DNA of 64,000 nucleotides from Bacillota bacterium. Its GTDB lineage: Bacteria; Bacillota; Clostridia; Lachnospirales; Bianqueaceae. Position numbers and translations under genes: made by a program. Where the stretch lies: NCBI GenBank assembly GCA_017442735.1, contig JAFRZE010000072.1, positions 185,838-249,837 of the forward strand. Reading direction: 5' to 3'. This document shows, piece after piece, positions 1-64,000 of this stretch. The notes below the pieces were generated by a model. The model was not told the DNA's origin, did not search any database, and worked only from the letters and a program-made list of their open reading frames with translations. Within the stretch, counting starts at the first letter, position 1, and the number at the start of each line of letters is the position of its first letter.

Positions 1-198
1 GAAGATTTCTCCCCCACGAAAGAGGATGTAAATGTTCTGGAGGAGCGTCTGAAAGCCTGCGGCAAAAACTATGAGTTTTACCGCTATGACGGCGCCGGTC
101 ACGGCATCTGGTACTATGACAAGCCCATGTACCGTCAGGAACAGGCCATGGACAGCTTCAACAAAACCATTGCCTTCTTTGACAAACATCTGAAATGA
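1..198 (+). CDS. Dienelactone hydrolase family protein, C-terminal fragment (5' end outside window)
   Basis: Frame-1 translation EDFSPTKEDVNVLEERLKACGKNYEFYRYDGAGHGIWYYDKPMYRQEQAMDSFNKTIAFFDKHLK resembles the C-terminus of DLH-fold hydrolases (AGHGF motif). The stop TGA at 196-198 overlaps the ATG at 195 of the next gene (AAATGAG). Confidence 0.6.
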   Translation, partial: EDFSPTKEDVNVLEERLKACGKNYEFYRYDGAGHGIWYYDKPMYRQEQAMDSFNKTIAFFDKHLK

Positions 199-1448
199 GT
201 GCTCGTCCGTTTGTCGTCATGGCCAAGCCCATCGGCTCGGCCTGCAACATGCAGTGCGCTTACTGCTACTATCTTCACGCAGGAAATGAAAAGACCTCAT
301 CGCCCGTCATGAGTGATGAGGTCTTGGATTCGTTTATCAAAAAATATATCCTCTCCTGCCCGGGACCGGTCATTTCATTTACCTGGCACGGTGGTGAGCC
401 TACGCTTGCCGGCCTTCCCTTCTATGAAAAGGCTCTCGCTCTTCAGCAGAAATACCTGGCTGAACGCGAAGGCTGTGAGATCTGGAACAATCTTCAGACC
501 AACGGTCTCCTGCTTGATGATGAATGGTGTGCCTTCCTTGCGAAGCATCATTTTGACGTAGGGATCAGCATTGACGGGACCAAACTCTGTCATGACACCT
601 ATCGAAAGGATCCGCTCGGACAGGACACCTACGAAAAAACCGCTGCCGCGATCGATCGATTAAAAACCGTCGGCATCCGGCCGGATCTTCTCTGTACCGT
701 CAACCAGGTGACCGCTGTTCACGGAAAGGAAGTTTATCGGGCACTCAGAGACTTTGATACAGGCTGGATGCAGTTCATTCCGATCGTCGTCCATACAAAG
801 ACCGGTATCTCGCCGGAATCCGTCACGCCGGAAGCCTATGGCGAATTCCTGAAGGATGTCTTCGCCGAATGGTTTTTCCACGACCTGGGCCGCACGGAGG
901 TCCAGCTGTTCTCAGAAATGAGCCTTGCGCTGGCCGGGGAAAAGCCAAATCTCTGTATGCTCGGAAAAACCTGCGGCAATGTCCTGATCGTTGAAAAGGA
1001 TGGCGGCATCTACAGCTGTGATCATTTTGTAGATCCGCAGCATCGGATCGGCTCTGTCCTGACTGACGACTTTCAGGAAGTTCTCTCTTCTGATTTCCAG
1101 ACGGAATTCGGACTTTCCAAAGAAACAAAACTGACCGGCGAATGCCGAAGATGCCCTTATCTCTCCCTCTGCGGAGGCGCCTGTCCGAAAGACCGCTCCG
1201 CGAAGTCAAAAGATGGCGAGGACGGCCAGTATTTCCTCTGTCCGGGGCTTTATACCTTCTTTGACTATGCAGTCCCCCATTTGAAGCGCGCCATGCAGCT
1301 TTCTTCAGAAAAGAAAAACCCCTCCCAGATGATGGAGATCCTCATCCGGGAGGAACGAAAGAAATATCAGATGATCAGCCGCAACGACCCCTGTCCCTGC
1401 GGCTCCGGCCGAAAATACAAACAGTGCTGTCAAAGACGATTACCTTGA
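195..1448 (+). CDS. Anaerobic sulfatase-maturating enzyme (radical SAM/SPASM) with C-terminal SEC-C-like CPCGSGRKYKQCC tail
   Basis: CNMQCAYCYY is the CX3CX2C radical-SAM cluster motif. GGEPTL and SPASM cysteine clusters are present (CGNVLIV..YSCDHF; CRRCPYLSLCGGACP). Length 417 aa is typical of anSME/AslB. Confidence 0.85.
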   Translation: MSARPFVVMAKPIGSACNMQCAYCYYLHAGNEKTSSPVMSDEVLDSFIKKYILSCPGPVISFTWHGGEPTLAGLPFYEKALALQQKYLAEREGCEIWNNLQTNGLLLDDEWCAFLAKHHFDVGISIDGTKLCHDTYRKDPLGQDTYEKTAAAIDRLKTVGIRPDLLCTVNQVTAVHGKEVYRALRDFDTGWMQFIPIVVHTKTGISPESVTPEAYGEFLKDVFAEWFFHDLGRTEVQLFSEMSLALAGEKPNLCMLGKTCGNVLIVEKDGGIYSCDHFVDPQHRIGSVLTDDFQEVLSSDFQTEFGLSKETKLTGECRRCPYLSLCGGACPKDRSAKSKDGEDGQYFLCPGLYTFFDYAVPHLKRAMQLSSEKKNPSQMMEILIREERKKYQMISRNDPCPCGSGRKYKQCCQRRLP

Positions 1449-1497
1449 TGAACCGTCAACAAACTCCAGACTGCAGCAGAATCAGCTGCAGTCTTTT

Positions 1498-2145
1498 TCA
1501 TTTATTTCCGATCTCTCCATCACTTACAACAAGTCCGAGCGACGTCGCGTTGATCGCGAGTGCCAGCCGGTTTTTGTAACCGGATTTATCCATCAGGTTC
1601 TGAATATGCCGTTTGACGGTATTGACCGAAATGAACAGATGCTGCGCGATCTCCTCGTTCGTCGCGCCGGATGTCAGTTCCCGGAGCACATCCAGCTCCC
1701 GTTCCGTCAAATCCTGCCTGGTCACCTTACCAAACTGGACCATAGGCGCGTCGGAAGGATAAACCGACTCACCGGCCATCGTCCGGTCCATGATCTCGAT
1801 CAGCGGTTCCTCGCTGTATTCCTTGTACCAGAAGCTTTCGATCCCGGCAGCTTTCGCACGTTTTTCCCAGGTAGCTTCCGCCATGGATGTGACCAGGATG
1901 ATCTTGACCTTTGGAAATCTCTGTTTGATCTGTTCTGCCGCGGAAAGACCGTCCATTCCGTACCGCATCACGATGTCCATGATCACCAGATCCACCGGAT
2001 GCTGTTCCAGATAACTGATCGCGAGATCCGCCGCTGACAGCGAACGGACAAGTTCATACCTGAGCGATGTCTTGATATGCATCTCAAAGAATCCGCGCGC
2101 CACATTCTGGTCGTCCACAACGACAACTTTCACCTTTTCATTCAT
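1498..2145 (-). CDS. Two-component response regulator, NarL/FixJ (LuxR-type HTH) family
   Basis: Receiver domain (VVVVDDQ ... D57-like MDIVM ... KIILVTS) plus C-terminal LuxR HTH (ELTERELDVLRELTSGATNEEIAQHLFISVNTVKRHIQNLMDK). RBS GAAGAGGTG upstream. Confidence 0.9.
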   Translation of the reverse strand: MNEKVKVVVVDDQNVARGFFEMHIKTSLRYELVRSLSAADLAISYLEQHPVDLVIMDIVMRYGMDGLSAAEQIKQRFPKVKIILVTSMAEATWEKRAKAAGIESFWYKEYSEEPLIEIMDRTMAGESVYPSDAPMVQFGKVTRQDLTERELDVLRELTSGATNEEIAQHLFISVNTVKRHIQNLMDKSGYKNRLALAINATSLGLVVSDGEIGNK

Positions 2146-2167
2146 TCCAGCACCTCTTCACTCTCTA

Positions 2168-3448
2168 TCATTTCGGTCCGGGTATTGTCAGTTCCACCGC
2201 GAAAATCGGTTTTGTTTCCACCTGCATAACCGCTGACATATCCGAAGCCATCCTTCGAAGATTCAAAAGCCCGCCGCTTTCGCGGATCGGTTCCTCCGCG
2301 GGAAGTCCATTATTCTCCAGTCTTACTTTCCATCCGCCGGCAGTGTTTTCGAGCGGCATGATCGTCACATAAAGCAGGTCACCGTGCCCGTGTTTTGCTG
2401 TATTGGCCGCGCATTCACGAATCGCGTAGCCGATCAGCTTCCTCGCCCGCTCTTCCGATGGATAATTCCCCTGGGAAGAGATCCGAACGCCGATCGCCTG
2501 CGCGAGCCCTGCCGCTTCTTCGATCGGATCTTCCACCTCTTCTGCGTCTTCCGCTTCACGAAGAAGGAATTGGTTCGTCTGTCGGAGCATCTCCAGAAGC
2601 GCCGCTGCATCCACATTCTCCGGATGTTCCAGATAATACCGGGCCGTCAGAAGCGCATGTCCCACCTGATCATGGACGATCCGGCGCGCGTTCAGGATCT
2701 CTTCCGAACGGATCGTCTGCACCGCCAGCTGCTGATAGTTTTTCATACGATCCTGATATTCCCGGAGCTGATCATTTTTCGTCCGGATATCCTCGATTGC
2801 CTGATAACGTTCGGTAACGTCCGCAGCCAGCATCTGAACGAATTCCTGTTTTTCGATCGAAAGCAGATCCCGGCTGAACATGATCACATCATCATCTTCC
2901 TCCGAACGGATCAGCACATGTCCTTCGCTGATCTCTCCGGCCTTTGCTACACTGACCCAGAAACGACGTGCGTCGTTCAGTGTCTCGCCTGTCAGTTCCT
3001 CACAGAGATCATTCATCTGGACATTGCTCATCTGCACCGTTCCGTCGGGCTGGGCGATCAGGATCCCTGCCGGCAGCAGGTCGATCGTTTCCTTGATCGA
3101 CGCTTCTGTCAGATGAGAATGCAGATACTCCCTTGAATTCAGAAACGCCAGGAACAGATAAACAAACAGGATCACCACATAAACCAGATAGACAGCCCAT
3201 GGGATCCGATAGAGCAGATCTACCAGCTGATTTGGCTGCATATTGAACACATAAGACCGGTCCGACAGGATCGCCAGAACGAAGAATCCTGTGAGGAAAA
3301 GCACTACCATGGGCACGTACACCCTTTTCGTCCGATGGATCCGCAAACTGAGGATCATCAGATACAGCTGTCCGGTCAGATAGATCAAAAGCAGAAACTG
3401 GATGAGATGATGAAGCCATTCTCCCACATATACACCGATCGGGGTCAT
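2168..3448 (-). CDS. Sensor histidine kinase (4 TM, PAS-like, HisKA_3, HATPase_c)
   Basis: N-terminal hydrophobic helices; HisKA_3 H-box ERxRIVHDQVGHALL; N-box ECAANTAKHGHGD; G-boxes RLENNG and GGLLNLRR. The ATG overlaps the stop of the upstream gene (ATGA). Confidence 0.9.
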   Translation of the reverse strand: MTPIGVYVGEWLHHLIQFLLLIYLTGQLYLMILSLRIHRTKRVYVPMVVLFLTGFFVLAILSDRSYVFNMQPNQLVDLLYRIPWAVYLVYVVILFVYLFLAFLNSREYLHSHLTEASIKETIDLLPAGILIAQPDGTVQMSNVQMNDLCEELTGETLNDARRFWVSVAKAGEISEGHVLIRSEEDDDVIMFSRDLLSIEKQEFVQMLAADVTERYQAIEDIRTKNDQLREYQDRMKNYQQLAVQTIRSEEILNARRIVHDQVGHALLTARYYLEHPENVDAAALLEMLRQTNQFLLREAEDAEEVEDPIEEAAGLAQAIGVRISSQGNYPSEERARKLIGYAIRECAANTAKHGHGDLLYVTIMPLENTAGGWKVRLENNGLPAEEPIRESGGLLNLRRMASDMSAVMQVETKPIFAVELTIPGPK

Positions 3449-5109
3449 CTTATCACCTCCCCGATCAATCGAACGAAAAGGATCCCTTCTTCCAGCTTGA
3501 TATCGACCGGCACCCTGGCTTCCGGAATGGATATCTTCTCGTCCAGATCGCAGCTCATCCGGATCCCGACCGGAGAAACCGCGATCACAAGCTGTGTGAT
3601 CCGATCCCTCAGAATGTCCAGCGCCATGGAGAAAGTATCATACAGACGAAGCGCCATAAAACTGTTGATCATGCCGCCCGATGTATCTTCCGAAGGCTGT
3701 CCCGGGATACTTTCCCGGCAGTCCACCGTCGCTTCGATCCCCAGATAATGAAGATATCTGGCAGATTCTTCCAGTGCCAGTTCCAGTTCCCTGAGCGCTA
3801 TCTCACTCTCTTCCGCGGCCAGTAGAGTAAGATTTGTTTTTCGTTTGACAAACGCGTGATCGACTGCCAGATAGGCGATCTTTTTCCTGAGATCCGGATC
3901 ATTCGGCTCAAGGCATTCCAGTTCTTCCCGGATCTTTTGCTGATCCGGCACCAATTCCTCTGCCACGATCCCGTAAATACGGTTTCGAAGCTCGATCCGG
4001 TCCTGTTTTTCCCGGAGCCGCTGCTCCGCCTGGATCAGGTCATTCTCCGTTGCCAGCGTTTCATAGATCTCCTCCAGCTGAGACCTGAGACGGTTGACCT
4101 CACTGACGTCTTCGATCCAGAAAGCATAACCTGCCTGGATCTTCCTTCCCATCAGCCGGATATCCGGTGTCGGAAACACCGGTTGATCCAGCGACTGGAT
4201 CAATTGTTCTCGAGAGACCGAATACTGCCAGGCTGCCTGATAGCGCGGCACAAAGTCCTGATTCGTGATCATGGTCGGGAGGCTCATTCCCTCAAAGAAC
4301 AGGTCATATTGGCTGTTGTATGCAAAAAGCCGCAGCCGTATACAGTTTTCCCAGATCGCCATCATGCAGAAAACATGGGCTTCATAGGTCTGATACAGGA
4401 CAGGGATGCCGGCCTGTTTCAAATACGGCGGAGAAAGCTGAAGAAACGCATAGAGCAGCGGAAGGATCGCGAGCGACGCGATCGTTCGCCACGACCGGGT
4501 CGTCAGCGCGTATCGGAATGTGATCAGAAGTCCATACAGATAAAGGACGACCATCCCTCCATAGATGACATAAAATCCAAACCCGTATGTATAGGAATCC
4601 GATTTCGACGCCAGAAACTGTCCCACCGGTTTCCAGACCCAGTAAGTAAGATCATTGGTAAGGACCAGCAGGATCAGCGAAGCAAGTATGACGATCAGCA
4701 ATATCTGCTGGATCTTCCGTCGGCGGCTTCCCAGCGTCTCGACCGATGTCATCGCGAACATGCCGGGGATCACCAGGATCGGTATATAGCCAAGATACCA
4801 GAGCCACCGATCCAAAAGGTCCGAACTGTTATACCGATATTTGATGGTCCGGATCAGAATCAGCACTAGCATGCATCCCGCAGCAATAAAAGTATAGATC
4901 CGTGCCTTTGTCGGCAGCAGACGATACCTCACGGAAATCGTCCAGAACATGACAAGGCCGAGATAAATCAACGTATTGACCGTGAAGAGAAACGATGTCA
5001 CAAAATAGCTGTCGGTGATCCCTTCAAAAATATGGAGGATGCCTGCTAAAAGAAAAAGACAGACAAAAACCGTGGTATTCCGGGTCAGATCCTTTTCCTG
5101 GTGATCCAT
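3445..5109 (-). CDS. Polytopic membrane protein (about 10 TM) with C-terminal coiled-coil and degenerate histidine-kinase-like domain; candidate accessory sensor of the adjacent HK/RR
   Basis: 554 aa; about 300 N-terminal residues are hydrophobic helices. The C-terminal 250 aa lay out like the neighbouring HK (DHp-like VDHAFVKRKTNLTLL) but lack a clear N-box and G-boxes. Its stop overlaps the HK start. Confidence 0.6.
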   Translation of the reverse strand: MDHQEKDLTRNTTVFVCLFLLAGILHIFEGITDSYFVTSFLFTVNTLIYLGLVMFWTISVRYRLLPTKARIYTFIAAGCMLVLILIRTIKYRYNSSDLLDRWLWYLGYIPILVIPGMFAMTSVETLGSRRRKIQQILLIVILASLILLVLTNDLTYWVWKPVGQFLASKSDSYTYGFGFYVIYGGMVVLYLYGLLITFRYALTTRSWRTIASLAILPLLYAFLQLSPPYLKQAGIPVLYQTYEAHVFCMMAIWENCIRLRLFAYNSQYDLFFEGMSLPTMITNQDFVPRYQAAWQYSVSREQLIQSLDQPVFPTPDIRLMGRKIQAGYAFWIEDVSEVNRLRSQLEEIYETLATENDLIQAEQRLREKQDRIELRNRIYGIVAEELVPDQQKIREELECLEPNDPDLRKKIAYLAVDHAFVKRKTNLTLLAAEESEIALRELELALEESARYLHYLGIEATVDCRESIPGQPSEDTSGGMINSFMALRLYDTFSMALDILRDRITQLVIAVSPVGIRMSCDLDEKISIPEARVPVDIKLEEGILFVRLIGEVIR

Positions 5110-5149
5110 CTTTTTCCTCCTTTCCTGTCATCCTGTCGCTATCATAGCA

Positions 5150-5182
5150 TAAGAAAAAGGGACAAACAATTGTCCCTTTTGG
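5150..5182 (-). terminator. Rho-independent terminator downstream of Gfo/Idh/MocA gene
   Basis: Minus-strand RNA AAAAGGGACAAttgtttGTCCCTTTTTCTT: GC stem followed by a U-tract. Confidence 0.6.
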
Positions 5183-5205
5183 TGATCTTTGGTTTTTTCA
5201 GTTGT

Positions 5206-6339
5206 TTATTTCTCGAACTTGACAGTCTCGCCGGTCTCATAGGACTTGAAGCAGGCTTCCATGAGCCGCAGGACGCGAAGCGCGTGCTCCTGGGTAACGA
5301 TCTGTTCAGCTTCGCCGTTGCAGACTTCCGCGAAGTTCTTGTACAGTTCATTGTGGTCAAATTCCACTTTCGGAAGCGGAAGCTCTTCCACAGACTTTCC
5401 ACCCATACGGGGCGCCATGGTCTTGGTCAGACCTGCGCCGGCCAGGATCGGTGTGGTATCCTTCTCATCCCAGCTGTTCAGGCGGACCATCCGTCCCTGC
5501 AGTTTCCAGTTGAGGATCTCAGCGCTGCCCATGTCGCCGTAGATGCACCACAGCGGCTCGTTTACGAAGTGACAGGTGCCGACTTCCAGATTGACTCTCA
5601 GGCCACTTTCGAACGTGAGGGTGACCTGGATGCCGTCATCGCATTCCGGGTTGGTGATATAGGAAAGATCACAGTAGACTTTGGTGATCTTCTCACCTTT
5701 CATCATCGCGACGATACGATCGATAATATGTACGCCCCAGTCCATCATCATGCCGCCGCCGTACGCCTTGACTCCGCGCCAGTCTCCCGGGATGCCGCGG
5801 GAACCCATGACCTTGCATTTGATGTTGAATACGTTGCCGATCAGTTTCTCTTCATAGATCTTCTTAATGATCAGGTAATCCTCGTCCCACTCACGGTTCT
5901 GGCGGGGATAGAAGACCATACCTGTCTCTTTGGAAACAGCCATGACTTCCAGGAGTTCATTGGAATCGAGCATGACCGGTTTCTCACAAAGAACATGCTT
6001 GCCGGCACGCATTGCCTGGATCGCTTCTTCCTTGTGCAGATGGTTCGGGGTAGCGATCAGGATGGCGTCTACGGTAGGATCAGCCAGCATCGTTTCATAG
6101 TCCGGATAAACGTACATGCCAAATCCTCTGGCCCATTCCTGACGTGCGGGATCGATATCCACGATACCGGCAAGTTCCAGCATCTTGGAGATATCTGTCG
6201 TCGCGGGGCTGTCAAATCCCGGAACGTGTGCGTCCTTGACGAAATAGATCGCGTTGCCGGTCCCACTGAAGATCGCGACCGCGTGACCGCCGCCCATACC
6301 GCCACAGCCTACAATACCGATACGAATTTTTTTACCCAT
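5206..6339 (-). CDS. Gfo/Idh/MocA family NAD(P)-dependent oxidoreductase
   Basis: N-terminal Rossmann motif KIRIGIVGCGGMGGGHA, then ...EKPV.. motif. Start chosen at MGKK (RBS GGGAAG 8 nt upstream) rather than the upstream in-frame ATG at 6375. Confidence 0.85.
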   Translation of the reverse strand: MGKKIRIGIVGCGGMGGGHAVAIFSGTGNAIYFVKDAHVPGFDSPATTDISKMLELAGIVDIDPARQEWARGFGMYVYPDYETMLADPTVDAILIATPNHLHKEEAIQAMRAGKHVLCEKPVMLDSNELLEVMAVSKETGMVFYPRQNREWDEDYLIIKKIYEEKLIGNVFNIKCKVMGSRGIPGDWRGVKAYGGGMMMDWGVHIIDRIVAMMKGEKITKVYCDLSYITNPECDDGIQVTLTFESGLRVNLEVGTCHFVNEPLWCIYGDMGSAEILNWKLQGRMVRLNSWDEKDTTPILAGAGLTKTMAPRMGGKSVEELPLPKVEFDHNELYKNFAEVCNGEAEQIVTQEHALRVLRLMEACFKSYETGETVKFEK

Positions 6340-6464
6340 GATACTTCCCTTTCGAAAAGAAAATAATTGTTTCAACGGAAACTTATTAAAGATATTTTAA
6401 AAATGTCCCAAAGAGAATAATATCGTAAATCTGCCAAAAAGTCAACCCCTGTTCCTGCGCTTTT

Positions 6465-7640
6465 TTATAATTCCTGGTTTTCACGCTCTTTCAGGTATTC
6501 CATAGCGATCGCCGCGTGCAGCGCCGCGCCGACCTCCAGCCCCTCTTCCGCGGGAAGAAAATGATCCGAATGGAGAGGATATGGACTTTCGGCGCCAATG
6601 TGGTAGAAACAGCCGGCGCCGCACTCTTCCACAAAGAAACCGAAGTCTTCAGAGATCATCTTGGGTTCTTTGATCATCACGATATGATCTTTTCCCAGGA
6701 GTGAGACCGCTGTCTTTTCACACAGCTTTGTTTCCGGGTCCGTATTGACGATACCGCTGCCCGGCTGGTTCAAAACCAGTTCGATCCGGGTGCCCGCTTC
6801 ATCGGAGATCCGGGTCAGCTTCTCTTTCAACGCATCAAGCAGTTTCTGGCGGCTGTCCCGGCCAAGCGTACGAATGATCCCATGGAACTCGGCGTAATCC
6901 GCTACGATGTTCCGTACGGTACCCGCTCTGATCGCGCCTATGCTTAAGGCGCTCTTTTCCGGCAACAGGATCTCGGGCAGCTTCAGAAGTTCCGGGATCA
7001 TCTTGCAGGAAGCTTCGATCGCATCGATGCCGAGTTCCCTGGTCGCGCCATGCGCGCTCTTCCCGTGGACAAAAACATCCATCGAATCGGAAGCCGCATA
7101 AAACTTGCCGTAACGGATCCCGATCTGACCGGCCGGAATGGTAGGATCCACATGGGCGCCGAATACTGCGCTCACATTCTCCATGCACCCTTCCCTGATC
7201 ATTCTTTGGGCTCCGCCGTCCCCTTCCTCGTCCGGCTGGAAGAAAAAGCGGACGGTCCCCGGGAGATCTTCTTTATGTAAGGCCAGCAGTTTTGCCGCAC
7301 CAAGAAGCGCCGTCGTATGCACATCATGTCCGCAGGCGTGCATCATCCCCGGCACTTCAGACGAGAAATCACAGCCGGTCCGTTCCTGTACCGGCAGCGC
7401 GTCCATATCCGCGCGAAGCGCTACGACAGGACCGTCCTTGCTTCCGGCAAGTTCTCCGATGATGGCTGTCCCGAGCACACGTCTGGTCTTGATCCCAAGT
7501 TCCTGAAGATATTCCTCCACCAGGGCGGATGTCTTATATTCGCGGTTGCCGATCTCCGGGTGTCGGTGGATCGTCTTCCTGATTTCCTTCAGTTCTTCCG
7601 CAATGCCGGCTGCTTCTTCCTTCCAGTTGATCATACTCAT
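6465..7640 (-). CDS. dapL: M20-family amidohydrolase, probable N-acetyl-diaminopimelate deacetylase
   Basis: M20D/hippuricase-type motifs (HACGHD, GxxxxRADMDALP). Operon position immediately after dapH and lysA, with a 4-nt overlap with lysA. Confidence 0.7.
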   Translation of the reverse strand: MSMINWKEEAAGIAEELKEIRKTIHRHPEIGNREYKTSALVEEYLQELGIKTRRVLGTAIIGELAGSKDGPVVALRADMDALPVQERTGCDFSSEVPGMMHACGHDVHTTALLGAAKLLALHKEDLPGTVRFFFQPDEEGDGGAQRMIREGCMENVSAVFGAHVDPTIPAGQIGIRYGKFYAASDSMDVFVHGKSAHGATRELGIDAIEASCKMIPELLKLPEILLPEKSALSIGAIRAGTVRNIVADYAEFHGIIRTLGRDSRQKLLDALKEKLTRISDEAGTRIELVLNQPGSGIVNTDPETKLCEKTAVSLLGKDHIVMIKEPKMISEDFGFFVEECGAGCFYHIGAESPYPLHSDHFLPAEEGLEVGAALHAAIAMEYLKERENQEL

Positions 7641-8911
7641 TGTTTTTGCTGAAACTCCTGATCGATATCAAATGTCGCGAACAGATCCTTTATTTCTTCC
7701 GGCCGCCGGATCTGTTTCAGCTTCCTGTCTTTTTGCAGTAGATACTCTCCGCAGCGAGTCCTGCCGTTATAGTTGTAGCCCATCGACCGGCCGTGCGCTC
7801 CGGAATCACAGATCACCAGAAGATCGCCGATCTCCACTTTGGGCAGTTTGCGGTCTATGGCGAATTTATCGTTGTTCTCGCAAAGCTGTCCGACGACATC
7901 CACCACAGGATCCTCCTCTGACGGTGTTTTCCCGAGCACCCGGATCTCGTGATAGGCTCCGTACATGGCAGGCCGCATCATGTCACAGGCAGAAGCATCT
8001 ACCCCTACATATTCCTTATAGATATGTTTAAGACCGATGACCTTTGTCAGCAGATATCCGTGCGCCCCGGTGATGAAACGACCCAATTCCGTACAAAGAG
8101 TCGGCTCCATCCCGGCCGATTTCAGGATACGATCGTAGACCTCATGGACTTTTTCTCCGATCCGCAGAATATCCACAGGCTTTTCTTCCGGCCGGTAAGG
8201 AATACCGATCCCGCCGGAAAGGTCGATAAACGACACCGTGATCCCTGTCTTTTCACGGATCTCCAGCGCCAGAGGAAAGAGTTCCTCGCAAAGCTTGGGA
8301 TAATATGTCTCATCCAGCGAACAGCTCTGGAGAAACGCGTGAAGACCGAACTTTTTCACACCCAGTTCTCTCAGTTTCCGGTACGCTTCGAAAAGCTGTT
8401 CTTTCATCATCCCGTATTTGGAATCATACAAATGACCCATGATATCATTGCTCATCGCGAACCGTCCGGGGTTATAACGACAGCAGATCGTATCGGGAAA
8501 TGGCAGATCAGCGTCAATAAGCGCCTTTTCCAGATTCTCGACCTGGGTCAGATCATCGAGGTTGATGATCCCTCCAAGCTTTGCTGTGTGCACATATTCT
8601 TCCGGCTCTGTCTCGTTGGATGAAAAAACGATCCTATCCCCGACGATCCCTGATCGGCGGCTGAGTTCCAGTTCTGTGATAGAAGCGCAGTCCGTTCCGC
8701 ATCCGAGGCTTTTTAGAAGCCGAAGAATGCCCGGCACCGGTGCCGCCTTGACCGCGAAATACTCACAGAATCCTTTGTTCCAGGCAAAAGCCTGCTGCAC
8801 GCTTGCGACAGTTTCCCGGATGCCCTGTTCATCATAAATGAGCATGGGGGTAGGGTAAATCCCCGTAAAGGCTCTCGCCTCTTCTACACTAAAGGGCAGT
8901 TCTTTTCTCAT
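7637..8911 (-). CDS. lysA: PLP-dependent fold-III decarboxylase, probable diaminopimelate decarboxylase
   Basis: PLP-lysine motif YFAVKAAP; EPGR-like [14 protein letters not shown]; C-terminal CDSGAHG (CESGD-like). Flanked by dapH and dapL with 4-nt overlaps on both sides. Confidence 0.7.
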
Positions 8912-9606
8912 AATGTCCTCAGTGCCTCTTCCAGCGCGGTTTTCTGACTGGTCCCTTCATCTTTGATCTTGATCACTTTTGCAGGGCATCCGGCAACGAC
9001 CACATTCTCCGGCACATCCTTTGTCACGATCGCACCGGCAGCGACGACCGCGCCTTTTCCAACATGTACGCCTTCAATGACGACCGCGTTCGCACCGACA
9101 AGTACGTTATCCTCGATAATGACCGGCGTCGCGGAAGCGGGCTCGATCACACCGGCCAGCACGGCGCCGGCGCCGATATGACAGTTTTTCCCGACCGTTG
9201 CACGGCCGCCCAGCACAGCGCCCATATCGATCATAGTTCCCTCACCGATGACCGCGCCGATGTTGATCACAGCCCCCATCATAATGACGGCCTTACTTCC
9301 GATCGTGACCTGTTCGCGAATGATGGCGCCAGGTTCGATCCTCGCGTCGATATCTTTAAGATCCAGCATCGGGATCGCGCTGTTGCGGCGGTCATTCTCT
9401 ATAACCAGGTCCTCGATACGATCCTTGTTTTCCTCCAGGATCACGGACAGATCCTTCCAGTCTCCGAAGACGATCTTATCGCCTGTTCCGAATACTTTGG
9501 CCTTATCACCGAAATCGATCGGCTTTTTCTCTTTCAGATACAGTTTGACGGGTGTTTTCTTTTCTGCCTCGGCAATATAGCGGATAATTTCCTGTGCGTT
9601 CATCAT
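8908..9606 (-). CDS. dapH: Tetrahydrodipicolinate N-acetyltransferase (hexapeptide-repeat)
   Basis: 232 aa. Left-handed beta-helix hexapeptide repeats ([55 protein letters not shown]) match the DapH size and pattern. RBS AAGGATGGAG. Confidence 0.8.
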
Positions 9607-9654
9607 GATGCTCCATCCTTTAGTCCTTTAAAATGGTAAAATCCATGATAACAC

Positions 9655-9692
9655 AAATCGTCGGTAAATGCTACTGCACTTACCGACGATTT
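9655..9692 (-). terminator. Stem-loop / probable terminator between the oxidoreductase-fusion operon and dapH
   Basis: AATCGTCGGTAA-(12 nt loop)-TTACCGACGATT perfect 12-bp stem. U-rich tracts on both strands (TTTTTCC on plus, UGUGUUAU on minus). Confidence 0.5.
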
Positions 9693-9709
9693 TTCCTGTG
9701 TTTTCAGCC

Positions 9710-11335
9710 TTATTCCATTTCATAACTCACAAAGGCGAAGCGTTTGGAGTCTGCTGCCCAGGAGTTGACATTGATGCTGCCCTGCCCGCCGAAGAAGGAG
9801 AGGATGCGGTGCTGGTTGGATCCGTCCGATTCCATGAGCCACAGTTCGACCTGCATATCCGGCAGATGTTCCGCCGGGCTCAGGTGCCCTTTATGGTAAG
9901 CCAGGTAGACCGCTTTCTTTCCATCCGGTGAGATATGCGCGAACCAGTTGTTCTTTTCGTTCTTGGTGATCTGGGTCTGTTCGGAACCGTCTTTCTTCAT
10001 CCGCCAGATCTGCATCAGGCCGCTGTTAGTCGAATTGTACCAGATATACTCACCATCCGGTGAATACTCGGGACCATCGTTGAACCCGCCGCCGGTCAGA
10101 CGAACTTCTTCCTCACTGCCATCAGCCGCGATCGTATAGACATCCACCTCTCTCTTTCCGTTTATCTCACGGAAAGCGCAGTAGGCCAGCGTTTTTCCAT
10201 CCGGCGACCAGCCGTGAAGGAAGCTGGGAGACTTCGGGGTGATCTGTCTGGGAACACCTGTCTCGAACGGGATGATATATACATAAGAGCCCCAGCCGGT
10301 CTTCATGACCGGTGTGTTGCTGACCGCGATCGCACTCTCATCCGCCGCCAGGACATGATCGTTATTGCAGCGTACGCAGTCGCCAGTTTCGACCTTGCGG
10401 ATCTCTCCTGTCTGCATACTATAGGCGTAGATCAATCCTTCACTGTTGAATACCAGTTCATCGGTCTTTTTCAGCCAGTTGGGCGCTTCGATCACTTTGT
10501 CGAAAGAAGCCAGTACTTTCACTTCGCCGGTCTCGATATCCATGACGTTCAGGAAGCTTTTCTGGTTTCTGGTCGATCCGGCCATACCCATATTCTGGTA
10601 GACTTCCTGCATTTCCTCAAAGAGATCGCCGGAGAAAACATCCTGATCCACGATGTGCGGAAAGCCATACGCTCTTGCGAAGGCAAAGCAGGCTTTGATA
10701 TTAACGCCGCCTTTTCCGACTACAACCGCTTTCTTTTCATCAGAGAAATCTTTATAATGGACCGCCGCGACGCGGTACTGATTCCGCTTCAGAAGCGCGA
10801 CTTCATCCTCTCCCGCATAATGGACCCAACCCACATCGACCTGGGCATAAACTCTGCCCTGACAAAGATCCAGCAGATATTCATAAGCGCTTGTTCCGCC
10901 TATCTTCGTTTCGATATCGCCGGACTCGTTGTGGATGAGCAGTTTCGCGCCGACTTCTGCCAGAGCGTCCGCGACTGTCATATACTCGATCGATGCTTTC
11001 TGAAGTGAAAGGATACTCATATCCTGCGGTGTTTTGACCACGATAAACCGAATACCGTACTGCTTGCAGAAATCACGGATATAGTTTGCTCTTGCCGCGA
11101 GATTCTGCGCGAAGAAATGGACGGAAATGATATCCAGACCCATTTCTTTGATCTTCGGATAGAGCGACTCAAAAACATCGACCGGCCAGATCGCTTTCTC
11201 CAGGCCGGGAATCGGATCCAGCGCCACACAGGGCTCGATGAAATTATATCCCATCCCTGCGATCTTTTTCAGGGTCTCCTCGGTATTTAACGGGCTGTTG
11301 TAGCATACACCAAATAACTGTGCGCCAAGAATCAT
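9710..11335 (-). CDS. Fusion protein: xylose-isomerase-like TIM barrel (sugar phosphate isomerase/epimerase family) plus C-terminal TolB/PD40-type beta-propeller
   Basis: The N-terminal ~265 aa has the AP-endonuclease-2/xylose-isomerase-like barrel pattern. The C-terminal ~260 aa carries repeated WSPDGK / YSPDGE / ISPDGK blades typical of TolB-like propellers. RBS AAAGGAGAC; lies 19 nt downstream of the Gfo/Idh/MocA gene. Confidence 0.7.
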   Translation of the reverse strand: MILGAQLFGVCYNSPLNTEETLKKIAGMGYNFIEPCVALDPIPGLEKAIWPVDVFESLYPKIKEMGLDIISVHFFAQNLAARANYIRDFCKQYGIRFIVVKTPQDMSILSLQKASIEYMTVADALAEVGAKLLIHNESGDIETKIGGTSAYEYLLDLCQGRVYAQVDVGWVHYAGEDEVALLKRNQYRVAAVHYKDFSDEKKAVVVGKGGVNIKACFAFARAYGFPHIVDQDVFSGDLFEEMQEVYQNMGMAGSTRNQKSFLNVMDIETGEVKVLASFDKVIEAPNWLKKTDELVFNSEGLIYAYSMQTGEIRKVETGDCVRCNNDHVLAADESAIAVSNTPVMKTGWGSYVYIIPFETGVPRQITPKSPSFLHGWSPDGKTLAYCAFREINGKREVDVYTIAADGSEEEVRLTGGGFNDGPEYSPDGEYIWYNSTNSGLMQIWRMKKDGSEQTQITKNEKNNWFAHISPDGKKAVYLAYHKGHLSPAEHLPDMQVELWLMESDGSNQHRILSFFGGQGSINVNSWAADSKRFAFVSYEME

Positions 11336-11354
11336 CGCTTTGTCTCCTTTTTAT

Positions 11355-12557
11355 TTATCTGAAGGTCATTCCATGATCCGCCAGTGTCTTCATCAGGACT
11401 TCAGACGGTTTCACCTCGACCCATCGGCCTTCTTCCGCGCTCTTCAGACAGGCTTCCACAATGCGGACCACATAATCCGCTTCCGTGAAAGTCGCGTAGT
11501 TGACTTCCGCACCTCTCAGCGTCCGGTAAAACTCGCTGATCGTATTTTTCAGCGCGTCCGCCCATCCTACGGAATGGCCGGAAGAAAGCTGCGCGTAACG
11601 TACCGCGTCTCCGCTCACCATATCCGGACCCGCGAAGCGTACGATATTACCGATCTGACGATGATTGATATCCAGCTTATCCGCGTATTCCTGCTGCCAG
11701 GTCATAGAATAGTTGGAACCGTCCACATCGACCTGAAGGTCATTCTTATGACCTCCGGCGACCTGCGACAGGGTTACCTGACCTTTGGTACCGTCATCGA
11801 ATTCAACGATGACAAAAGCGGAGTCTTCAGAAGAAATGTCTACCAGCTCATACTCTTCCGGTGCGGCCGTCTCAAAGGTCCTGACCTGTTTCAGAGGCTT
11901 TTTGCGCTGTGGGATCACGGTCTGCATATCGCAGAATACCTTAACGATCTTATGGCCTGTGACATACTGTGCCGTATCGAACCAGTGGGAACCGATGTCC
12001 GCGATCGTCCGGGAAACGCCGCCCAGCGCGGGAACGACACGCCAGTTATAATCTGTATCATACATCATCCAGTCCTGCAGGTAGTGGCCGCGGACCGCGT
12101 AGACTTTACCGACAGGACCAATCGGATCATTGATCTCTCCGTGGATCCGCTCATGCATTTCGCGGACCATCGCGTTCTGCCGATAGTTAAAGTTTACACC
12201 AGCTTTGGTTCCCTTTTCAACTACCAATCGTGCCAATTCTTCTGTTTCCTTACTGTTCATGCCCAGAGGTTTTTCGCAGTAAGCATACGCACCAAATTCG
12301 ATGACATCTTTCGCGATCTGGAAATGCGTGTTGTTGGGGGTACAGATGTGGACGACATCCGGTTTTTCCTTTTCCAGCATTTCCTTATAGTCGGTATACC
12401 ACGCGGGGATCGCCTGCTCTTCCGCCAGTTTTTTCGCGGATGCCTCAAACATCTCAGAGATAGCTACGATCTGTGTCCCGGGGATTCGACGGATCGCTTC
12501 CATATGCTGCTTTCCGATAAACCCTCCACCAATAACGGCTACACGTAAAGTTTCCAT
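11355..12557 (-). CDS. Gfo/Idh/MocA family oxidoreductase
   Basis: METLRVAVIGGGFIGKQHMEAIRRIPG Rossmann N-terminus; CEKPLGMN motif. RBS GGAGGT. Confidence 0.85.
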   Translation of the reverse strand: METLRVAVIGGGFIGKQHMEAIRRIPGTQIVAISEMFEASAKKLAEEQAIPAWYTDYKEMLEKEKPDVVHICTPNNTHFQIAKDVIEFGAYAYCEKPLGMNSKETEELARLVVEKGTKAGVNFNYRQNAMVREMHERIHGEINDPIGPVGKVYAVRGHYLQDWMMYDTDYNWRVVPALGGVSRTIADIGSHWFDTAQYVTGHKIVKVFCDMQTVIPQRKKPLKQVRTFETAAPEEYELVDISSEDSAFVIVEFDDGTKGQVTLSQVAGGHKNDLQVDVDGSNYSMTWQQEYADKLDINHRQIGNIVRFAGPDMVSGDAVRYAQLSSGHSVGWADALKNTISEFYRTLRGAEVNYATFTEADYVVRIVEACLKSAEEGRWVEVKPSEVLMKTLADHGMTFR

Positions 12558-12696
12558 AATCAGACCTCCAGTATAAAGATTGAATGATTTTTGTTCGTTC
12601 TTTTGATTGTTATTCTATCATTTGGATATAGAAAGACTCTATCACATTTATTCGATTTATGTTATAATCGTCACATCAATTCAAAGGAGCATCTTC

Positions 12697-13422
12697 ATGC
12701 CAAATCTTGAAAAACAGCTTCGTTATATGGAATTTGTCCAGCGGGAAGCCGGAGCCCGGCATCAGACTGTAGAAGAAGATAACCAAATCTGGGATTATAT
12801 CAAAGCAGGCGACCTTCGATCAGTCGAATCCCTGCGTTCCAATTACGCCCGGCAGCTTGCCGGCACCGTCTCCAAGGATCCTCTTCGCAACGCGAAATAT
12901 CTCTTTGTCGCCACCTGTACCCTGGCGGGAAGAGCCGCGATGTCTGTCGGAATGGAATCGGAAAGATCCAATACCGCCAGTGACCTGTTTATCCAGCGGG
13001 CGGACATGATGGATGATATTGATCAGATCCGTCAGTTGGAAGAAGAAATGATCCGTTTCTATACGCTGGAAGTCGCCGCACTGGATAAAAAATCTGTCTT
13101 TTCTCTGATTATCAGCCGCGCGCTGGATTATATCTACATGCATCTTCATGAGCCGATCACTGTGGAAGACGTCGCGGACGCTGTCGGGATCAGTCGTGGT
13201 TACTTTTCTTCTCTTTTTAAACAGGAGATGGGAATGGGTGTAGCCCAGTATATTCTGAGCAAACGTATGGAAGCTGCCCGCAACATGCTTCGCCATTCGG
13301 ACATGTCCTACGCGGAGATCAGCCAGATTCTGGCCTTCAGCTCCCAAAGCCACTTTATTGCCGTTTTCAAAAAGGTCAACGGTTGTACGCCGAAAGAATA
13401 CCGCATGAGGGAAGCACAATGA
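12697..13422 (+). CDS. AraC/XylS family transcriptional regulator
   Basis: C-terminal dual HTH (VEDVADAVGISRGYFSSLFKQEMG ... YAEISQILAFSSQSHFIAVFKKVNGCTPKEYR). Start at MPNLEK with RBS AAAGGAG. Its stop overlaps the MATE start (ATGA). Confidence 0.85.
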   Translation: MPNLEKQLRYMEFVQREAGARHQTVEEDNQIWDYIKAGDLRSVESLRSNYARQLAGTVSKDPLRNAKYLFVATCTLAGRAAMSVGMESERSNTASDLFIQRADMMDDIDQIRQLEEEMIRFYTLEVAALDKKSVFSLIISRALDYIYMHLHEPITVEDVADAVGISRGYFSSLFKQEMGMGVAQYILSKRMEAARNMLRHSDMSYAEISQILAFSSQSHFIAVFKKVNGCTPKEYRMREAQ

Positions 13423-14828
13423 CCAATCTGAACAATCGATTCAACTGGAAAGACTTTTTAAAGCGGCTGGCCGTCATCGCTATTCCGGTGGCCCTGCAGA
13501 ATCTGCTCACTACCACCGCCAGTATGCTCGATACCATGATGGTCGCCCCGCTGGGCGAACTATCTGTCGGTGCGCTGGGACTGTGCGCGCAGTTTTCCTC
13601 TCTGATGTTTTCCTGTTACTGGGGCTTTGTCGGGGGCGGCGGTCTTTTCTTCGCGCAGTACTGGGGATCGAAGGAAGATGACGGAATCGAACGCTCCTAT
13701 GGCGTTACTCTGTGCTTTATGATGTTCGTGGCGGTCACCTTTGCCTCGCTGGCACTATTCGCGCCGGAACTCATGATGCGCCTTTATACCGATAAGGAAT
13801 CGATCCGCGTGATCGGCGTCAAATATCTCCGGATCGTCGGCTTTGCCTATATCTTCCAGGTCCTGTCGATGTGTATGAGCGTCCTGCTCCGCTCGACTGA
13901 AAGAGTACGGATCCCGCTTTATGCTTCCATCGCGTCTGTCGCGACCAATCTCTTTCTGAACTATGTGCTGATCTTCGGACGTTTAGGCTTTCCCGCATTG
14001 GGGATCCAGGGTGCGGCTATCGCGACCGTTGCCGCAGCCGTTGTGAACGCGGCTGTCATCTATATCATCTCTGCTGCAAAAAAATATCCGTACCTGTTCC
14101 GGATCCGCGGTCACTTCCGCTGGAACCGAGAGTTCATCGCTCTCTATCTGAAGAAATGCTTCCCAATCATCTGTAATGAATTACTGATCGGTATCGGCAA
14201 CATGGTGATCAATATCACCTTAGGCCGTCAGCCGGAATATGTCATAGCGGCAGTTTCTGTCTTCCGTACACTGGAAGGTCTGGTCATCGGTTTCTTTGCC
14301 GGATTCACGAACGCCGCTTCCATTCTTGTCGGCAAGCTTGTCGGCGCGGGCGAACTGGACACGGCCTACGAGCGGGCGAAACGGCTGGTCTATCTTTGCA
14401 GCAGTGTCATTTTCTGTGTTGGGCTGATCATATTTGCCCTGCACAAACCGATCCTCACGGCCATGAGTCTTTCCGGACCCTCCTACGAGGCCGGAACGAT
14501 CATTCTGGCCATCTATCTGTTCGTTTCCATCATCCGTATGGGTAACTGGATCCATAACGATACCTACCGTTCCGCCGGTGACGCCGTCTATGGAACCGTA
14601 CTGGAAATCGTTTTCATGTACGTCATGCTGATGCCGGCTGTCCTTTTATCCGGCTTCGTCTTCCACGCGCCGTACTGGGTCGTGTTCCTCTGCTGCTATA
14701 TCGATGAACCTATCCGGTATTTCCTGATGCAGCGGCACCTCTATTCCGGCAAGTGGATCAAGCCGGTCACAGATGTCGGCAAAGCCGCTCTGCCGGCTTT
14801 CATGGAAAAACGGAAACGCACCGCCTAG
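13419..14828 (+). CDS. MATE family efflux transporter
   Basis: 12-TM profile with NorM/MATE hallmarks at the N-terminus (NLLTTTASMLDTMMVAPLGELSVGALGL). Start at MTNL with RBS GAGGGAAG. Confidence 0.8.
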   Translation: MTNLNNRFNWKDFLKRLAVIAIPVALQNLLTTTASMLDTMMVAPLGELSVGALGLCAQFSSLMFSCYWGFVGGGGLFFAQYWGSKEDDGIERSYGVTLCFMMFVAVTFASLALFAPELMMRLYTDKESIRVIGVKYLRIVGFAYIFQVLSMCMSVLLRSTERVRIPLYASIASVATNLFLNYVLIFGRLGFPALGIQGAAIATVAAAVVNAAVIYIISAAKKYPYLFRIRGHFRWNREFIALYLKKCFPIICNELLIGIGNMVINITLGRQPEYVIAAVSVFRTLEGLVIGFFAGFTNAASILVGKLVGAGELDTAYERAKRLVYLCSSVIFCVGLIIFALHKPILTAMSLSGPSYEAGTIILAIYLFVSIIRMGNWIHNDTYRSAGDAVYGTVLEIVFMYVMLMPAVLLSGFVFHAPYWVVFLCCYIDEPIRYFLMQRHLYSGKWIKPVTDVGKAALPAFMEKRKRTA

Positions 14829-15788
14829 TCATCTTTCCCTGTATTCTTTAGGTGAACAGCCATATTGTTCCCGGAAAGTACGGTAAAAATAGCTGCTGTT
14901 TTCATATCCGATCAGTTCGATGATCCGGTCTACCGACAGAGCTGTGTTTCTCAGAAGGTAATCCGCCTGCTGTAATTTCCGGGTCTGAAGCAGTTCTTTA
15001 AAATTCTTTCCCAGCCGCCTTTTGATCAGGCGGCTGATATAATATGTAGGCTGATGAAGTATTTCGCTGATCTCGGCCAGCGTACCGGACTGGTAGTGAT
15101 GGTCAACGTAATCCAGCACGGAAAAGACCAGGCTCTGTTCTATCTGTGCCGGATCGCTACGGCTGATTGAATCTGCAAATCGGGACAGGTTCATAAGAAG
15201 AAGTCCCATAGATGTCTGGTTGATCGTATCCATCATGGGCGTATGACCAATCAAGGTCCAGAGCATATTTTCGATGAGGTTCTCCACCGGAATGATCCCT
15301 TTGGCCTTGATATAAAGGTAATCCGTGAGCTGGTTCTCACCGGAGAGCGTACTGATAAGGAAATCCCGCAGCAGGTTCTCCCGTTCGATCATGGAGATCG
15401 GTCGGTCGAAGAATTCCGGAAGGATCAGGAAATTAACCGCGATATCCTTTTCCCCGGCAGGCAGGATCTCATGCGAGGCCTGTTGGTTCAGGAACAACAG
15501 ATCGCCTTCTTCCAGCACGATCGTTGTCTTTTTGTTGATGATATGTGTGATGCTCCCGGCGCACATATAGACGAGTTCCACATAGTTATGCCGATGGCTC
15601 GGAAAATAGACAAACCGGGTATGCGGCCGGATCTCGATCAGCTTTCCCTTTTCCAGAAGCAGCCTTGAATCGATGACAAAGTCACGGCCTGTCGTATAGA
15701 GTTCCTGATGGATCTCGGTATCCCCGGCAAGGATCTCCCTCTCTTCCGGTGTGATCTCACTGAGCTTTTCCAGTAATTCCTCTCTCAT
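14829..15788 (-). CDS. AraC family regulator (cupin sensor + HTH), probable rhamnose regulator
   Basis: N-terminal cupin-like domain (HRHNYVELVYMCAGS), C-terminal AraC HTH (YSPKEYR). Transcribed divergently from rhaB. RBS GGGAGGA. Confidence 0.75.
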   Translation of the reverse strand: MREELLEKLSEITPEEREILAGDTEIHQELYTTGRDFVIDSRLLLEKGKLIEIRPHTRFVYFPSHRHNYVELVYMCAGSITHIINKKTTIVLEEGDLLFLNQQASHEILPAGEKDIAVNFLILPEFFDRPISMIERENLLRDFLISTLSGENQLTDYLYIKAKGIIPVENLIENMLWTLIGHTPMMDTINQTSMGLLLMNLSRFADSISRSDPAQIEQSLVFSVLDYVDHHYQSGTLAEISEILHQPTYYISRLIKRRLGKNFKELLQTRKLQQADYLLRNTALSVDRIIELIGYENSSYFYRTFREQYGCSPKEYRER

Positions 15789-15933
15789 AAGACATCCTCC
15801 CTGTTTCTGAAACCTACTATATCATACTCTGCCGGAAAGTGCAAATAAGGTCCCTCATCTTTCTTGATGAGGACCTTTCTTTTTCTCTCTTGGAGAAGTA
15901 CAATGACATCGACAAGTGTAAAGGAGGTCATTT

Positions 15934-17388
15934 ATGGCAAAATACTCTCTTGCAATCGATATCGGCGCGTCTTCCGGACGACATATCCTGGGCTGTGTCC
16001 AGGATGGAAAGCTCGTACTGGAAGAGGTTTTCCGCTTTGATAACCGTCAGGTCCACCGAAACGGGCATGACTGCTGGGACGTCCAGAACCTCTGGGACGG
16101 GATCCTCGGCGGTCTGAAGGCCTGCAGTGCTCTAGGAAAGATCCCTGAAACGATCGGGATCGATACCTGGGGCGTGGATTATGTATTACTGGATGAAAAT
16201 GATCAGATGATCGGTGACGCTGTCGCTTACCGGGATTCCAGGACAGAAGGAATGGACAAAGTCGTGGATAAAATCATCCCTGTACAGAAACTTTATGAAA
16301 AGACCGGTATCCAGAAACAGCTTTTCAACACGATCTATCAGCTCGTTGCCCTGAAAAAAGAATCTCCTGAGCAGCTTGAAAAAGCCGCTTATCTGCTGCT
16401 GATCCCCGATTATTTCAATTTTCTGCTGACAGGGGTGAAAAAGCAGGAATACACTATCGCTTCGACCAGCGGACTTGTGAATGCACGTACAAAAGAATGG
16501 GATCTGGATCTGATCGATTCCCTCGGGATTCCGACCCGGATTTTTGATCATCTGTCGATGCCGGGTGATGTCGTTGGACATCTTCTTCCGGAAATCCAAG
16601 AAAAGATCGGTTACGATGCGACGGTTTTACTTCCACCGACCCATGACACCGGTTCCGCCTATCTGGCCGTCCCGGCTAAGGATGACTACGCAGTCTATCT
16701 TTCCAGCGGTACATGGAGCCTGCTCGGTGTAGAAAACACGGAGCCGATCACGACAGAAGAAAGCCGTCTTCAGAACTTTACGAATGAAGGCGGAGCCTGG
16801 TATCGTTTCCGCTATCTGCAGAACATCATGGGTCTGTGGATGATCCAGTCCGTCAGACGTGAACTGAACGGTACGGCCTATGTCCAGGGGCGTGTATCCA
16901 AATATACGGATGGACGTAAATGGAGTTTTCCGGATCTGGTCGAAGCCGCTAAAGGCGCACAGAGTTTTCCGTCCGTCGTTGACGTCAATGAAGATCGGTT
17001 CCTGGCGCCAGAAAGCATGATCGACGCGATCAAAGATGCCTGCCGCGAGTCGGGTCAGCCTGTTCCGGAATCTGTTGGCGAGATCATGCAGACCATCTAC
17101 ACAAGTCTCTCCCGCTGCTACAAAGAAGCCATTGAAGGCCTTGAAAAGCTGACCGGAAAGCATTATACCAGCATCAATATTGTCGGCGGCGGCTGTCAGG
17201 ATATGTATCTCAATCAAATGACCGCAAACGCGACCGGCCTTATGGTCTACGCGGGACCGGTCGAAGGAACCGCGATCGGCAATCTGATCGTTCAGATGAT
17301 CCGGCAAGGTCAGATCAGAGATCTCGCCGAAGCCCGTCACATCATAAGAAACAGTTTTGATATCAAAATCGTGTCTAAGGAGGACTAA
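15934..17388 (+). CDS. rhaB: Rhamnulokinase
   Basis: FGGY kinase; AIDIGASSGRHILG ... GIDTWGVDYVLLD ... AYRDSRTEGM closely parallels E. coli RhaB motifs. RBS AAAGGAGGT. Confidence 0.85.
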   Translation: MAKYSLAIDIGASSGRHILGCVQDGKLVLEEVFRFDNRQVHRNGHDCWDVQNLWDGILGGLKACSALGKIPETIGIDTWGVDYVLLDENDQMIGDAVAYRDSRTEGMDKVVDKIIPVQKLYEKTGIQKQLFNTIYQLVALKKESPEQLEKAAYLLLIPDYFNFLLTGVKKQEYTIASTSGLVNARTKEWDLDLIDSLGIPTRIFDHLSMPGDVVGHLLPEIQEKIGYDATVLLPPTHDTGSAYLAVPAKDDYAVYLSSGTWSLLGVENTEPITTEESRLQNFTNEGGAWYRFRYLQNIMGLWMIQSVRRELNGTAYVQGRVSKYTDGRKWSFPDLVEAAKGAQSFPSVVDVNEDRFLAPESMIDAIKDACRESGQPVPESVGEIMQTIYTSLSRCYKEAIEGLEKLTGKHYTSINIVGGGCQDMYLNQMTANATGLMVYAGPVEGTAIGNLIVQMIRQGQIRDLAEARHIIRNSFDIKIVSKED

Positions 17389-17390
17389 AG

Positions 17391-18812
17391 ATGTTAGTTG
17401 AAACCAAAGCCAAAGTCGGCGTATTCGCGATCGCGCTCGGCGCTTATCTGCCCCAGTTTCCTTCGCTCGTACCTGAATTCGAAGGACAGTATGAAGCTTT
17501 CAAGAAGACCTTGCCGACAAGTGTGGAACTGATCGATGGCGGGATCGTCACCACCAAAGAAAAAGCCATGGAAGCCGGTGACAAGTTCCGCGCCGCGGAT
17601 GTGGACCTGGTTATCCTGCAGATGCTGACCTATGCTACTTCCTACAACATGCTGCCGGTCGTCCGTGATCTGGATGTGCCAGTCGTTATCGTGAACGTAC
17701 AGAAGAAGAAGGCGCCGGATTACGCGAATACCGATACCGCTACCTGGCTGGGCGAGCTTTACGCATGCGGTGCGGTCGGTGAGATGGTCGCGGATCTGGA
17801 ACGCGCTGGCAAACGTCACGCAGTCATCACCGGCGTCGTAGAAGGCGGAGATCCCGGTGTACAGGCCGAGATCGAAGACTGGTGTAAAGCCGCGCAGGTG
17901 CGCCGTCGTTTCCGTGACACGAACCTCGCTCAAATCGGCCGTCCCTACCCGGGCATGATGGATCTGTATATCGATGAGACAAATCTTTACCACCGCATGT
18001 GGCTCTATACCAAGCAGTTCGACTGGGAAAAGATGTGGGCGATCGCCGACAACATCACCGATGAGGAAGCGATCCGCGCCAAGGCGCAGGACATCCTGGA
18101 CACCTTCGAGATCGAAGGCGGCGGCACCATTGAGAAAGTCTGGGATATGGCAAAGTACGTGGTCGCTTTCGAGCAGTGGGTCAAAGATGAAAAACTTGGT
18201 TTCGTCGCTTCCCACTATGACGGATTCGCCCAGGGTATCGCCGGTAAGCTCGATTCCATGCTGATCCCCGCATTCTCCATGCTGATCAAGCAGGGGACCG
18301 CCTGTGCCGTGGAAGGCGATATCAAAGTCGCCATGGCCATGAGCATTCTCAAGACCATCTCCGGTATGGGACAGCTTTCCGAGATGTATTCCATTGATTT
18401 CAATGAAGATATCTGCATCATCGGCCATTCGGGATCCGGAGATGCCGACATTTCCAAAGCCAAAAAGCCTACCATGAAGATCGTGCCTGTTTTCCATGGC
18501 AAGACCGGCGGCGGCTACTTAACGCAGTTCTATCCGACATCCGGTCCGGTCACTTATCTGGGCATTACACAGGATAAGGACGGCCATTTCAAGTTTGTCG
18601 TGGCAGAAGGAATCAATGAAGATGGTCCGATCTTTACCTTCGGCGACACCAACATGCGTACCCGATTTACGATCGGCGCCCGCGAATTCGTGAACCGCTG
18701 GTCCGAAGCCGGCCCCACCCATCATATGGCTGCCGCTTCCGGCCGTCATATTGATACTATTTTGAAAGTCGCCAAGATCTTCAATGTCCCGGTAGATGTC
18801 ATTACCCGATAA
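17391..18812 (+). CDS. Sugar isomerase of the L-arabinose/L-fucose isomerase (AraA/FucI) family, candidate non-orthologous L-rhamnose isomerase
   Basis: 473 aa. N-terminal KVGVFAIALGAYLPQF and central CAVEGDIKVAMAMSILKTISG resemble AraA YEVWFVIGSQHLYG / [21 protein letters not shown]. No similarity to RhaA. Sits between rhaB and rhaD. Confidence 0.6.
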   Translation: MLVETKAKVGVFAIALGAYLPQFPSLVPEFEGQYEAFKKTLPTSVELIDGGIVTTKEKAMEAGDKFRAADVDLVILQMLTYATSYNMLPVVRDLDVPVVIVNVQKKKAPDYANTDTATWLGELYACGAVGEMVADLERAGKRHAVITGVVEGGDPGVQAEIEDWCKAAQVRRRFRDTNLAQIGRPYPGMMDLYIDETNLYHRMWLYTKQFDWEKMWAIADNITDEEAIRAKAQDILDTFEIEGGGTIEKVWDMAKYVVAFEQWVKDEKLGFVASHYDGFAQGIAGKLDSMLIPAFSMLIKQGTACAVEGDIKVAMAMSILKTISGMGQLSEMYSIDFNEDICIIGHSGSGDADISKAKKPTMKIVPVFHGKTGGGYLTQFYPTSGPVTYLGITQDKDGHFKFVVAEGINEDGPIFTFGDTNMRTRFTIGAREFVNRWSEAGPTHHMAAASGRHIDTILKVAKIFNVPVDVITR

Positions 18813-18829
18813 ATCAGGAGGAAACAGAG

Positions 18830-19660
18830 ATGAAAGTTTTAGATGCAGAATTTGTAAAAGGTTTTATTCAGATGGCGGAAGATGGCTGGCAAAAAGGCTG
18901 GCATGAAAGAAACGGCGGGAATCTTTCCTACCGGATCCGCCCCGAAGAGATCGAATCGGTCAAAGAAGAACTCGTTCCCGGCGAATGGATCAGCACGAAG
19001 ACTGAAGTTCCGCTGCTGGGCGGAGAGTATTTCCTGATCACCGGCACCGGCCGTTATTTCCAGAACGTCATCCGTAAACCCGCGGAATCCTTTGGTATTA
19101 TCGAGCTGGATGAGGCCGGCGCCAACTACCGTATCTGCTGGGGTCTGGAAAATGGAGGCCGTCCCACCAGTGAGATCCCTACCCACCTGATGAATCATGA
19201 AGTGAAGTTCCGCGTGACCGGCGGCGCGCATCGTGTCATCTATCACTGCCATCCCGTCAATACCATCGCACTGACCTTTGTTCTGCCGCTGACAGATGAA
19301 GCCTTCACCCGCGAGATCTGGGAAATGATGACGGAATGTCCGGTCATCTTCCCCACCGGGATCGGTGTGGTTCCGTGGATGGTTCCCGGCGGACGCGCGA
19401 TCGGCGTGGAGACCTCTAAACTGATGGAACAGTATGACGCCGCTATCTGGGCCCATCACGGCATGTTCTGCTCCGGCCCTGATTTCGATACGACCTTCGG
19501 TCTGATGCATACTGTCGAGAAGGCCGCGGAGACTCTGGTCAAAGTGATCTCCATGACCGGCGGAAAGAAACGTCAGACCATCACACCGCAGGACTTCCGC
19601 GATCTGGCTGTTGACTTCAACCTGACTCTGCCGGAGAAATTCCTGTTTGAAAAAGAGTAA
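18830..19660 (+). CDS. rhaD: Rhamnulose-1-phosphate aldolase (class II aldolase)
   Basis: 276 aa. WHERNGGNLSYRI, GTGRYFQNV and TSEIPTHLMNH match E. coli RhaD (WDERNGGNLTLRL, GSGKFFRNV, TSELPAHFLSH). Confidence 0.85.
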   Translation: MKVLDAEFVKGFIQMAEDGWQKGWHERNGGNLSYRIRPEEIESVKEELVPGEWISTKTEVPLLGGEYFLITGTGRYFQNVIRKPAESFGIIELDEAGANYRICWGLENGGRPTSEIPTHLMNHEVKFRVTGGAHRVIYHCHPVNTIALTFVLPLTDEAFTREIWEMMTECPVIFPTGIGVVPWMVPGGRAIGVETSKLMEQYDAAIWAHHGMFCSGPDFDTTFGLMHTVEKAAETLVKVISMTGGKKRQTITPQDFRDLAVDFNLTLPEKFLFEKE

Positions 19661-19684
19661 TCAATCATCTTCCAGAAAAACACA

Positions 19685-19722
19685 AAAGCGGGAGCTCTAT
19701 CATTGAACTCTCGCTTTTGTTA
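19685..19722 (+). terminator. Rho-independent terminator after rhaD
   Basis: AAAAGCGGGAG ... CTCTCGCTTTTGTT: stem plus U-tract. Confidence 0.7.
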
Positions 19723-19770
19723 TGCAAACATATATCCATGCAAATTAGCTTACATCAAAACATGTATGTT

Positions 19771-20256
19771 TTACGGTAATTCCACGTCTTTCCCGGCACT
19801 CAGATATCTCAGATGAAAACTGGTGGATGTGTCCTTGATATCATTATAGCCGATCGTCACACCGTACTTTTCCGACACATCCAGCGCTTTATCTCCAAAA
19901 CCATATACATAGTGATAATGCGGATGTGAATCTTCGACCAGTTTCGGTTTTCGCCCTGCTACCCACTTCTCATCCTGGAGATAATAAGCCTTTTCTTCTA
20001 CTTTTTTGATCGTGCTGCCCGAAGGCATGGCCTTTATTTTCTTTTTTTCGCCGGAACCTTTTATATAAGAATCTTCCCATACACCGTTTTGCAGCTTTCC
20101 TATAAAGGTTTCCACGACCTTTCCCTTTTTCATTACTGCGAACCAGAATACATTTTCTTTGCCGCCGATGACATGATCCACATCATTCTGATACGCCTGG
20201 TAAAATTCAAAACCCTGGTTTTCATCCACCAGTTGGATAAAGCGTTCCTCTGGCAT
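19771..20256 (-). CDS. Hypothetical cytoplasmic protein (161 aa)
   Basis: Good RBS GGGAGGA. No signal peptide. Lower local GC than its neighbours. Lies 11 nt downstream of the lipoprotein gene. Confidence 0.5.
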   Translation of the reverse strand: MPEERFIQLVDENQGFEFYQAYQNDVDHVIGGKENVFWFAVMKKGKVVETFIGKLQNGVWEDSYIKGSGEKKKIKAMPSGSTIKKVEEKAYYLQDEKWVAGRKPKLVEDSHPHYHYVYGFGDKALDVSEKYGVTIGYNDIKDTSTSFHLRYLSAGKDVELP

Positions 20257-20267
20257 GGTTTTCCTCC

Positions 20268-20891
20268 CTACTGTGCTTCCAGACCTTTCATGATCTGATT
20301 CAATTCTGAATCGGATTTTCCCTGAAGTTCGTCGGCTGCGTAAAATCTGGTCAAAAGTGTCGCGATAGCTTTTCCGTTATAGGTAAAAACTAAATCGTAG
20401 TAGCCTGGGTTCTGATCCTCTGGGTTGAGATAGAAGGGTGCGTAAGCATCTTCCTCATCTCCGGAGACTTCCGCATACGCCGCCAGACCTTTCATCTCCT
20501 CAGAAAATTTCATTTTCTCATACTGGCCTTGATCCTCGTTATGAACAAATACCCAGACACAAAGCTTGGATTTATCACCGGATACTTCGGGATATATTTC
20601 TACCCATTCATCCAGCTCAAAGATACAGCGAATTCCCTCCGTTGCTGCTTTCTTTTCGTTGAATTCTGTGCTTCCGGCAAGGTTCCCGCTGATCCGAAGA
20701 CTTTTCAGAACCGGTTCTTCCCCTTCTTTCAGCCCGATCAAATACAGCTTGCCGGGAAGACGAGCCTCTTCCGCCTGACTGCCAGTCGTTGTTTCTTCCG
20801 TAGTTTCCTTGGTTTCCTTTTTGCTGCAGGCCGTCAGGGTGATCAGCATGACGCCGATCAGCAGCCAGCAAATGGTTCGTTTCATAGACAT
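20268..20891 (-). CDS. Lipoprotein of unknown function
   Basis: Signal peptide plus lipobox LTAC-S. Thr/Glu-rich linker. Several in-frame ATGs at 20885-20897; RBS AAAGGAGGA. Confidence 0.6.
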   Translation of the reverse strand: MSMKRTICWLLIGVMLITLTACSKKETKETTEETTTGSQAEEARLPGKLYLIGLKEGEEPVLKSLRISGNLAGSTEFNEKKAATEGIRCIFELDEWVEIYPEVSGDKSKLCVWVFVHNEDQGQYEKMKFSEEMKGLAAYAEVSGDEEDAYAPFYLNPEDQNPGYYDLVFTYNGKAIATLLTRFYAADELQGKSDSELNQIMKGLEAQ

Positions 20892-20893
20892 CA

Positions 20894-21754
20894 TCATTCC
20901 TCCTTTGATGGGTCAAATTCTTCTTCTACACTATAATCAACGGTATCGGAAAAGTGCCACCATTCTCCCGAATATGGTTCAAATCCAGCATCGATCATGA
21001 CATCTTCCAGCAGAAGGGCATTGATCGTCTCAACTTCCGTGCAGTCGGAATAGTCACGATCTGCACGATATGAGAAATCATCAAACCCTGTCGGCATCTC
21101 CACTTCATTTCCGTCCAGCGTTATGATGGTCAGATCCACGGTGTTCCCACAACTGTGCAATGAGTACCCTGTGATGGGATTCGCGACATACCGCGGATCC
21201 GGGCAGACCTCCCAGAGAACATACTGCGCTGAAACCGGACGAAACGCGTCCCAGATCAGCAGCTTGTAGCCCAGCTCCTTCAAAGCTTCCTGCGCCTCAG
21301 CCAGTTTTTTCACCGTACCATAGCGAAGGTATGCTTCCGTGAAATCATAAATGACCGCGCCTGTAAAGTTCTGATCGGTCGCGTACATGAGCATCACTTC
21401 CACATCAGGGATATAGTCTTTCACCCTCACAAAATCTTCGTCATCCGGTTCCACTGCAGATTCTGCCGGTTCTTCCGATTCCTCTGTCGACTCTTCCGCA
21501 GGCTCACTCTGCGACGATCCTTCGCTGTCTTCCGCTTCACTGGCAGAGTCTGTCTTGATCTCTGGTACTTTCTTGCCCTCTCTGGCCTCTGATTCTTCTT
21601 CCTGTGCTTCAGAAACCTCAGAGATCATCTCTTCCACAGGCTGACTGCTTACCTCATCGAGTTCATCAGTTTTTTCTCGGCACCCTGATACCAGGAGCAG
21701 CAAGAATCCCGCTGTCATTCCTACCACAAGTAATCTGAAAAGCCATCTGCGCAT
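20894..21754 (-). CDS. Exported D-Ala-D-Ala dipeptidase-like M15 metallopeptidase (DdpX/VanX family) lipoprotein
   Basis: Signal peptide + LVSGC lipobox; Glu/Ser-rich linker. The catalytic domain IWDAFRPVSAQYVLWEVCPDPRYVANP...HSCGNTVDL...GEWWHF parallels E. coli DdpX (IYDAYRPQQAQAMLWQACPDPQYV ... HSRGTAIDL ... SEWWHF). Confidence 0.75.
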   Translation of the reverse strand: MRRWLFRLLVVGMTAGFLLLLVSGCREKTDELDEVSSQPVEEMISEVSEAQEEESEAREGKKVPEIKTDSASEAEDSEGSSQSEPAEESTEESEEPAESAVEPDDEDFVRVKDYIPDVEVMLMYATDQNFTGAVIYDFTEAYLRYGTVKKLAEAQEALKELGYKLLIWDAFRPVSAQYVLWEVCPDPRYVANPITGYSLHSCGNTVDLTIITLDGNEVEMPTGFDDFSYRADRDYSDCTEVETINALLLEDVMIDAGFEPYSGEWWHFSDTVDYSVEEEFDPSKEE

Positions 21755-23028
21755 CAGTTAAAAATCACCTCTGAGATCAACGTGTCGTCGAACTCGGTTC
21801 CCTTATAGACACTTTGTATGTAAATCGTCACACTTGAGGCGTAGTGCATTGGCTCGAAGGTAAGTACCTGAGATTTCATCACATCCTCGAACGGAACGAG
21901 CTCGCTGCTCACTCCATCCGGTCCGTCAAAAACGATCAGCAATTCCTTCGGGCGGGAATTTTCACCAAAGAGTTTCTCGCTCTTATGATATCCGGCATAG
22001 ATCTCTATCTTCTGGATATAATAACTGCCGTCAAACTCTACTTTCACCCATTCATTTTCTCCGTACCCATCCACGCCTTCACACCAGGCGTTTTCAAGCG
22101 TGCCGTCACAGATCATCGCGCCGGAATGATCGAGCCCGAGATTTGATTCGTCCAGTTCGGAAGAGGCTGTGATTTTCACGATCGACGGAGATACGATCTC
22201 AACAGGCACGGAGGATTCAGTTTCTGGTTCTGATTCTTCCACTGGTTCTGAAGGCTCCGGTTCAGAAGATTCTGATGTCTCCAAGGATTCCGCCTCTGAT
22301 ACTTCCACCGGCTCCGAGACCTCAGGCTCTGAGACCTCAGGCTGCGAGGACTCAGGCTTGGATTCTTCCACTGGCGGTGTCTCCTCTACAGTTTCAGGCT
22401 CCGATGTTCCCCCACTGATCAATGATTCTTCCTCACTGCGAAGCTTTTCTACCTGTTCATCGCGGATCCTGGATAATTCTTCCCTGGGAAGATTGGCAAA
22501 CAGTGAGTCATGCATCGAGTTGAACCTCTTGTTCTGCGGCATATATCCGCCGCACCGTTTGACCATCCTTTCATCCGTATCATACAGCATCAGATAGAGA
22601 GAATACCCATCGCAGACATCCATTTCCGGCTCCGGATCGAGCAGATAGAGTTCTTCCCGGTCGATCGCTTTTTCAATGTTCTGATATTGCTCATCCGTCA
22701 GAGTCACGGTAGCGATCAGACCCCAGTCTTCCGCGGAATAGTTCTCGACTTTTGTCGGCAAATAAACCAGCACGGTATGATCCGTACAAATGATCAGTTC
22801 CGCACTGAGACAGTCAAAGTATTCACCCCAGCTGCTTCCGCCGTAATAGGTACCCACCAGATACTTCGAAGAAAACTCGGGCACTTCGACTACTTCGCCT
22901 CCGCTGCTCTCTTCTTCCTTTTTTATATCTTTTCCTTTATCCCTGTCCTCGATGCCATCCGTTTTCATACATCCCGCGGAAAAGACCATCAGCAGGACGA
23001 GGAAAAGAATAAACCATGTCTTTTTCAT
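21754..23028 (-). CDS. Lipoprotein with acidic SE/PE-rich low-complexity linker and C-terminal beta-sandwich (discoidin/F5-8-like) domain
   Basis: Signal peptide, AGC lipobox, repeats PEVSEPEVSEPVEVSE. C-terminal GLDHSGAMICDGTLENAWCEGVDGYGENEWVKVEF is typical of galactose-binding-like domains. TGATG overlap with the downstream gene. Confidence 0.55.
   Translation of the reverse strand: MKKTWFILFLVLLMVFSAGCMKTDGIEDRDKGKDIKKEEESSGGEVVEVPEFSSKYLVGTYYGGSSWGEYFDCLSAELIICTDHTVLVYLPTKVENYSAEDWGLIATVTLTDEQYQNIEKAIDREELYLLDPEPEMDVCDGYSLYLMLYDTDERMVKRCGGYMPQNKRFNSMHDSLFANLPREELSRIRDEQVEKLRSEEESLISGGTSEPETVEETPPVEESKPESSQPEVSEPEVSEPVEVSEAESLETSESSEPEPSEPVEESEPETESSVPVEIVSPSIVKITASSELDESNLGLDHSGAMICDGTLENAWCEGVDGYGENEWVKVEFDGSYYIQKIEIYAGYHKSEKLFGENSRPKELLIVFDGPDGVSSELVPFEDVMKSQVLTFEPMHYASSVTIYIQSVYKGTEFDDTLISEVIFN
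22300..22365. repeat. Short tandem DNA repeat (about 15 bp unit, about 3 copies) encoding the acidic linker
   Basis: ctccgagacctcaggctctgagacctcaggctgcgaggactcaggc: imperfect tandem copies of gagacctcaggctct. Confidence 0.5.
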
Positions 23029-23041
23029 ACAACGTTACCTT

Positions 23042-24226
23042 TCAGATCGAGCTTAATAATACATATATCCAGTGTGCGACGATCCCCGCGGCCAGTCCTC
23101 CGATCGTGTGAGAAAAAATCGCTTTCCCGATCAGCTTTTTACAGTTCAGTGTGTCCATCATGGATGCATGTGTACTTAAATAGCCGCTCCAGCACATACA
23201 CATGGCTGTACAGACGGCGATATCACCCGGCTGGATCATGCCCTGATTCACAAGACTGGTCGTCAGACTCATCGAGGCGCCGGCGGCTCCCAGTGCAGTC
23301 ACCGGTATACCGATCGCCTCCGGTGAAGAGAATCCAAACAGTGGCTTCAGCAGGAAATCGACTTTTTCCGCCAGCATCGGCAACAGCCGAATCCCTTCGT
23401 AGGCACCGCCGGTATACGCTCCACTCGCGGACGGACCGTTGATCAGCATCATCACCAGAGTACAGATCACAAGGACGCCCGGTACGATGGAAACACCCAT
23501 CTTCACGCCGCTGTGCCCGCCTTCGAGGATCGCTCCCATGATCCGGCCTCCCAGACCTCCGTCCCGGATGGGCCGCATCTTTTCAGGAAAATCGGATTCC
23601 TCTTTTTCCGCCGCCGGTTCATCTGCCCGATCCCCGTAATATTTCCGGCAGAAAACAAGCATGATTCTGGTACTGATGATACTTCCGACAAACGCGCCAA
23701 AAAGGCCGACCAGTACCGGCATGCCAAGTCCGACGCCCATCGTGGGCGAAAGGCTGTACATATACGTACAGACGATCAGACCCATGCCGTAAGCGGTTCC
23801 CAGATTCGTCAGAGCCGGGAACTGATAATTCTTGAAGAAATGCTTGAAGTTCTTATCTTCTGTCAGTGCCAGGATCGCCGGATTATCAGAAAGAAATGTC
23901 GAAACCACACCAAGAGCAGCCGCACCGGGCAGACCAAAAACCGGTTTCATAAGCGGCTGCAGGAGGCGATTGACCAGCGAAACGAATCCGAATTCGGAAA
24001 GCAGCGCTGAGATCGCGCCCATGAGAACACAAATCGCAGTAATATAAAGGACCGTATCGATCAGCAGCCGATAAGCGGTATTCATGATCGTATTCAGTGT
24101 ATTGGCCAGTCCCATCTGACTGGCAAGTAGAACGAAAATACCAATAAATACGACCGGGAATATAAATGTCTCTGCACCAAGTTCTTTCTTATAAGATGTG
24201 CCCTTGATCCTGATCACTTCACGCAT
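23042..24226 (-). CDS. Nucleoside-recognition (Gate) domain membrane protein, YjiH/SpmA-like
   Basis: About 10 TM helices. Glycine-rich gate-like segments (GLPGAAALGVVSTFLSDNPA; GIPVTALGAAGASM). Confidence 0.5.
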   Translation of the reverse strand: MREVIRIKGTSYKKELGAETFIFPVVFIGIFVLLASQMGLANTLNTIMNTAYRLLIDTVLYITAICVLMGAISALLSEFGFVSLVNRLLQPLMKPVFGLPGAAALGVVSTFLSDNPAILALTEDKNFKHFFKNYQFPALTNLGTAYGMGLIVCTYMYSLSPTMGVGLGMPVLVGLFGAFVGSIISTRIMLVFCRKYYGDRADEPAAEKEESDFPEKMRPIRDGGLGGRIMGAILEGGHSGVKMGVSIVPGVLVICTLVMMLINGPSASGAYTGGAYEGIRLLPMLAEKVDFLLKPLFGFSSPEAIGIPVTALGAAGASMSLTTSLVNQGMIQPGDIAVCTAMCMCWSGYLSTHASMMDTLNCKKLIGKAIFSHTIGGLAAGIVAHWIYVLLSSI

Positions 24227-24329
24227 GTCAGCATCTCCAAAAAAGTAATAATCATTCCATCAGAAACAATTGTAAACCGAAATAGAAGAAAGTCAATGAA
24301 AAAGTCAGAATTCTCGGTATTCCGTCCGG

Positions 24330-24358
24330 TTGATTTTGCTTTGCCACTTCGATATAAT
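24330..24358 (+). promoter_or_regulatory. Near-consensus sigma-A promoter TTGATT-17-TATAAT driving the ABC exporter operon
   Basis: TTGATT at 24330-24335, 17-nt spacer, TATAAT at 24353-24358, about 30 nt upstream of the ATG at 24390. Confidence 0.65.
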
Positions 24359-24389
24359 CAAAGAACCATTTGCTCTAAAAGGATTTGAA

Positions 24390-26126
24390 ATGAAACGATT
24401 AACGACTTATATTCGCCCGTATAAAAAAGAATGCGTGATCGCGCCGCTTCTGAAATGTATGGAAGCGCTGGTCGACCTGTTCGTCCCGCTGTGTATGGCG
24501 GACCTGGTCGATATCGGAATCCATGATAACAACGTGCCTTACATCTGGCGGATCGGGCTCATTCTGTTCGGCCTTGCACTTCTGGGGCTTGCGTTTTCCG
24601 TCATCGCCCAGTGGTTCGCGGCCAAGGCCGCTACCGGCTTCGCGGCCGGACTTCGCCGGGATACCTTCCATCATATCCAGACATTCTCCTTCTCGAGTAC
24701 GGATCAGATCGGCACAGACACTCTGATCACCCGTCTTACTTCCGATATCAATCAGACGCAGACCGGTATCAACATGGGGCTTCGTCTGCTCCTTCGTTCT
24801 CCGTTTATCGTCTTCGGTGCGATGATCATGGCATTCCGGGTCGACGTACCGTCCGCCTGGATCTTCGCTGTCACGATCCCCGTCCTGGCGATCATTGTTT
24901 ACGGGATCATGTGGATCACGATCCCGCTGTACAAAAAGGTACAGTCACAACTGGACAGCGTCGTCTCCTCCACCCGTGAGAATCTGACCGGTGTGCGTGT
25001 CATCCGTGCGTTCCGACTGCAGGAACAGGAACGAAATAGCTTTGAAGAAAAAACTGATCTTTTGACGATCGCTTCGGAAAAAGTCGGTCGTTTCTCCGCG
25101 CTGACCAATCCGCTCACCTACGTGATCATCAACCTGGCGACCGCCTATCTGATCTATCAAGGCGCCTTGCGTGTCAACATAGGTTCTCTGACGCAGGGAC
25201 AGGTCATCGCGCTCTTAAATTACATGGCGCAGATCCTGGTCGAACTGGTCAAGCTGGCGAATCTGATCGTTACTCTTACCAAAGCCGTCGCAAGTGCCGG
25301 CCGTGTGGAAGCGATCCTGTTGACGGAAAGTGACATGAGAGATGGAACGAAAGACTTTCCGGAAGATACGACGGTTCGGTTTGACCATGTTTCTTTCACT
25401 TATAAAGCAGCCAGTGAAGAATCCCTGACAGATATCTCCTTCTGCGCGAATCCCGGGGAAACGATCGGTATCATTGGCGGTACCGGCAGCGGTAAAACTA
25501 CGCTCGTCAATCTGATCCCAAGGTTCTATGACGCTAGCGGCGGGCAGATCACGATCGGCGGTAAAGATATCCGGGAGCTCAGGCTTTCCGGTATCCGTTC
25601 CTCCATTGCGGATGTGCTTCAGAAAGCGCTTCTTTTCCGCGGTACGATTCGCGATAATATGCATTTCGGCCTTCCCGGCGCTTCCGATGAAGAGATCTGG
25701 GATGCGCTTAAGGCCGCGCAGGCCGCGGAGTTCGTTTTAACAAAGCCTGCTCTTCTTGACGCGCCCATCGAGCAGGGAGGCCGCAATCTCTCCGGCGGTC
25801 AGCGCCAGCGTCTGACGATCGCCCGCGCGCTGGTTCGTAAACCGAAGATCCTGATCCTTGATGATTCCGCGTCAGCGCTTGACTTTGCTACGGACGCGGC
25901 ACTGCGTCACGCGATCAAAGAACTGCCTGATCATCCTACGACGTTCATTGTTTCTCAAAGGGTCTCTTCCATCATGTACGCGGATCAGATCCTTGTACTC
26001 GATCGCGGTGCCCTGGCCGGAAAGGGAAGGCATGAAGAACTGCTGCGCACCTGCCATATCTACCGCGAGATCTATGAGACACAGATCCGGAAAGAATCGG
26101 AAGGAAAGGAGGTGACCAGGTCATGA
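24390..26126 (+). CDS. ABC exporter ATP-binding/permease subunit (type I exporter; degenerate Walker-B half)
   Basis: 6-TM domain plus NBD. Walker A GGTGSGKTT, signature LSGGQRQR, Walker B ILILDDSAS with the catalytic Glu replaced by Asp. Start at MKRL with RBS AAAGGAT. Confidence 0.85.
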   Translation: MKRLTTYIRPYKKECVIAPLLKCMEALVDLFVPLCMADLVDIGIHDNNVPYIWRIGLILFGLALLGLAFSVIAQWFAAKAATGFAAGLRRDTFHHIQTFSFSSTDQIGTDTLITRLTSDINQTQTGINMGLRLLLRSPFIVFGAMIMAFRVDVPSAWIFAVTIPVLAIIVYGIMWITIPLYKKVQSQLDSVVSSTRENLTGVRVIRAFRLQEQERNSFEEKTDLLTIASEKVGRFSALTNPLTYVIINLATAYLIYQGALRVNIGSLTQGQVIALLNYMAQILVELVKLANLIVTLTKAVASAGRVEAILLTESDMRDGTKDFPEDTTVRFDHVSFTYKAASEESLTDISFCANPGETIGIIGGTGSGKTTLVNLIPRFYDASGGQITIGGKDIRELRLSGIRSSIADVLQKALLFRGTIRDNMHFGLPGASDEEIWDALKAAQAAEFVLTKPALLDAPIEQGGRNLSGGQRQRLTIARALVRKPKILILDDSASALDFATDAALRHAIKELPDHPTTFIVSQRVSSIMYADQILVLDRGALAGKGRHEELLRTCHIYREIYETQIRKESEGKEVTRS

Positions 26127-27871
26127 AAAAAGCAGGCAATGAAAAACAGATCATGAAAAAAGTCCTGAAGTACGTGCACAGGCATCTGCCGCTGGTCATC
26201 ATCTCGATTCTCTTTTCCGCTTTTGTTGTCGCGTTAACGCTTTACCTGCCTATCCTGCAGGGCCGTGCCATTGATAAGATCATCGGAAAGGGACAGGTCG
26301 ATCTACAAGGTCTTGTCCGGATCCTGCTCATTATGGGCGGGACGGCCCTTGTCACAGGGCTTTTGCAGTGGCTGCAGAATATCATCAATAACCGAGTCAC
26401 CTTCCGTGTAGTCAAAAGCCTTCGGGACGACGCGTTCCGAAAGATCGAGACCCTTCCCCTTTCCTATCTGGACGCGCATCCTTCCGGCGATATCGTCAGC
26501 CGGGTGATCGCGGATGCCGATCAGTTCTCTGACGGACTGCTGATGGGCTTCACTCAGCTGTTTTCCGGCGTCCTGATGATCCTGGGAACGCTTGTCTTCA
26601 TGTTCTCCATCAGCTGGCAGGTCGCGGTCCTGGTCGTGGTCCTGACTCCGGTTTCTCTCTTTGTCGCCAAGTATATCGCGGAGCATACGTATCAGCATTT
26701 CAGGAAGCAGAGCGAGATCCGCGGAAAACAGACCGCGCTCATCGATGAGATGGTCGGTGGTCAGAAGGTCGTGCAGGCCTACGGGCAGGAAGAGAGCGTT
26801 CAGGCCAGGTTTGACGAGATCAACGAAGACCTTCAGAAAAGCTCTCTCAAGGCGGTGTTTTTCAGCTCCCTGACGAATCCGGTCACACGTTTCGTCAACT
26901 CGCTCGTCTATGCCGCTTCCGGTACGCTCGGCGCGTTCATGGTGCTTCGGGGTCATATCAGTGTCGGCCAGTTTTCCGCTGTTTTGTCCTATGCCAATCA
27001 GTATTCCAAACCATTCAACGAGATCAGCAGCGTGGTCACGGAACTGCAGAACGCGATCGCCTGTGCCGGAAGGCTTCTTGATCTGATCGAACTGGAAAGC
27101 GAAAAGGCGGATCCTTCTCCCGCAAAAGAGATCGAAGACTTCACAGGCAAGGTCGATATCGATCATGTGGACTTTTCCTATGTTCCGGAGTGTCCGCTTA
27201 TCCAGGATTTCAATCTTCATGTTCAGCCTGGTCAGAAGGTGGCGATCGTCGGGCCTACCGGCTGCGGAAAAACAACTCTGATCAATCTGCTGATGCGCTT
27301 TTATGATGTCAAATCCGGCGATATTGCCATTGAAGATACCAGTATCTATGACATGACACGCGACAATCTTCGCCGCGGATTCGGTATGGTGCTCCAGGAC
27401 ACCTGGATCAAAGAAGCTTCTGCCCGGGAGAACATCGCGATGGGCCGGCCCGATGCCACGGATGAGGAGATCATTGCGGCGGCCAAGGCAGCCCATGCGG
27501 ATTCCTTTATCCGCCGTCTGCCGCACGGATATGATACGATCCTGCACGATGGCTCCGACCTCAGTCAGGGACAAAGGCAGCTTCTTTGTATTGCCCGCGT
27601 TATGCTGGCGCTGCCGCCGATGCTGATCCTGGATGAGGCCACCAGTTCTATCGATACTCGTACGGAAATGCAGATCCAGCAAAGTTTCGACGCGCTGACC
27701 AAAGGCCGTACCAGCTTTGTCGTCGCGCACCGACTCTCCACGATCCGGACCGCCGATGTGATCCTGGTCATGAGAGATGGGAATATCGTCGAGACCGGCA
27801 CCCATCAGTCGCTTCTTGAAAAGGGCGGTTTCTATGCCAATCTGTATAACAGCCAGTTTGCCAGGAGTTGA
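26123..27871 (+). CDS. ABC exporter ATP-binding/permease subunit (partner; degenerate signature motif)
   Basis: Walker A GPTGCGKTT, Walker B LILDEATS, signature LSQGQRQL (Gly to Gln). ATGA overlap with the upstream subunit. Confidence 0.85.
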   Translation: MKKAGNEKQIMKKVLKYVHRHLPLVIISILFSAFVVALTLYLPILQGRAIDKIIGKGQVDLQGLVRILLIMGGTALVTGLLQWLQNIINNRVTFRVVKSLRDDAFRKIETLPLSYLDAHPSGDIVSRVIADADQFSDGLLMGFTQLFSGVLMILGTLVFMFSISWQVAVLVVVLTPVSLFVAKYIAEHTYQHFRKQSEIRGKQTALIDEMVGGQKVVQAYGQEESVQARFDEINEDLQKSSLKAVFFSSLTNPVTRFVNSLVYAASGTLGAFMVLRGHISVGQFSAVLSYANQYSKPFNEISSVVTELQNAIACAGRLLDLIELESEKADPSPAKEIEDFTGKVDIDHVDFSYVPECPLIQDFNLHVQPGQKVAIVGPTGCGKTTLINLLMRFYDVKSGDIAIEDTSIYDMTRDNLRRGFGMVLQDTWIKEASARENIAMGRPDATDEEIIAAAKAAHADSFIRRLPHGYDTILHDGSDLSQGQRQLLCIARVMLALPPMLILDEATSSIDTRTEMQIQQSFDALTKGRTSFVVAHRLSTIRTADVILVMRDGNIVETGTHQSLLEKGGFYANLYNSQFARS

Positions 27872-27956
27872 TTTTTGGAGGAACTCACAAGCGAATTTTC
27901 TCCCCGGATGTGATAAACTATGAAGGTAATTTTATCCCCACAATAGAGGAGGAACT

Positions 27957-29219
27957 ATGTTCGATTTTCAGGAAATTGTGAAGGTTGATCCGGAGATCGC
28001 CGAACTCATTCAAAAAGAAGAACAGCGTCAGGAAGACCGCGTGGAACTGATCGCTTCAGAAAATTTCGTTTCCAAAGCCGTTATGGCTGCCATGGGCTCT
28101 CCTTTGACCAATAAATATGCCGAAGGTTATCCCGGCAAACGTTATTATGGCGGATGCGACTATGTCGATCAGGTCGAGACATTGGCTATCGAGCGTGCCA
28201 AAGAACTCTTTGGAGCCAAGTTTGTCAATGTTCAGCCGCATTCCGGCTCTCAGGCCAACTTTGCGGTTTATCAGGCCTTTTTAAAGCCTGGTGATACGAT
28301 CCTTGGCATGAGCCTGGCCGCGGGCGGTCATCTGACCCATGGCGCGTCAGTCAATGTTTCTGGTCGTTCCTACAACGCGGTCGCTTACGGCGTGGATAAG
28401 GAAACCGGATGCATCGATTACGATGAAGTCCGCCGGATCGCTCATGAGTGCAAGCCTCAGATCATCGTCGCCGGAGCCAGCGCGTATTCCCGCACGATCG
28501 ATTTTGCCGAGTTCCGTAAGATCGCGGACGAAGTCGGCGCCATGTTCATGGTAGATATGGCTCATATCGCCGGCCTGGTAGCGGCAGGCTATCATCCGAA
28601 TCCCCTGCCCTATGCCGATGTCGTCACCACCACAACTCACAAGACCCTGCGCGGCCCGAGAGGCGGCATGATCCTCACCAATAACGAGGAATACGCGAAA
28701 GCGATCGACAAGTCGATCTTCCCCGGCACCCAAGGTGGTCCTCTTTGCCATGTGATCGCCGCCAAAGCTGTTTGTTTCAAGGAAGCGCTGGATCCTTCCT
28801 TTAAGAAATATCAGAAGCAGATCATCCGCAATGCCTCTGCTCTGTCTGCCGGACTGAAAGAACGCGGATTTGACATCGTTTCCGGCGGCACCGACAATCA
28901 CGTCATGCTGGTCGACCTTCGTCCGAAGGGCATCACCGGTAAACGTGCCGAGAAACGCCTTGAGCGTGTATTCATTACCTGCAATAAGAATGCCATCCCC
29001 TTCGATCCCGAAAAACCGACCGTCACTTCCGGTATCCGTCTGGGAACACCGGCTGTCACGACTCGCGGAATGAAAGAGGCGGACATGAACATCATCGCGG
29101 AAGTCATCGACAACGTCCTCTCCGCCAACGCGGACGACAAAGAAACCTTCGCGAAGATCCTCGAAGACAATCGAGAAATCATCAAAGGTTTGTTAGAGAG
29201 ATATCCCTTATATCGTTAA
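27957..29219 (+). CDS. glyA: Serine hydroxymethyltransferase
   Basis: [36 protein letters not shown] and PLP-lysine region [14 protein letters not shown] are canonical SHMT motifs. RBS GAGGAGGAA. Confidence 0.95.
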
Positions 29220-29251
29220 TCGTTAGCAGAAAATCTGGAGATATACATAGA

Positions 29252-29330
29252 AAAAGGCCCCATTGGGTGTCTTCTCAGCGAGTTCGCGAAGTGTGCCGAG
29301 CCTGAGAAGGCGCCCATGGGGCCTTTTGCT
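29252..29330. terminator. Long imperfect hairpin, bidirectional terminator between glyA and the convergent TPM gene
   Basis: AAAAGGCCCCATTGGGTGTCTTCTCAG ... CCTGAGAAGGCGCCCATGGGGCCTTTT: stem of about 25 bp flanked by A-runs and T-runs. Confidence 0.7.
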
Positions 29331-29343
29331 TTATGGATTTCTT

Positions 29344-30147
29344 TTAGATTTTCCCTGATGTGCCGCCGTGGACTCCACCACCGCCACCACCGGATGGTCT
29401 GGTCGTTGTCGGACGGTTAGGGTTCTGTTGCTGCTGTTGTCTGGGTACTCTTGTGATCTGCGAATACAGATACTGCTCTCTGGCGTCTACGACCTGCAGG
29501 CTGTTCGAACGCACATAATTCTTGGCTCCCTGTTGCTGATGAACGGATGTCAGCGCCGCTTTCTGGCCGCCGGTCCCGATCCATCCGGCGATGGCGCCTA
29601 CAGCCGCTGCGATAGGAGCCCAGATGGGATTGTGTTTTTTCTCCGTCGGTTCAGCTTGTTGTCCAGCATGCTGCAGATAATAATCCGCGCCTGAGCCGAA
29701 GGTCGAAATAGCATTCACATAATCCTGGCTCTTCAGATACGGAGCGACCTGTGAGATCAGTTCATTGCATTCATAGTCAGAGAACACGCTGTAAGCGTAA
29801 CCGCCTGTCGAAAACGCGTATTCGCTTTCATCGATCGCAAACAGAAGGACAATACCATTATTCGTTGAGCCAAACCCGACATTCGCATCGAAATATGCAT
29901 CCGCGGCATTCGCGGCTGACTCACCGTTCAGTGACTGCTTCAGTACGAAGACCACGTCACACTGATTGTTTTTACTGTACTCGGCCAGTTTGGAGTTCAG
30001 TTCCTGAATCTGATCCTGACTGAGAGAGCCGGATTCATCGACCACATAGACAGAAGCAGCGGAAGAACTCATCGCGCCAAAAATCGATACGCTTAAGATC
30101 AGCGCGACCAGCAGGGCAAGGATAGAACGAACATTCAATCTTTTCAT
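29344..30147 (-). CDS. TPM-domain (TLP18.3/Psb32/MOLO-1) protein with C-terminal TM helix and Gly/Gln-rich tail (YdjH/YgcG-like)
   Basis: Signal/anchor MKRLNVRSILALLVALILSV; TPM core (VYVVDESGSLSQDQIQELNSKLAEYSKNNQCDVVFVL...NNGIVLLFAIDESEYAFSTGGY); TM IWAPIAAAVGAIAGWIG; GGGGGG tail. RBS AAGGAGGG lies inside the end of the upstream gene. Confidence 0.75.
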   Translation of the reverse strand: MKRLNVRSILALLVALILSVSIFGAMSSSAASVYVVDESGSLSQDQIQELNSKLAEYSKNNQCDVVFVLKQSLNGESAANAADAYFDANVGFGSTNNGIVLLFAIDESEYAFSTGGYAYSVFSDYECNELISQVAPYLKSQDYVNAISTFGSGADYYLQHAGQQAEPTEKKHNPIWAPIAAAVGAIAGWIGTGGQKAALTSVHQQQGAKNYVRSNSLQVVDAREQYLYSQITRVPRQQQQQNPNRPTTTRPSGGGGGGVHGGTSGKI

Positions 30148-30160
30148 CTTTCATCCCTCC

Positions 30161-31252
30161 TTACAGCAGCTGGAAGAGCCAGGAGGCTCCATATACGAAC
30201 GCCGCCGCGATGCCCGCGATCAGGCCCCACTTTTTCCAGTAGAGTTTCTTATCCATGGGCAGATCACCGACAAATTTACCGGTCTGTCCATTCATGGCAA
30301 AGGTATATTTATTGTTTTCCCATGTCGTATTCAGAAGCCAAACCGGATACAGCACATATTTCGCTACGCCGTTCATCAGCTGGATGCTCGAATACTCATT
30401 CGCGACAGAAGCATAGCCCTGTCCCTGCACCGTCTGGTCAAAGGCCTGCTGCGTGGACTGTTTGATCCGCTCATTCGCGCGATTCACGGTCGTCTCTTTA
30501 TCGACATCGTACTTGTCCGCCAGATATCCGGCAAGATACGCTGTCTGGAAAGGAACGGCTTCCTGAAAATTGAAGGGTTCGATGGATTCCATCAAGGTGT
30601 CATCCAGCTTGGAGGATCCGTCGACCGGTACATGATCGAATCCCAGATATCCGCCGCGGATGACCTGGAAATAACCGGTCTCCGTATAGACCCACTGAGG
30701 ATCGGACCAGGTACGGACTCTGGTCGCCTTGTAGCGCATCTTCGCGCTGGCGTCAGCGTTGAACACCCAGTACGGGACATAGAGTCCTTTGATCTCGTCG
30801 ATATGGTTCTCGTCCTTGAAAACGGCGGGAAGCAGTTTTTTCGTCGCAAGATGTTTCTTTAGCGCGTTTTTAGCCGCCTGCTTGTCGAGTTTGAACGGAA
30901 TGATATAGTCCGGTTTCAGATGACCGCTGAAGTTGCCCATCATCATAACGGGGTTCCCGCAATACGGGCAGCTGGTAGCCGCTGTGTTCGCGTCGCCGAC
31001 GATCTCACCGCCGCATGACTTGCATACATATACGCGAAGTCCGGAAGCTTCACCTTCGGTCCATTCAGATCCGGGTTCACTCTGCCATTCCATACTGTCC
31101 GGAGAATCCGTCGCGAGCTCCTGGTCGTACGCCTGCAGCGTCTGAAGATCGAACTCGGTGTCACAGTAGGGACATTTCATTTTCTGAAGTGTACTGTTCC
31201 ATTCGATCGCGCCGCCGCAGCAAGGACATTTATATTGAAGTAGTCCTGCCAT
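30161..31252 (-). CDS. Double zinc-ribbon protein with C-terminal TM helix (YdjG-like)
   Basis: CPCCGG..CPYC and CKSCGG..CPYCGN ribbons; C-terminal helix WGLIAGIAAAFVYGASWLF. RBS AAGGAGAC. Confidence 0.6.
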   Translation of the reverse strand: MAGLLQYKCPCCGGAIEWNSTLQKMKCPYCDTEFDLQTLQAYDQELATDSPDSMEWQSEPGSEWTEGEASGLRVYVCKSCGGEIVGDANTAATSCPYCGNPVMMMGNFSGHLKPDYIIPFKLDKQAAKNALKKHLATKKLLPAVFKDENHIDEIKGLYVPYWVFNADASAKMRYKATRVRTWSDPQWVYTETGYFQVIRGGYLGFDHVPVDGSSKLDDTLMESIEPFNFQEAVPFQTAYLAGYLADKYDVDKETTVNRANERIKQSTQQAFDQTVQGQGYASVANEYSSIQLMNGVAKYVLYPVWLLNTTWENNKYTFAMNGQTGKFVGDLPMDKKLYWKKWGLIAGIAAAFVYGASWLFQLL

Positions 31253-31290
31253 AGATTGCTGTCTCCTTATCCAATCTTTCTAATAAAGAA

Positions 31291-31320
31291 GGACCGGGCT
31301 GCCTAAGCAGCCTGGTCCTC
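31291..31320 (-). terminator. Intercistronic stem-loop between the SPFH and zinc-ribbon genes (attenuator or partial terminator)
   Basis: AGGACCGGGCTGCctaaGCAGCCTGGTCCT 13-bp stem; on the minus strand it is followed by UCUUUAUU. Confidence 0.45.
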
Positions 31321-31336
31321 ACTGGTTTCTGAATGA

Positions 31337-32665
31337 TCAGCCTAACTTAGCTCCGCATTCCGGGCAGAATTTGCCGAGAACTCCATCAGCCGGGGTATAT
31401 CCGCAGTTCGGGCAGCTGGCCACCGGTTTCGCCTTACCGCAGTTCATACAGAACTTGCCGGTATTCTGGGTGCCACAGTCCGGGCAGGTCCAGGTACCCG
31501 CGGGAGCGGGCTGCGGTTTGCCGCAGTTCATGCAGAACTTGCCGGTATTCTGAGTGCCGCACTCGCAGGTCCATCCGCTGGCGGGAGCGCCCATCGGGGC
31601 TGCGCCGGGAGCCGGCTGAGCGGCCTGCTGCTGATACTGAGGCTGCTGTTGCTGACCCATCGCGTAAAGATTCTGCGCGTTCATGCCGCCCATACCGCCG
31701 GCATTCATTGCCATACCCATGCCAAGGAATCCGGTCATAGCGCCAGCGGAGTTGCCGGCAGCGGCCTTCATCGCGTCGGCCTGAGCACCGACCAGCGTAG
31801 CGCCTGCCATGGTAGGATCTTTCAGCATCGCGGTTCTCTGCGCCTGTTTGATCAGTTCCTGATCTTCCTCAGGCAGCGTGACGGAACCAAGCGCGACAGA
31901 AACGACCTGCAGACCGCGAAGGTTGCCCCATTTCTCGGACAGCTCGCTGTTCAGAGCGGCTTCGAGTTCGGTGTTGTGGGTGACGATCTGGTTCGGACGA
32001 AGTTCCAGCTCAGAAAGTCTTCCGAAGGAAGGCTGCAGAGCGCTGACGAATTCGGGTTTCAGCTGAGTATCGATCTTGTCACGGGTATATTCCTGGGTGA
32101 CATTGCCGCAGACGTTGGTGTAGAAAAGCAGCGGGTTCGCGATCCGGTAGCTGTAAACACCGGAGCAGCGGACGGAAACATCGATATCCAGTCCGATCTT
32201 GGAATCGACGACACGGAAAGGAATGGGATTCGGGGTGCCGAATTTGTTGTTGATGATCTCTTTGGTGTTGAAGTAGTAAACTCTCTGATCTTTTCCGGTG
32301 TCACCGCCGTAGGTGAAACGTTTGCCGATCTCTTTGAAGGTCTGTTTAATGGATTCTCCGAGAGAACCTGCGAAGATGCTGGGCTCCAGAGAGGTATCAT
32401 ACGTGAACTGACCGGGCTCCGCACAAACTTCCACGATCTTGCCGTTTTCAACGATGATCATACACTGACCGTCATTGACCACGATACCGGAACCGTTGGA
32501 AATAACGTTATCAGAACCTTTGGTGTTGGAGGAACGGTTGCCGATTCTCTTCTGGCCCTTGGTAACGAGAACATTCTCGTCCATGGAATCACAGTAGAAG
32601 AACTCTTTCCACTGATCGGCAAGAACGCCGCCGACAGAACCGACAAGTGCAGAAATAAGACCCAT
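31337..32665 (-). CDS. SPFH/band-7 domain protein with Gly/Met/Gln-rich linker and three C-terminal zinc ribbons (YdjI-like)
   Basis: Layout parallels B. subtilis YdjI as recalled: SPFH core, then a low-complexity MGMAMNAGGMGGMNAQ region, then CxxCG...CxxCG ribbons (CECGTQNTGKFCMNCGK x2, CPNCG...CPECG). RBS AAAGGAG. Confidence 0.7.
   Translation of the reverse strand: MGLISALVGSVGGVLADQWKEFFYCDSMDENVLVTKGQKRIGNRSSNTKGSDNVISNGSGIVVNDGQCMIIVENGKIVEVCAEPGQFTYDTSLEPSIFAGSLGESIKQTFKEIGKRFTYGGDTGKDQRVYYFNTKEIINNKFGTPNPIPFRVVDSKIGLDIDVSVRCSGVYSYRIANPLLFYTNVCGNVTQEYTRDKIDTQLKPEFVSALQPSFGRLSELELRPNQIVTHNTELEAALNSELSEKWGNLRGLQVVSVALGSVTLPEEDQELIKQAQRTAMLKDPTMAGATLVGAQADAMKAAAGNSAGAMTGFLGMGMAMNAGGMGGMNAQNLYAMGQQQQPQYQQQAAQPAPGAAPMGAPASGWTCECGTQNTGKFCMNCGKPQPAPAGTWTCPDCGTQNTGKFCMNCGKAKPVASCPNCGYTPADGVLGKFCPECGAKLG
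31433..31570. repeat. Direct repeat of about 58 bp, two copies with an 80-bp period, encoding a duplicated zinc-ribbon unit
   Basis: cgcagttcatacagaacttgccggtattctgggtgcc... recurs as cgcagttcatgcagaacttgccggtattctgagtgcc... The encoded peptide GTQNTGKFCMNCGK is duplicated. Confidence 0.7.
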
Positions 32666-32774
32666 AGTGAATCTCCTTTCAAAACATAGAAATTGTGGTG
32701 ATTCAAATATAGCATCTTCCCTTAGTCAAGTCAAGAAAAACCGCCTCATACAAAAGAGTGATATTTTGCTTATA

Positions 32775-32804
32775 TTGACAGAAAGAAAACGGCTATGCTA
32801 CAAT
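32775..32804 (+). promoter_or_regulatory. Sigma-A-type promoter TTGACA-18-TACAAT upstream of gpmI
   Basis: TTGACA at 32775-32780, 18-nt spacer, TACAAT at 32799-32804; about 55 nt leader to the ATG at 32863. Confidence 0.55.
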
Positions 32805-32862
32805 TGAGGTTGCAATATCGTTCTATGTTATTCCATTATTATATTCACGGAGGATACAAATC

Positions 32863-34437
32863 ATGAGCAAACCCATCGTACTGGTCGTCATGGATGGTGT
32901 CGGCGAGACTCCCGAGACCCTTGGCAACATGGTGCTCCGGGCCAATACCCCTACCCTGGACTGGTTCAAGGCAAACTGCCCCTGGCAGACGATCAAGGCA
33001 CACGGCGGCGCTGTCGGTCTGCCGACCGATGACGATATGGGAAACAGCGAAGTCGGACATAACGCTCTTGGCTGCGGCCAGATCTACTCCCAAGGCGCGA
33101 AACTGGTCAATGAATCCATCGAATCCGGTTCCATTTATCAGAGTGAGACCTGGAAAGACCTGGTAGGCTCTGTGGTCGAAAAAGGTACCGCACTTCACTT
33201 CATCGGCCTTCTGTCCGATGGCAACGTTCATTCGAACATCAGTCATCTTTTCGCCATGCTGAAAGAAGCCAAAGCGGAAGGAGTCAAACGTGCCAGAGTC
33301 CATATTCTTCTGGATGGTCGTGACGTTCCCGCCACCAGCGCGCCCGAATACATTAAGAAACTCGAAAACGTCCTTTCCGAACTTAATGACGATTCCTTTG
33401 ACGGGAAGATCGCTTCCGGCGGCGGCCGTATGTGCATCACTATGGACCGCTATCAGGCGAACTGGCCAATGGTCGAAGCCGGCTGGAACATCCATGTGCA
33501 TGGCGAAGGTCGTCAGTTCCCGTCTGCTCTTGAAGCGGTAGAGACCCTTCGCGCAGAAACCGGCGCCATCGATCAGGATCTTCCGGCTTTCGTTATCGCC
33601 AAGGACGGAAAACCCGTTGGCGCAATGCAGGACGGCGACAGCGTGATCCTCTACAATTTCCGCGGCGACCGCGCTCTGGAGCTTTCCATGGCCTTCGACG
33701 GCGATGCTTCCTTTGACAAATTTGACCGTGGCGTCATCCCGGCTGTCAAATATGCCGGCATGCTGGAATACGATGGTGATCTTCATATTCCGCACAATTA
33801 TCTGGTCAATCCGCCGCAGATCCGCGAGACACTGACCGAGCTTCTCGTCGCTCACGGTGTCAAGGAATATGCTGTTTCCGAGACCCAGAAATACGGCCAT
33901 GTCACGTACTTCTGGAACGGCAACCGCTCCGGCAAGGTTTCCGAAGAACTGGAAGACTACTGCGAGATCCCGAGCGATGTCCGCTCCTTCGATGAGTGCC
34001 CCTGGATGAAAGCGACCGAGATCGCTGATAAAGTGATCGAAGCTATCCAGAGCCACCAGTACGGCTTTATCCGCTGCAATTTCCCGAACGGCGATATGGT
34101 CGGCCATACCGGAAGTCTGGATGCTACCGAGATCGCTGTGGAAAGTGTCGATCTGCAACTGGCCCGCATCAAGAAAGTCGTCGATGAAGAAAACTGCATC
34201 CTGATCATCACCGCAGACCATGGCAACTCCGATCAGATGCTGGAGAAAAACAAGAAAGGCAAAGTGGAAGTTCGTACCGCACATAGTCTGAACCCTGTTC
34301 CGTTCATCATTTATGATAAAGATGAACGTCATGAGATGAAAGAAGGCGCTTTCGGACTCGCGAACGTGGCGCCTACCGTCGTCGGACTGATGGGGATCAA
34401 ACCCTATGACAGCTGGGTTGAAAGTATGCTGAAATAA
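32863..34437 (+). CDS. gpmI: 2,3-bisphosphoglycerate-independent phosphoglycerate mutase
   Basis: VVMDGVGE...GNSEVGHNALG (catalytic Ser region) ... ITADHGN are iPGM hallmarks. 524 aa. RBS GGAGGA. Confidence 0.95.
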   Translation: MSKPIVLVVMDGVGETPETLGNMVLRANTPTLDWFKANCPWQTIKAHGGAVGLPTDDDMGNSEVGHNALGCGQIYSQGAKLVNESIESGSIYQSETWKDLVGSVVEKGTALHFIGLLSDGNVHSNISHLFAMLKEAKAEGVKRARVHILLDGRDVPATSAPEYIKKLENVLSELNDDSFDGKIASGGGRMCITMDRYQANWPMVEAGWNIHVHGEGRQFPSALEAVETLRAETGAIDQDLPAFVIAKDGKPVGAMQDGDSVILYNFRGDRALELSMAFDGDASFDKFDRGVIPAVKYAGMLEYDGDLHIPHNYLVNPPQIRETLTELLVAHGVKEYAVSETQKYGHVTYFWNGNRSGKVSEELEDYCEIPSDVRSFDECPWMKATEIADKVIEAIQSHQYGFIRCNFPNGDMVGHTGSLDATEIAVESVDLQLARIKKVVDEENCILIITADHGNSDQMLEKNKKGKVEVRTAHSLNPVPFIIYDKDERHEMKEGAFGLANVAPTVVGLMGIKPYDSWVESMLK

Positions 34438-34492
34438 GTTCAGACAGAACGAAAGAAGATCCAGGCCTATATCGCGAAGCATCAGACAAAGA

Positions 34493-34532
34493 AAGGACTC
34501 GTGAGAAATCATTCCCACGAGTCCTTTTTCGT
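34493..34532. terminator. Rho-independent terminator between convergent gpmI and GH43 genes
   Basis: AAAGGACTCGTG-(loop)-CACGAGTCCTTTTTC. Confidence 0.75.
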
Positions 34533-34558
34533 TGTTGTTGGATGTCTGGCATCCTGTT

Positions 34559-36481
34559 CTATTCGCATCTTTGCACGATTCCGTGTGTGATACCCGCTTC
34601 GTTGAAGGTATCGACCCGGACAAAGTATTCCTGACCGGCGATCAGCGCGCCGATCTTCTGGACACCGCTCTGTGCTCTTAGTTTCCCTGCCATGACCATA
34701 TGGCTCAGGTACAGTTTATCTTCCGAGATGCCAAAAAGGATATTGTATCCGGTGACATTCTCCTCTTCCGGAAGCTTGATGACCACAGCCATGTCGATCT
34801 CATCAAGCCGGCGAAGAACGTATTCCGCTCGCTTAGGTTTTTCCACCGGGTCCTCTTCCTGCAGGCCGAATACCCGAAGTCCGGAAACTGCAGGATTCTG
34901 GCCGTATGGGACCCGCATATTGTAAAGACGCAGGTAACGGATCTTGAGTCCCTCTTCCCGGACGATCAGGTCGTGGGAAAGATCGGTCGTCGCACAGCTT
35001 TTATCCTCAATGATCTCAAAGGTCTCTCCGTCCACGGAACCGGCCAGTGTCCACTGGGTCTGCTGCAAGTGTTCATCGATATAGCGTGGCTGATCCCCGG
35101 TGCTCATCTTGCCCGGGACAGGAATATCCAGCTTTCCGTCCGCGAAATTGATCTGGATCGCTCGGACGTCCATGATCTTCCCAAGATCCAGTTTCAGCCA
35201 TTCATCCCTGCTGTTTCCTGATGCCTGCCACCAGGTGCGGACATCTTCATCTGCCGCCTTCTGCGGATCGGAACCTTCCATATAAGAAGAAGCAGTCATC
35301 TCTTTTTTGTAGCTGAGCAGCATCCATTCCGGATCCTGCCAGAGTTCTTCGTCTGAGAGCGCTTTAGAAGCTCGTCCTTCCGGAAGGCGCTGCGGCCAGT
35401 CACCGTACCTGGTATCGCAGACAAGGTCACCGTCTTTCGTATATCCGCCTCTCCATAATCCGACACGGCGCTCGAACATATGATGCATGCTGATCCGCAT
35501 CGTAGAGATATGCCACAGGCGATCATTCCTGTCTTCCATCGTCGATCCATGACCGGCCCCAGTCAGGAATCCGCCCGGTTTATAGCTGAAAGGATTGCTT
35601 GGTGCCAGTTCGAACGGGCCCATCGGATTGTCTGAAACATAGACCGCGTCCGCATAGGTGTTGTACTGGGTGCCGGGGCAGGCATACTGCAGATAATACT
35701 TTCCTTCATGCTTGTTCATCCAGGCGCCTTCTATATAAGGCTTGTCCGCGAACATCCCTTTGATCAGCGGCTGCAGCTTTTGGGGCAATAAAGCCGCCGG
35801 GATCTTCTGCTTCTTTAAAAAGGCCTGGTATTTCTCCTCGATCTCTTCGTCCGAAGCCGGCAGATGTGCGTGGTCATCTCCGACCCGTTCAAATCCTTTA
35901 TGGAAAGGATCTCCTTCGATCACGGCTTTATAATTTCCCATCGGGTTAGAAAGCGTCGCGCCGTAGGGCTTCATCGTGAAGGGATCCAGTTCCACACCAT
36001 AGATCGGGGTCATGTTGGAACAGCCCCAGTAGAAGTAAAGCCGTCCGTCGTCATCCTGGAACAGGTTGGGATCCCAGTATGGAAATGTGCCCGGAATCTT
36101 TTCATATGGTCCGTTCAGGATATCCTGTGTGCGGTAACGGTCGCATTTTTCATTTCGCCGGGACGCGCAGAAATAGACCCACTCCTCTGTTTTCCAGTTG
36201 TCGTTCTCATCCCTGGTCGGCGCCTTGATCACCCGCACGTCCGGCGCATAATCATACAGCGGCATATCCGCAGGAAGCGGATAACTTTCCCAGGTCACCA
36301 GATCGTCGGATACCCAGACAGACAAATTCATCGAAGCAAAGACATAATAACGGTCCTTGTAACAGATCATGGACGGATCCGCCGCTTCACGGTTGATGGT
36401 CAAGGCGCCCCCATTCCGCCTGTCCTTGTTGAACTGGTAATGGTAATTGATGTTGACTGGATTACAATAATATTTCGCCAT
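34559..36481 (-). CDS. Glycoside hydrolase family 43-like beta-propeller enzyme with C-terminal F5/8-type C (CBM32-like) domain
   Basis: N-terminal CNPVNINY...EAADPSMICYKDRYYVFAS (GH43 catalytic Asp region). C-terminal DVRTWWQASGNSRDEWLKLDLG discoidin motif. RBS AAGGAGGAT, 15 nt after the GH78 stop. Confidence 0.7.
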   Translation of the reverse strand: MAKYYCNPVNINYHYQFNKDRRNGGALTINREAADPSMICYKDRYYVFASMNLSVWVSDDLVTWESYPLPADMPLYDYAPDVRVIKAPTRDENDNWKTEEWVYFCASRRNEKCDRYRTQDILNGPYEKIPGTFPYWDPNLFQDDDGRLYFYWGCSNMTPIYGVELDPFTMKPYGATLSNPMGNYKAVIEGDPFHKGFERVGDDHAHLPASDEEIEEKYQAFLKKQKIPAALLPQKLQPLIKGMFADKPYIEGAWMNKHEGKYYLQYACPGTQYNTYADAVYVSDNPMGPFELAPSNPFSYKPGGFLTGAGHGSTMEDRNDRLWHISTMRISMHHMFERRVGLWRGGYTKDGDLVCDTRYGDWPQRLPEGRASKALSDEELWQDPEWMLLSYKKEMTASSYMEGSDPQKAADEDVRTWWQASGNSRDEWLKLDLGKIMDVRAIQINFADGKLDIPVPGKMSTGDQPRYIDEHLQQTQWTLAGSVDGETFEIIEDKSCATTDLSHDLIVREEGLKIRYLRLYNMRVPYGQNPAVSGLRVFGLQEEDPVEKPKRAEYVLRRLDEIDMAVVIKLPEEENVTGYNILFGISEDKLYLSHMVMAGKLRAQSGVQKIGALIAGQEYFVRVDTFNEAGITHGIVQRCE

Positions 36482-36496
36482 GCTGATCCTCCTTAC

Positions 36497-38806
36497 TTAC
36501 AGATCATAACTGCCTGCTTCCAGGCTGAACTTCTGTCCGTCCGGAAGAAAAACTTTTGCCAGGAGCCCTTCCGGGATCTCTATATGATATACTGCCTTCT
36601 TTTCTGTCCCGAAGGCAACTTTTTTATACTGCCAGCCGGATACGATCCTGCCTTTGGGCGAATGATATGTGGCCTTGGCATATCCGAGCGACGGGTCCGG
36701 ATGCGGCCGAATCTCTAGTTCATCATGCCGGTAGCGGATGCCGCAGACGCCTTTGATCAGCCATCCGCTGATAGCGCCGTAGCTGTAATGATTGAGCGAA
36801 TCATGGACCGTCCCGTCTTCCCGGATCCCGTCCCAGGTCTCCCAGATCGTGGTCGCTCCTTTTTCTACCGCGTAAAGCCAGCTCGGACATTCTTCCTGCA
36901 GAAGAAGACGGTAGGCCGTATCCGTATAGCCATGATCCGCCAGAACTTCCGTCAGGAAAGGAGTGGAAAGGAATCCTGTATTCAGATGATATCCGTTTTC
37001 CCTGACCTTTTCATCCAGGTCCGCGGCAGCCTGTCTTTCTTCCACAGCGTTCAGCAGACGGAAAGCGATCGGGCGGACATATTCACACTGTCGCTTACTC
37101 ACGATATGTCCATCCCTAAGTACCAGGTTCCGGTAAGCATTCCTGACCTTATAGCCAAGGTTCGTATACCGCTCTGCATCCTTCTCTTCCCCGAGGATCT
37201 CGGCGATCTTCCCAAGAAGAAGCGCGGAATGCGCGTAATAGGCGGTCGCGACTTCCGGCTGCCCGTGAAGCGAAGCCTGTTTCATGGTCTCCATGACATT
37301 CGCGCCCGGTTCGCTCCATTCACCATAGTCCATTCCTGTATCGATGATATATTTCCGGTAGGGATCTCTGCGGACCAACTCTTTGACGCGGGTCTTCTTT
37401 GCCCGTCTTTCCAGGAAGTCCACCCACTTTTTCATCATTTCATAGTTGTCACGCAGGACTTTTTCATCGCCGTAGACCTCATAGATCGCCCACGGTACCA
37501 GGATGGAAGCGTCTCCCCATCCTACGGAGGCGGAGAACATTTCACTGATCATCCCGGGCTTCCCGTTGATCGGAGCGATATAGGCCATCTTTCCGTCTTG
37601 ATGTTGGCAGAGTCGTACGTTCGCGAGCCACTTCTCCCAGACCTTCCGGCTGTTCATCAGGATCAAACCGGTCGGGGCAAATACACCCGCATCGCCGGTC
37701 CAGCCGGCCCGTTCACGGGTGGGACAGTCCGTAGGAATATCACAGAAGTTGCCTTTCATGCTCCAGATGCTGTTCTTAAACAGCCGGTTCACTTTCGGCT
37801 CGCCGCATTCAAAGAAAGCCGTCTGTTCCATATCCGAATAGACCGCGACCGCTTCTACCCGAATGTTTTCCAGTGACAGATCAGACTCGATCTTCGCGTA
37901 CCGGAAGCCGAACATGGAAAAACGCGGCTGATATACCTGGTCGCCGTCCTTGCAGATATATTCGATCTTCTGCGCGATCCCGCCGGATTTGTTCCGTTCT
38001 CCGGGCTGAAAATTCAGATTTGTGAAGTTACCGTTCTCATCCAGCGTTTCCCCATGGATCAGCGTAACGCGTTCCCCTGCCTTCGCTCCGGTGATGCGAA
38101 GCCTCGTGAATCCAGCCAGGTTCTGTCTGAAATCATAGACATATGACCCGTCCTTTGTCTTGAACAGATATCCTCCCATGATCTCCTTTTCCCGGACAGG
38201 GAGTGTATCCGTCCGGACTAGGGTATCGTATCCGAATCCGGCCTGTTTCAGGCCTTTTGCCGGCTTTGGCGCCTGTGTCAGAACGCTGGCCTTATGCCAC
38301 TTTCTGATCTCTTCTTTCCCGGCGTCATAGGTCTCGCCCAGTTCCAGGTCCGTCAGCAGGATCGGGCCGTCCATCGATCCTTCCCACGACTCATCAGTCA
38401 GACAGATCAGCGCATTTTCCGCATACATCTCCGCCAGCAGGGAAAGATCGGATCCAAAGAGATTCCTGGTCCCGTCGATTCCGTTGCATCCCCGGTACCA
38501 TCCGTCTCCGAGGATCACTTTCATCTCATTTTCACCGGCTTTCAGCAGATGCTGCACCTCATAGACCTGGTACTGCAGACGCTTGTCATATTCATCACAG
38601 CCAGGTGTAAGAACATCTTCGCTGATCTTCTGACCGTTCAGATAAGCTTCATAAAGGCCATGGGCCGTAATAAACAGTTCCGCTTTTTCCGGCACGACCT
38701 CTACCCTAAACTCTTTGCGCAGAAATCCGGCCCCTGGCCTTTGTTCAGGATCGGCCGCCTTTTCTTCCGGCGTGATCCATCGTGCTCTCCACTGATGCTT
38801 GTCCAT
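36497..38806 (-). CDS. alpha-L-rhamnosidase (GH78)
   Basis: ARWITPEE N-terminus, HGLYEAYLNGQKI, six-hairpin catalytic domain motifs; 769 aa, typical size for a bacterial GH78. Confidence 0.8.
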   Translation of the reverse strand: MDKHQWRARWITPEEKAADPEQRPGAGFLRKEFRVEVVPEKAELFITAHGLYEAYLNGQKISEDVLTPGCDEYDKRLQYQVYEVQHLLKAGENEMKVILGDGWYRGCNGIDGTRNLFGSDLSLLAEMYAENALICLTDESWEGSMDGPILLTDLELGETYDAGKEEIRKWHKASVLTQAPKPAKGLKQAGFGYDTLVRTDTLPVREKEIMGGYLFKTKDGSYVYDFRQNLAGFTRLRITGAKAGERVTLIHGETLDENGNFTNLNFQPGERNKSGGIAQKIEYICKDGDQVYQPRFSMFGFRYAKIESDLSLENIRVEAVAVYSDMEQTAFFECGEPKVNRLFKNSIWSMKGNFCDIPTDCPTRERAGWTGDAGVFAPTGLILMNSRKVWEKWLANVRLCQHQDGKMAYIAPINGKPGMISEMFSASVGWGDASILVPWAIYEVYGDEKVLRDNYEMMKKWVDFLERRAKKTRVKELVRRDPYRKYIIDTGMDYGEWSEPGANVMETMKQASLHGQPEVATAYYAHSALLLGKIAEILGEEKDAERYTNLGYKVRNAYRNLVLRDGHIVSKRQCEYVRPIAFRLLNAVEERQAAADLDEKVRENGYHLNTGFLSTPFLTEVLADHGYTDTAYRLLLQEECPSWLYAVEKGATTIWETWDGIREDGTVHDSLNHYSYGAISGWLIKGVCGIRYRHDELEIRPHPDPSLGYAKATYHSPKGRIVSGWQYKKVAFGTEKKAVYHIEIPEGLLAKVFLPDGQKFSLEAGSYDL

Positions 38807-38808
38807 CT

Positions 38809-39657
38809 TCAGATCCTTTCATTCAGCCACTGCCCGCTGATTTCCATACTTTTCAGCGGAGACTTTTCGATCCAGTTTCTGTGTGTCTCCAGGACAGCCG
38901 CCTGTACATCAAGGCTCTTTGCCATCTCCAGAAGCTTCTCCAGCGGCATATTGCCACAACCCAGCTCGACGGAATCTGACTTGATGATCGGCGTCATGAC
39001 CTGCCCGCTGATCCGGCTGCCGCGATCCGTTACATGCCAGAGTGTTACTCGTTTTCCGACTTTTTCCATCAGCCGGACGACATCTATCCCTGCTTCGGCC
39101 GGCCAGTAGGTATCCAGTTCAAAACTAACAAGATCCGGATCCGTATTCGCCAGGATATAGTCATAGGCGGTAAGGTCCTGCCCTTTGATCTTCAGAAACT
39201 CCACATTATGATTGTGATACAGAAGGCTGATTCCCTCTTCCAGAAGCGCTTTGCCGACTGTATTCAGATCATCACAGAGCCCTTGGAGCGTGGTTTCACT
39301 GGTATAATCAAATCGGTACATGCCTGTGATCACGATCCATTCCGTTCCGAAGGATTTCGCTTCTTCCGCCGCTTTCTTCGGGTCTCGTTTCAAAGATCCC
39401 AGATCATAGTGAAGGCTGATCACACTAAGACCTGCTTCGTTTACCAGTTTTTTCCAGTCATAATTCCCGCCCTTACCGGTCGGCATACCGGCCAGTTTTG
39501 TCAGGACACGTACCAGAAAGGAAGTCGGATGGATCTGAAAGCTGTTCAGTTCGATCCCGTCATATCCGGCCGCTTTGATCTTCTTTAATGTCTCTAACGC
39601 AGTCTGCTCGGAACCTGTCACGGTCCCGAGCATGATCTGTTGGATTCCTTTTTTCAT
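38809..39657 (-). CDS. Xylose-isomerase-like TIM-barrel protein (sugar phosphate isomerase/epimerase family) embedded in the glycosidase operon
   Basis: 282 aa; GYDGIELNSF and HNHNVEF metal-site-like motifs. Translationally coupled to GH2 upstream (ATGA) and to GH78 downstream (2-nt gap). Confidence 0.7.
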   Translation of the reverse strand: MKKGIQQIMLGTVTGSEQTALETLKKIKAAGYDGIELNSFQIHPTSFLVRVLTKLAGMPTGKGGNYDWKKLVNEAGLSVISLHYDLGSLKRDPKKAAEEAKSFGTEWIVITGMYRFDYTSETTLQGLCDDLNTVGKALLEEGISLLYHNHNVEFLKIKGQDLTAYDYILANTDPDLVSFELDTYWPAEAGIDVVRLMEKVGKRVTLWHVTDRGSRISGQVMTPIIKSDSVELGCGNMPLEKLLEMAKSLDVQAAVLETHRNWIEKSPLKSMEISGQWLNERI

Positions 39658-41867
39658 TTTTTGATTCCCTGCAGAACTCTGTTGAGTCCTTTGATACTTT
39701 CCTCATCCGCGCCGGCCTGTTTGAGCAGGCTGAGCATGGTCATACGTGCCAGCATACGCTGCAGCGCCGGATTATCCTTCACACTGTCCGCGACATCTCC
39801 GCGGGAAGCCGATGATTTTGCCATCATAGCTTCCACGACTGCTCCGGCCTGCGGATGTGCCCGCAGTTCTCCGAGAGTATCCTGCACGGAGAAGGCTTCC
39901 GGATCAAAATCCGCGTCGAACCAGTTCACGACCTGTGAAGACTTATTGTAGATATAATCGGGATTCGGTTCAGAGGCTTTCCGTACGGTGATTTCATCAG
40001 ACAGATCTTTGCTGACTGCTTTGATCGTATGTTCGCCAAAGATCGGTACGGTAAACTCGAAGACTTTGCTTCCGCTCTTCTTTTCGAATAGTTTTCCGTC
40101 CACATAGAGTGCCACTTCCGACTGATTGGAATAGACCTTGATTTTCGTTTCATTTTCCGCACGGTCCGTATAGCGGCTTCCGCACAGGTGGACGAACGGC
40201 TCGGTCCTGTTCCAGTAGGCTTTATACAGGTAGAAAGCATCCTTCCGGATCTTCCGGTCAAAGGTCACCAGACCTTTCTGGTTCTCGCCGTGCTTGCCAC
40301 CCTCATCCCGTCCGTCAGCCGCGAAGTCGAACATGTTCCAGACATGGGTCGCCCACAGCCACGGCCTCTCTTCGATCATTCGCAGGATATGCTCATGGTA
40401 GACACATTCATATTCTTCCGTGTAATCGCCGCGTTCCGGGCGGGAGGAATGGAAGGCAACATTCGTATCGGCGCCATATTCCGAAAAGCCGATCGCGCGG
40501 TCCGGATATTTCGCGTGGTACTCATCAAAGAACTCGTCATTCTGATCAAGTTCCCCGAGATACCAGCCGAAGTACAGATTGTAGCTGTTCACATCCGGAA
40601 TCTCCAGGATGGGACTGTCGATCTCCAGCATAAACACGTTTGCCATCGTGGTGGGCCGGGTCGGATCCAGACGGTGGCAAAGATCATTCAGCATCCGGTG
40701 GTTATCGAGCAGTTCTTCATTTACGCTGCTGGCAGCCGTGATCTCGTTCGAAAGACCCCAGACCGCGATCGACGGATGGTTGTAGTTCTGTACGATCAGC
40801 TCTTCCATCTGAGAAAGTGTATTCTCGGTGCCGCCGGACATATGCATGGTGATGTACGGGATCTCCGCCCATACGACCATACCCGTCTCATCGCACAGAT
40901 CGTAGAACTCCTGCGCATGCTGGTAGTGGGCCAGACGGATCGTATTCGCTCCGACTTCCCGGATCAGGGCCATGTCTTCCTGATGCTCTTTCAGGCTGAG
41001 TGCGTTGCCGAGTCCCTTACGGTCCTGATGACGGCTCACCCCACGCAGCGGATAGGCTCTTCCATTCAGGAAAAAGCCTTCGCTGTTGATCTCGTAGCTG
41101 CGGCAGCCATAACGGGATGCGATCTCATCGCCGGAGCTTAATGTGACTTTCATCGTGTAAAGATACGGATCTTCGATCCCATCCCACAGGTGGACCGGAT
41201 CCAGATGGAACTGGGCTGTGGCAAAGCCGTCCCCTACCCGGATCGTCTCGCTCTGGCCGGCAGTCTCAAAGGTCGCGTATACGGTCTCATCGCCCTTGTT
41301 TTCCACGTACGCAGTCACCATCACATCACAGGTCTGCTTTTCCAGATCCACTCTGGGTGTGATCCGAAGGCCGCTGGTCCCCATATAGCCCAGTGCAAAA
41401 TGCACGGCCGGGACCTTGATCAGCCGGACGCTCCGGTAGATGCCTCCATAAAAGGTGAAGTCCGCCTTCTGGGGATAGACTGTCTGGTTATCTTCGTTGG
41501 ACACAGCTACCGAAAGCATATGCGCCGCTCCGTCCGCGAAACGGGTCATGTCCGCACGGAACCGGCTGTAACCGCCTTCATGGCGCAGGATCTTCTCTCC
41601 GTCTAAATATAGGTCGCAGCTCATCGCCACGCCGTCGAACTCGAGATAAACTCTGCCGCCTTCTTCCGCAGGCGCCAGGTCTTCCGCGGTCAGTTCACGC
41701 ACGTACCAGCAGATGCCGCGGTAGTAATCATTGCCGCCGTCCTGTCCGTCGACAGCGTTCCAGGTATGCGGAAGGTCCACCGGCTGGGCCTCAATCACTG
41801 CTTCTTTAATCGAAGCGGCGGTCTTTTCAAACCGCCACCCCTGATTCAGATCAAAAATTTTACGCAT
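39654..41867 (-). CDS. Glycoside hydrolase family 2 (beta-galactosidase/beta-glucuronidase-like)
   Basis: Sugar-binding N-terminus DLPHTWN, acid/base WGLSNEI, nucleophile GFSEYGAD; 737 aa. Overlaps the transporter gene by 8 nt. Confidence 0.75.
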   Translation of the reverse strand: MRKIFDLNQGWRFEKTAASIKEAVIEAQPVDLPHTWNAVDGQDGGNDYYRGICWYVRELTAEDLAPAEEGGRVYLEFDGVAMSCDLYLDGEKILRHEGGYSRFRADMTRFADGAAHMLSVAVSNEDNQTVYPQKADFTFYGGIYRSVRLIKVPAVHFALGYMGTSGLRITPRVDLEKQTCDVMVTAYVENKGDETVYATFETAGQSETIRVGDGFATAQFHLDPVHLWDGIEDPYLYTMKVTLSSGDEIASRYGCRSYEINSEGFFLNGRAYPLRGVSRHQDRKGLGNALSLKEHQEDMALIREVGANTIRLAHYQHAQEFYDLCDETGMVVWAEIPYITMHMSGGTENTLSQMEELIVQNYNHPSIAVWGLSNEITAASSVNEELLDNHRMLNDLCHRLDPTRPTTMANVFMLEIDSPILEIPDVNSYNLYFGWYLGELDQNDEFFDEYHAKYPDRAIGFSEYGADTNVAFHSSRPERGDYTEEYECVYHEHILRMIEERPWLWATHVWNMFDFAADGRDEGGKHGENQKGLVTFDRKIRKDAFYLYKAYWNRTEPFVHLCGSRYTDRAENETKIKVYSNQSEVALYVDGKLFEKKSGSKVFEFTVPIFGEHTIKAVSKDLSDEITVRKASEPNPDYIYNKSSQVVNWFDADFDPEAFSVQDTLGELRAHPQAGAVVEAMMAKSSASRGDVADSVKDNPALQRMLARMTMLSLLKQAGADEESIKGLNRVLQGIKK

Positions 41868-43386
41868 TCGCTTCTGCCTCTTTCAATTCCTTCTTTTTCT
41901 CTTCGATCCGTTTCTGGACTTCGACCATTTCCGCCTTATCCAGTTTGCAGCTTCTCATGGCCCACAGGGTGCAGATCCATCCAAGGATCGCCAGGCCGTA
42001 GCGCAGGAACATGGATACCCAGAAAATGCTTCCGGTCGGGGTGTCGCCAGGCTGAGGCAGGGTCTCGGTATAACCGATCAAAGCTACACAGCCGGTCGCG
42101 ATCAGCGCGGAGAAAGAAGAAACGATCTTGTCTACCAGTGAATAGGTGCCGGATACGACAGCCGGGATATACTTGCCGGAACGATCCAGTTCGTAGTCGA
42201 TGACATCAGCCATGAAAGCAGCGCCCGCCGTGGTGCCGGCCATCATGAATCCGTTGCCGACCAGCGTCAGCAGGATGTACAGGATCATAGTGATTCCAAA
42301 ACTTGCAATGGTATGAGTGCCGACAGTATACCATACGACCGCAAAGAACGCAATCATGGCAAGATTGGCGAAGATACAGTTCCTGGCCCAGGTCACGATG
42401 GATTCCTTGTTGCCGTGTTTACCGCAGTAGCGCGCACCGATGATGGCAAAGATGATGGAAGGCAGCATACCGCCCACAGAAAGGTAGGTTGCGATGGTCA
42501 TATTGCCGATCAGGATACCGGAAAGCATGGTGCCCACGATGGCGGCGCCGCCGGCCTGCTGGGCGATCTTGTCGGAAGAAGCCGCGATGATGTAGGACTG
42601 CAGGGGTTTGTTCTTGGAAAGGACGTTCCACATATCCTTGAATTTCAGGCGCTCGTTTGCTTTATTGGTGCCCTTGAAGTTTTCCGGTTTATCATACTGG
42701 GAAACACCGATGCAGCAGAGGATCACGCCCAGAAGGGAAACGACCACGGTCACTGTCGCGGCAGCCGTCAGATAGGCCTGGGAGTAGTTCACGGAGTAGC
42801 CGCCGGCTTCCGTCATGACGATCTGTCCATATTTGGGCAGAAGGACCGTATTCAGGATGATCGTAAAGGCCATGGGAACGATATAGTTAAAGACTGTATT
42901 CCATACGCCGACGGTAGGACGCTGTTTGGGGTCATTAGTGATCAGCGGGCCGATCGTCTGCGCTGTCATATTGACGATCGTATAACCGATGACGTACAGC
43001 ATGTAGGTAGCCAGGAACATCCCGATCCCAAATCCTTTGCTGGCAGCCCAGGAGAACATCAGCATGATGCCAAGCGACTGGACAGCCCAGCCAAGAAGCA
43101 TCAGAGGACGGATCTTTCCAAAGCGGGTATTCACCCGGTCATACAGGAATGCAAGCAGCGGGTCAGTGATCGCGTCAAAGACACGGGTAAAGGTCAGCAG
43201 ACCTCCGACGATCAGGGTGGAAATGCCAAAGCCGATGCTGGCAGCGTAGGAAGCCTGGCCGATCAGCGTGTAGATCGCCATACCGTTCAGGGCATTCATC
43301 GCAACGAGGATGATCTGCCAGAGTTTCGCGCGGCGGTATTCAACACCGTCGATCTGGGACTGAGTAAGTTTGGGTTCTTTCGCCAT
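41860..43386 (-). CDS. MFS transporter, glycoside-pentoside-hexuronide (GPH):cation symporter family
   Basis: 12 TM helices. Long hydrophilic C-terminal coiled segment, as in some GPH members. RBS GAGGAGAAAA. Confidence 0.75.
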   Translation of the reverse strand: MAKEPKLTQSQIDGVEYRRAKLWQIILVAMNALNGMAIYTLIGQASYAASIGFGISTLIVGGLLTFTRVFDAITDPLLAFLYDRVNTRFGKIRPLMLLGWAVQSLGIMLMFSWAASKGFGIGMFLATYMLYVIGYTIVNMTAQTIGPLITNDPKQRPTVGVWNTVFNYIVPMAFTIILNTVLLPKYGQIVMTEAGGYSVNYSQAYLTAAATVTVVVSLLGVILCCIGVSQYDKPENFKGTNKANERLKFKDMWNVLSKNKPLQSYIIAASSDKIAQQAGGAAIVGTMLSGILIGNMTIATYLSVGGMLPSIIFAIIGARYCGKHGNKESIVTWARNCIFANLAMIAFFAVVWYTVGTHTIASFGITMILYILLTLVGNGFMMAGTTAGAAFMADVIDYELDRSGKYIPAVVSGTYSLVDKIVSSFSALIATGCVALIGYTETLPQPGDTPTGSIFWVSMFLRYGLAILGWICTLWAMRSCKLDKAEMVEVQKRIEEKKKELKEAEANA

Positions 43387-43507
43387 GATGTTTTCTCCTC
43401 TTAAAATAGATCACATGAGTAGTAACGGTTTTATTGAGTCCATTATAAAACGTCCTTCTTTTCTATTCGTCCTGTAATTCGCTTTTTTATCCATTTTTTT
43501 CATGCGC

Positions 43508-43536
43508 TTTACAATCATAAGGAATTCGCGTATAAT
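43508..43536 (+). promoter_or_regulatory. Promoter TTTACA-17-TATAAT for the AraC regulator, in a divergent control region
   Basis: TTTACA at 43508-43513, 17-nt spacer, TATAAT at 43531-43536; the ATG is at 43567. Confidence 0.55.
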
Positions 43537-43566
43537 ATCTTTAATAACAGGACAAGGAGAATTGTC

Positions 43567-44796
43567 ATGACAGACCGGGTAAAACTCTTTTTCGAGATGG
43601 TCCGCTGCATCTATCCCATCCATTTCTGGGAATACGATGCAGACCTTTCTCTGCAGACTGCCGATTCCCAGGCGGAACAGTTCGGATCCGATATCATCCG
43701 GCTTCTTTCTATTTCTGATGTACTTAAGCAGCAGTTATTGTCTCAAAAGCGTTGTCCATTTCTACTCGAAACCGGGTACGGGGTTTTATTTCTTTGCGAG
43801 GTCTCCTATGAAGGATCAACCCCGGAAGGCCTGTATCTGTTCGGTGGTTTATATACGGGAAGCACTTCCAACCTGATGATACAACAGAGACTGGCGAACG
43901 CGCCCATCATGGGACGGCTTCGGCAGGAAGTCCTGACCGCGATGCAGCAGCTTCCGATCATTCCAACTTCCACCCTGCTCCAATACGCGGTCATGCTGCA
44001 CTACGCTCTTACCGGAGAAACGATCTCGACTGCTGACATCCTGTCAGTCAGCAGCATGGATGAATCTGCTTTTCCTGATCCAGCTTCTTCATCCCATTTT
44101 CAGGATACCCGCGGCACAGATTCCCATTTTGGCGTATGGGAGTCGGAAAAAGCGCTCCTCCGGATGATCCGAGAGGGAAATCGGGATTATCGAAAAGCTC
44201 TGTCCCGATCCATGAGCCTCAGCTCCGGTGTCCGGGCCGATACAGGTGATCCTGTCCGGCATTCGAAGAATAACAGTCTCACTTTACTGACCCTGGTCGT
44301 ACGCGCAGCGATCGAAGGAGGCTTAAGTCCCGAGATCGCCTATTCCCTGAACGACCACTATGCTGCCATGATCGAGCACGCTCGTTCCATCTCCGCGGTC
44401 ACGATGCTTTCCGGGCAGCTGCTGGATGATTTCATAGAAAGAGTCCATGACGTCCGGGACCGTTCCGGTACCTCCTCCAGCATCCAGAATGCCTGTCACT
44501 ATATCGACACCCATCTTTCCGAACCGCTCACCATCCATGACCTGGCTTCCCAGGCCGGTTATGCCGACTACTATTTCTCCCAGAAATTCAAAAATGAGAC
44601 AGGGCAGACCGTCAGCGAATACCTTTGTGACAAGCGGATCGAAAAAGCGATGGAACTGCTTCGCGATCCGGCAATCGACCTTTCTGACGTCCAGGAAATG
44701 GTAGGGTTCCAGAGCCGAAGCCGTTTCTATGATCTCTTCAAGCAAAAGACGGGGCTTTCGCCCGCTCAGTACCGCGCAAGACCTGTACTGTTTTGA
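43567..44796 (+). CDS. AraC family transcriptional regulator, probable regulator of the divergent glycosidase operon
   Basis: C-terminal AraC HTH (LTIHDLASQAGYADYYFSQKFKNETGQTVSEY...SRFYDLFKQKTGLSPAQYR) with a roughly 300-aa N-terminal sensor domain. RBS AAGGAGAA. Confidence 0.8.
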   Translation: MTDRVKLFFEMVRCIYPIHFWEYDADLSLQTADSQAEQFGSDIIRLLSISDVLKQQLLSQKRCPFLLETGYGVLFLCEVSYEGSTPEGLYLFGGLYTGSTSNLMIQQRLANAPIMGRLRQEVLTAMQQLPIIPTSTLLQYAVMLHYALTGETISTADILSVSSMDESAFPDPASSSHFQDTRGTDSHFGVWESEKALLRMIREGNRDYRKALSRSMSLSSGVRADTGDPVRHSKNNSLTLLTLVVRAAIEGGLSPEIAYSLNDHYAAMIEHARSISAVTMLSGQLLDDFIERVHDVRDRSGTSSSIQNACHYIDTHLSEPLTIHDLASQAGYADYYFSQKFKNETGQTVSEYLCDKRIEKAMELLRDPAIDLSDVQEMVGFQSRSRFYDLFKQKTGLSPAQYRARPVLF

Positions 44797-44870
44797 TTGC
44801 AAAAACCATTCCTGCGTGATACAATCAATTCTAATATTAGTTATACGTGACAGAAAGGATCCTCCGGATC

Positions 44871-45494
44871 ATGGCAAAACTGTATTTCAAATTTGGAGCG
44901 ATGGGCTCATCCAAGACAGCTCAGGCGCTGATGACCAAATTCAATTATGAAGAAAAAGGCAAAAGCGTCCTGCTGATCAAGCCTGCGACCGACACCCGTG
45001 ACGATACCGTGGATGAAAGCGGCAATATCCATACGGTCGTTCGTTCGAGGATCGGTCTTTTCCAGGAAGCCCTTGCTGTAGGCCCGTCTGTTGATATCCG
45101 CGAGTTCTATCATCGGCAAAATGAACAGGATCATCTGGACGTAGTCATCTGCGACGAGTGTCAGTTTCTGACGCCCGAGCAGGTCAGCCAGATGAAGGAT
45201 CTCGCCGATCTGGACGATGTACCGGTGCTCTGCTTCGGGCTTCGCGCGGATTTCCAGACAAAACTTTTTCCCGGATCCAAGCGGTTATTTGAGATCGCGG
45301 ATTCCATTACGGAAATCAAATCGGTCTGCCGCTGCGGAAGAAAAGCGACTGTCAACGCCCGTTTCGACGATAACGGACAGATCATCGTCGAAGGCGCGCA
45401 GGTCGTTCTTGGCGGCAATGACCGCTATGAAGGTCTGTGCTACAACTGCTATCGTAAACTGATCCGTGAAAGCGGACAAAAACTTATTTATTAA
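44871..45494 (+). CDS. tdk: Thymidine kinase
   Basis: P-loop [15 protein letters not shown]-terminal zinc ribbon CRCGRKA...CYNCY. Start at MAKLYF (RBS GAAAGGA) rather than the upstream GTG. Confidence 0.9.
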
Positions 45495-45508
45495 TATCCA
45501 AGGAGGTC

Positions 45509-46180
45509 ATGATGGAACTGAAAGAGATTCTCTCAAAAGTCGACCATACCCTGCTCTCCCAATCCGCGACCTGGGATGATATCCGGGCAATCGTCGACGA
45601 CGGCATCAAGTATGAAACGGCTTCGGTCTGTATCCCTGCATCCTATGTGAAACAGGCAGCCGAATACGCGAACGGACGTGTCAAGATCTGCACGGTCATC
45701 GGATTCCCGAACGGCTATTCCACCACGCCTGTCAAGGTATTTGAGGCGGCAGACGCTATTCGGAACGGAGCTGACGAAGTCGATATGGTCATCAATATCG
45801 GCTGGCTGAAAGACAAACGCTATGAAGATCTCCTGAATGAGATCCGTGATATCAAAGCCGCCTGTGAAGATCATATCCTGAAGGTCATTATCGAGACCTG
45901 CCTGCTGACGGAAGAAGAAAAGATCAAAATGTGCGAGATCGTCTCCGCTTCCGGCGCAGACTATATCAAAACTTCCACCGGATTCTCCACCGCCGGCGCG
46001 ACCAAGGAAGATGTCGCCCTGTTCGCGAAATACGTCGCTCCGCATGTGAAGATCAAAGCGGCCGGCGGCATCAGTTCGCTGCAGGATGCGGAAGACTTCG
46101 TCAATCTGGGTGCTTCCCGCCTTGGGACCAGCCGCATCGTGAAGATCGTCAAGGGTCTGGATACCGGATCCGGATATTAA
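45509..46180 (+). CDS. deoC: Deoxyribose-phosphate aldolase
   Basis: VDHTLLS, Schiff-base lysine region YIKTSTGF; 223 aa. RBS AAGGAGGT. Confidence 0.9.
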
Positions 46181-46199
46181 TGAGGAGGTAATCAATTCC

Positions 46200-46964
46200 A
46201 TGGCTAATCTTTATCCTACTCCCCACATCAACGCAAAACCGGAAGACTTTGCCAGAACTGTCCTGATGCCGGGCGACCCGCTCCGCGCCAAGTTTATTGC
46301 CGAGACTTTCCTGGAGAACCCGGTCCTTGTGAATAATGTCCGCGGCGTCAACGGCTATACCGGCACCTTTGAAGGCGCCCGCGTGACTGTCATGGCCAGC
46401 GGAATGGGCATTCCTTCGATCGGCATCTATTCCTATGAACTTTTCAATTTCTTCGGTGTGGAAAATATCATCCGCATCGGTTCTGCCGGCGCGCTGGACC
46501 TGGGCATCCATGTCCGTGACCTGGTCTTCGGTATGGGCGCCTGCACAAACAGCAACTATGCCCACCAGTTCCACCTGCCCGGCGCCTTTGCCCCGATCTG
46601 TGATTTCGACCTCCTGAAGACTTCCACCAGGATCGCGGAAGAACTCGGACTTCGCTTCCATGTGGGTAACCTGCTTTCTGCCGATACCTTCTACGGCGAC
46701 GATCTTGGCATCCCTGAGGCCATGCAGGCCAATGCCGCCTGGGCCAAGATGGGTGTCATGGCAGCTGAGATGGAAGCTGCGGGCCTTTATATGAATGCAG
46801 CCCGCGCGAACAAACCCGACGCACCTCGCCGCGCGCTCGCGATCTGCACCATCTCCGACCACATCCTGACCGGAGAAGCCACGACTGCGGAAGAACGCCA
46901 GAACACTTTCACCGATATGATGAAAGTCGCTCTGCGTACCGCCAAGGAGTTTGACCATGAGTAA
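46200..46964 (+). CDS. deoD: Purine nucleoside phosphorylase (DeoD-type, PNP/UDP family 1)
   Basis: TPHINA...VLMPGDPLRAKFIAETFLE...VNNVRG...GMGIPS closely follows the E. coli DeoD pattern. Confidence 0.9.
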   Translation: MANLYPTPHINAKPEDFARTVLMPGDPLRAKFIAETFLENPVLVNNVRGVNGYTGTFEGARVTVMASGMGIPSIGIYSYELFNFFGVENIIRIGSAGALDLGIHVRDLVFGMGACTNSNYAHQFHLPGAFAPICDFDLLKTSTRIAEELGLRFHVGNLLSADTFYGDDLGIPEAMQANAAWAKMGVMAAEMEAAGLYMNAARANKPDAPRRALAICTISDHILTGEATTAEERQNTFTDMMKVALRTAKEFDHE

Positions 46965-48114
46965 ACGCGTCTTTCTGATCGTTCTCGATTCCTGCGGGAT
47001 CGGTGAAGAGCCGGATGCCGCCATGTTCGGGGATGCCGATTGCAATACCATGCTTTCCATCTCCAAGGATCCGGCTTACCGCAATGAAAACACCCGCGCT
47101 ATTGGCCTTGCCAATATCGACGGCCAGGAATACCTCGGCCCGGTCGATGATCCGATCGGCGCCTACGGAAGGCTTAGGGAAGCTTCCATGGGCAAAGATA
47201 CGACGATCGGCCACTGGGAGATCGCCGGCGTGATCTCCGAGCAGCCTATGCCTACCTATCCGAACGGTTTCCCGGAAGAAGTCCTGAAACCTTTCCGCCA
47301 GGCTACCGGCCGCGGGGTCATCTGCAATCTGCCCTATTCAGGAACAGACGCGATCCGCGACTATGGTGAGGAGCATATGAAGACCGGCGATCTGATCGTC
47401 TATACTTCTGCCGACTCTGTCTTCCAGATCGCAGCCAATGAAGCCCTGGTCCCTCCGGAACTTCTGTATGAGTATTGCCGCATGGCCCGAAACATCCTTA
47501 CCGGCCCTCACGCGGTAGGCCGTGTCATCGCCCGCCCGTTCATCGGCACCTGCAAGGAGGATTTCAAGCGGACAGCGAACCGCCACGACTTCTCCCTGGA
47601 GCCCACCGGCGAAACGATGCTCGATGCTATCAAGGCTGCCGGGCAGACAGTCTACGCGATCGGAAAGATCAATGATATCTATGCCGGCCGCGGCGTAACG
47701 GAATATGTCTATACCCACAGCAACACCGAAGGCATGGAAAAAACGATGGAAGCACTTAGTAAGGATTTCGAAGGCCTGTGCTTCACCAACCTGGTCGACT
47801 TCGACATGCTCTACGGCCACCGCCGCGATATCACCGGATACGCGAAAGCTTACGCGGAATTTGACAGCTGGCTGGGCGAATTCATGAAGAAGATGGGACC
47901 GGAAGATATCGTGATGATCACAGCCGATCACGGCTGTGATCCGGGTGATCAGCACCATACGGATCACACGAGGGAATATATCCCTTACCTGGCTTACGGC
48001 AAAGCCCTCGAGCCGAAAAACTACGGGACTCAGCCGACCTTCGCGGCGATCGCGGCTACGATCACAGACTACCTTGGCGTGCCGTATACCTGCAAAGGCA
48101 AAGTCCTGAAATAG
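46951..48114 (+). CDS. deoB: Phosphopentomutase
   Basis: KRVFLIVLDSCGIGE N-terminus, metal-site TADHGCDP. Overlaps deoD by 14 nt. Confidence 0.9.
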   Translation: MTMSKRVFLIVLDSCGIGEEPDAAMFGDADCNTMLSISKDPAYRNENTRAIGLANIDGQEYLGPVDDPIGAYGRLREASMGKDTTIGHWEIAGVISEQPMPTYPNGFPEEVLKPFRQATGRGVICNLPYSGTDAIRDYGEEHMKTGDLIVYTSADSVFQIAANEALVPPELLYEYCRMARNILTGPHAVGRVIARPFIGTCKEDFKRTANRHDFSLEPTGETMLDAIKAAGQTVYAIGKINDIYAGRGVTEYVYTHSNTEGMEKTMEALSKDFEGLCFTNLVDFDMLYGHRRDITGYAKAYAEFDSWLGEFMKKMGPEDIVMITADHGCDPGDQHHTDHTREYIPYLAYGKALEPKNYGTQPTFAAIAATITDYLGVPYTCKGKVLK

Positions 48115-48134
48115 AAACGGAGGGGAGAATCACC

Positions 48135-48569
48135 ATGACGAACGAACAGCTCTGTCAGGAAGCTCTTCAGGCCATGAAGAAAGCTTATGCTCCCTATTCC
48201 GGCTACAAGGTAGGGGCAGCGCTTCTTTTGGCGGACGGGAAAGTCTATACCGGATGCAACATCGAAAACTCCTCATTTACTCCGACCATCTGCGCGGAAC
48301 GTACCGCTTTTTTCAAAGCCGTCAGCGAACGAAAAGAAGAGTCTCTGCCGGAATTTGTCCGGATCGCGGTATGCGGAGGTGAAGGTGGGAAGATCACCGG
48401 CGCTTTTCCTCCCTGCGGTGTGTGCCGGCAGGTCATGAGCGAATTCTGTACAGACAGTTTTGAGATTCTGATGATCACGTCGGCCGATCCCGTGCAGTAT
48501 GAAACATGCCTGCTGCCTGACCTTCTGCCATTTCGTTTTTCACCGGATTATCTTGAAAACAAGGGTTGA
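48135..48569 (+). CDS. cdd: Cytidine deaminase
   Basis: Zinc motif CAER...PCGVCRQ; 144 aa, the homotetrameric type. Confidence 0.9.
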   Translation: MTNEQLCQEALQAMKKAYAPYSGYKVGAALLLADGKVYTGCNIENSSFTPTICAERTAFFKAVSERKEESLPEFVRIAVCGGEGGKITGAFPPCGVCRQVMSEFCTDSFEILMITSADPVQYETCLLPDLLPFRFSPDYLENKG

Positions 48570-48594
48570 TTCTTCGACAGTTTTCTATTAAAAT
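48566..48594 (+). promoter_or_regulatory. Internal promoter TTGATT-17-TAAAAT upstream of bmpA
   Basis: TTGATT at 48566-48571 overlaps the cdd stop. 17-nt spacer, TAAAAT at 48589-48594; the ATG is at 48661. Confidence 0.5.
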
Positions 48595-48660
48595 ATAGTG
48601 GATATAGAGCGACTCACCCTCGCTTTAATCAAATACTACTCTTATAAGGAGAGAAAACAC

Positions 48661-49773
48661 ATGAAAAAGATTCTTGCTCTGATGCTCAGCCTGGCTCTGT
48701 GTGTGATGGTCCTGGCTGGATGCTCCGGCGCTGGTGCTGGCGGCGACGCTGCCAACATGAAAGTTGCCATGGTTACCGACTACGGTGACATCACCGACCA
48801 GTCCTTCAACCAGACCACTTATGAAGCCTGTAAGGCTTGGGCAGAAGCGAACAAAGTTGATTTCAACTATTTTAAACCTGCTTCTGACTCAAATGAAGAT
48901 CGTGTTTCCATGATCGAGAAGGCTGTTGACGAAGGTTATACCGTTATCGTTATGCCCGGTTACGCGTTCGGTCCCGCCATCGAAAAGACCGCCGGTGAAT
49001 ATCCGGATGTCACCTTCATCGCGCTGGACGTTTCCGCCGGTGACTTCTCCGCTGACTACAAGATTCCTGCAAACCTGTATTCTGCAGTTTATCAGGAAGA
49101 GCTCTGCGGTTATATGGCTGGCTACGCTGCTGTTAAGCTTGGCTACACCAAGCTCGGCTTCCTTGGCGGTATGGCTGTTCCCGCTGTTGTTCGTTATGGC
49201 TACGGATTTGTTCAGGGCGCGGACGCTGCAGCTGCTGAACTCGGCGCTGATGTCGAACTCAACTATGCATACGGCAACCAGTTCTATGGTGATGCGGATA
49301 TCACCGCTGCCATGGATACCTGGTATGCGGCCGGCACCCAGGTCGTTTTCGCCTGCGGCGGCGGTATCTATACCTCCGCGGCTGAAGCTGCTCAGAAAGT
49401 CGGCGGCAAGGTGATCGGCGTTGACGTCGACCAGGCTGCTACGATCGATGGTCTCTATGGTGCAGGCATGACCATTACCTCCGCTATGAAAGGTCTTGGC
49501 GCTACTGTCAACACCATGCTGACTGCTGTCAAGGAAGGCAAGTTCGAAGGCGGAAAGATCGATACCCTCGGTCTTGTTTCCGATACACCCGCTGAGAACT
49601 ATGTCCAGCTGGCTCCTTCTACCCAGTTCGGCGCAGGCTTTACCGAGGATGACTACAATGCACTCGTTAAAGCGATGAATGCCGGAACGATCAAAGTCAG
49701 CAACGACATCTCCATCAGTGCTGCTGATAATGCCAAAGTCCTGAAAGTCAACGATCAGGGCAACATCAAATAA
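48661..49773 (+). CDS. BMP-family (Med/PnrA-like) nucleoside-binding lipoprotein of an ABC importer
   Basis: Signal peptide + LAGCSG lipobox; MVTDYGDITDQSFNQ; 370 aa. RBS AAGGAGAG. Confidence 0.85.
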   Translation: MKKILALMLSLALCVMVLAGCSGAGAGGDAANMKVAMVTDYGDITDQSFNQTTYEACKAWAEANKVDFNYFKPASDSNEDRVSMIEKAVDEGYTVIVMPGYAFGPAIEKTAGEYPDVTFIALDVSAGDFSADYKIPANLYSAVYQEELCGYMAGYAAVKLGYTKLGFLGGMAVPAVVRYGYGFVQGADAAAAELGADVELNYAYGNQFYGDADITAAMDTWYAAGTQVVFACGGGIYTSAAEAAQKVGGKVIGVDVDQAATIDGLYGAGMTITSAMKGLGATVNTMLTAVKEGKFEGGKIDTLGLVSDTPAENYVQLAPSTQFGAGFTEDDYNALVKAMNAGTIKVSNDISISAADNAKVLKVNDQGNIK

Positions 49774-49796
49774 TTATACTCTATTCATGTCTATGA

Positions 49797-49827
49797 AAGG
49801 AGAGAGCCAGGCGCTCTCTCCTTTTCC
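49797..49827 (+). terminator. Intra-operon hairpin/attenuator between the binding-protein gene and the ATPase gene
   Basis: AAAGGAGAGAGCcaggcGCTCTCTCCTTTTCC: 12-bp stem plus a short U-tract. Confidence 0.6.
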
Positions 49828-49860
49828 AATCATTCCATAGAGAGAAGGGAGGAACCACCC

Positions 49861-51429
49861 ATGTCGGCAGAAAACACGGCACAGGTCCAGCAGGAACCTT
49901 ATGCCATAGAAATGCTGCATATTACCAAACGGTTCCCGGGAATCATCGCGAATGACGATATTTCTCTTCAGCTGAGAAAAGGTGAGATCCACGCGCTGCT
50001 CGGAGAGAACGGCGCCGGAAAATCCACCCTTATGTCCGTTCTGTTCGGACTGTATCAGCCGGAGGAAGGCGAGATCCGAAAAAACGGTCAGAAAGTTGAG
50101 ATCCACGATCCCAACGACGCCAACGATCTGGGGATCGGCATGGTGCACCAGCACTTCAAACTGGTCGAGTGCTTTTCTGTTCTGGATAACATCATTCTAG
50201 GTGTCGAACCCACCAATAAAATGGGTATCCTGCAAAAAGCGGAAGCCAGAGAAAAGGTCATTGCTCTATCTGAAAAATACGGTCTGAGCGTCAATCCTGA
50301 CGCGATCATCGAAGATATCACGGTAGGCATGCAGCAGAGAACTGAAATCCTTAAAATGCTCTACCGCGACAACGAGATCCTGATTTTCGACGAACCGACG
50401 GCTGTTCTGACACCCCAGGAAATCGAAGAACTCATGCAGATCATGAAAAATCTCGCGGCTGAAGGCAAATCGATCCTTTTCATCTCCCACAAACTGAATG
50501 AGATTATGTCGGTCGCGGATCGCTGCTCTGTCCTTCGCAAAGGAAAATACATCGGTACCGTCAATATTGCTGACACCACCGCTGAAGGTCTGTCCGCCAT
50601 GATGGTCGGCCGAAACGTAAACTTCCATGTGGAAAAAGGTCCGGCACATCCGACCGATGTCGTTTTGGAAGTTAAGAATATGTCTGTCGCGTCCAAAACC
50701 CATCCTTCCGATGCGGTCAAAAATGTTTCCTTTAAAGTCCGGAAAGGTGAGATCGTGTGTATTGCCGGTATCGACGGCAATGGTCAGACGGAACTCGTCT
50801 ACGGTCTGTCCGGTCTGGAACCGGTCAAGAGCGGCAGCATTTTCCTGAATGGAACCGATATCACTCAAATGTCGATCCGCAAGAGAAGTACCAGCGGAAT
50901 GTCGCATATACCCGAAGACCGTCATAAACACGGTCTTGTCCTCGACTATACACTGGAAGACAACATCGTCCTGCAGCGTTATTTCGAGCCGGAGTTTACT
51001 TCGAAAACCGGTCTTCTCCGTCGTGACAATATCCGCGCGTATGCCGAAAAGATCATTGAACAGTATGACGTACGTTCCGGACAGGGCCCGATCACGATCG
51101 CCCGTTCCATGTCCGGCGGAAACCAGCAGAAAGCCATCGTCGGCCGTGAGATTGACAAGAACCCGGATCTTCTGATCGCAGTCCAGCCCACCCGTGGTCT
51201 GGATGTCGGCGCCATCGAAGGTATCCACAAAGAACTGGTAAATCTGCGTGACGCGGATAAAGCTGTCCTGCTCGTCTCGCTCGAACTGGATGAGGTCATG
51301 GATGTTTCTGACCGTATCCTGGTCATGTATGAAGGTGAGATTGTCGGCGAAGTCGATCCGAAGAATACCACCGTCGAAGAACTGGGTCTTTATATGGCCG
51401 GCGCCAAGAGAGATGAGGTGAAAGCATGA
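49861..51429 (+). CDS. ABC transporter ATP-binding protein with duplicated NBDs (nucleoside/sugar importer type)
   Basis: Two Walker A motifs (GENGAGKST; GIDGNGQTE) and two signature-like motifs; 522 aa. Confidence 0.85.
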   Translation: MSAENTAQVQQEPYAIEMLHITKRFPGIIANDDISLQLRKGEIHALLGENGAGKSTLMSVLFGLYQPEEGEIRKNGQKVEIHDPNDANDLGIGMVHQHFKLVECFSVLDNIILGVEPTNKMGILQKAEAREKVIALSEKYGLSVNPDAIIEDITVGMQQRTEILKMLYRDNEILIFDEPTAVLTPQEIEELMQIMKNLAAEGKSILFISHKLNEIMSVADRCSVLRKGKYIGTVNIADTTAEGLSAMMVGRNVNFHVEKGPAHPTDVVLEVKNMSVASKTHPSDAVKNVSFKVRKGEIVCIAGIDGNGQTELVYGLSGLEPVKSGSIFLNGTDITQMSIRKRSTSGMSHIPEDRHKHGLVLDYTLEDNIVLQRYFEPEFTSKTGLLRRDNIRAYAEKIIEQYDVRSGQGPITIARSMSGGNQQKAIVGREIDKNPDLLIAVQPTRGLDVGAIEGIHKELVNLRDADKAVLLVSLELDEVMDVSDRILVMYEGEIVGEVDPKNTTVEELGLYMAGAKRDEVKA

Positions 51430-52634
51430 GTAAACCTAAAGAGAAGAAAAGCCTGTTCCAGAACGACGGCTTTCAGGCGCTGCTTGCTTCCCTGATCTGT
51501 ATCGTTCTAGGAATGCTGATCGGCTTCATCGTTCTTCTGTTCATTAATCCCAGCGGTGCCGGTGCTGCCATCGGCGCTGTCATCAAAAACTTCCTGAACT
51601 ATTCAAGAGCTTCTCTGCAGATCAAAAACTTCGGCAACACACTGGTCAAAATGGCTCCCCTGCTGATGTGCTCGCTGTCCGTCCTGTTCTGCTACAAAGT
51701 CGGACTGTTCAACATCGGCGTAGCCGGTCAGTATGTCGTCGGCGCCTGCATCAGCATTTATGCCGCACTGGCCTGGGGCCTTCCCTGGTGGTTGTGTTTG
51801 ATCCTCGCGATCATTGTTGGTGCACTCGACGGCGCTATTGTAGGCCTTTTGAAAGCTTACTGCAATGTCAACGAAGTTATCTCCGGCATCATGCTCAACT
51901 GGATCGGCCTATATACTACGAACATGATCCTGACCACGGTCAAGGAATCCACCAGTCCTTATACGTTGGATCTGCGTTTGTATGCTCCCAAGTCCGTGCT
52001 TCCTAATATTGGTTTTTCCAAACTGTTTTCCGGCAATGAATACATGTCCATCGCGATCCCGCTGGCTATCATCATCGCGATCGCGATCAAGATCATTCTG
52101 GATAAAACGAAATTCGGATATGAACTCAAGGCGACCGGTTTCAACAAAAACGCCGCCAAATACGCCGGTATGGCAGAAAAACAGAACATCATCATCACAC
52201 TCGCGATCGGTGGTGCGCTGGCTGCCTGCGGTGGTGCTTTCCTGTATCTGACCGATTATGAGCTTTGGGAATGCACTTCCTCCTCCGTGCCCGGCATGGG
52301 CTTCAACGGTATTGCGGCAGCTTTCCTGGGCGGTCTGAATCCTGTCGGTACGATTTTTGCGTCCTACTTTATTCAGCACATTACTTCCGGCGGTGCATAC
52401 GTTGACAAGTCTCTGTATTCCTCTCAGATCTCCGATCTGATTTCCGCTCTGATCATTTATCTGTGCGGCTTCGTAGGCTTTATGAAGCTGGCGATGAAAA
52501 AGTACAGCGCAGCCAAAGCTGCCAAATCCGGCCAGATCGAAAATGTGAACGCGGAACCGGAACCTGCTGTTTCCAAAGAGGAGGATCCTCCAACGAACAG
52601 TGAAGCAAAACCAGAGGAAGGAGGTAACGAATAA
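51426..52634 (+). CDS. ABC transporter permease (BMP-system, NupP-like)
   Basis: Polytopic membrane protein. ATGA overlap with the ATPase. The C-terminal hydrophilic tail of roughly 40 aa is unusual. Confidence 0.8.
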   Translation: MSKPKEKKSLFQNDGFQALLASLICIVLGMLIGFIVLLFINPSGAGAAIGAVIKNFLNYSRASLQIKNFGNTLVKMAPLLMCSLSVLFCYKVGLFNIGVAGQYVVGACISIYAALAWGLPWWLCLILAIIVGALDGAIVGLLKAYCNVNEVISGIMLNWIGLYTTNMILTTVKESTSPYTLDLRLYAPKSVLPNIGFSKLFSGNEYMSIAIPLAIIIAIAIKIILDKTKFGYELKATGFNKNAAKYAGMAEKQNIIITLAIGGALAACGGAFLYLTDYELWECTSSSVPGMGFNGIAAAFLGGLNPVGTIFASYFIQHITSGGAYVDKSLYSSQISDLISALIIYLCGFVGFMKLAMKKYSAAKAAKSGQIENVNAEPEPAVSKEEDPPTNSEAKPEEGGNE

Positions 52635-53578
52635 TGTTATTACTTCTTCAGTATACACTGATATTCTCATCTGTACTTACGCTGGTTGCTTTAGGTGGCT
52701 GCTATTCGGAACACTCCGGTGTTATTAACCTGGGTCTGGAAGGTATTATGGTCATCGGTGCCCTTGGCGGCGCGCTGGTCATGCGTTTCCTCCCCACGGG
52801 TACGCCTGGTATCCTGGTCGTTCTCCTGACGATCGCCGGTGCTGTCGTATTCGGTGTTGCCTACTCCGCTCTGCTGGCCGTTGCCTGTATCAACTTTAAA
52901 GCGGACCAGACGATCGTCGGAACAGCACTGAATATACTGGGTACAGCTTTAGCAACTGTTCTTGTAAAAGCGATCAACATGAAACTTTCCGGCGGCGACG
53001 ACGTTTCATCGACCATTCAGTATGTCAACGCGAAACAGAGCTTTATTGCATATCTGGGCTCCTTCCAGTTCAACTGGTTCATGGTCATCGCGATCATCGC
53101 ACTGGTCATCGCTTATGTTGTCCTCTATAAGACCAAATTCGGTCTTCGGATGATGGCTTGCGGCGAACATCCACAGGCAGCTGCTTCTGTCGGTATCAAC
53201 GTCTATAAGATGCGCTGGTCCGGTGTTCTGATCTCCGGTATTTTCGGTTCTCTCGGCGGTATCTGCTACATTCTGGCAGGTGTTTCCGAGTGGAAGTTCG
53301 AAAACGGTGTTGCCGGTTTCGGTTTCCTCGCCCTGGCTGTTATGATCTTCGGTCAGTGGAAACCTACAAGGATCGCACTGGCAGCTTTGCTTTTTGGTTT
53401 GTTCCGTGCCCTGTCGAATGTCTATATAGGTATCGATTTCCTGGCAGCGCTGAACATTCCCAGTACGGTCTATAATATGTTCCCGTACATCATTTCTCTG
53501 GTTGTTCTGGCCTTTACATCCAAGAATTCCAAGGCTCCCAAGGCCGAGGGTATCCCGTACGATCCCGGCCAGAGATAA
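52634..53578 (+). CDS. ABC transporter permease (BMP-system, NupQ-like)
   Basis: Polytopic membrane protein. Its start overlaps the upstream stop (TAATG). Confidence 0.8.
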   Translation: MLLLLQYTLIFSSVLTLVALGGCYSEHSGVINLGLEGIMVIGALGGALVMRFLPTGTPGILVVLLTIAGAVVFGVAYSALLAVACINFKADQTIVGTALNILGTALATVLVKAINMKLSGGDDVSSTIQYVNAKQSFIAYLGSFQFNWFMVIAIIALVIAYVVLYKTKFGLRMMACGEHPQAAASVGINVYKMRWSGVLISGIFGSLGGICYILAGVSEWKFENGVAGFGFLALAVMIFGQWKPTRIALAALLFGLFRALSNVYIGIDFLAALNIPSTVYNMFPYIISLVVLAFTSKNSKAPKAEGIPYDPGQR

Positions 53579-53593
53579 AATCTGTTTTGAAGA

Positions 53594-53630
53594 AAAGAGC
53601 CGCTTCTTTCGGGACGCGGCTCTTTCTTAT
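53594..53630 (+). terminator. Rho-independent terminator after the ABC importer genes
   Basis: AAAGAGCCGC-(loop)-GCGGCTCTTTCTTAT: perfect 10-bp stem. Confidence 0.75.
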
Positions 53631-53653
53631 CCCTATGACGGAGGTGATCTTCT

Positions 53654-54955
53654 GTGAGAATGTATGATATTATCGAGAAGAAGCGGAATGGCTATCCTCT
53701 TTCGGAAGAAGAGATCCGCTTTTTCATCCAGGGTTATACGGACGGGACTATTCCTGATTATCAGGCTTCCGCGCTCTGTATGGCCATCTATTTTCGTGGC
53801 ATGGACGATAAGGAGATCTCCATTCTGACCGATGCCATGGCACATTCCGGCGATACCGTAGATCTGTCCCGTTTTGGCAACCTGTCCGCGGACAAACACT
53901 CTACAGGCGGCGTCGGGGATAAAACTTCCCTGATCGTTATCCCTGTCGTGGCTTCCCTTGGCGCCAAACTCGCCAAGATGAGCGGCCGCGGCCTCGGTCA
54001 TACCGGTGGTACCGTCGATAAGCTCGAATCCATCCCCGGCTATGAAACAGCCATGGATGGCGATACATTCATGCGTCAGGTCGAAGAAGTAGGTCTGGCG
54101 ATCGTAGGCCAGTCCGGCAACCTTACGCCTGCGGACAAAAAACTTTACGCACTGCGTGATGTGACGGCTACGGTGGATTCGATCCCACTGATCACTTCCA
54201 GTATTATGTCCAAGAAACTGGCAGCCGGCGCGCATAATATCGTCCTGGATGTCAAAGTAGGGTCCGGCGCGTTCATGAAAACACCACAGCAGGCAAGAGA
54301 ACTGGCTGTTAAGATGGTCACGATCGGTAAACTGTGCGGAAGAAATATGGCAGCCGTCCTCTCCAACATGGATGTTCCGCTCGGAACCCACATCGGCAAT
54401 GCGCTGGAAGTCAAAGAGGCACTCGGTGTTCTGCGAGGAGAGATTCATAATGACCTTCGGGAAGTCTGTGAAGTCCTTGCTTCCAATCTGATCGCGATGG
54501 TTTTGGATATTCCTCTGGAAGATGCCGAAGTTCGTGTGAAAGAGGCGATCGACTCCGGCGCTGCTTATCAGAAAATGCGTGAATGGATCGAAGCTCAGGG
54601 CGGTGATGTTCGTTATATTGATGATCCTTCTCTCTTCCCGAACTCAAAGATCTGCTATCAGGTCCTTTCTCCCAGAGATGGCTATATCGAAGCCATGGAT
54701 GCGGAAGCTATCGGCCTTGCCAGCGTCATGCTGGGCGCCGGACGTGAAAGGAAGGAAGATCCGATCGATTACGCGGCCGGTATCGTCCTTTGCAAGAAGG
54801 TCGGTGATTATGTCCGAGGCGGCGAACGCCTCTGCCTGTTCTATACCGATCGTGAAAACGCGCCTGACTCCGCTGAGAAGAAGTATCTTTCTGCGCTGAC
54901 CTTCGGGGATGAAAAACCGCTCGAAAAACCTTTGATCTACGAGGTGATCCATTGA
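53654..54955 (+). CDS. pdp: Pyrimidine-nucleoside (thymidine) phosphorylase
   Basis: MYDIIEKKRNG..LS.EEI.FF N-terminus, SGRGLGHTGGT, KHSTGGVGD motifs. Confidence 0.9.
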   Translation: MRMYDIIEKKRNGYPLSEEEIRFFIQGYTDGTIPDYQASALCMAIYFRGMDDKEISILTDAMAHSGDTVDLSRFGNLSADKHSTGGVGDKTSLIVIPVVASLGAKLAKMSGRGLGHTGGTVDKLESIPGYETAMDGDTFMRQVEEVGLAIVGQSGNLTPADKKLYALRDVTATVDSIPLITSSIMSKKLAAGAHNIVLDVKVGSGAFMKTPQQARELAVKMVTIGKLCGRNMAAVLSNMDVPLGTHIGNALEVKEALGVLRGEIHNDLREVCEVLASNLIAMVLDIPLEDAEVRVKEAIDSGAAYQKMREWIEAQGGDVRYIDDPSLFPNSKICYQVLSPRDGYIEAMDAEAIGLASVMLGAGRERKEDPIDYAAGIVLCKKVGDYVRGGERLCLFYTDRENAPDSAEKKYLSALTFGDEKPLEKPLIYEVIH

Positions 54956-55569
54956 TGGAAAACACACTGATTATCGGGATCGCTGGTGGTTCCGGCTCCG
55001 GCAAAAGCACGATCACCGAAATTTTGAAAAAGAAATTCGGTGAAGACGTCACGGTGATCAATCATGACAATTACTATAAAGCGCAGCATGACAAATCCTA
55101 TGAAGAGCGGACAAAGCAAAACTATGACGCGCCGGATGCTTTCGACACAGATCTTCTGGCGGAACATCTAGAGCTTTTAAGACAGGGATTTGCCATCGAC
55201 TGTCCGGTCTACGACTACACGCAGCATGACCGCAGCGACAAGACCATCCGGATCGAGCCGTCCAAGGTGCTGATTATTGACGGCATCCTGGTTCTTGCCG
55301 AGCCTAAGCTTCGCGACTTTATGGATATCAAGATCTTCGTCGATACAGACGCGGATATACGGATCCTCCGCCGGATCCAGCGTGATGTCAATGAACGGGG
55401 CCGTACCCTCGACTCTGTTATTTCCCAATATCTTTCGACAGTCAAACCCATGCATGAAATGTATGTGGAACCGTCGAAAAAATACGCGGATATCATCATC
55501 CCTGTAGGCGGTCATAATCTGGTCGCCATGGAAATGATCGAAAACCGTGTCCGCTCTCATATTTTCTAA
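54952..55569 (+). CDS. udk: Uridine kinase
   Basis: P-loop IGIAGGSGSGKST, DGIL, RRIQRD. ATGA overlap with pdp. Confidence 0.9.
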   Translation: MMENTLIIGIAGGSGSGKSTITEILKKKFGEDVTVINHDNYYKAQHDKSYEERTKQNYDAPDAFDTDLLAEHLELLRQGFAIDCPVYDYTQHDRSDKTIRIEPSKVLIIDGILVLAEPKLRDFMDIKIFVDTDADIRILRRIQRDVNERGRTLDSVISQYLSTVKPMHEMYVEPSKKYADIIIPVGGHNLVAMEMIENRVRSHIF

Positions 55570-55590
55570 GAATCAAGGAGTCCTTATCCT

Positions 55591-57600
55591 ATGAGATGTC
55601 CATATTGTGGTAATGATGTACCGGATGAGTTCAGATTCTGCAGTCGATGCGGCAATCAGCTTCCGCCTCCCATGATCGTCGATCCCGAACCGCCCAAAAA
55701 GAAAAAGACCGGTCTGATCATCGGTCTTTCCATTGGCGGTGTCATTCTGATCGCCGCGATCGTCCTGGCCGTCCTTTCACTTACCGGAAAGATCGATCTT
55801 TTCAGTTTTCTGCAGAAAGCTCCTGAGATCGAAACCGTCCGGGTCAATCTGAACAATTACCTTTCTGCCGATTTCAGCGGTTTTGATGGTCAGGGAACCT
55901 GCGCTGTCACATTTGATGAGGAATCTTTTGTGAAAGATTTCGCAGGGAAAATCGTCAATACCGAAGAATTTCTGGAAGAATGGAAGGCCAATAAATCGAA
56001 GGATGCTGAAGAAAGCAAGGCGCCGGAGGATAAATGGGTCAAAGCACTTCTCAAGGAGATTTCTTTTGACGCGTCTCCGCTGACGGATCTGAAGAATTCC
56101 GATACCGTAACGATCACCTGGAATTGTAAACCGAAAGAGCTAGAAGAAAAATACAATATTCGTCTAGTCTCCTCCGATACGGTCTTTACCGTCGAGGGAC
56201 TGAGCTCTATCATCGCGATCGATCCCTTTGAAAAAGTTGTCGTTACTTTTGAAGGTATTTCTCCCAATGTAACGGCTTCCTTCGATCTTTCCGGTGTCGA
56301 TGAGGCCTTGAAGAAAACTGTCTATCACCCGGACAAAACAGCCAACCTCAAAAACGGTGATATCATCACCGTCACGATCGAAGACTACGATGAAGAAGCG
56401 ATGAAAGCTGCCTATGGCAAGATCCTTTCCACGACCACCAAGGAGTATGTTGTCGATGTCCCCTCTTCCTATGTCGCGGACGCTTCCGAACTTGCCGGTC
56501 TGGATTATTCCGCTCTGGACATTGCCGCTGAAACATATTTTAACGATTATCGTGAAGACATTGCACTGACGAATTTCACTGTGGACTCTTTTACACGTAC
56601 CAGTTCTTATCTGATGACCTATGCGGGAGATCCTACCTACATTTCTTCCATTTCAGTGAACAATGTACTGCTTGTATTCTATGAAGTGATCCTGTCAACA
56701 GAGCATACGCCTTATGTTCATTCGGATTATCAGGGTACTTATTCTGCCGGTTCTTTGACATATCGGTATCGCTTGTATTACCCCGTATATATCAATAATC
56801 TGACTGTGACCAATGGCAGTCTGGATGTTCCGGTCGAATCCATCTCCAGTTATACCAATCCAGACACTTTCTTCTCTATAGGATATGTCTGCACCGGTAC
56901 CGAAAACGAAGATATCCTTCTGCAATGCATCACCGGACCCAACCCGAACTATCGAACTATCGATCTCGCGACAGGAGAGGTCCTTGAGGCTACTTCCACC
57001 GATGCCTATGACTTCTCCATGCCAGACGATGTCGATTACTATTCAACCCTTCCTACGATCCCGCCGGATGCCGCCGCCATCACACTTCCTTCTGTAAACA
57101 CAGCTCTTCCGGATTCCACGTACTTCTCTGCGGGTACCGCGGATCTGGCTTTCCATGGTTATACGATCACCTATCCGACAGTTGCATTGACTCTCCCGGC
57201 GGAAGTCTTCACCAACACGGATGTCGATGTGATGTATTATTGGGATGATATGGTGCTCTTTGGCATATCGTATGTCAGTTTCGATCTGGCTACGATCGCG
57301 GACAGACACTCAGAGATCCGTGATTGGGCGATCGATTCCCTTGTTGGCGGTGATGGCATATCGTTTGATATCTATCAATACCAGGAAGTTACCAATCCGA
57401 ATGGTGTCCGTATGGATATCGCGCGGGTAAAGGTCCAGGGTAATTCCAATTACCCTGAAGAAGGTGGTACCTTTGCCTTCATCTATGATGACAGTAACAA
57501 GTCTCTCGTCGTCGTATACATCGCTGTTATGAGTCCCTCTGATGATACGTTGGAATATTCCGCTGACTTCGCGGCCATCCTGAATTCCATAAAGAAATAA
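55591..57600 (+). CDS. Zinc-ribbon-anchored single-pass membrane protein with large extracellular domain (YvbJ-like architecture)
   Basis: N-terminal CPYCGN..CSRCGN ribbon, Pro/Lys linker, TM helix LIIGLSIGGVILIAAIVLAVLSL, then about 600 aa extracytoplasmic region. Confidence 0.6.
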   Translation: MRCPYCGNDVPDEFRFCSRCGNQLPPPMIVDPEPPKKKKTGLIIGLSIGGVILIAAIVLAVLSLTGKIDLFSFLQKAPEIETVRVNLNNYLSADFSGFDGQGTCAVTFDEESFVKDFAGKIVNTEEFLEEWKANKSKDAEESKAPEDKWVKALLKEISFDASPLTDLKNSDTVTITWNCKPKELEEKYNIRLVSSDTVFTVEGLSSIIAIDPFEKVVVTFEGISPNVTASFDLSGVDEALKKTVYHPDKTANLKNGDIITVTIEDYDEEAMKAAYGKILSTTTKEYVVDVPSSYVADASELAGLDYSALDIAAETYFNDYREDIALTNFTVDSFTRTSSYLMTYAGDPTYISSISVNNVLLVFYEVILSTEHTPYVHSDYQGTYSAGSLTYRYRLYYPVYINNLTVTNGSLDVPVESISSYTNPDTFFSIGYVCTGTENEDILLQCITGPNPNYRTIDLATGEVLEATSTDAYDFSMPDDVDYYSTLPTIPPDAAAITLPSVNTALPDSTYFSAGTADLAFHGYTITYPTVALTLPAEVFTNTDVDVMYYWDDMVLFGISYVSFDLATIADRHSEIRDWAIDSLVGGDGISFDIYQYQEVTNPNGVRMDIARVKVQGNSNYPEEGGTFAFIYDDSNKSLVVVYIAVMSPSDDTLEYSADFAAILNSIKK

Positions 57601-57628
57601 TCATTCTTTATCAGCAGCGCACCCAAGC

Positions 57629-57666
57629 AAAACGGACGATCCGTTATGGACCGTCCGTTTTTTGTC
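57629..57666. terminator. Terminator hairpin between convergent genes
   Basis: AAAACGGACGatccgttatggacCGTCCGTTTTTTG. Confidence 0.7.
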
Positions 57667-57671
57667 TTCTT

Positions 57672-59558
57672 TTATAGATTCTTTCTTTCTTCCTCAATGA
57701 TCCTGGCCGCGAGATTCCCGGAGAGGGATTCCTCCCCGACGGATGAAGGATCCGCGTATTCATCGAAAACGGATTGCTTTTCCATGAGGATTTCCCGGAT
57801 CTTCTCATCGACCGTGTCCTTTGCGTACAGTCTGAAAACAAGTACTTTCTGCACCTGTCCCATCCGATAAGCGCGGGAGATCGCCTGCGTTTCAAGAGAC
57901 GGCTTTATTTGTGGTTCACAGAAAATAACGACACTGGCACTTTGAATATTCAGCCCCATCCCTCCGGAGATGACCTGACAGGGCAGCACATAGGGAATGG
58001 ACTGATCTTCTCCATCCGGTGAGTTCTTTGGGTCTTCTTCCGGGAACGTACCGGCCGCGAAGGCATCCAGAATAGCCTGTCGTTTTGCCGGCGGTACCGA
58101 TCCGTTGATGGGTTCCATTGCAAAGTTCCCGAGGATCTCCCTGACTTTCTCCAGTGTATTTCGAAAGAATGAGAATACGATGACCTTTCGCTTATTGGCT
58201 CCTGCCTCTTCCACGATTTCCCTGAGTCGCAGCGCTTTCACCGACTCTTTCGGATCCTTTTGTTCCCAGGATACCTGTCGCATAGACATGAAATTGCCGG
58301 CCATGACGGATTTTCGGTAATCGTTTCGCTCCTCTTTCGTAAGTTCGACCCAGGCATCTTCCTCGATCAGATCCGGCAGCTCCGTGAGTACATCGTCCCT
58401 TGTACGTCTCAGATAAACCGGAGCAGCTTTCTCGGAAAACTGTGTCGCCTTATCATAAGCGGCCATCTTTCTGAGCTCATCGGCAAATTCCGGCCGGATC
58501 AGCTCGACGAGCTGGCACATTTCATCCACTCTGTTTTCCAGCGGTGTTCCGGTCATCATCAGCGCGTATTCCGCTCGTTTCAGTATCCTCCCCGCCAGTA
58601 TGGTACGCGTTGCCGCCGGGTTCTTGATATAATGCGCTTCATCGATCACGCAGAGATCAAGCAGTTTCTCCGGCTGTGCTTCTTCCGGAGAGACTTCTTC
58701 GATATGCCACAGGGCTGACAGTTTTCCCAGTGACTCGAAATTCGTGACGCCGATCCCGCCTTTTTCCATCCATGGAGCGATATCCTGCTGCATATCCTGA
58801 CCATGAAAGATATACGCAGGGATCTGACAGAACTTTTCCGCTTCCCGCTGCCAGTTGATCAGAACGCTGGCGGGACAGATGACAAGAAACTTATTCCGTC
58901 CCCGGGCGTAAAGGTGTGCGATCAGTCCCAGTGCCTGGATGGTCTTGCCAAGACCCATTTCGTCTCCGAGAAGTGAACGCTTTTCATAAATACTGTACTG
59001 TATGCCGAAAAGCTGGTAGCTTCTGGGCGTTCCTGTAAAATAGCGAAGATCCGCCGGCGTCTCAAGGACGGCCTTTACGATCTCCGCCGGCAGATCGACC
59101 TGCGTCTGCCTTTCATTCTGATAAGGATCGTACTGTTCGATCAGCGCATAGTATTCTGCTCCGTGGATCAGAAAATCATTCCACGCTTCCTCTGTGGTTC
59201 CCTGCTTTCCACTGCGTTCAGAATATAGCGCCTGGATCAATCTGGTATCGAGCGGCGGTCTTCCTTCCGGATCGAGACGGATCGGAACTTCTTTTTTTGC
59301 CTCCGCGATATAGGCTCTGGCCGCGGCTTTGACCTGCCGAACCGTATCGGCTCCCACACCGGGAAGACGCTCCATGGAACGGGGACTGTAGTTATAGGCT
59401 TTTCCTACAGTCGTTATACCGGCGTTTTGTAATGTTGAAAGCCGAAGATTGGGGTTGGCGATCTTCAGCTTTTCGATATTCACTTCATCCAGATAACGGA
59501 CGGCCGCTTCATCCAGCCAGTGATGAAGTGCCGGGGTTATTCCGTATTTATCTGCCAT
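57672..59558 (-). CDS. SNF2-family DNA/RNA helicase (SNF2_N + helicase C-terminal domains)
   Basis: Motif I LGDEMGLGKTIQ, DEAH-like VIDEAHYIKN, motif VI QAISRAYRMGQ. Start reassigned to MADKYG at 59558, which shares one base with the esterase stop (TGATG). Confidence 0.8.
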   Translation of the reverse strand: MADKYGITPALHHWLDEAAVRYLDEVNIEKLKIANPNLRLSTLQNAGITTVGKAYNYSPRSMERLPGVGADTVRQVKAAARAYIAEAKKEVPIRLDPEGRPPLDTRLIQALYSERSGKQGTTEEAWNDFLIHGAEYYALIEQYDPYQNERQTQVDLPAEIVKAVLETPADLRYFTGTPRSYQLFGIQYSIYEKRSLLGDEMGLGKTIQALGLIAHLYARGRNKFLVICPASVLINWQREAEKFCQIPAYIFHGQDMQQDIAPWMEKGGIGVTNFESLGKLSALWHIEEVSPEEAQPEKLLDLCVIDEAHYIKNPAATRTILAGRILKRAEYALMMTGTPLENRVDEMCQLVELIRPEFADELRKMAAYDKATQFSEKAAPVYLRRTRDDVLTELPDLIEEDAWVELTKEERNDYRKSVMAGNFMSMRQVSWEQKDPKESVKALRLREIVEEAGANKRKVIVFSFFRNTLEKVREILGNFAMEPINGSVPPAKRQAILDAFAAGTFPEEDPKNSPDGEDQSIPYVLPCQVISGGMGLNIQSASVVIFCEPQIKPSLETQAISRAYRMGQVQKVLVFRLYAKDTVDEKIREILMEKQSVFDEYADPSSVGEESLSGNLAARIIEEERKNL

Positions 59559-60868
59559 CAGACGTTCAGCTCCTGTACATACGGATCTTCCTTTGTACAG
59601 GGTTTCCACTCCGGAAGATCATCCGCGTTCGGATCACCGGTTTTCATAAAGTTCGTCCAGTATTCCATGATCCGGTCTCTGAGCTGATAATCTCCCTCTT
59701 CCCACGGACGCCAGCATCTGTCCAGAGTATCCATTGTATACCAGAGTTCAGAGGAATGCCAGGCACCCTGATCGTCTCCCGGAAGGTCACGAGTGAACCA
59801 GTAGACAAATGCCGGCTTTCTTCCGATCTCTTCCAGCTTCTGGCTAAACAGCATACTGCCTTTATAGAGCATCGCTTCTCGTTTGTCCTGCATATCGGGC
59901 ATGGCACCGATATCGTCTTTCGTGCTGCCCACCATATACGGAACATCCGCAAATTTCCCTTCATCCATCAGCTGATAATAGCCTTCCGGAAGGACATATC
60001 CGTCGATGATCGGTGCCATGGGAAGCAGCATCCGCCCTTCTTCTTCCCGGATCCGTGCATACATTCTCTGTTCTGTCTCAAGGATCACATCCGCGGGGAT
60101 TTTTCTCATCTCTTCCAGATTGGCGACTCCCAGCATTTCCTGCAGCATCAGGCCATATTTTTCCTGATCCTTCATATACGCGTCCCCGTGCAGGCCGATT
60201 CCGTAGGATCCACCGCTCTGCAGGATCGCGCGGGCGATCTTTCCTTTTGTCAGTGGACTGGAGACGAGGGTCTGAACGCTCATCGCGCCGGCACTTTGCC
60301 CGAAGATCGTGATATTCTCAGGATCTCCGCCGAAAGCTTCGATGTTTTCATAGATCCAGTCAAGCGCCGCGATCTGATCGAGTATTCCGTAGTTCCCTGA
60401 GACACCTGCTTCTTTCGTCAGTTCCGGATGTGCCATAAACCCCAGAACACCCATCCGGTACTCGACGCTTACCAGGATCACACCCCGCTCGGCATAGCCC
60501 GCACCGTCAAACTCTTTTTCTGTACCCCAGCCATGTCCGAAGCCACCGCCGTGGATCCACATAGCGACCGCTGCTTTCTTCGCTTCTTTAGGCGCCCAGA
60601 TATGCAGGAACAGACAATCTTCGCTGGTAGGCGGATTGAAGGAAGGATCATCATAAAAATCCTTATCCCACGGAGGGACCGATCCTTCTGTCTGGACTGC
60701 TTTATTCCGGACAGAAATGGCCTCATATACATTCTCCCATGGTTCATTTTTCACAGGTGCTTTCCACCGAAGGTCTCCGACCGGCGCTTTCGCAAAGGGA
60801 ATCCCCAGATATTTGATATAACTGCCCTGATCGATCCCTTCGATCAGACCGTACTTCGTTTTGACCAT
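59558..60868 (-). CDS. Carboxylesterase type B (para-nitrobenzyl esterase family)
   Basis: FLGIPFAKAP...WIHGGGF...GQSAGA (nucleophile elbow GxSxG). Start at MVKTKYG with RBS GGGGAGGA. Confidence 0.8.
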   Translation of the reverse strand: MVKTKYGLIEGIDQGSYIKYLGIPFAKAPVGDLRWKAPVKNEPWENVYEAISVRNKAVQTEGSVPPWDKDFYDDPSFNPPTSEDCLFLHIWAPKEAKKAAVAMWIHGGGFGHGWGTEKEFDGAGYAERGVILVSVEYRMGVLGFMAHPELTKEAGVSGNYGILDQIAALDWIYENIEAFGGDPENITIFGQSAGAMSVQTLVSSPLTKGKIARAILQSGGSYGIGLHGDAYMKDQEKYGLMLQEMLGVANLEEMRKIPADVILETEQRMYARIREEEGRMLLPMAPIIDGYVLPEGYYQLMDEGKFADVPYMVGSTKDDIGAMPDMQDKREAMLYKGSMLFSQKLEEIGRKPAFVYWFTRDLPGDDQGAWHSSELWYTMDTLDRCWRPWEEGDYQLRDRIMEYWTNFMKTGDPNADDLPEWKPCTKEDPYVQELNV

Positions 60869-60882
60869 ATTCTGATCCTCCC

Positions 60883-62379
60883 CTAATAGTATTCCTTGAT
60901 TCGGTGATACCATATCCTGTCCGGATCACCGGTTTCATTCATCCAGTTTCCAAGCTTGTCCATCAGTTCTTTCTTTTTGTCCTGACAAGCCGGATCATAA
61001 CATCGGTTCTGAAGCTGCCAGGGATCTTCTTCAAGATCATACAGTTCTCCCCGTTCTGATTCATTGAAGGTAAACCAGTATTTACCATCCGTGACCATTC
61101 TTTGCCTTGTATGATAGAAATGGTCGTGGAATTCTCCATAGATCTCCTGATGTCCCACTTCTCCGGTCCCATCGATCACTGGCAGAAGGCTGGTTCCGTC
61201 TACTGGTTTGGGCGGTCTGATGCCGGCGATATCAAGGATCGTCGGCATCACTTCATGCAGGTAGACCATTCCGTCATTTGTTCTTCCCGTATCTCCCAGT
61301 CGATTATTCGCTGGTTTGATGATCATCGGAACGCGGTAGATCTCCTGAAACGCGAAACAGCCTTTCTCGATCAGCTTATGAGCGCCGAGGCAGTCACCGT
61401 GATCCGCTCCATAGATGATGACAGTATCCTCATACAGACCGAGCTCCTTCAGCCTGTCGACGATCAGACCCACCATATCATCGATGAACGTACAGTGTCC
61501 GAAGTATTTGGCGCTGATATCCGCCATGCCTTCCCACCCGTAAGGTCCGTTGCCCCACATTTTCTCGGACAGATAATATCCGTAAGGCTTATCCTCAAAG
61601 GTCTCCCGATAGCTTGGATGTTCCGGGATATCCTTCGGATCATACATACTGAAGTATGGTTCCGGGACGATGGATGGAGAATGCGGACCCCAGAAGTTTG
61701 CCCAGATGAAGAAAGGCTTATCGGATGACGCAGCCTCGTCCAGCTGATGGATGGCTTCCTGCGCGACAAAGTACTCGATCGTACTCTCGATGGGTCCTTC
61801 ATGTTTACAGTACATCTCCTGGATCTGCAGGGCCGGGTTGGCTCCGAGAAATCCGTGAGACACATCGATCCCCTCGTAGCCTTTTTCTTTCAGGTATTCT
61901 TCATAATAGTTCGGCTGATTATCCGGCGGCTGGTCGAAGATCAGGGACGGGAATACGCGGCTGCCGGGGAACCCGTAACCCATGAAGGCTTTTCCGTGAA
62001 ATCCACAGTCTTCCGGTGTTCTTCCCGGAGAGACATGCCACTTGCCCGAATAGCCACAGTAATACCCGGCATCCCTCATAAGCTCGGAAAGCAGGGGTGT
62101 TCCTTCTTTGATATCTGTAAAATTGTCGATCACACCATGCTTATGCGGAAACAGCCCGGTCATGACGCTGGCCCTTGAAGGCGCGCAGATCGCCGAACAG
62201 GTATAGGCGTTTCTCATCACCAGGCCTTCCGCTGCCAGCTGATCGATATGCGGGGTACGGCAGATATCTGCCTGATGGCTAAGTCCGTACCCCGGCATAC
62301 CGGCCTGACGGATCGCTCCGATCGTATCCGGCCGCTGCTGATCGGAAAGGATCAGCAGGACGTTTTTTCGTTTTGACAT
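60883..62379 (-). CDS. Cys-type sulfatase (arylsulfatase family)
   Basis: Signature CAPSRASVMTG (C-x-P-S-R-x-x-x-x-T-G); N-terminal LLILSDQQRPD. Start at MSKRK with RBS AGGTGG 8 nt upstream. Confidence 0.85.
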   Translation of the reverse strand: MSKRKNVLLILSDQQRPDTIGAIRQAGMPGYGLSHQADICRTPHIDQLAAEGLVMRNAYTCSAICAPSRASVMTGLFPHKHGVIDNFTDIKEGTPLLSELMRDAGYYCGYSGKWHVSPGRTPEDCGFHGKAFMGYGFPGSRVFPSLIFDQPPDNQPNYYEEYLKEKGYEGIDVSHGFLGANPALQIQEMYCKHEGPIESTIEYFVAQEAIHQLDEAASSDKPFFIWANFWGPHSPSIVPEPYFSMYDPKDIPEHPSYRETFEDKPYGYYLSEKMWGNGPYGWEGMADISAKYFGHCTFIDDMVGLIVDRLKELGLYEDTVIIYGADHGDCLGAHKLIEKGCFAFQEIYRVPMIIKPANNRLGDTGRTNDGMVYLHEVMPTILDIAGIRPPKPVDGTSLLPVIDGTGEVGHQEIYGEFHDHFYHTRQRMVTDGKYWFTFNESERGELYDLEEDPWQLQNRCYDPACQDKKKELMDKLGNWMNETGDPDRIWYHRIKEYY

Positions 62380-62391
62380 AGTCATTACCAC

Positions 62392-64000
62392 CTAGAACTT
62401 TCTTCTGGATGTTGAACTGACTCGACCCGAACTGGATGTTGAATGGCTGGAATAAGTGCTTCTCGACGAACTGCCGGACGAACTGCGGCTGTTGTCTGAA
62501 CTGCTTTCCCTTGGTTCAATGTACTTACGTTCCACTCTGACTCCAAGTAGTGTATCCAGTTTGTCCCGAACCTGAAAACTGCGCTGGACCAGAAATGCGT
62601 CCAACGAGAGCGTTTCTTTGACAGTCCGGTTCTTCGCTTTCGCGCGGGAAGTCGTGACTGAAGCAACGATCAGTCCACCGATCGAACAGAGGATCAACCA
62701 GAAAATGCGGGTGCCCCAGGAATGAGGAACAAAACCAAATCTCAGAAATCTCCCAAGAAAGCTTAAATACCGATTGACATTGTAATCATAATCTCCACTG
62801 CCCAGGTTCAGCAAGGTGACAGATTCCAGTTGCTTTTCCGCATTTTTCGAAATCGTTTTGGCTCTGGATGTACCTGTCGCTTTCCCGTATCCTCTCACCT
62901 GGATATTATACATAGAGGATTCATCCACAAAGATCCCGATCAGGATCCCGCTGTGGTCTTCACCGAAACCGTACCCGCAGGCTTCCCAGAAGGTATCCAG
63001 ATAGCGGTTGACTCTTTCTTCCCCCGGATCCATATCCGAAGGATAATCTTCGTAAAGACCCTGGGACGGTTTCAGACTGTATGCCTTGTCACTGAGATAC
63101 ACGACGATATCCGTATCATACTTTTCAGCAAGCCGTGCGATCTCCTTTTCGATCCTCTCAGCATCCGCATCGCGGATGCCGTCTATATCGTCAAAAAGCT
63201 TGTCGCTGCGGTAAGCTTCCATATTTTCCCCGGACCTGTAGGCTCTGTACCAGTCCGGAATATCCACGCTGCCGTATTTCAGCAAATTCTCAACACCGTC
63301 AGCCCACTCGGAGAAAGCACCGTAGTAATCTTTATTTACCAGATGATCATACAGAATATCATCCAATCTGGAAGACATGGAATCATTGAATACTGTTCTT
63401 GTCAGGCCAAAAGAGGCAGATACCATTTCCCGGTTATCCGGATCCATGTTGATGAACAGGACCAGCCCGTCGAACTCCGGTCCGATACCATATCCTTTGT
63501 AGACATAGAAATCTTTCGTGAACTCTTCATTATCCATTCCATAGGATGTTACATCCGTATAGATGACGACATCCTGATTCGTTTCTTCGCGAATATCGGC
63601 AAGTCGGGCCTTGATTTCTGTCTCCTCTGCCGGTGTAAGCAGACCCGCCAGATCGATTAGTCTCGGTTCGTTTTCATCATTATGGAAATCAACGAAAGCA
63701 GAAGGATCCGTCACATACCAGGATGGCAGTGCCTGACCGTCGACGATCTGCAGTGTGGCTGGTTCTGAACCTTTCAGAGAAACAAACGTCGTATCGAACG
63801 AAGCCAGATAGCTTTTTGTCTCATTTGCCGGAACACTTTCGGACGACTTGACTATTTCATGGGCACCGGAAAGGAAAGCCGAGACCGCGCCTTCATATCC
63901 TGAGTCATGATAGCCCTGTCTTACAGCTGCTATCAGTTGATCTACATCTTCCTTAAGGAAAATCTCCCAGGCTCTTCCATAAAGTCGGATCGTCAGATTC
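62392..64000 (-). CDS. Multi-TPM-domain membrane protein with Ser-rich C-terminal tail (5' end beyond window)
   Basis: At least two TPM-like units (LTPAEETEIKARLADIREETNQDVVIYT...; DADAERIEKEIARLAEKYDTDIVVYL...). TM helix IFWLILCSIGGLIVASV; SSSGSSSRSTYSSHSTSSSG tail. The reading frame stays open to position 64000. Confidence 0.7.
   Translation of the reverse strand, partial: NLTIRLYGRAWEIFLKEDVDQLIAAVRQGYHDSGYEGAVSAFLSGAHEIVKSSESVPANETKSYLASFDTTFVSLKGSEPATLQIVDGQALPSWYVTDPSAFVDFHNDENEPRLIDLAGLLTPAEETEIKARLADIREETNQDVVIYTDVTSYGMDNEEFTKDFYVYKGYGIGPEFDGLVLFINMDPDNREMVSASFGLTRTVFNDSMSSRLDDILYDHLVNKDYYGAFSEWADGVENLLKYGSVDIPDWYRAYRSGENMEAYRSDKLFDDIDGIRDADAERIEKEIARLAEKYDTDIVVYLSDKAYSLKPSQGLYEDYPSDMDPGEERVNRYLDTFWEACGYGFGEDHSGILIGIFVDESSMYNIQVRGYGKATGTSRAKTISKNAEKQLESVTLLNLGSGDYDYNVNRYLSFLGRFLRFGFVPHSWGTRIFWLILCSIGGLIVASVTTSRAKAKNRTVKETLSLDAFLVQRSFQVRDKLDTLLGVRVERKYIEPRESSSDNSRSSSGSSSRSTYSSHSTSSSGRVSSTSRRKF

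Follow-up and report, generated by a model that had tools for sequence, protein, structure and literature searches.

Oxidation, elimination, hydration, and reduction form a route to glycosidic-bond cleavage that was recognized only between 2020 and 2024. This route accounts for the ability of bacteria in gut and soil to break down glycosides that resist ordinary glycosidases, among them thioglycosides, C-glycosides, and some drugs. The DgpA/DgpBC and CarA/CarBC systems combine a Gfo-type oxidoreductase with a xylose-isomerase-like Mn lyase that acts on the 3-keto sugar. AtOGE of Agrobacterium tumefaciens (PDB 8BVK; Bitter et al. 2023, PMC10628242) likewise works with an oxidoreductase that makes its 3-keto substrate; it is a stand-alone dimer without a propeller, and its partners are the flavoenzyme GlycDH, the separate TIM hydratase AtHYD, and a Gfo reductase. 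H134 of AtOGE is the proposed catalytic base, a role that the authors state was tested by mutagenesis (PMC10628242). The 3-keto-beta-glucopyranoside-1,2-lyases AL1 and BT1 (PDB 8TCD, 8TCT), from the Alistipes and Bacteroides BT2156-2160 clusters, belong to periplasmic four-enzyme systems with a DUF1080 lyase/hydratase and two Gfo proteins; both lyases slowly hydrate the glycal by themselves, and His180 of AL1 is a substrate ligand (bioRxiv 10.1101/2024.03.25.586180). The same oxidize, eliminate, hydrate, and reduce logic, again with TIM-barrel enzymes, is followed by the levoglucosan pathway LgdA/LgdB1/LgdB2/LgdC of Bacillus smithii and Paenarthrobacter (PMC7676230, PMC10066097).

The locus analyzed here lies in a window of 64,000 nucleotides, the whole stretch of DNA under study. 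A Gfo/Idh/MocA gene co-operonic with a TIM barrel–propeller fusion gene had been described in its first-pass annotation, and both genes were found as described, spaced by 19 nt and followed by a terminator hairpin. The features are the following, in window coordinates:

9646..9706, minus strand: terminator-like hairpin ahead of dapH that closes the bicistronic operon (folding energy)
9710..11335, minus strand: fusion gene, 541 aa, TIM barrel plus six-bladed propeller; stop codon at 9710-9712
9713..10564, minus strand: propeller half, fusion residues 258-541, six-bladed, Atu1656/2ojh-type
10580..11335, minus strand: TIM half, fusion residues 1-252, xylose-isomerase-like, related to 3-keto-glycoside beta-eliminases
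11336..11354, minus strand: 19-nt spacer with the fusion-gene RBS AAGGAG (sequence)
11355..12557, minus strand: Gfo400, 400 aa, Gfo/Idh/MocA-type NAD(P)-dependent sugar dehydrogenase whose gene opens the operon (Pfam)
12558..12696, no strand: divergent intergenic region, 139 bp, presumed promoter/operator of both transcription units
12697..13422, plus strand: AraC-family regulator, 241 aa from ATG 12697 (Pfam HTH_AraC/HTH_18, E 2e-23)
13419..14828, plus strand: MATE efflux transporter (Pfam MatE 3e-41; TIGR00797 over its cutoff)

No terminator lies between the two minus-strand genes, while the hairpin 3' of the pair is strong, with an MFE of -32.3 kcal/mol and a z-score of -9.0 (0 of 200 shuffles folded equally well). 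UUUGUGUU stands directly after this terminator-like hairpin. The lysine genes downstream (dapH, lysA, and an M20 deacetylase) were rejected as operon members, because the terminator intervenes and the related locus L092 does not carry them. The public record of the host genome contains an annotation error at the fusion gene, of which only the propeller half is called.

The AraC regulator reads divergently from the operon and also accompanies the Gfo400–fusion pair in the closest locus, L001, and, within a different neighborhood, in L092. Promoter-like hexamers occur on the plus strand at 12641-12668; they are consensus matches only, and the promoter function is presumed. An alternative start of the AraC frame is TTG 12607, and the public gene call is also 241 aa long. 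The MATE start overlaps the AraC stop (ATGA). MATE genes were located within 6 kb of 6 of the 25 fusion loci, and another lies beside the L094/L095 cluster. The transporter is possibly an associated component, perhaps for aglycone export, with its membership uncertain and the functional link presumed. Neither Gfo400 nor the fusion protein had a defense-system match in PADLOC.

Judged by its sequence, Gfo400 is a member of the Gfo/Idh/MocA superfamily with a Rossmann N-terminal and an alpha/beta C-terminal domain and with dinucleotide and EKP motifs. PF01408, PF22725, and PF02894 scored 91.9, 73.7, and 67.5 bits, respectively, above their gathering scores, and the motifs GGGFIG (Rossmann), CEKP, and DIGSH were read from the translation. 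The best curated family was levoglucosan dehydrogenase (NF052479), aligned over the full length with 150.5 bits against a cutoff of 650, and 6a3f was, with 4h3v and 4gqa, among the best PDB sequence matches at about 1e-29. At 150 bits against a 650-bit equivalog cutoff, Gfo400 was rejected as a levoglucosan dehydrogenase orthologue; the operon, unlike the levoglucosan pathway, has no separate LgdB2 or LgdC genes, and in the rumen or gut levoglucosan would be an improbable substrate. The glycoside/disaccharide 3-dehydrogenase models scored lower, with 45.3 bits against 750 for NF058561 (BT_2158) and 23.9 against 650 for NF058563 (BT_2159). These scores, far under the levoglucosan dehydrogenase, BT2158, and BT2159 cutoffs, count against a firm assignment of the regiochemistry of Gfo400.

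The TIM half has a xylose-isomerase-like TIM-barrel fold; like AtOGE, it is short, at about 250 aa, and has no lid. By profile and fold it is nearest to the 3-keto-O-glycoside beta-eliminases AtOGE, AL1, and BT1, and AtOGE is the best match of both the TIM half and the family profile. Searched against the PDB, profile A4 matched AtOGE at 4e-26, AL1 at 1e-22, and BT1 at 4e-20, compared to 3e-7 for IolE, 1e-3 for UlaE, 0.012 for EndoIV, and 0.014 for IolI, and no DgpC or CarB chain was among the matches listed. The single TIM-half sequence matched AtOGE at E 2e-6, while its identity to AL1 and BT1 is about 20%. A word-indexed profile search with the TIM family yielded 22 proteins. IolE/IolI, epimerases, and DgpC/CarB, most of them proposed for comparison in the first-pass annotation, were more distant, as was endonuclease IV.

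Conservation of the metal-binding residues, another check proposed there, was complete. H135, D167, and H193 align to the divalent-metal ligands H132/D163/H189 of AtOGE and H178/D211/H237 of AL1, and this triad occurs in 61 of 61 sequences, both among the fusions and in the wider family of TIM barrels. H73 and W170, which correspond to the substrate-positioning H103 and W214 of AL1, are likewise present in 61 of 61 fusion sequences. On beta8, position 232 aligns to Glu272 of AL1 (Glu275 of BT1; Glu233 region of AtOGE) and is occupied by Asp in 44 and by Glu in 17 fusions; the window protein has Asp here, D230 is invariant, and where AtOGE has its beta8 Glu, an Asp-Gln-Asp motif is found. The H-N-H motif lacks its second His (AtOGE His134, AL1 His180), and Glu137 stands in its place. 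Among the fusions this position is E in 56, G in 4, and D in 1, while stand-alone relatives carry G, H, N, S, or E. Both the substitution and the variability in the wider family count against a 3-keto-glycoside reading. The first-pass interpretation, a candidate pathway of 3-keto glycoside processing or C-C cleavage, was borne out in part.

Cleavage of a C-glycoside, as by DgpA with DgpBC or CarA with CarBC but with the propeller in the place of the beta subunit, appears extremely improbable. DgpA does occur among the PDB matches of Gfo400 (E about 5e-17), and C-glycoside lyases have their fold and Mn site in common with AtOGE (PMC10628242). DgpC/CarB show no detectable sequence relationship to the TIM half and a lower structural score. 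Membership in DgpBC/CarBC/DfgAB was rejected, as the neighbors are only Gfo400, AraC, MATE, and dapH, without a small beta-subunit gene. Conversion of a free cyclitol or keto-sugar without glycosidic cleavage, by a dehydrogenase followed by a TIM dehydratase, isomerase, or epimerase as in IolG/IolE or YcjS/YcjR, is doubtful, given the profile values for IolE and AtOGE. TIGR04379 reached 27 against 290 bits and TIGR04380 114 against 355, no inositol-catabolism gene is annotated in the scanned region of about 5.2-15.8 kb of the window, and the gene cluster of a 60%-identical Gfo400 relative contains AtOGE-like and AtHYD-like TIM genes. On these scores, and with no iol gene in the scanned region, IolE/IolG membership was rejected.

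Pairing with a Gfo gene was assessed by Pfam scans of neighboring ORFs and all-vs-all clustering. In 11 of 25 fusion loci (44%) a Gfo gene is directly adjacent, with three different Gfo subfamilies represented; the usual partner belongs to a different subfamily that is about 25% identical to Gfo400. A tblastn comparison at 1e-5, with the proteins of the window as queries, had made the pairing look almost confined to the host lineage; this count showed that result to be a sensitivity artefact. The remaining 14 loci have no adjacent Gfo, which, like the low identity of the usual partner, speaks against the main reading. The lack of a neighboring Gfo would fit a coincidental adjacency, in which the fusion acts independently of Gfo400, for instance with the propeller as a primary metal-dependent, PL22-like lyase and Gfo400 in another pathway. 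This explanation is also favored by PL22 oligogalacturonate lyase among the Foldseek matches, by an exchange of the fusion gene as an allele of its own next to a conserved Gfo400 (72% vs 97% identity), and by a 55%-identical Gfo400 relative that is solitary in L096. Nevertheless, it is highly improbable in view of the 19-nt gap without a terminator, and the 44% adjacency across three subfamilies is, by estimate, far over the chance expectation for a family put at <<1% of genes. In L092, an 81%-identical Gfo400 relative is again followed by a fusion gene within an unrelated neighborhood.

More distant partners named in the first-pass annotation did not hold up: the rhamnosidase and sulfatase show no linkage to the operon, from which they lie at a distance of 22-50 kb, and nothing ties the module to flavonoids, whose conjugates had been suggested as substrates. 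The fusion itself, which had been taken for an unrecognized architecture, proved to be common, although named only generically. Similarly, the six blades of the supposed TolB/PD40-type propeller were confirmed and TolB was not, as the domain belongs to the uncharacterized Atu1656 (PDB 2ojh) family by sequence and structure similarity and by shared invariant motifs (TIGR02800, 94 vs 343 bits). Membership in TolB (Tol-Pal) was rejected, the N-terminus being a TIM barrel without a TolB N-terminal domain or adjacent tol/pal genes. No signal peptide was evident in the fusion protein on inspection of its sequence. The host is apparently a Gram-positive rumen or gut bacterium of the Clostridia type, unlike the Tol-Pal setting.

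Atu1656/AGR_C_3050 (PDB 2OJH, a structural-genomics "putative TolB") stands alone and is 297 aa long, whereas here the domain sits behind a lyase-like TIM barrel. The structure of this propeller type was solved in 2007, and a literature search found nothing on the family, including any link to 3-keto chemistry or PL22. No fewer than 594 of the scanned species-representative genomes contain the family, which occurs alone or fused to the same TIM barrel and, at one locus, to a glyoxalase/VOC domain. Stand-alone propellers mostly have no TIM or Gfo neighbor, and those of Bacteroidales have mixed contexts without a functional signal (GH2, GH3, AraC, SurA-like, DnaA, acyl-CoA dehydrogenase); both observations weigh against the main reading. 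In 57 loci, no stand-alone TIM gene adjoined a stand-alone propeller. The contexts of two stand-alone TIM genes were uninformative.

Across at least six phyla, 78 positions of the propeller are at least 95% identical, and conservation is higher in the propeller half than in its catalytic TIM neighbor. Most of the invariant residues are polar or ionizable (His, Asp, Glu, Asn), along with conserved Trp, and their periodic position in the sequence gives rise to the idea of a single ultra-conserved polar pocket. Within the same oxidation-elimination pathway, the propeller may instead be non-catalytic, as a substrate- or aglycone-binding lid or an oligomerization scaffold like the DgpB/CarC small subunit. 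The closest solved relatives are TolB, which is non-enzymatic, and the uncharacterized 2ojh; the closest characterized fold relatives (TolB, YWTD, and NHL) are binding modules, and in C-glycoside lyases the partner subunit provides aglycone contacts (PMC10628242). The model of the fusion protein, with a pTM of 0.80, implies a rigid two-domain unit, which agrees with such a role. It is still judged unlikely, since a lid that serves diverse aglycones should be variable, yet this propeller is better conserved than the TIM half; since the same 78 near-invariant positions are retained by stand-alone copies whose genomes have no adjacent TIM; and since the invariants are of the polar kind noted above. 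An oxidative non-phosphorylative sugar-acid route, with Gfo400 acting on C1 of an aldose, the six-bladed propeller opening the resulting lactone as a lactonase, and the TIM barrel handling what is formed, is very unlikely.

The main reading is that the operon may be a cytoplasmic module of two genes under AraC control, which would process a glycoside or anhydro-sugar without hydrolysis, with redox assistance and by way of a 3-keto intermediate. This proposal is drawn from sequence comparison and made with about even confidence. It is probably a compact version of oxidize-then-eliminate glycoside cleavage, a variant of the known 3-keto-glycoside pathway. First, Gfo400 with NAD+ would oxidize a hydroxyl of the sugar ring, most likely the C3-OH, as family and context suggest. 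The 3-keto group would then be held on a divalent metal by the conserved H135, D167, and H193 of the TIM half, with the sugar positioned by H73 and W170, and D232 (beta8; the equivalent of the catalytic Glu272 of AL1) would abstract H2, so that the C1 substituent is eliminated and a 2-hydroxy-3-keto-glycal results. In a speculative third step, the propeller, with one ultra-conserved polar pocket and no need for a nucleotide cofactor, would perform the coupled next reaction, for which hydration of the glycal, done elsewhere by AtHYD, LgdB2, or DUF1080 proteins, is the most likely candidate. Finally, the same dehydrogenase would presumably reduce the 3-keto-sugar back.

The operon has no AtHYD, LgdB2, or DUF1080 gene, and this unfilled slot in the pathway is the one basis for the propeller as hydratase. 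As AL1 and BT1 slowly hydrate the glycal unaided, a dedicated hydratase may not be needed. That the Atu1656-type propeller is an unrecognized catalytic module, either a second eliminase or a 2-hydroxy-3-keto-glycal hydratase that needs no cofactor and may depend on a metal, is put forward as a tentative possibility.

Compared to the periplasmic four-enzyme systems of AL1 and BT1, the operon is cytoplasmic and consists of two genes with a fused propeller, which suggests a compact Firmicute version, with the lyase welded to a very highly conserved propeller. If the proposal is true, Gfo and the TIM-propeller fusion would form a self-contained two-gene "non-Koshland glycosidase", and the propeller enzyme would act alone in the periplasm of Bacteroidales and with VOC, SDR, or AKR partners in Paenibacillus and Chloroflexota. 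The propeller family would thereby receive its first function. Should the propeller take part in the chemistry, the pathway would gain a further enzyme fold, thousands of proteins labeled "TolB family" or "PD40 domain" would be annotated, and the two-gene cassette would be convenient for testing and for screening glycoside metabolism of the rumen and gut.

The Gfo/Idh/MocA dehydrogenase (Gfo400) and the TIM barrel-propeller fusion are encoded by a two-gene operon that is best read as a compact, AraC-regulated, cytoplasmic oxidise-then-eliminate module. A GGAGG lies 5' of the dehydrogenase start codon, and the nineteen nucleotides between the dehydrogenase stop and the fusion start contain an AAGGAG. 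The fusion stop is directly followed by a hairpin (-32.3 kcal/mol; z = -9.0; 0 of 200 shuffles fold as well) and then by a U-rich stretch. The lysine biosynthesis genes past this hairpin (dapH, lysA, and an M20 N-acetyl-diaminopimelate-deacetylase-like amidohydrolase) are a unit apart from the operon. The operon and its upstream neighbours are:

9710-11335, minus strand: 541-aa fusion, TIM half (residues 1-252) and six-bladed propeller of the Atu1656/2ojh type (residues 258-541)
11355-12557, minus strand: Gfo400, 400 aa
upstream of the operon, divergent: AraC regulator, 241 aa
13419-14828, plus strand: MATE exporter (ORF from 13383), its likely start overlapping the AraC stop (ATGA at 13419-13422)

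The best curated-family match of Gfo400 was levoglucosan dehydrogenase, aligned over the full length at 150 bits versus a cutoff of 650, and the BT2158 and BT2159 3-dehydrogenase models scored far lower. PDB matches were the LGDH structure 6a3f (3e-29), scyllo-inositol/L-glucose dehydrogenase, and DgpA (E about 5e-17). The Gfo400 family is large, with members of ~380 aa and 48-63% identity. At locus L092, an 81% identical relative lies 4 nt ahead of another 541-aa fusion, and here too an AraC gene is divergent. The surroundings there (FMN dehydrogenase, VOC, GH1, ROK, GDSL) are otherwise unrelated to those in the window, so the two genes travel together. A 55% relative at L096 stands alone, while a 60% relative occurs in a cluster at L094:1-10469 (also L095). 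This cluster comprises LacI, a Gfo, a sugar ABC transporter, the Gfo400 relative, a 320-aa TIM protein, two VOC proteins, a 250-aa TIM protein, and a third VOC protein. The 320-aa protein has AtHYD, a 2-hydroxy-3-keto-glucal hydratase, as its best characterised relative (1e-9). The 250-aa protein is a clear homologue of the 3-keto-glycoside lyase AtOGE (1e-27) in which both the HNH motif and the beta8 Glu are intact; it also matches the family profile of the window TIM half (4e-35). The architecture is that of the described four-enzyme 3-keto-glycoside clusters, and from its gene content the cluster looks like a complete, undescribed pathway of a Firmicute type.

Published active sites of AtOGE and of the lyases AL1 and BT1 (bioRxiv 10.1101/2024.03.25.586180) were mapped onto the TIM half via HMMER alignments, and residues were counted in two 61-sequence alignments. 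Conservation of the metal-binding residues, a point raised in the first-pass annotation, was borne out, with the triad H135, D167, and H193 invariant in both alignments. Among fusions, H73 and W170, the substrate His and Trp, never vary, and D232, equivalent to the catalytic Glu272 of AL1, is a carboxylate in every sequence (Asp in 44, Glu in 17). In contrast, the second His of the H-N-H motif, which is His134 (the proposed base) in AtOGE and His180 in AL1, is Glu137 in the fusion; this position varies across the wider TIM family. Since the other residues are kept and this defining one is altered, the TIM half is, judged from its sequence, related to the 3-keto-glycoside lyases but divergent, and on the evidence available it would act like one of them, although it is not classed as an orthologue.

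Propeller motifs were encoded at at least 594 loci when a single genome was scanned for each species. Among the best 80 of these, ~23 carried the TIM fusion, in rumen and gut Clostridia, Lachnospiraceae, Oscillospiraceae, and one Treponemataceae, and 57 were stand-alone, in Bacteroidales, Paenibacillus, Cohnella, Anaerolineae, Synergistaceae, Atribacteria, and others. The fusion architecture, unrecognised at first pass, proved common, but its names are generic only ("PD40 domain-containing protein", "TolB family protein"). In what is evidently the public annotation of this genome, it is a 300-aa "TolB family protein" (P0019, 9710-10612) starting at the internal Met242, and the TIM half (residues 1-241) is therefore absent from the public protein.

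Among the fusions, conservation is higher in the propeller than in the TIM half, and 78 propeller positions are at least 95% identical in 83 sequences. The polar invariants are E283, N286, N324, N325, D326, H327, H374, W376, D420, E423, W464, H467, H490, and Q518. Most lie, in successive blades, on the strand that leads into the SPDG-type turn, and they are read as forming one putative axis-face pocket. Obvious N-terminal signal peptides occur in the stand-alone propellers of Bacteroidales (L025, L027, L028, L032, L033, L039, L041-L043, L050, L059, L062, and L073), which are predicted to be periplasmic and have heterogeneous neighbourhoods, while Firmicute and Chloroflexota copies and the window fusion have none. 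Since the family would work in both periplasm and cytoplasm, a dependence of the propeller on NAD(P)H or ATP is unlikely.

To survey the neighbourhoods, neighbouring ORFs were scanned against Pfam and every ORF within 6 kb was clustered. A first tblastn test had made the Gfo pairing appear almost unique to the lineage of the window; this was a sensitivity problem and was overturned by the survey. At 11 of the 25 distinct fusion loci, a Gfo/Idh/MocA gene lay within 300 nt, usually in the same direction and 11-79 nt away; for stand-alone propellers, the count was 4 of 57 within 300 nt and 8 of 57 within 6 kb. The Gfo partners of fusions belong to three subfamilies. One recurring, uncharacterised YvaA/YhhX-like orthogroup includes those of L005, L010, L012, and L081 (68-79% mutual identity), with L019 and L017 at 40-44 and 34-35%, respectively. 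The L003 partner is of a different subfamily, and Gfo400 shares only ~25% identity, over the Rossmann domain, with the other partners. Further fusion neighbours were OYE flavin reductase, Fe-S aldo-keto reductases, GH42, GH20, PfkB kinases, LacI, and MATE, and those of stand-alone propellers were SDR (10 loci), AKR, LacI, sugar ABC transporters, and GH2/GH3. MATE genes occurred within 6 kb of 6 of the 25 fusion loci and also adjoin the L094 cluster (loci listed: window, L001, L007, L018, L019, L023, L077, and L094/L095). Placed beside the AraC regulator, the exporter could conceivably remove a released aglycone.

In Anaerolineae, L069:9500-10912 encodes an in-frame fusion of an N-terminal glyoxalase/VOC domain to the propeller (470 aa, non-ATG start; an internal ATG would yield a stand-alone propeller). 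Homologous VOC genes abut stand-alone propellers in L055, L068, and L076 (Cohnella, Paenibacillus, and an Oscillospiraceae MAG), and one, matching the L069 VOC domain at 6e-14, adjoins the AtOGE-like TIM gene of L094.

DNA identity between the window and its close relative L001 is 88-92%, with sharp dips to 66-74% exactly at the fusion gene (9660-11440) and an FGGY (rhamnulokinase-like) gene (about 16000-17400). Gfo400 shows 97% identity between the two. Fusion alleles fall into separate clades: the L001 allele groups with P0001/P0002 (86%) and that of L092 with P0007 (97%); the window allele is at most 72% identical to any other. This pattern suggests that recombination has replaced alleles of individual genes.

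A rhamnosidase operon, an esterase, and a sulfatase in the window had been taken to suggest processing of decorated plant glycosides. Both the GH78 rhamnosidase and the sulfatase are present, but they lie, like GH43 and GH2 genes, 22-50 kb from the operon, and no evidence was found linking any of these, or the nearer rhamnose-catabolism genes (15934-19660) with an AraC regulator of their own, to the operon. In the region 14829-19660, an AraC-type (cupin + HTH) regulator diverges from genes for an FGGY kinase, a class II aldolase, and an isomerase-like protein that matches Fucose_iso_C weakly; these probably form an operon for catabolism of L-rhamnose or L-fucose, distinct from the module described here. 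At 20894-23028 (minus strand), an M15 D-Ala-D-Ala dipeptidase adjoins a 424-aa protein whose C-terminal domain is of the NADase_transloc (F5/8 type C) family. A second Gfo/Idh/MocA gene (5206-6375, minus strand, 389 aa, 98% conserved in L001) follows the dapH-lysA-M20 genes; its residues 17-155 match Pfam model positions 1-116, and a Rossmann-domain insertion is suggested. Antisense ORFs opposite both Gfo genes (11340-12548, 402 aa; 5101-6366, 421 aa; both plus strand) were treated as non-coding and would mislead a length-based gene caller.

In the proposed mechanism, Gfo400 would oxidise a sugar ring hydroxyl, probably the C3-OH. Going by residue conservation, the TIM half would then eliminate the anomeric substituent with the help of its beta8 carboxylate D232 and of a divalent metal bound by H135/D167/H193, and by analogy the product would be hydrated and reduced back. 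All described systems include a hydratase dedicated to this step, whose fold varies (TIM barrels in AtHYD and LgdB2, DUF1080 proteins in AL2/BT2), and no such gene was found in the operon. As a lyase-like domain is here fused to a highly conserved, cofactor-independent module, the propeller is proposed, speculatively, to perform the coupled hydration. Alternatively, it may serve as a DgpB-like binding lid, as a lactonase, or as a PL22-like lyase that acts independently.

The logic of the 3-keto-glycoside pathway is already known (PMC7676230; PMC10628242; bioRxiv 10.1101/2024.03.25.586180; Mori et al. 2021, as cited in PMC10628242). New are the joining of an AtOGE/AL1-like barrel to an Atu1656-type propeller in one protein, the two-gene format, and the comparative evidence setting an orphan propeller family among Gfo, SDR, AKR, VOC, and AtOGE-like genes.

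Follow-up and report, generated by a model that had tools for sequence, protein, structure and literature searches.

Current descriptions of the B. subtilis YdjGHI (SamGHI) complex cast it as PspA's membrane adaptor. What, then, is a gene set of the same kind that stands apart from any pspA gene? The question is raised by a locus at positions 29344-32665 of the window (by which we mean the whole 64-kb stretch of DNA that was analysed, from an uncultured Firmicute of gut or rumen), where three ORFs lie together on the minus strand, exactly where the sequence-only reading had placed a TPM, double-zinc-ribbon and SPFH triad resembling YdjGHI. In this report, we find that the locus belongs to an already known system, in a variant that is common in Clostridia, and that it opens no new class. 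Judged from their sequences, all three proteins are homologs of YdjI, YdjG and YdjH with the same domain layout. The genes are as follows.

31337..32665, minus strand: samI/ydjI-like gene for an SPFH protein of 442 aa (PF13421, PF01145, alignment with Bacillus YdjI)
30161..31252, minus strand: samG/ydjG-like gene for a two-zinc-ribbon, tail-anchored protein of 363 aa (Cys pattern, C-terminal TM helix)
29344..30147, minus strand: samH/ydjH-like gene for a TPM protein of 267 aa (PF04536, alignment with Bacillus YdjH)

Spacers of 84 nt (after the SPFH gene) and 13 nt (between the ydjG-like and ydjH-like genes) separate them. A single promoter-like site lies upstream and a single terminator downstream, with an internal hairpin that possibly terminates part of the transcripts. 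The neighbors are housekeeping genes: glyA, convergent, on the ydjH-like side, and gpmI, divergent, on the SPFH side. We consider it probable that the locus is a self-contained operon of the form P(sigmaA-like)-samI-hairpin-samG-samH-terminator, and that the complex it encodes is the Clostridial counterpart of YdjGHI/SamGHI, the membrane complex of Bacillus. The NCBI annotation of the triad is generic (SPFH domain-containing, hypothetical and TPM domain-containing), and none of the three proteins matched an informative NCBIfam model.

The three proteins and their domains

The Bacillus ydj locus served as the reference for full-length BLASTP comparisons of all three proteins. The SPFH protein, whose sequence is identical to NCBI entry MBQ7059960.1 (“SPFH domain-containing protein”), is collinear with Bacillus YdjI over its full length, linker and one ribbon included (22% identity, E=1e-9). 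In Pfam it matches Band_7_1 (PF13421, E=9.8e-20) and PF01145 (E=4e-7), the latter being one of two profiles that the sequence-only reading had named for the triad; its zinc-ribbon matches are weak. The PF13421 match of the Bacillus protein is the stronger (2e-43 versus 1e-19). Because the AF2 model is poor (pLDDT 36, from a shallow alignment of 25 sequences at no less than 70% identity), the SPFH fold is assigned through profile matches only; a sequence search found no solved structure for the PF13421 branch. No hydrophobic segment or membrane anchor of its own was found in the protein, which we read as soluble. Its start codon is preceded by the Shine-Dalgarno sequence GAAAGGAGA. A Met/Gly/Gln-rich linker leads to the C-terminal tail:

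31340..31573, minus strand: three tandem CxxC-N(9-12)-CxxC zinc ribbons at SPFH residues ~365-442, read from the sequence

These ribbons (CECG..CMNCG, CPDCG..CMNCG and CPNCG..CPECG) were counted by eye from tail sequences. Their cysteines are invariant across 25 relatives, and the number of ribbons per tail ranges from three to five among relatives, as against one in Bacillus YdjI.

The YdjG-like protein aligns with Bacillus YdjG over its full length (33% identity, E=6e-69). Two N-terminal CxxC...CxxC zinc ribbons, built from eight invariant Cys residues, are followed by an alpha/beta core of ~220 aa that is YpeB/PepSY-like, and then by a hydrophobic C-terminal helix; the protein is predicted to be tail-anchored with its bulk in the cytoplasm. 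Pfam gives weak zinc-ribbon matches only.

The TPM protein matches the second named profile, PF04536 (E=5e-24), and aligns with Bacillus YdjH from end to end, tail motifs included (24% identity, E=6e-14). A hydrophobic segment was detected at its N-terminus. The predicted topology comprises a signal or anchor peptide, an extracytoplasmic TPM domain, an Ala/Gly-rich TM segment and a cytoplasmic tail. This tail has a YLYS..TR motif, which is conserved, as well as a run of Gln and a Gly-rich end that terminates in ...RPSGGGGGGVHGGTSGKI. The solved TPM structures closest in sequence are BA41 (5anp, E=9e-7) and 7tbr; the Psb32 equivalog model scores 14.8 bits, far below its cut-off of 160.

Since each of the three can be aligned with its Bacillus counterpart over the whole length, the YdjGHI-like reading is supported. 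The three ribbons of the SPFH tail and the poly-Gly tail of the TPM protein, which had been singled out by the sequence-only reading, are indeed present, but they are family-wide features and not special to this locus: a G-rich C-terminus, for example, is kept in 43 of 66 distinct TPM tails.

Transcription signals and operon boundaries

Three noncoding features frame or divide the operon.

32706..32734, minus strand: candidate sigma-A/sigma-70-type promoter, TTGACT-17 nt-TATATT with a TG extended -10 (consensus scan only)
31282..31319, minus strand: GC-rich hairpin GGACCAGGCUGC-UUAG-GCAGCCCGGUCC, followed by UUCUUUAUU, in the spacer between the SPFH and ydjG-like genes (centroid fold)
29246..29336, no strand assigned: long inverted repeat forming a bidirectional terminator-like hairpin with an A-run and a T-run at its sides, in the gap between glyA and the ydjH-like gene (folding)

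The promoter candidate, ~40 nt upstream of the SPFH start codon, has 10 of 12 consensus matches in addition to its TG. The divergent gap also holds a promoter-like TTGACA-18-TACAAT on the plus strand, facing gpmI. At the other end, the convergent gap folds at -60.8 kcal/mol (z -7.3) on the plus strand and -44.9 kcal/mol (z -5.0) on the minus strand. Folding energies and consensus promoters thus agree with the bidirectional terminator and divergent promoter region that had been proposed as the bounds of the cluster. An Rfam search of the operon and its spacers yielded only a chance match to a miRNA precursor, far below the gathering score, within the convergent-gap repeat. In a motif-level search, no sigma-W-like TGAAAC -35 element was found in the 197-nt region upstream of the SPFH gene; in the Bacillus locus, TGAAAC lies upstream of pspA. 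The sigma-A-type candidate would suggest basal, housekeeping-level expression and not induction by an ECF sigma factor.

The stem-loop said to set the SPFH gene apart from the other two is borne out: the 84-nt spacer has a folding energy of -28.8 kcal/mol (z=-3.6), which none of 200 shuffles equalled. A simple terminator scan does not list this hairpin because its stem has one A-C mismatch. It is likely to be a partial terminator or a 3' stabiliser, and it may raise the output of the SPFH protein relative to its two anchors, in parallel with the terminator after pspA in Bacillus. Several other lineages carry non-homologous hairpins in the same spacer, and at ~17 loci the spacer measures only 4-26 nt. 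The hairpin is therefore not universal, and an argument from stoichiometry is lineage-specific at best.

A module without linked pspA

The sequence-only reading noted that pspA is missing from both the operon and the window, and our searches concur. No window ORF (called greedily as non-overlapping frames of at least 70 aa) matches PF04012, against which Bacillus PspA, as a positive control, scores 2e-41; a six-frame phmmer search of the window with Bacillus PspA found no match at E<=10, nor did a Bacillus/E. coli PspA HMM at E<=5. That reading had raised the case of a pspA gene that belongs to the operon but lies beyond the edge of the window. This is ruled out, as the operon carries promoter and terminator signals of its own and more than 29 kb of window extends on each side.

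The relatives of the triad place this finding in context. The YdjG family is large (6,872 clusters at 50% identity). Among judgeable metagenome loci, 60 of 61 keep the order SPFH->YdjG->TPM on one strand, and the TPM gene immediately follows the YdjG-like gene at 79 of 80 loci. Given the former count, the triad is no chance juxtaposition. Three close-relative loci share both the triad and the synteny of the window; in four Lachnospiraceae loci the triad is present and the flanks are unrelated to those of the window. The triad moves as a unit among neighborhoods: glyA/gpmI in the window, uvrBA in one of the Lachnospiraceae loci (L004) and alr in another relative (L093). Some ~11 loci have additional zinc-ribbon proteins inserted within the operon; DUF4428 and DUF3592-like zinc-ribbon proteins are found at this position in some relatives. 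What appeared in some loci to be a second SPFH paralogue between the SPFH and YdjG genes proved to be zinc-ribbon matches to DUF4428/DZR proteins. Distant relatives (L092, L097 and L098/L099) have the YdjG-TPM pair only, with no SPFH gene within the flanks.

The surroundings of 87 related triads (7 + 80 loci) are free of PspA genes out to 10 kb, and seven judgeable, more divergent contexts likewise have none nearby. Among the loci sampled, linkage to pspA is confined to Bacillus, and standing without a linked pspA is the normal state of the YdjGHI-type module outside that genus. The absence of pspA is no oddity of this locus; a different gene order with no PspA gene nearby is usual in Clostridia, which makes the arrangement ordinary. 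In the library searched, no description of a PspA-less SPFH/TPM/zinc-ribbon triad was found, and papers on PSP phylogeny treat the Firmicutes without a breakdown to Clostridia.

How might such a module work? In B. subtilis, recruitment of YdjI to the membrane depends on both YdjG and YdjH, and YdjI has YdjH as an interaction partner (PMC8581546); the domains of the three are described in PMC11237479. From these experiments and the predicted topology, we infer that the TPM protein (its TPM domain outside, one membrane helix, its conserved tail inside) and the tail-anchored two-zinc-ribbon protein would form a membrane receptor. The SPFH protein, soluble by itself, would be drawn by this receptor to the membrane's inner face; there it may oligomerise, the resulting scaffold organising membrane patches and restraining the SamG-SamH sensor. 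SamI does restrain SamGH signalling in B. subtilis, a phenotype that does not require PspA (bioRxiv 10.64898/2026.02.06.704340). The SamGHI-type mechanism is here borrowed from Bacillus, each step being a transfer at 22-33% identity. PspA would not be built into the module in the window's lineage and the operon would not depend on physical linkage to it; a PspA encoded elsewhere, if any, could be recruited in trans. The distant YdjG-TPM pairs show that the pair can work without an SPFH partner, so the SPFH protein may be an accessory and not the center of the module.

The place of PspA in this scheme admits two answers. One, which we hold to be a substantial possibility though short of an even chance, is that the module remains PspA-dependent as in B. 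subtilis, its SPFH protein recruiting in trans a PspA/IM30 from elsewhere in the genome after linkage was lost. In B. subtilis, membrane foci of PspA require the SPFH protein (PMC8581546), and PspA_IM30 has been reported from most bacterial lineages (PMC11237479). However, the consistency with which pspA is unlinked, in all 87 triads and in the window, speaks against an obligate partnership, and PspA is dispensable for the SamI phenotypes in B. subtilis. The other answer, to which the sequence-only reading amounts in its strict form and which we find rather unlikely but well worth entertaining, is a scaffold or sensor for membrane stress that does without ESCRT-III/PspA proteins altogether and serves other clients in Clostridia. 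It gains from the lack of pspA in every non-Bacillus context sampled, from the conserved YdjG-TPM core that occurs without SPFH or PspA, and from the PspA-independent SamGHI phenotypes already reported in B. subtilis by the 2026 preprint; the zinc-ribbon proteins inserted at ~11 loci could be alternative partners. Yet an unlinked pspA is not a pspA missing from the genome, and the sequence reveals no client, output or signal, nor does the module encode a regulator. Since the window covers 64 kb of a 274-kb contig of a MAG, a “PspA-independent” function cannot be deduced for its module.

Caging or regulating membrane proteases is a common role of SPFH proteins, of which the discussion of the 2026 preprint lists examples. 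The triad could accordingly be imagined as a protease or enzyme system under SPFH regulation, comparable to HflK/C-FtsH or stomatin-NfeD, or as a TPM extracytoplasmic phosphatase or repair factor with two accessories, and its similarity to 5anp and 7tbr fits the latter. TPM domains have been reported as phosphatases/ATPases, and Psb32/TLP18.3 functions in photosystem repair, according to work cited in a passage of PMC11237479; a phosphatase role for TPM is disputed, however (PMC12419801). We give these ideas little credence: no NfeD, FtsH or other protease gene occurs in the operon, its immediate flanks or the Pfam-annotated related loci, and the SPFH protein has no anchor of its own.

That the triad is an anti-phage defence or mobile-element cargo module is barely credible: conflict systems do include SPFH and zinc-ribbon proteins and the neighborhoods vary, but PADLOC listed no family for the SPFH or the TPM protein and had a single, non-significant match (E=0.097) for the zinc-ribbon protein, a scan of 2.9 million viral contigs turned up no relative (on these empty searches the defence and phage readings were dropped), and the housekeeping flanks contain no integrase or transposase in a locus of unremarkable base composition.

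Returning to the operon as a Clostridial SamI-SamG-SamH complex, one may speculate, at odds that we would call long but not negligible, that it is an autonomous, PspA/ESCRT-III-free envelope sensor and scaffold, with YdjG-TPM as the ancient core, SPFH and PspA as lineage-specific add-ons, and the variable SPFH tail of three to five ribbons as a multivalent dock for other zinc-ribbon proteins (DUF4428, DUF3592-like), such as some relatives carry inside the operon.

Comparison with known systems

Flotillins FloA/FloT, HflK/C and stomatin-NfeD share with the window protein the SPFH/Band-7 domain and a presumed role as oligomeric membrane scaffolds. Unlike them, the window protein has neither a membrane anchor or hairpin of its own nor the flotillin coiled-coil domain, and it belongs to the PF13421 branch; NfeD and FtsH genes were found neither in the window nor in annotated related loci. 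The TPM protein shares the TPM fold with TLP18.3/Psb32 and BA41/BA42, as judged by its profile match and its sequence matches to 5anp and 7tbr, whereas its gene is paired with one for a YdjG-type zinc-ribbon protein. Elsewhere in the window, a LiaFSR-like reading of a LuxR-type response regulator (1498-2145) was rejected; the two genes upstream of it lack kinase and Toastrack domains. The YdjG-YdjH two-gene pairs of other Firmicutes consist of the same two membrane proteins, adjacent and in the same order; the window differs in having an SPFH gene directly upstream.

The closest counterpart is pspA-samGHI of B. subtilis. In both, the YdjI-type protein joins a PF13421 SPFH domain to a Met/Gly-rich linker and a C-terminal zinc ribbon, the YdjG-type protein has two zinc ribbons, a PepSY/YpeB-like core and a C-terminal TM helix, and the YdjH-type protein has a TPM domain, a TM helix and a Gly-rich tail. 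Both operons also have a terminator-like hairpin after the first gene, which is the SPFH gene here and pspA in Bacillus. The gene order is I-G-H here versus pspA-G-H-I there, a difference absent from the sequence-only reading. Further, the SPFH tail has three ribbons here and one there, the window operon lacks pspA, and its promoter is sigma-A-like, without a TGAAAC element of sigma-W type at the motif level. The sampled loci suggest the reverse of the usual emphasis on PspA and its adaptor: among them, the YdjG-YdjH pair is the widespread core, and gut and rumen Clostridia usually add SPFH upstream of it. The comparison supports the recently made claim that SamGHI functions in its own right, and it identifies abundant gut anaerobes as places in which to test that claim.

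The triad and its Bacillus counterparts

The module consists of three genes on the minus strand, listed here in their order of transcription.

31337-32665, minus strand: SPFH protein, YdjI-like, 442 aa (ORF; PF13421 E=9.8e-20, PF01145 E=4e-7)
30161-31252, minus strand: middle protein, YdjG-like, 363 aa (ORF; weak zinc-ribbon matches only in Pfam)
29344-30147, minus strand: TPM protein, YdjH-like, 267 aa (ORF; PF04536 E=5e-24)

The sequence-only reading had likened these genes to ydjGHI of B. subtilis, which encode the SamGHI membrane-stress complex, and the SPFH and TPM profile matches that it anticipated were recovered. The three C-terminal zinc ribbons that it ascribed to the SPFH protein can be read directly as tandem CxxC...CxxC motifs following a Met/Gly/Gln-rich linker, and this tail also gives weak Pfam zinc-ribbon matches. 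The eight cysteines of the middle protein are invariant in 22-37 divergent relatives. The TPM protein begins with a signal or anchor peptide; further on it has a second membrane segment, rich in Ala and Gly, and it ends, as that reading had also noted, in a Gly-rich tail (...GGGGGGVHGGTSGKI). NCBI holds identical entries for all three (MBQ7059958-60, on a 274-kb contig of a MAG labeled “Firmicutes bacterium”), in which the SPFH protein is annotated as SPFH domain-containing, the middle protein as hypothetical, and the TPM protein as TPM domain-containing. The assembly, which also includes MBQ7059961, carries the locus tag IJM83_11790. An NCBIfam search of the three proteins added no information.

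A Bacillus pspA-ydjGHI reference locus was found in the genome collection by means of the ydjG primer of Scholz et al. 2021 (PMC8581546). In BLASTP comparisons, the middle protein matches Bacillus YdjG over 330 aa (33% identity, E=6e-69), the TPM protein matches YdjH over its full length, Gly-rich tail included (24% identity, E=6e-14), and the SPFH protein matches YdjI over its full length, including the linker and ribbon (22% identity, E=1e-9). The Pfam assignments of the Bacillus proteins are the same as those of the window proteins. Further, the latter agree point by point with a published domain description (PMC11237479), in which YdjI (written YdjL there) comprises a band-7 domain and a C-terminal zinc ribbon, YdjG has two zinc ribbons, a YpeB-related core and a transmembrane helix, and YdjH has a TPM domain with a low-complexity tail. 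Homology of the triad to the SamGHI module is thus established at the level of sequence, and the YdjGHI-like reading is borne out.

Putative operon boundaries and the absence of PspA from the window

The intergenic regions of the triad carry the following elements, none of which Rfam recognizes (operon and its spacers searched).

197-nt gap to the divergent gpmI, facing the triad: promoter-like TTGACT-17-TATATT with TG (consensus match)
Same 197-nt gap, facing gpmI: promoter-like TTGACA-18-TACAAT (consensus match)
84-nt spacer 3' of the SPFH gene: 12-bp GC-rich hairpin at 31282-31319, then UUCUUUAUU (spacer fold -28.8 kcal/mol, z=-3.6)
124-nt gap before the convergent glyA: long hairpin that forms in either strand (-60.8 and -44.9 kcal/mol)

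Scanning and folding therefore uphold the bidirectional terminator, the divergent promoter region and the stem-loop after the SPFH gene, and with them every structural detail that had been listed from sequence. By its consensus elements the triad promoter looks like the housekeeping type; the sigma-W -35 element found upstream of Bacillus pspA is absent from it. Non-homologous hairpins occupy the same SPFH-ydjG spacer in several lineages, whereas in many others this spacer is only 4-26 nt. The hairpin is thus at most a lineage-level tuning device.

The claim that neither the operon nor the window encodes PspA also stands. Among window ORFs (greedy caller, at least 70 aa, non-overlapping), none matched PF04012, a profile that recognizes Bacillus PspA at 2e-41, and a six-frame phmmer search of the window with Bacillus PspA returned nothing at E<=10. 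An approximate E. coli PspA probe, which finds Bacillus PspA at 1e-16, had no match in the window or related loci; a small HMM built from both proteins gave the same result. The triad is delimited by a putative promoter and a terminator of its own, and the window extends for more than 29 kb to either side of it; this excludes a pspA gene that belongs to the operon but lies immediately beyond the window edge.

Several other genes in the window merit mention. A second TPM-domain protein (62392-63999, minus strand; PF04536 E=1.4e-22, two matched stretches) is open at the right window edge, its start and any upstream partners lying beyond; the TPM stretches are followed by a transmembrane helix and a tail rich in Ser, a general layout like that of YdjH. 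At 44847-55569 (plus strand) is an ordinary-looking nucleoside-salvage cluster (thymidine kinase, DeoC, purine nucleoside phosphorylase, a phosphopentomutase-like protein, cytidine deaminase, a Bmp/PnrA ABC transporter, pyrimidine nucleoside phosphorylase and uridine kinase). At its end, after the uridine kinase gene, is a gene (55591-57600, plus strand) for a 669-aa protein in which only a zinc ribbon at the N-terminus is recognizable (PF13240 E=5.5e-7). On the minus strand at 1498-5109, two ORFs without a Pfam domain (426 and 554 aa) precede the gene for a LuxR/NarL-type response regulator (1498-2145); Pfam found no histidine kinase domain there. Finally, four minus-strand genes run from 19771 to 23028: one for a NADase_transloc F5/8-type C domain protein (21754-23028), one for a VanX-like D-Ala-D-Ala dipeptidase (20894-21754), and a pair of small ORFs that match nothing in Pfam.

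Distribution of the module and its linkage to PspA

In gut and rumen Clostridia, relatives at 65-75% identity run into the thousands for the SPFH protein and likewise for the YdjG-like protein. When clustered at 50% identity, the YdjG family numbers 6,872 clusters at E<=1e-3 and 1,465 at E<=1e-30. We surveyed 80 metagenome loci carrying a YdjG homolog at 57-66% identity. TPM follows YdjG directly in 79, and 60 have an SPFH core encoded upstream in the same orientation; in 19 the upstream sequence is too short to judge. The sole judgeable locus without an SPFH gene (L073, 1-9935) lacks one within 9.9 kb upstream of the YdjG-TPM pair. The flanking genes vary with the lineage: the window and its close relatives have glyA/gpmI, one Lachnospiraceae lineage has uvrBA, and another lineage has alr. 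The triad therefore moves as a unit. Two traits of the window proteins are family features: three to five ribbons on the SPFH tail, and a Gly-rich TPM tail, with ...SSTHTSSSGxTHGGGGGKF in 43 of 66 distinct tails. Among more distant YdjG representatives, the YdjG-TPM pair occurs without SPFH in L092, L097 and L098/99, an I-G-H triad in L093, and YdjG alone in L095/96. In one lineage (L098, 4966-8609; L099, 2133-5071) recA and recX flank the pair, all in one orientation.

In about 11 loci (L013, L020, L031, L034, L036, L040, L064-L066, L071, L076), 2-4.5 kb of same-strand genes separate the SPFH and ydjG-like genes. The one insert scanned (L020, 5844-9975) encodes small zinc-ribbon proteins (DUF4428+DZR, Zn_ribbon_3, DUF3592-like), and in L004-L007 the triad has a DUF4428 gene upstream of it; zinc-ribbon proteins may thus recur around the module. 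A cattle rumen metaproteome (PMC7035244) includes a Band_7_1 domain protein from Megasphaera elsdenii (G0VRR0), the abundance of which shifts after feeding; rumen anaerobes therefore do express proteins of this SPFH branch.

PspA was found in none of the 80 metagenome loci, in none of seven further loci, and in none of the distant representatives (L092, L093, L095/96, L097, L098/99); among the loci sampled, only four from Bacillus link it to the module. This comparison yields a useful by-product: what is conserved in this sample is a core of YdjG and TPM, and linkage to PspA is exceptional. It is plausible, and tentatively entertained here, that a PspA encoded elsewhere in the genome acts on the module in trans. 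The idea first raised from sequence, that the module is strictly PspA-free, is supported by the consistent unlinking of PspA across related loci but is not proven, and we regard it as less likely than not. A protease-regulating or enzymatic TPM system is improbable, as no protease partner occurs in the operon, its flanks or the Pfam-annotated related loci. A defense or mobile element is scarcely credible, given negative PADLOC results for the triad and negative viral scans.

A proposed recruitment model and comparison with SamGHI

In B. subtilis, soluble YdjI reaches the membrane only with YdjG and YdjH, and YdjH binds YdjI (PMC8581546). If this model is carried over by analogy, the YdjG-like and TPM proteins would bring the anchorless SPFH protein to the membrane, and the hairpin after the SPFH gene could provide for more SPFH protein than anchors. 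The predicted topologies fit this picture. The YdjG-like protein has one hydrophobic helix, and because this is C-terminal, the protein is predicted to be tail-anchored and mostly cytoplasmic; the TPM domain is predicted to be outside the cell, with the conserved tail of that protein, which carries a YLYS..TR motif and the Gly-rich end, cytoplasmic, and the SPFH protein has no predicted anchor.

Compared with the Bacillus prototype, the window locus has no pspA, a permuted gene order (I-G-H rather than G-H-I), three to five ribbons on the SPFH tail in its family where Bacillus YdjI has one, and a sigma-A-type promoter. To a specialist it would come as no great surprise, the more so after a 2026 preprint on PspA-independent SamGHI phenotypes in B. 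subtilis (bioRxiv 10.64898/2026.02.06.704340). Within a known system, the locus typifies an architecture that is very common in Clostridia.

Follow-up and report, generated by a model that had tools for sequence, protein, structure and literature searches.

What would an uncultured gut bacterium need a rhamnosidase for in an operon that also encodes a relative of the glycosidases best known for reactivating drugs? The locus raising this question lies in a 64,000-nt stretch of DNA from a Bacillota bacterium (GCA_017442735.1 JAFRZE010000072.1:185838-249837; "the window" hereafter denotes this whole stretch), and an earlier note, made from the sequence alone, had read it as an operon for small rhamnose-containing glycosides, i.e., rutinosides, neohesperidosides or rhamnogalacturonan oligomers. 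That interpretation turns out to be partly supported, as the architecture of the locus is confirmed, and two of its enzymes seem to belong elsewhere than assumed, which shifts the likely substrate.

The AraC-controlled five-gene operon is real (Table 1). Its junctions, read in gene order, measure -8, -4, +2 and +15 nt: the symporter and GH2 genes overlap by 8 nt, the GH2 stop and the TIM barrel start share a 4-nt ATGA, a gap of 2 nt separates the TIM barrel gene from that of GH78, and the 15-nt gap ahead of the GH43 gene holds a GGAGG ribosome-binding site. With an AraC gene on the other strand 180 bp away, the tight coupling and the divergent regulator stand as the earlier note had described them. 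A good ribosome-binding site precedes the symporter gene start, and a terminator rated as strong, situated between convergent genes 31 nt past the GH43 stop codon, closes the operon. The promoter scan of the 180-bp control region found no consensus promoter for the operon, which would fit dependence on an activator; the inverted repeats of this region are weak only, and an Rfam search of it matched no family. Proteins 100% identical to those of the whole operon are encoded on independent metagenome contigs, so the operon is not an assembly artefact. All six genes have Pfam assignments scoring above the curated cut-offs, and gene content, coupling and these family assignments can be regarded as established.

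Table 1. Features of the operon, its control region and functionally relevant genes elsewhere in the window.
Feature	Position	Strand	Size	Remarks
Five-gene operon	34559-43386	-		symporter, GH2, TIM barrel, GH78, GH43+CBM32
GPH/MFS_2 symporter	41860-43386	-	508 aa	first operon gene
GH2	39654-41867	-	737 aa	
Xylose-isomerase-like TIM barrel	38809-39657	-	282 aa	
GH78	36497-38806	-	769 aa	
GH43 + CBM32 + C-terminal beta-sandwich	34559-36481	-	640 aa	
AraC/XylS-family regulator	43567-44796	+	409 aa	divergent from operon
Divergent control region	43387-43566		180 bp	between AraC gene and operon
Sigma-70-like promoter of AraC gene	43508-43536	+		11/12 match (promoter scan)
Intrinsic terminator	34527..34492	-		16-bp stem, 7 GC pairs, T-rich tail (terminator scan)
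Separate L-rhamnose catabolic cluster	14829-19660			AraC regulator, rhamnulokinase, non-RhaA isomerase, rhamnulose-1-P aldolase (Pfam + NCBIfam)
Rhamnulokinase	15934-17388			TIGR02627, 552.6 bits (cut-off 527.95)
Rhamnulose-1-P aldolase	18830-19660			NF002963, 320 bits (cut-off 170)
GFO/IDH/MocA-family dehydrogenase	11355-12557			
GFO/IDH/MocA-family dehydrogenase	5206-6375			

A first revision concerns GH2, previously taken for a generic exo-glycosidase, which is, judging by homology, a beta-glucuronidase (GUS) of the FMN-binding "no-loop" group, known for reactivating drugs, and is predicted to be cytoplasmic. Its Pfam domains follow one another as N (PF02837, 44.5 bits), middle (PF00703, 34.1 bits) and TIM (PF02836, 114.4 bits), and its top five PDB matches are 7KGZ, 6MVG, 8GES/8GET and 6MVH, with 6MVF coming next. 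The first of these, Rh3 GUS of Roseburia hominis, is matched at 1113 bits and 66% identity over 725 aligned residues, the two proteins being colinear over their full length and alike in domain order, a C-terminal domain of about 120 aa included. In GUS enzymes, an N-x-K motif binds the glucuronate carboxylate and a pair of glutamates acts as catalytic acid/base and nucleophile; the corresponding E375 (SNE), E463 (SEYG) and N529-Q-K531 align with, and are identical to, those of 7KGZ, and N529-x-K531, E375 and E463 are kept in 58-60 of the 61 GH2 homologues from related loci, which makes active-site conservation an established feature as well. As Rh3 GUS, with which it shares 66% identity, has been characterised biochemically, GH2 would be expected to hydrolyse beta-D-glucuronides, and because it combines the NxK motif with the catalytic glutamate pair, the substrate of the operon almost certainly contains beta-GlcA. 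To our knowledge, characterisation of FMN-binding GUS enzymes has so far been confined to the glucuronides of drugs and xenobiotics. The Rh3 GUS crystals contained bound FMN (PMC8748916), and in Fp2GUS the flavin stacks on Tyr154 and Phe179 in a surface groove (bioRxiv paper). By an approximate mapping, made by offset from the 6MVF match, these positions fall here on Y161 and A186/Y187; Y161 and Y187 are aromatic, with Tyr found at position 161 in 44/61 homologues and an aromatic residue at position 187 in 57/61. Domain order, NxK and the glutamate pair are common to GH2 and Rh3 GUS (7KGZ), to whose group Rh2 GUS (6MVH) and the R. gnavus (6MVG) and F. prausnitzii (6MVF) enzymes also belong.

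GH78 is, by its domain content, a bona fide bacterial alpha-L-rhamnosidase-family protein, predicted to be cytoplasmic. It carries the N-terminal (PF08531), concanavalin-like (PF05592), (alpha/alpha)6 catalytic (PF17389, E = 1e-99) and C-terminal (PF17390) domains of such enzymes, the four scores being, in descending order, 334.5, 120, 63.1 and 33.4 bits, and matches 3W5M (SaRha78A of Streptomyces avermitilis) and 6GSZ with 398 and 349 bits, respectively; the NCBIfam model rhamnosid_Stmyc gives 474 bits, which, like the equivalog scores, is under the cut-off. The assignment to a non-rhamnosidase family, named in the earlier note as a refutation, did not occur. Its call of GH43+CBM32 for the last gene is likewise upheld (Glyco_hydro_43, 84 bits; F5_F8_type_C, a CBM32 beta-sandwich, 38.8 bits). 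The GH43 part, a five-bladed beta-propeller in which the Asp (base), Asp (pKa modulator) and Glu (acid) triad is present, is also predicted to be cytoplasmic and most resembles arabinofuranosidase-type GH43s, its identity to solved GH43s being only 16-27%; its closest structures include BT_3675 and BT_3662 as well as members of GH43_34, which target the Araf of gum-arabic AGP and of RG-II (PMC8939339).

Uptake by a symporter also holds, as does the lack of ABC and SusCD genes in the operon: the transporter matches MFS_2 at 123 bits (cut-off 27) and appears to be a GPH-type cation symporter (TC 2.A.2), its 109 bits against TIGR00792 (gph) being under the curated threshold of 231 bits, with 98 bits for MelB and 44 bits for the glucuronide transporter. 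The regulator has a C-terminal double HTH at residues 313-405 (HTH_18, PF12833, 70 bits; HTH_AraC, PF00165, 69 bits), and its residues 1-300 have no Pfam match, hence no N-terminal cupin-type AraC_binding sugar-binding domain was detected; as a whole, the protein resembles the long AraC regulators of the TIGR04094 type, its best NCBIfam match, at 121 bits against a cut-off of 200.

The xylose-isomerase-like TIM barrel (AP_endonuc_2, 50.3 bits) calls for a revision as well. Labelled an isomerase in the earlier note, it has, by sequence and by its AF2 model (pLDDT 85.6), nearest characterised relatives that seem to be 3-keto-(beta-)glycoside 1,2-lyases and O-glycoside beta-eliminases rather than any known sugar isomerase. 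Foldseek ranks 8TCD/8TCR (Alistipes lyase AL1), 8TCT (lyase BT1 of B. thetaiotaomicron) and 8BVK (AtOGE) highest, with E about 4e-17 and TM about 0.75; a profile search against the PDB gives E = 7e-22, the motifs YHNHxxEF, ELDxYW and HxxDR are shared with AL1 and BT1, and identity to the 3-keto-glycoside lyases is only about 25%. Ten residues (E36, H83, H148, H150, E153, E180, D182, H208, E257 and H259) are identical in all 69 of 69 homologues. The metal ligands and catalytic His of AtOGE are H132, H134, E161, D163, H189 and E233 (PMC10628242), and their spacing is matched by H148/H150, E180/D182, H208 and E257 here. With 8TCD, 8TCT and 8BVK the TIM barrel has in common its fold, its motifs, the ligands of the metal and the catalytic His of HxH; like AtOGE, it has a disordered loop following beta-7. 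The subfamily forms a discrete clade (74 representatives at E<=1e-30). Most likely, the protein depends on a metal and abstracts a proton beside a carbonyl; its target would be a sugar or keto-sugar intermediate derived from the substrates of the operon, on which it may act as a beta-eliminase or lyase or, with lower probability, as an isomerase.

Relatives of the TIM barrel occur in at least 583 species genomes, the closest being rumen and herbivore MAGs. The bacterium of the window, to judge by sample names, may likewise stem from a ruminant gut. Among the 38 best loci flanked by at least 8 kb on each side, the TIM barrel co-occurs with GH78 in 36, GH1 in 35, GH2 in 34, and MFS and GH43 in 33 each, and clustering of all ORFs from 80 related loci returned exactly seven conserved families: AraC (a homologous gene of about 400 aa in 47/80), MFS_2, GH2, TIM, GH78, GH43 and GH1. 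The operon of the window is therefore not idiosyncratic, being a reduced, GH1-less form of a widely conserved set, and, lacking the GH1 present in most relatives, it may differ from them in substrate range. The set, whose conservation across species is established, is found in Lachnospiraceae, Oscillospiraceae and rumen MAGs in shuffled order, which argues for a functional rather than merely inherited linkage. Some loci also carry RhaA, FGGY kinase, UxuA and SDR, i.e., Rha and GlcA catabolism, and others add MatE and TetR (possibly for aglycone efflux), GH3, a GH35/42-like gene or GH106. The crystallised Rh3 GUS itself is 98% identical to the GH2 of a related locus (L006) with the order MFS-GH2-TIM-GH78-MatE. 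The TIM barrel and GUS genes are translationally coupled in the window and in many other loci.

Taken together, these observations make it reasonably likely that the operon imports small plant glycosides containing beta-GlcA and Rha (and Araf) and dismantles them in the cytoplasm, although the identity of the substrate, the order of the reactions, the inducer and the TIM barrel reaction are what we infer. The symporter would bring in a small glycoside or oligosaccharide, GH78 would take off the terminal alpha-L-rhamnose, GH43+CBM32 would remove a pentose or furanose cap, and GH2 would then cut the exposed beta-glucuronide bond. The rhamnose would be passed on to the rhaB/isomerase/rhaD cluster, which lies about 20 kb off and the separate existence of which had been correctly noted; it probably consumes the sugar released, a functional link outside the operon, and the isomerase between its rhamnulokinase and aldolase genes is not RhaA and matches FucI/AraA-like models only. 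Signal peptides are absent from every enzyme of the operon, an established indication of cytoplasmic location, which makes small imported glycosides the likely substrates, as had been proposed, and with all enzymes behind one symporter these could be no larger than small oligosaccharides that other organisms set free. Candidates might be acidic oligosaccharides of the AGP/gum-arabic type (Rha-a1,4-GlcA-b1,6-Gal; Araf-a1,4-GlcA) or triterpenoid-saponin or flavonoid glucuronides.

Are other substrates plausible? GH78 enzymes often hydrolyse naringin, rutin and hesperidin, and the targets named in the earlier note (rutinosides and neohesperidosides, both flavonoid disaccharides of the Rha-Glc type, or oligomers of rhamnogalacturonan), which would make GH2 and GH43 generic exo-glycosidases and the TIM barrel an isomerase of sugars, would suit the MatE and TetR genes of relatives, which fit aglycone handling, as well as the GH1 of most related loci and the GH3 of some, either of which could remove glucose. 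The operon, however, and indeed the whole window, has neither GH1 nor GH3 to supply the beta-glucosidase needed, GH2 bears the glucuronide-specific NxK and its high identity to a characterised GUS, the GH28, GH105 or PL genes needed for rhamnogalacturonan are absent, and no close isomerase relative of the TIM barrel was found by sequence or Foldseek search, all of which renders this reading unlikely. Scavenging of glucuronides of host or xenobiotic origin, such as those of bile pigments, steroids and drugs, in the manner of classical gus operons and with the other enzymes incidental, seems very improbable: FMN-binding GUS enzymes do hydrolyse triclosan, mycophenolate and regorafenib glucuronides efficiently in vitro (PMC8748916, PMC9377255), and glucuronide carriers exist among GPH-family transporters, yet GH78, GH43 and GH1 target plant sugars missing from host glucuronides and are GUS-linked in 33-36/38 loci, the closest relatives are from rumen and herbivore MAGs, and the locus has no GusR-type TetR repressor.

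As for the TIM barrel within a plant-glycoside pathway, its best structure and sequence matches (AL1, BT1, AtOGE) and the invariant, equally spaced counterparts of the AtOGE ligands and catalytic His could point to a true 3-keto-glycoside 1,2-lyase, modelled on the Alistipes AL, B. thetaiotaomicron BT and Agrobacterium GlycDH/OGE pathways, that cuts bonds hydrolases cannot and relies on a dehydrogenase encoded elsewhere, e.g., one of the two GFO-family enzymes of the window, of which one is levoglucosan-dehydrogenase-like (150 bits) and adjoins a paralogous TIM barrel. These genes, though, are 25-35 kb off and have their own TIM partner, and the identity to the lyases is low. Whereas the operons of the known lyases also encode a hydratase and a C3-dehydrogenase of the GFO/IDH/MocA or GlycDH type, the TIM barrel has glycoside hydrolase partners only, neither missing partner being present in the operon or among the seven families conserved across the 80 related loci; because its closest homologues need the C3-dehydrogenase, the lyase analogy may not hold, and we doubt this explanation. 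That the TIM barrel is a non-orthologous isomerase or epimerase acting on one of the monosaccharides set free (converting GlcA to fructuronate, or L-rhamnose to L-rhamnulose) is a rather slim prospect: the superfamily is rich in aldose-ketose isomerases and epimerases (lower-ranked Foldseek matches), a few related loci have UxuA and SDR while no UxaC is obvious within the flank sampled, and the rha cluster of the window is without RhaA, but RhaA stands beside the TIM barrel in 4 loci, where the latter is thus no substitute for it, the nearest relatives are lyases, and the TIM barrel is linked to glycosidase genes, not to those of monosaccharide catabolism. Similarly speculative is non-hydrolytic glycoside cleavage without an NAD-dependent C3-dehydrogenase, in which either the carbonyl is already in the substrate (possibly the DDMP (dihydro-hydroxy-methyl-pyranone) acetal of legume saponins, giving maltol, or a uronate whose C5-proton abstraction expels a 4-O substituent) or the TIM barrel teams with GUS, the surface-bound flavin of which might thereby gain a role as oxidant. 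If true, either version would be a new enzymatic activity, and the natural function of a clinically studied GUS clade would be part of a plant Rha/GlcA-glycoside pathway.

How does this arrangement compare with what has been described? The families of its parts are already known, and the moderately interesting points are the role of the TIM barrel and the cassette as a natural context of FMN-binding GUS. That group has been published as drug and xenobiotic reactivators, whereas the GH2 of the window, known here from sequence, sits among MFS_2, TIM, GH78, GH43 and AraC; a conserved neighbourhood of this kind (GH1 included) was found nowhere mentioned in the literature covered on these enzymes, to which the founding study (Pellock 2019) does not belong. 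The gpPULs of Roseburia and Eubacterium rectale likewise place glycoside hydrolase genes together with an AraC regulator and a transporter of the GPH or MFS type, and lack SusCD (PMC5320581). All R. intestinalis strains are reported to have a "mannose/rhamnose gpPUL 1" with GH2, GH78, MFS and an "isomerase" (PMC11913394); this locus, assigned there to mannose or rhamnose from family labels alone, may be a homologue of the operon of the window. The Bacteroides and Bifidobacterium systems for AGP (gum arabic) need the same activities, i.e., removal of the Rha cap from GlcA, a beta-glucuronidase and a GH43_34-type arabinofuranosidase (PMC8939339), but work extracellularly or in the periplasm, with SusCD or ABC import and GH145, PL27, GH39 or GH43_24, whereas here everything is cytoplasmic and served by a single symporter.

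The five adjoining reverse-strand ORFs and the divergent forward-strand ORF on which the earlier note had built its operon are all present in the ORF listing (their positions are collected in the table below), and the tight coupling it had claimed is borne out by the junctions of −8, −4, +2 and +15 nt: as read from the sequence, the GH2 gene starts within the end of the MFS transporter gene (8-nt overlap), an ATGA is common to the GH2 stop and the start of the TIM-barrel (TIM) gene, 2 nt separate TIM from GH78, and the 15-nt gap between GH78 and GH43 contains a GGAGG. A sigma-70-like promoter (11/12 match) serves the regulator gene within the 180-bp divergent control region, where convincing operator repeats were not found; the Rfam search over 34000-45000 returned no riboswitch or leader. 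The G+C content of the operon is that of its surroundings, an identical operon is also found on independent metagenome contigs, and orthologous operons (79-99% protein identity) retain the same flanks. The GH43 protein is identical to NCBI MBQ7059962.1, an entry from the MAG of an uncultured “Bacillota bacterium”, and an origin in ruminant gut material is suggested solely by sample and MAG names.

Features of the window and of a related locus, with strands and main annotations
Feature	Position	Strand	Annotation
Radical-SAM/SPASM protein with SEC-C motif	195-1448		adjoins 426/554-aa ORF pair
LuxR/GerE-type response regulator	1498-2145		adjoins 426/554-aa ORF pair
Second GFO dehydrogenase	5206-6375	-	
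TIM + beta-propeller fusion	9710-11335	-	AP_endonuc_2; PD40/TolB-like
GFO/IDH/MocA dehydrogenase	11355-12557	-	best match levoglucosan dehydrogenase, 150 bits
AraC regulator	12607-13422	+	
MatE exporter	13383-14828	+	
Gene between rhamnulokinase and rhamnulose-1-P aldolase	17391-18812	+	
D-Ala-D-Ala dipeptidase	20894-21754	-	Peptidase_M15, VanX-like
424-aa protein	21754-23028	-	C-terminal “NADase translocation F5/8 type C” domain; abuts/overlaps dipeptidase
TPM-domain protein	29344-30147	-	
Zinc-ribbon protein	30161-31252	-	
SPFH/Band-7 protein	31337-32665	-	double zinc ribbon
Terminator	34527-34492	-	16-bp stem, 3' of last operon gene
GH43 gene	34559-36481	-	Pfam GH43 + F5/8-type-C (CBM32)
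GH78 gene	36497-38806	-	Pfam, 4/4 bacterial alpha-L-rhamnosidase domains; catalytic domain E = 1e-99
TIM gene	38809-39657	-	Pfam AP_endonuc_2, xylose-isomerase-like TIM barrel
GH2 gene	39654-41867	-	Pfam, three domains
Transporter gene	41860-43386	-	Pfam MFS_2, GPH-type sugar symporter
Operon regulator gene	43567-44796	+	Pfam AraC-type double HTH
Carboxylesterase-family gene	59558-60913	-	
Sulfatase	60883-62391	-	SGSH_C domain; overlaps carboxylesterase-family gene
Second TPM-domain protein	62392-63714	-	
GH2 of related locus L006	7769-9973 (of L006)		flanked by MFS_2, TIM, GH78, MatE; GH1 + AraC divergent (likewise in L007 and L015)

The GH2 enzyme had been read as an exo-glycosidase, which needs correcting. 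Its best PDB match, over the full length and with 1113 bits, is 7KGZ (482/725 aligned residues identical, 66%), that is, the Roseburia hominis Rh3 beta-glucuronidase (GUS), in whose crystal FMN lies ~30 Å from the active site (PMC8748916), and the next matches (6MVG, 6MVH and 6MVF) all belong to the FMN-binding group. The enzyme has both the catalytic glutamate pair (E375/E463) and the N529-x-K531 that specifies glucuronate, all of which are kept in 58-60 of the 61 GH2 homologues from related loci. Taken together, the identity to Rh3 GUS and the conserved residues predict that the window GH2 is a beta-glucuronidase. The FMN-stacking Tyr154/Phe179 of Fp2GUS would correspond to Y161/Y187, a mapping that is approximate and based only on the offset from the match to 6MVF, which ranked sixth.

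A search covering a single genome of each species found relatives of the TIM protein in at least 583 genome stretches, the best 80 of which (56-79% identity) come from Lachnospiraceae (Roseburia, Agathobacter, Blautia, Acetatifactor, Murimonas and Petralouisia) and also from Oscillospiraceae, with many rumen/herbivore MAGs among them. Bacteria that carry the cassette and can be grown in culture include Blautia celeris NSJ-34, Murimonas intestini DSM 26524, Petralouisia muris and Roseburia hominis. When the window proteins were mapped onto these 80 loci, the same gene set reappeared in many different orders, and unsupervised ORF clustering recovered exactly seven conserved families (TIM, GH2, GH78, GH43, MFS, GH1 and AraC), the next commonest being TetR (16), MatE (14) and SDR (12), with NAD-epimerase-like and GH3 families (6 each) and UxuA, FGGY kinase and RhaA (4 loci each) rarer still. 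The GH2 gene lies upstream of TIM in 29 loci, the stop and start often overlapping as they do in the window, GH43 or GH1 adjoins TIM in most of the remaining ones, and GH78 is downstream of TIM in 37. A gene set that is kept while its order is shuffled argues for selection on the co-function of the cassette genes. Co-occurrence, counted in those 38 loci that have 8 kb or more of flanking sequence on each side, was 36 for GH78, 35 for GH1, 34 for GH2 and 33 each for MFS and GH43; GH1 is absent from the operon, from anywhere in the 64-kb window and from the closest relatives (loci L005 and L012-L014). In locus L006, where AraC and GH1 diverge from MFS-GH2-TIM-GH78-MatE, the GH2 shares 98% identity with the Rh3 GUS of the crystal structure (97-98% across the metagenome/MAG loci L006, L007 and L015), which, as judged from this identity, places the characterised enzyme itself in the cassette.

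For the TIM protein, searching the PDB with phmmer and with a profile returned 8TCS, 8TCD and 8TCT, followed by 3L23, 3OBE and 8BVK, and the top Foldseek matches of a confident AF2 model (pLDDT 85.6) agree with these; going by PDB titles only, from which the enzyme identities of 8TCD and 8TCT were also taken, they include AL1 (an Alistipes 3-keto-beta-glucopyranoside-1,2-lyase) and two further structural relatives, BT1 (a B. thetaiotaomicron lyase) and AtOGE (the A. tumefaciens O-glycoside beta-eliminase). Identity to the known lyases is only ~25%; the motifs YHNHxxEF, ELDxYW and HxxDR are common to both, and the AtOGE metal ligands H132, D163, H189 and E233, the catalytic H134, and E161 (PMC10628242) correspond, with matching spacing, to H148, D182, H208, E257, H150 and E180, all invariant in 69/69 homologues. 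The subfamily is discrete (74 cluster representatives at E<=1e-30), NCBIfam holds no fitting model for it (IolE, 42 bits), and a lenient-E-value NCBIfam search added nothing for TIM or GH43. In locus L003, an apparently different gene after GH2 turned out to be the same TIM gene with another start called.

By homology, the TIM enzyme would use a metal site to deprotonate its substrate alpha to a carbonyl, and would eliminate a leaving group. Every known lyase system, however, is partnered by a 3-keto-forming dehydrogenase, whereas the TIM cassette has none: clustering of all ORFs of the 80 related loci revealed neither a conserved (C3-)dehydrogenase nor a conserved hydratase. Because this partner is absent, the protein is called “lyase-like” here and is not filed as a 3-keto-glycoside lyase. 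A dehydrogenase acting in trans is an unlikely alternative: the window encodes two GFO proteins, one of them levoglucosan-dehydrogenase-like, but such a partnership is not backed by conservation, and the latter gene adjoins its own paralogous TIM+PD40 fusion. That TIM, alone or with the GUS flavin, cleaves glycosides in a new way has a low probability, and a role as a monosaccharide isomerase is likewise unlikely; as a general explanation, L-rhamnose isomerase in particular is rejected, since RhaA occurs alongside TIM in some loci.

As for the remaining hydrolases, the GH78 family assignment is unambiguous on its domain matches. GH43 scores above the Pfam threshold, its ADP, WDPN and IEG motifs (D35, D137 and E251) are invariant among homologues, and its top Foldseek match is BT_3662, which, with BT_3675, is a GH43_34 alpha-L-arabinofuranosidase active on gum-arabic AGP and RG-II, further GH43_34 members being beta-D-galactofuranosidases (PMC8939339). 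The window enzyme is a putative arabinofuranosidase-type protein that resembles GH43_34 members. A signal peptide was found on 0/4 of the operon enzymes, for which reason the pathway would be cytoplasmic, with the symporter supplying small glycosides to the hydrolases. Its most likely function, as read from these family assignments, is the deglycosylation of small imported glycosides whose beta-GlcA carries alpha-L-Rha and probably Araf. Substrates of two classes are compatible with this: type II AGP/gum arabic oligosaccharides of acidic character (e.g., Rha-a1,4-GlcA-b1,6-Gal or Araf-a1,4-GlcA), favoured by the GH43_34-like enzyme and by a GH35/42-like gene in some loci, and saponin or flavonoid glucuronides, favoured by the MatE and TetR, GH1 and GH3 genes of relatives, MatE and TetR possibly serving aglycone efflux.

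The degradation of rutinosides or rhamnogalacturonan, which the earlier note had proposed, is weakened both by the identification of GH2 as a GUS and by the absence here of GH1, GH3, GH28, GH105 and PL genes. Scavenging of host glucuronides would leave the plant-sugar hydrolases without explanation and seems very improbable. Ulvan and bacterial exopolysaccharides were set aside, the operon having neither sulfatase nor lyase and the setting being a herbivore gut. That rhamnose and glucuronate serve as carbon sources is indicated by the RhaA, rhaB-like kinase, UxuA and SDR genes of some loci, and by the separate rha cluster of the window. This cluster does exist as had been claimed; its isomerase gene, though, is not RhaA, as the product matches only an L-fucose/L-arabinose-isomerase C-terminal domain (best NCBIfam model, sulfoquinovose isomerase SftI, 50 bits against a cut-off of 700), and it may encode a non-orthologous L-rhamnose (6-deoxyhexose) isomerase.

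Elsewhere in the window, 9710-14828 is possibly a separate oxidative glycoside-cleavage module, the TIM part of its fusion protein being 27% identical to the operon TIM and having HNE in place of HxH, and the sulfatase and carboxylesterase may form another glycan-/ester-processing pair. Downstream of the operon's AraC gene lies an unrelated nucleoside salvage/catabolism cluster (44847-55569, +), comprising, by L005 synteny and Pfam, thymidine kinase, DeoC, purine/uridine phosphorylase, phosphopentomutase, cytidine deaminase, a Bmp lipoprotein, an ABC ATPase with permeases, pyrimidine-nucleoside phosphorylase and uridine kinase. The SPFH/zinc-ribbon/TPM cluster (29344-32665) beside the operon likewise adjoins the operon in the compared loci L001, L002 and L005. 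Within 20268-23028 (-), a 209-aa ORF without a Pfam match abuts or overlaps the VanX-like dipeptidase, and an overlapping pair of large ORFs (426 and 554 aa; 2168-5109, -) has no Pfam match either.

Within the accessible literature, nothing specific was found on the cassette or on GUS gene neighbourhoods, and neither the consistent siting of the FMN-binding GUS clade in such a cassette nor a discrete beta-eliminase-like TIM clade lacking the usual dehydrogenase partner, which we flag here, was found described. The cassette context, which includes the Rh3 GUS counterpart, points to dietary plant glycosides with glucuronic acid and rhamnose as the natural substrates of the FMN-binding gut GUS enzymes. 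These enzymes have been studied for their reactivation of mycophenolate, regorafenib and triclosan glucuronides (PMC8748916, PMC9377255), and this drug-reactivating type of GUS sits in a cassette kept across species, together with a symporter, a rhamnosidase, a GH43, a lyase-like TIM and usually a GH1. The operon is otherwise an ordinary one of the Gram-positive glycoside-utilisation type, with all its parts from known families: loci of this kind with a GPH transporter and an AraC regulator have already been described (PMC5320581), and the “mannose/rhamnose gpPUL” of R. intestinalis, drawn without functional study (PMC11913394), may be a homologue of the window operon.
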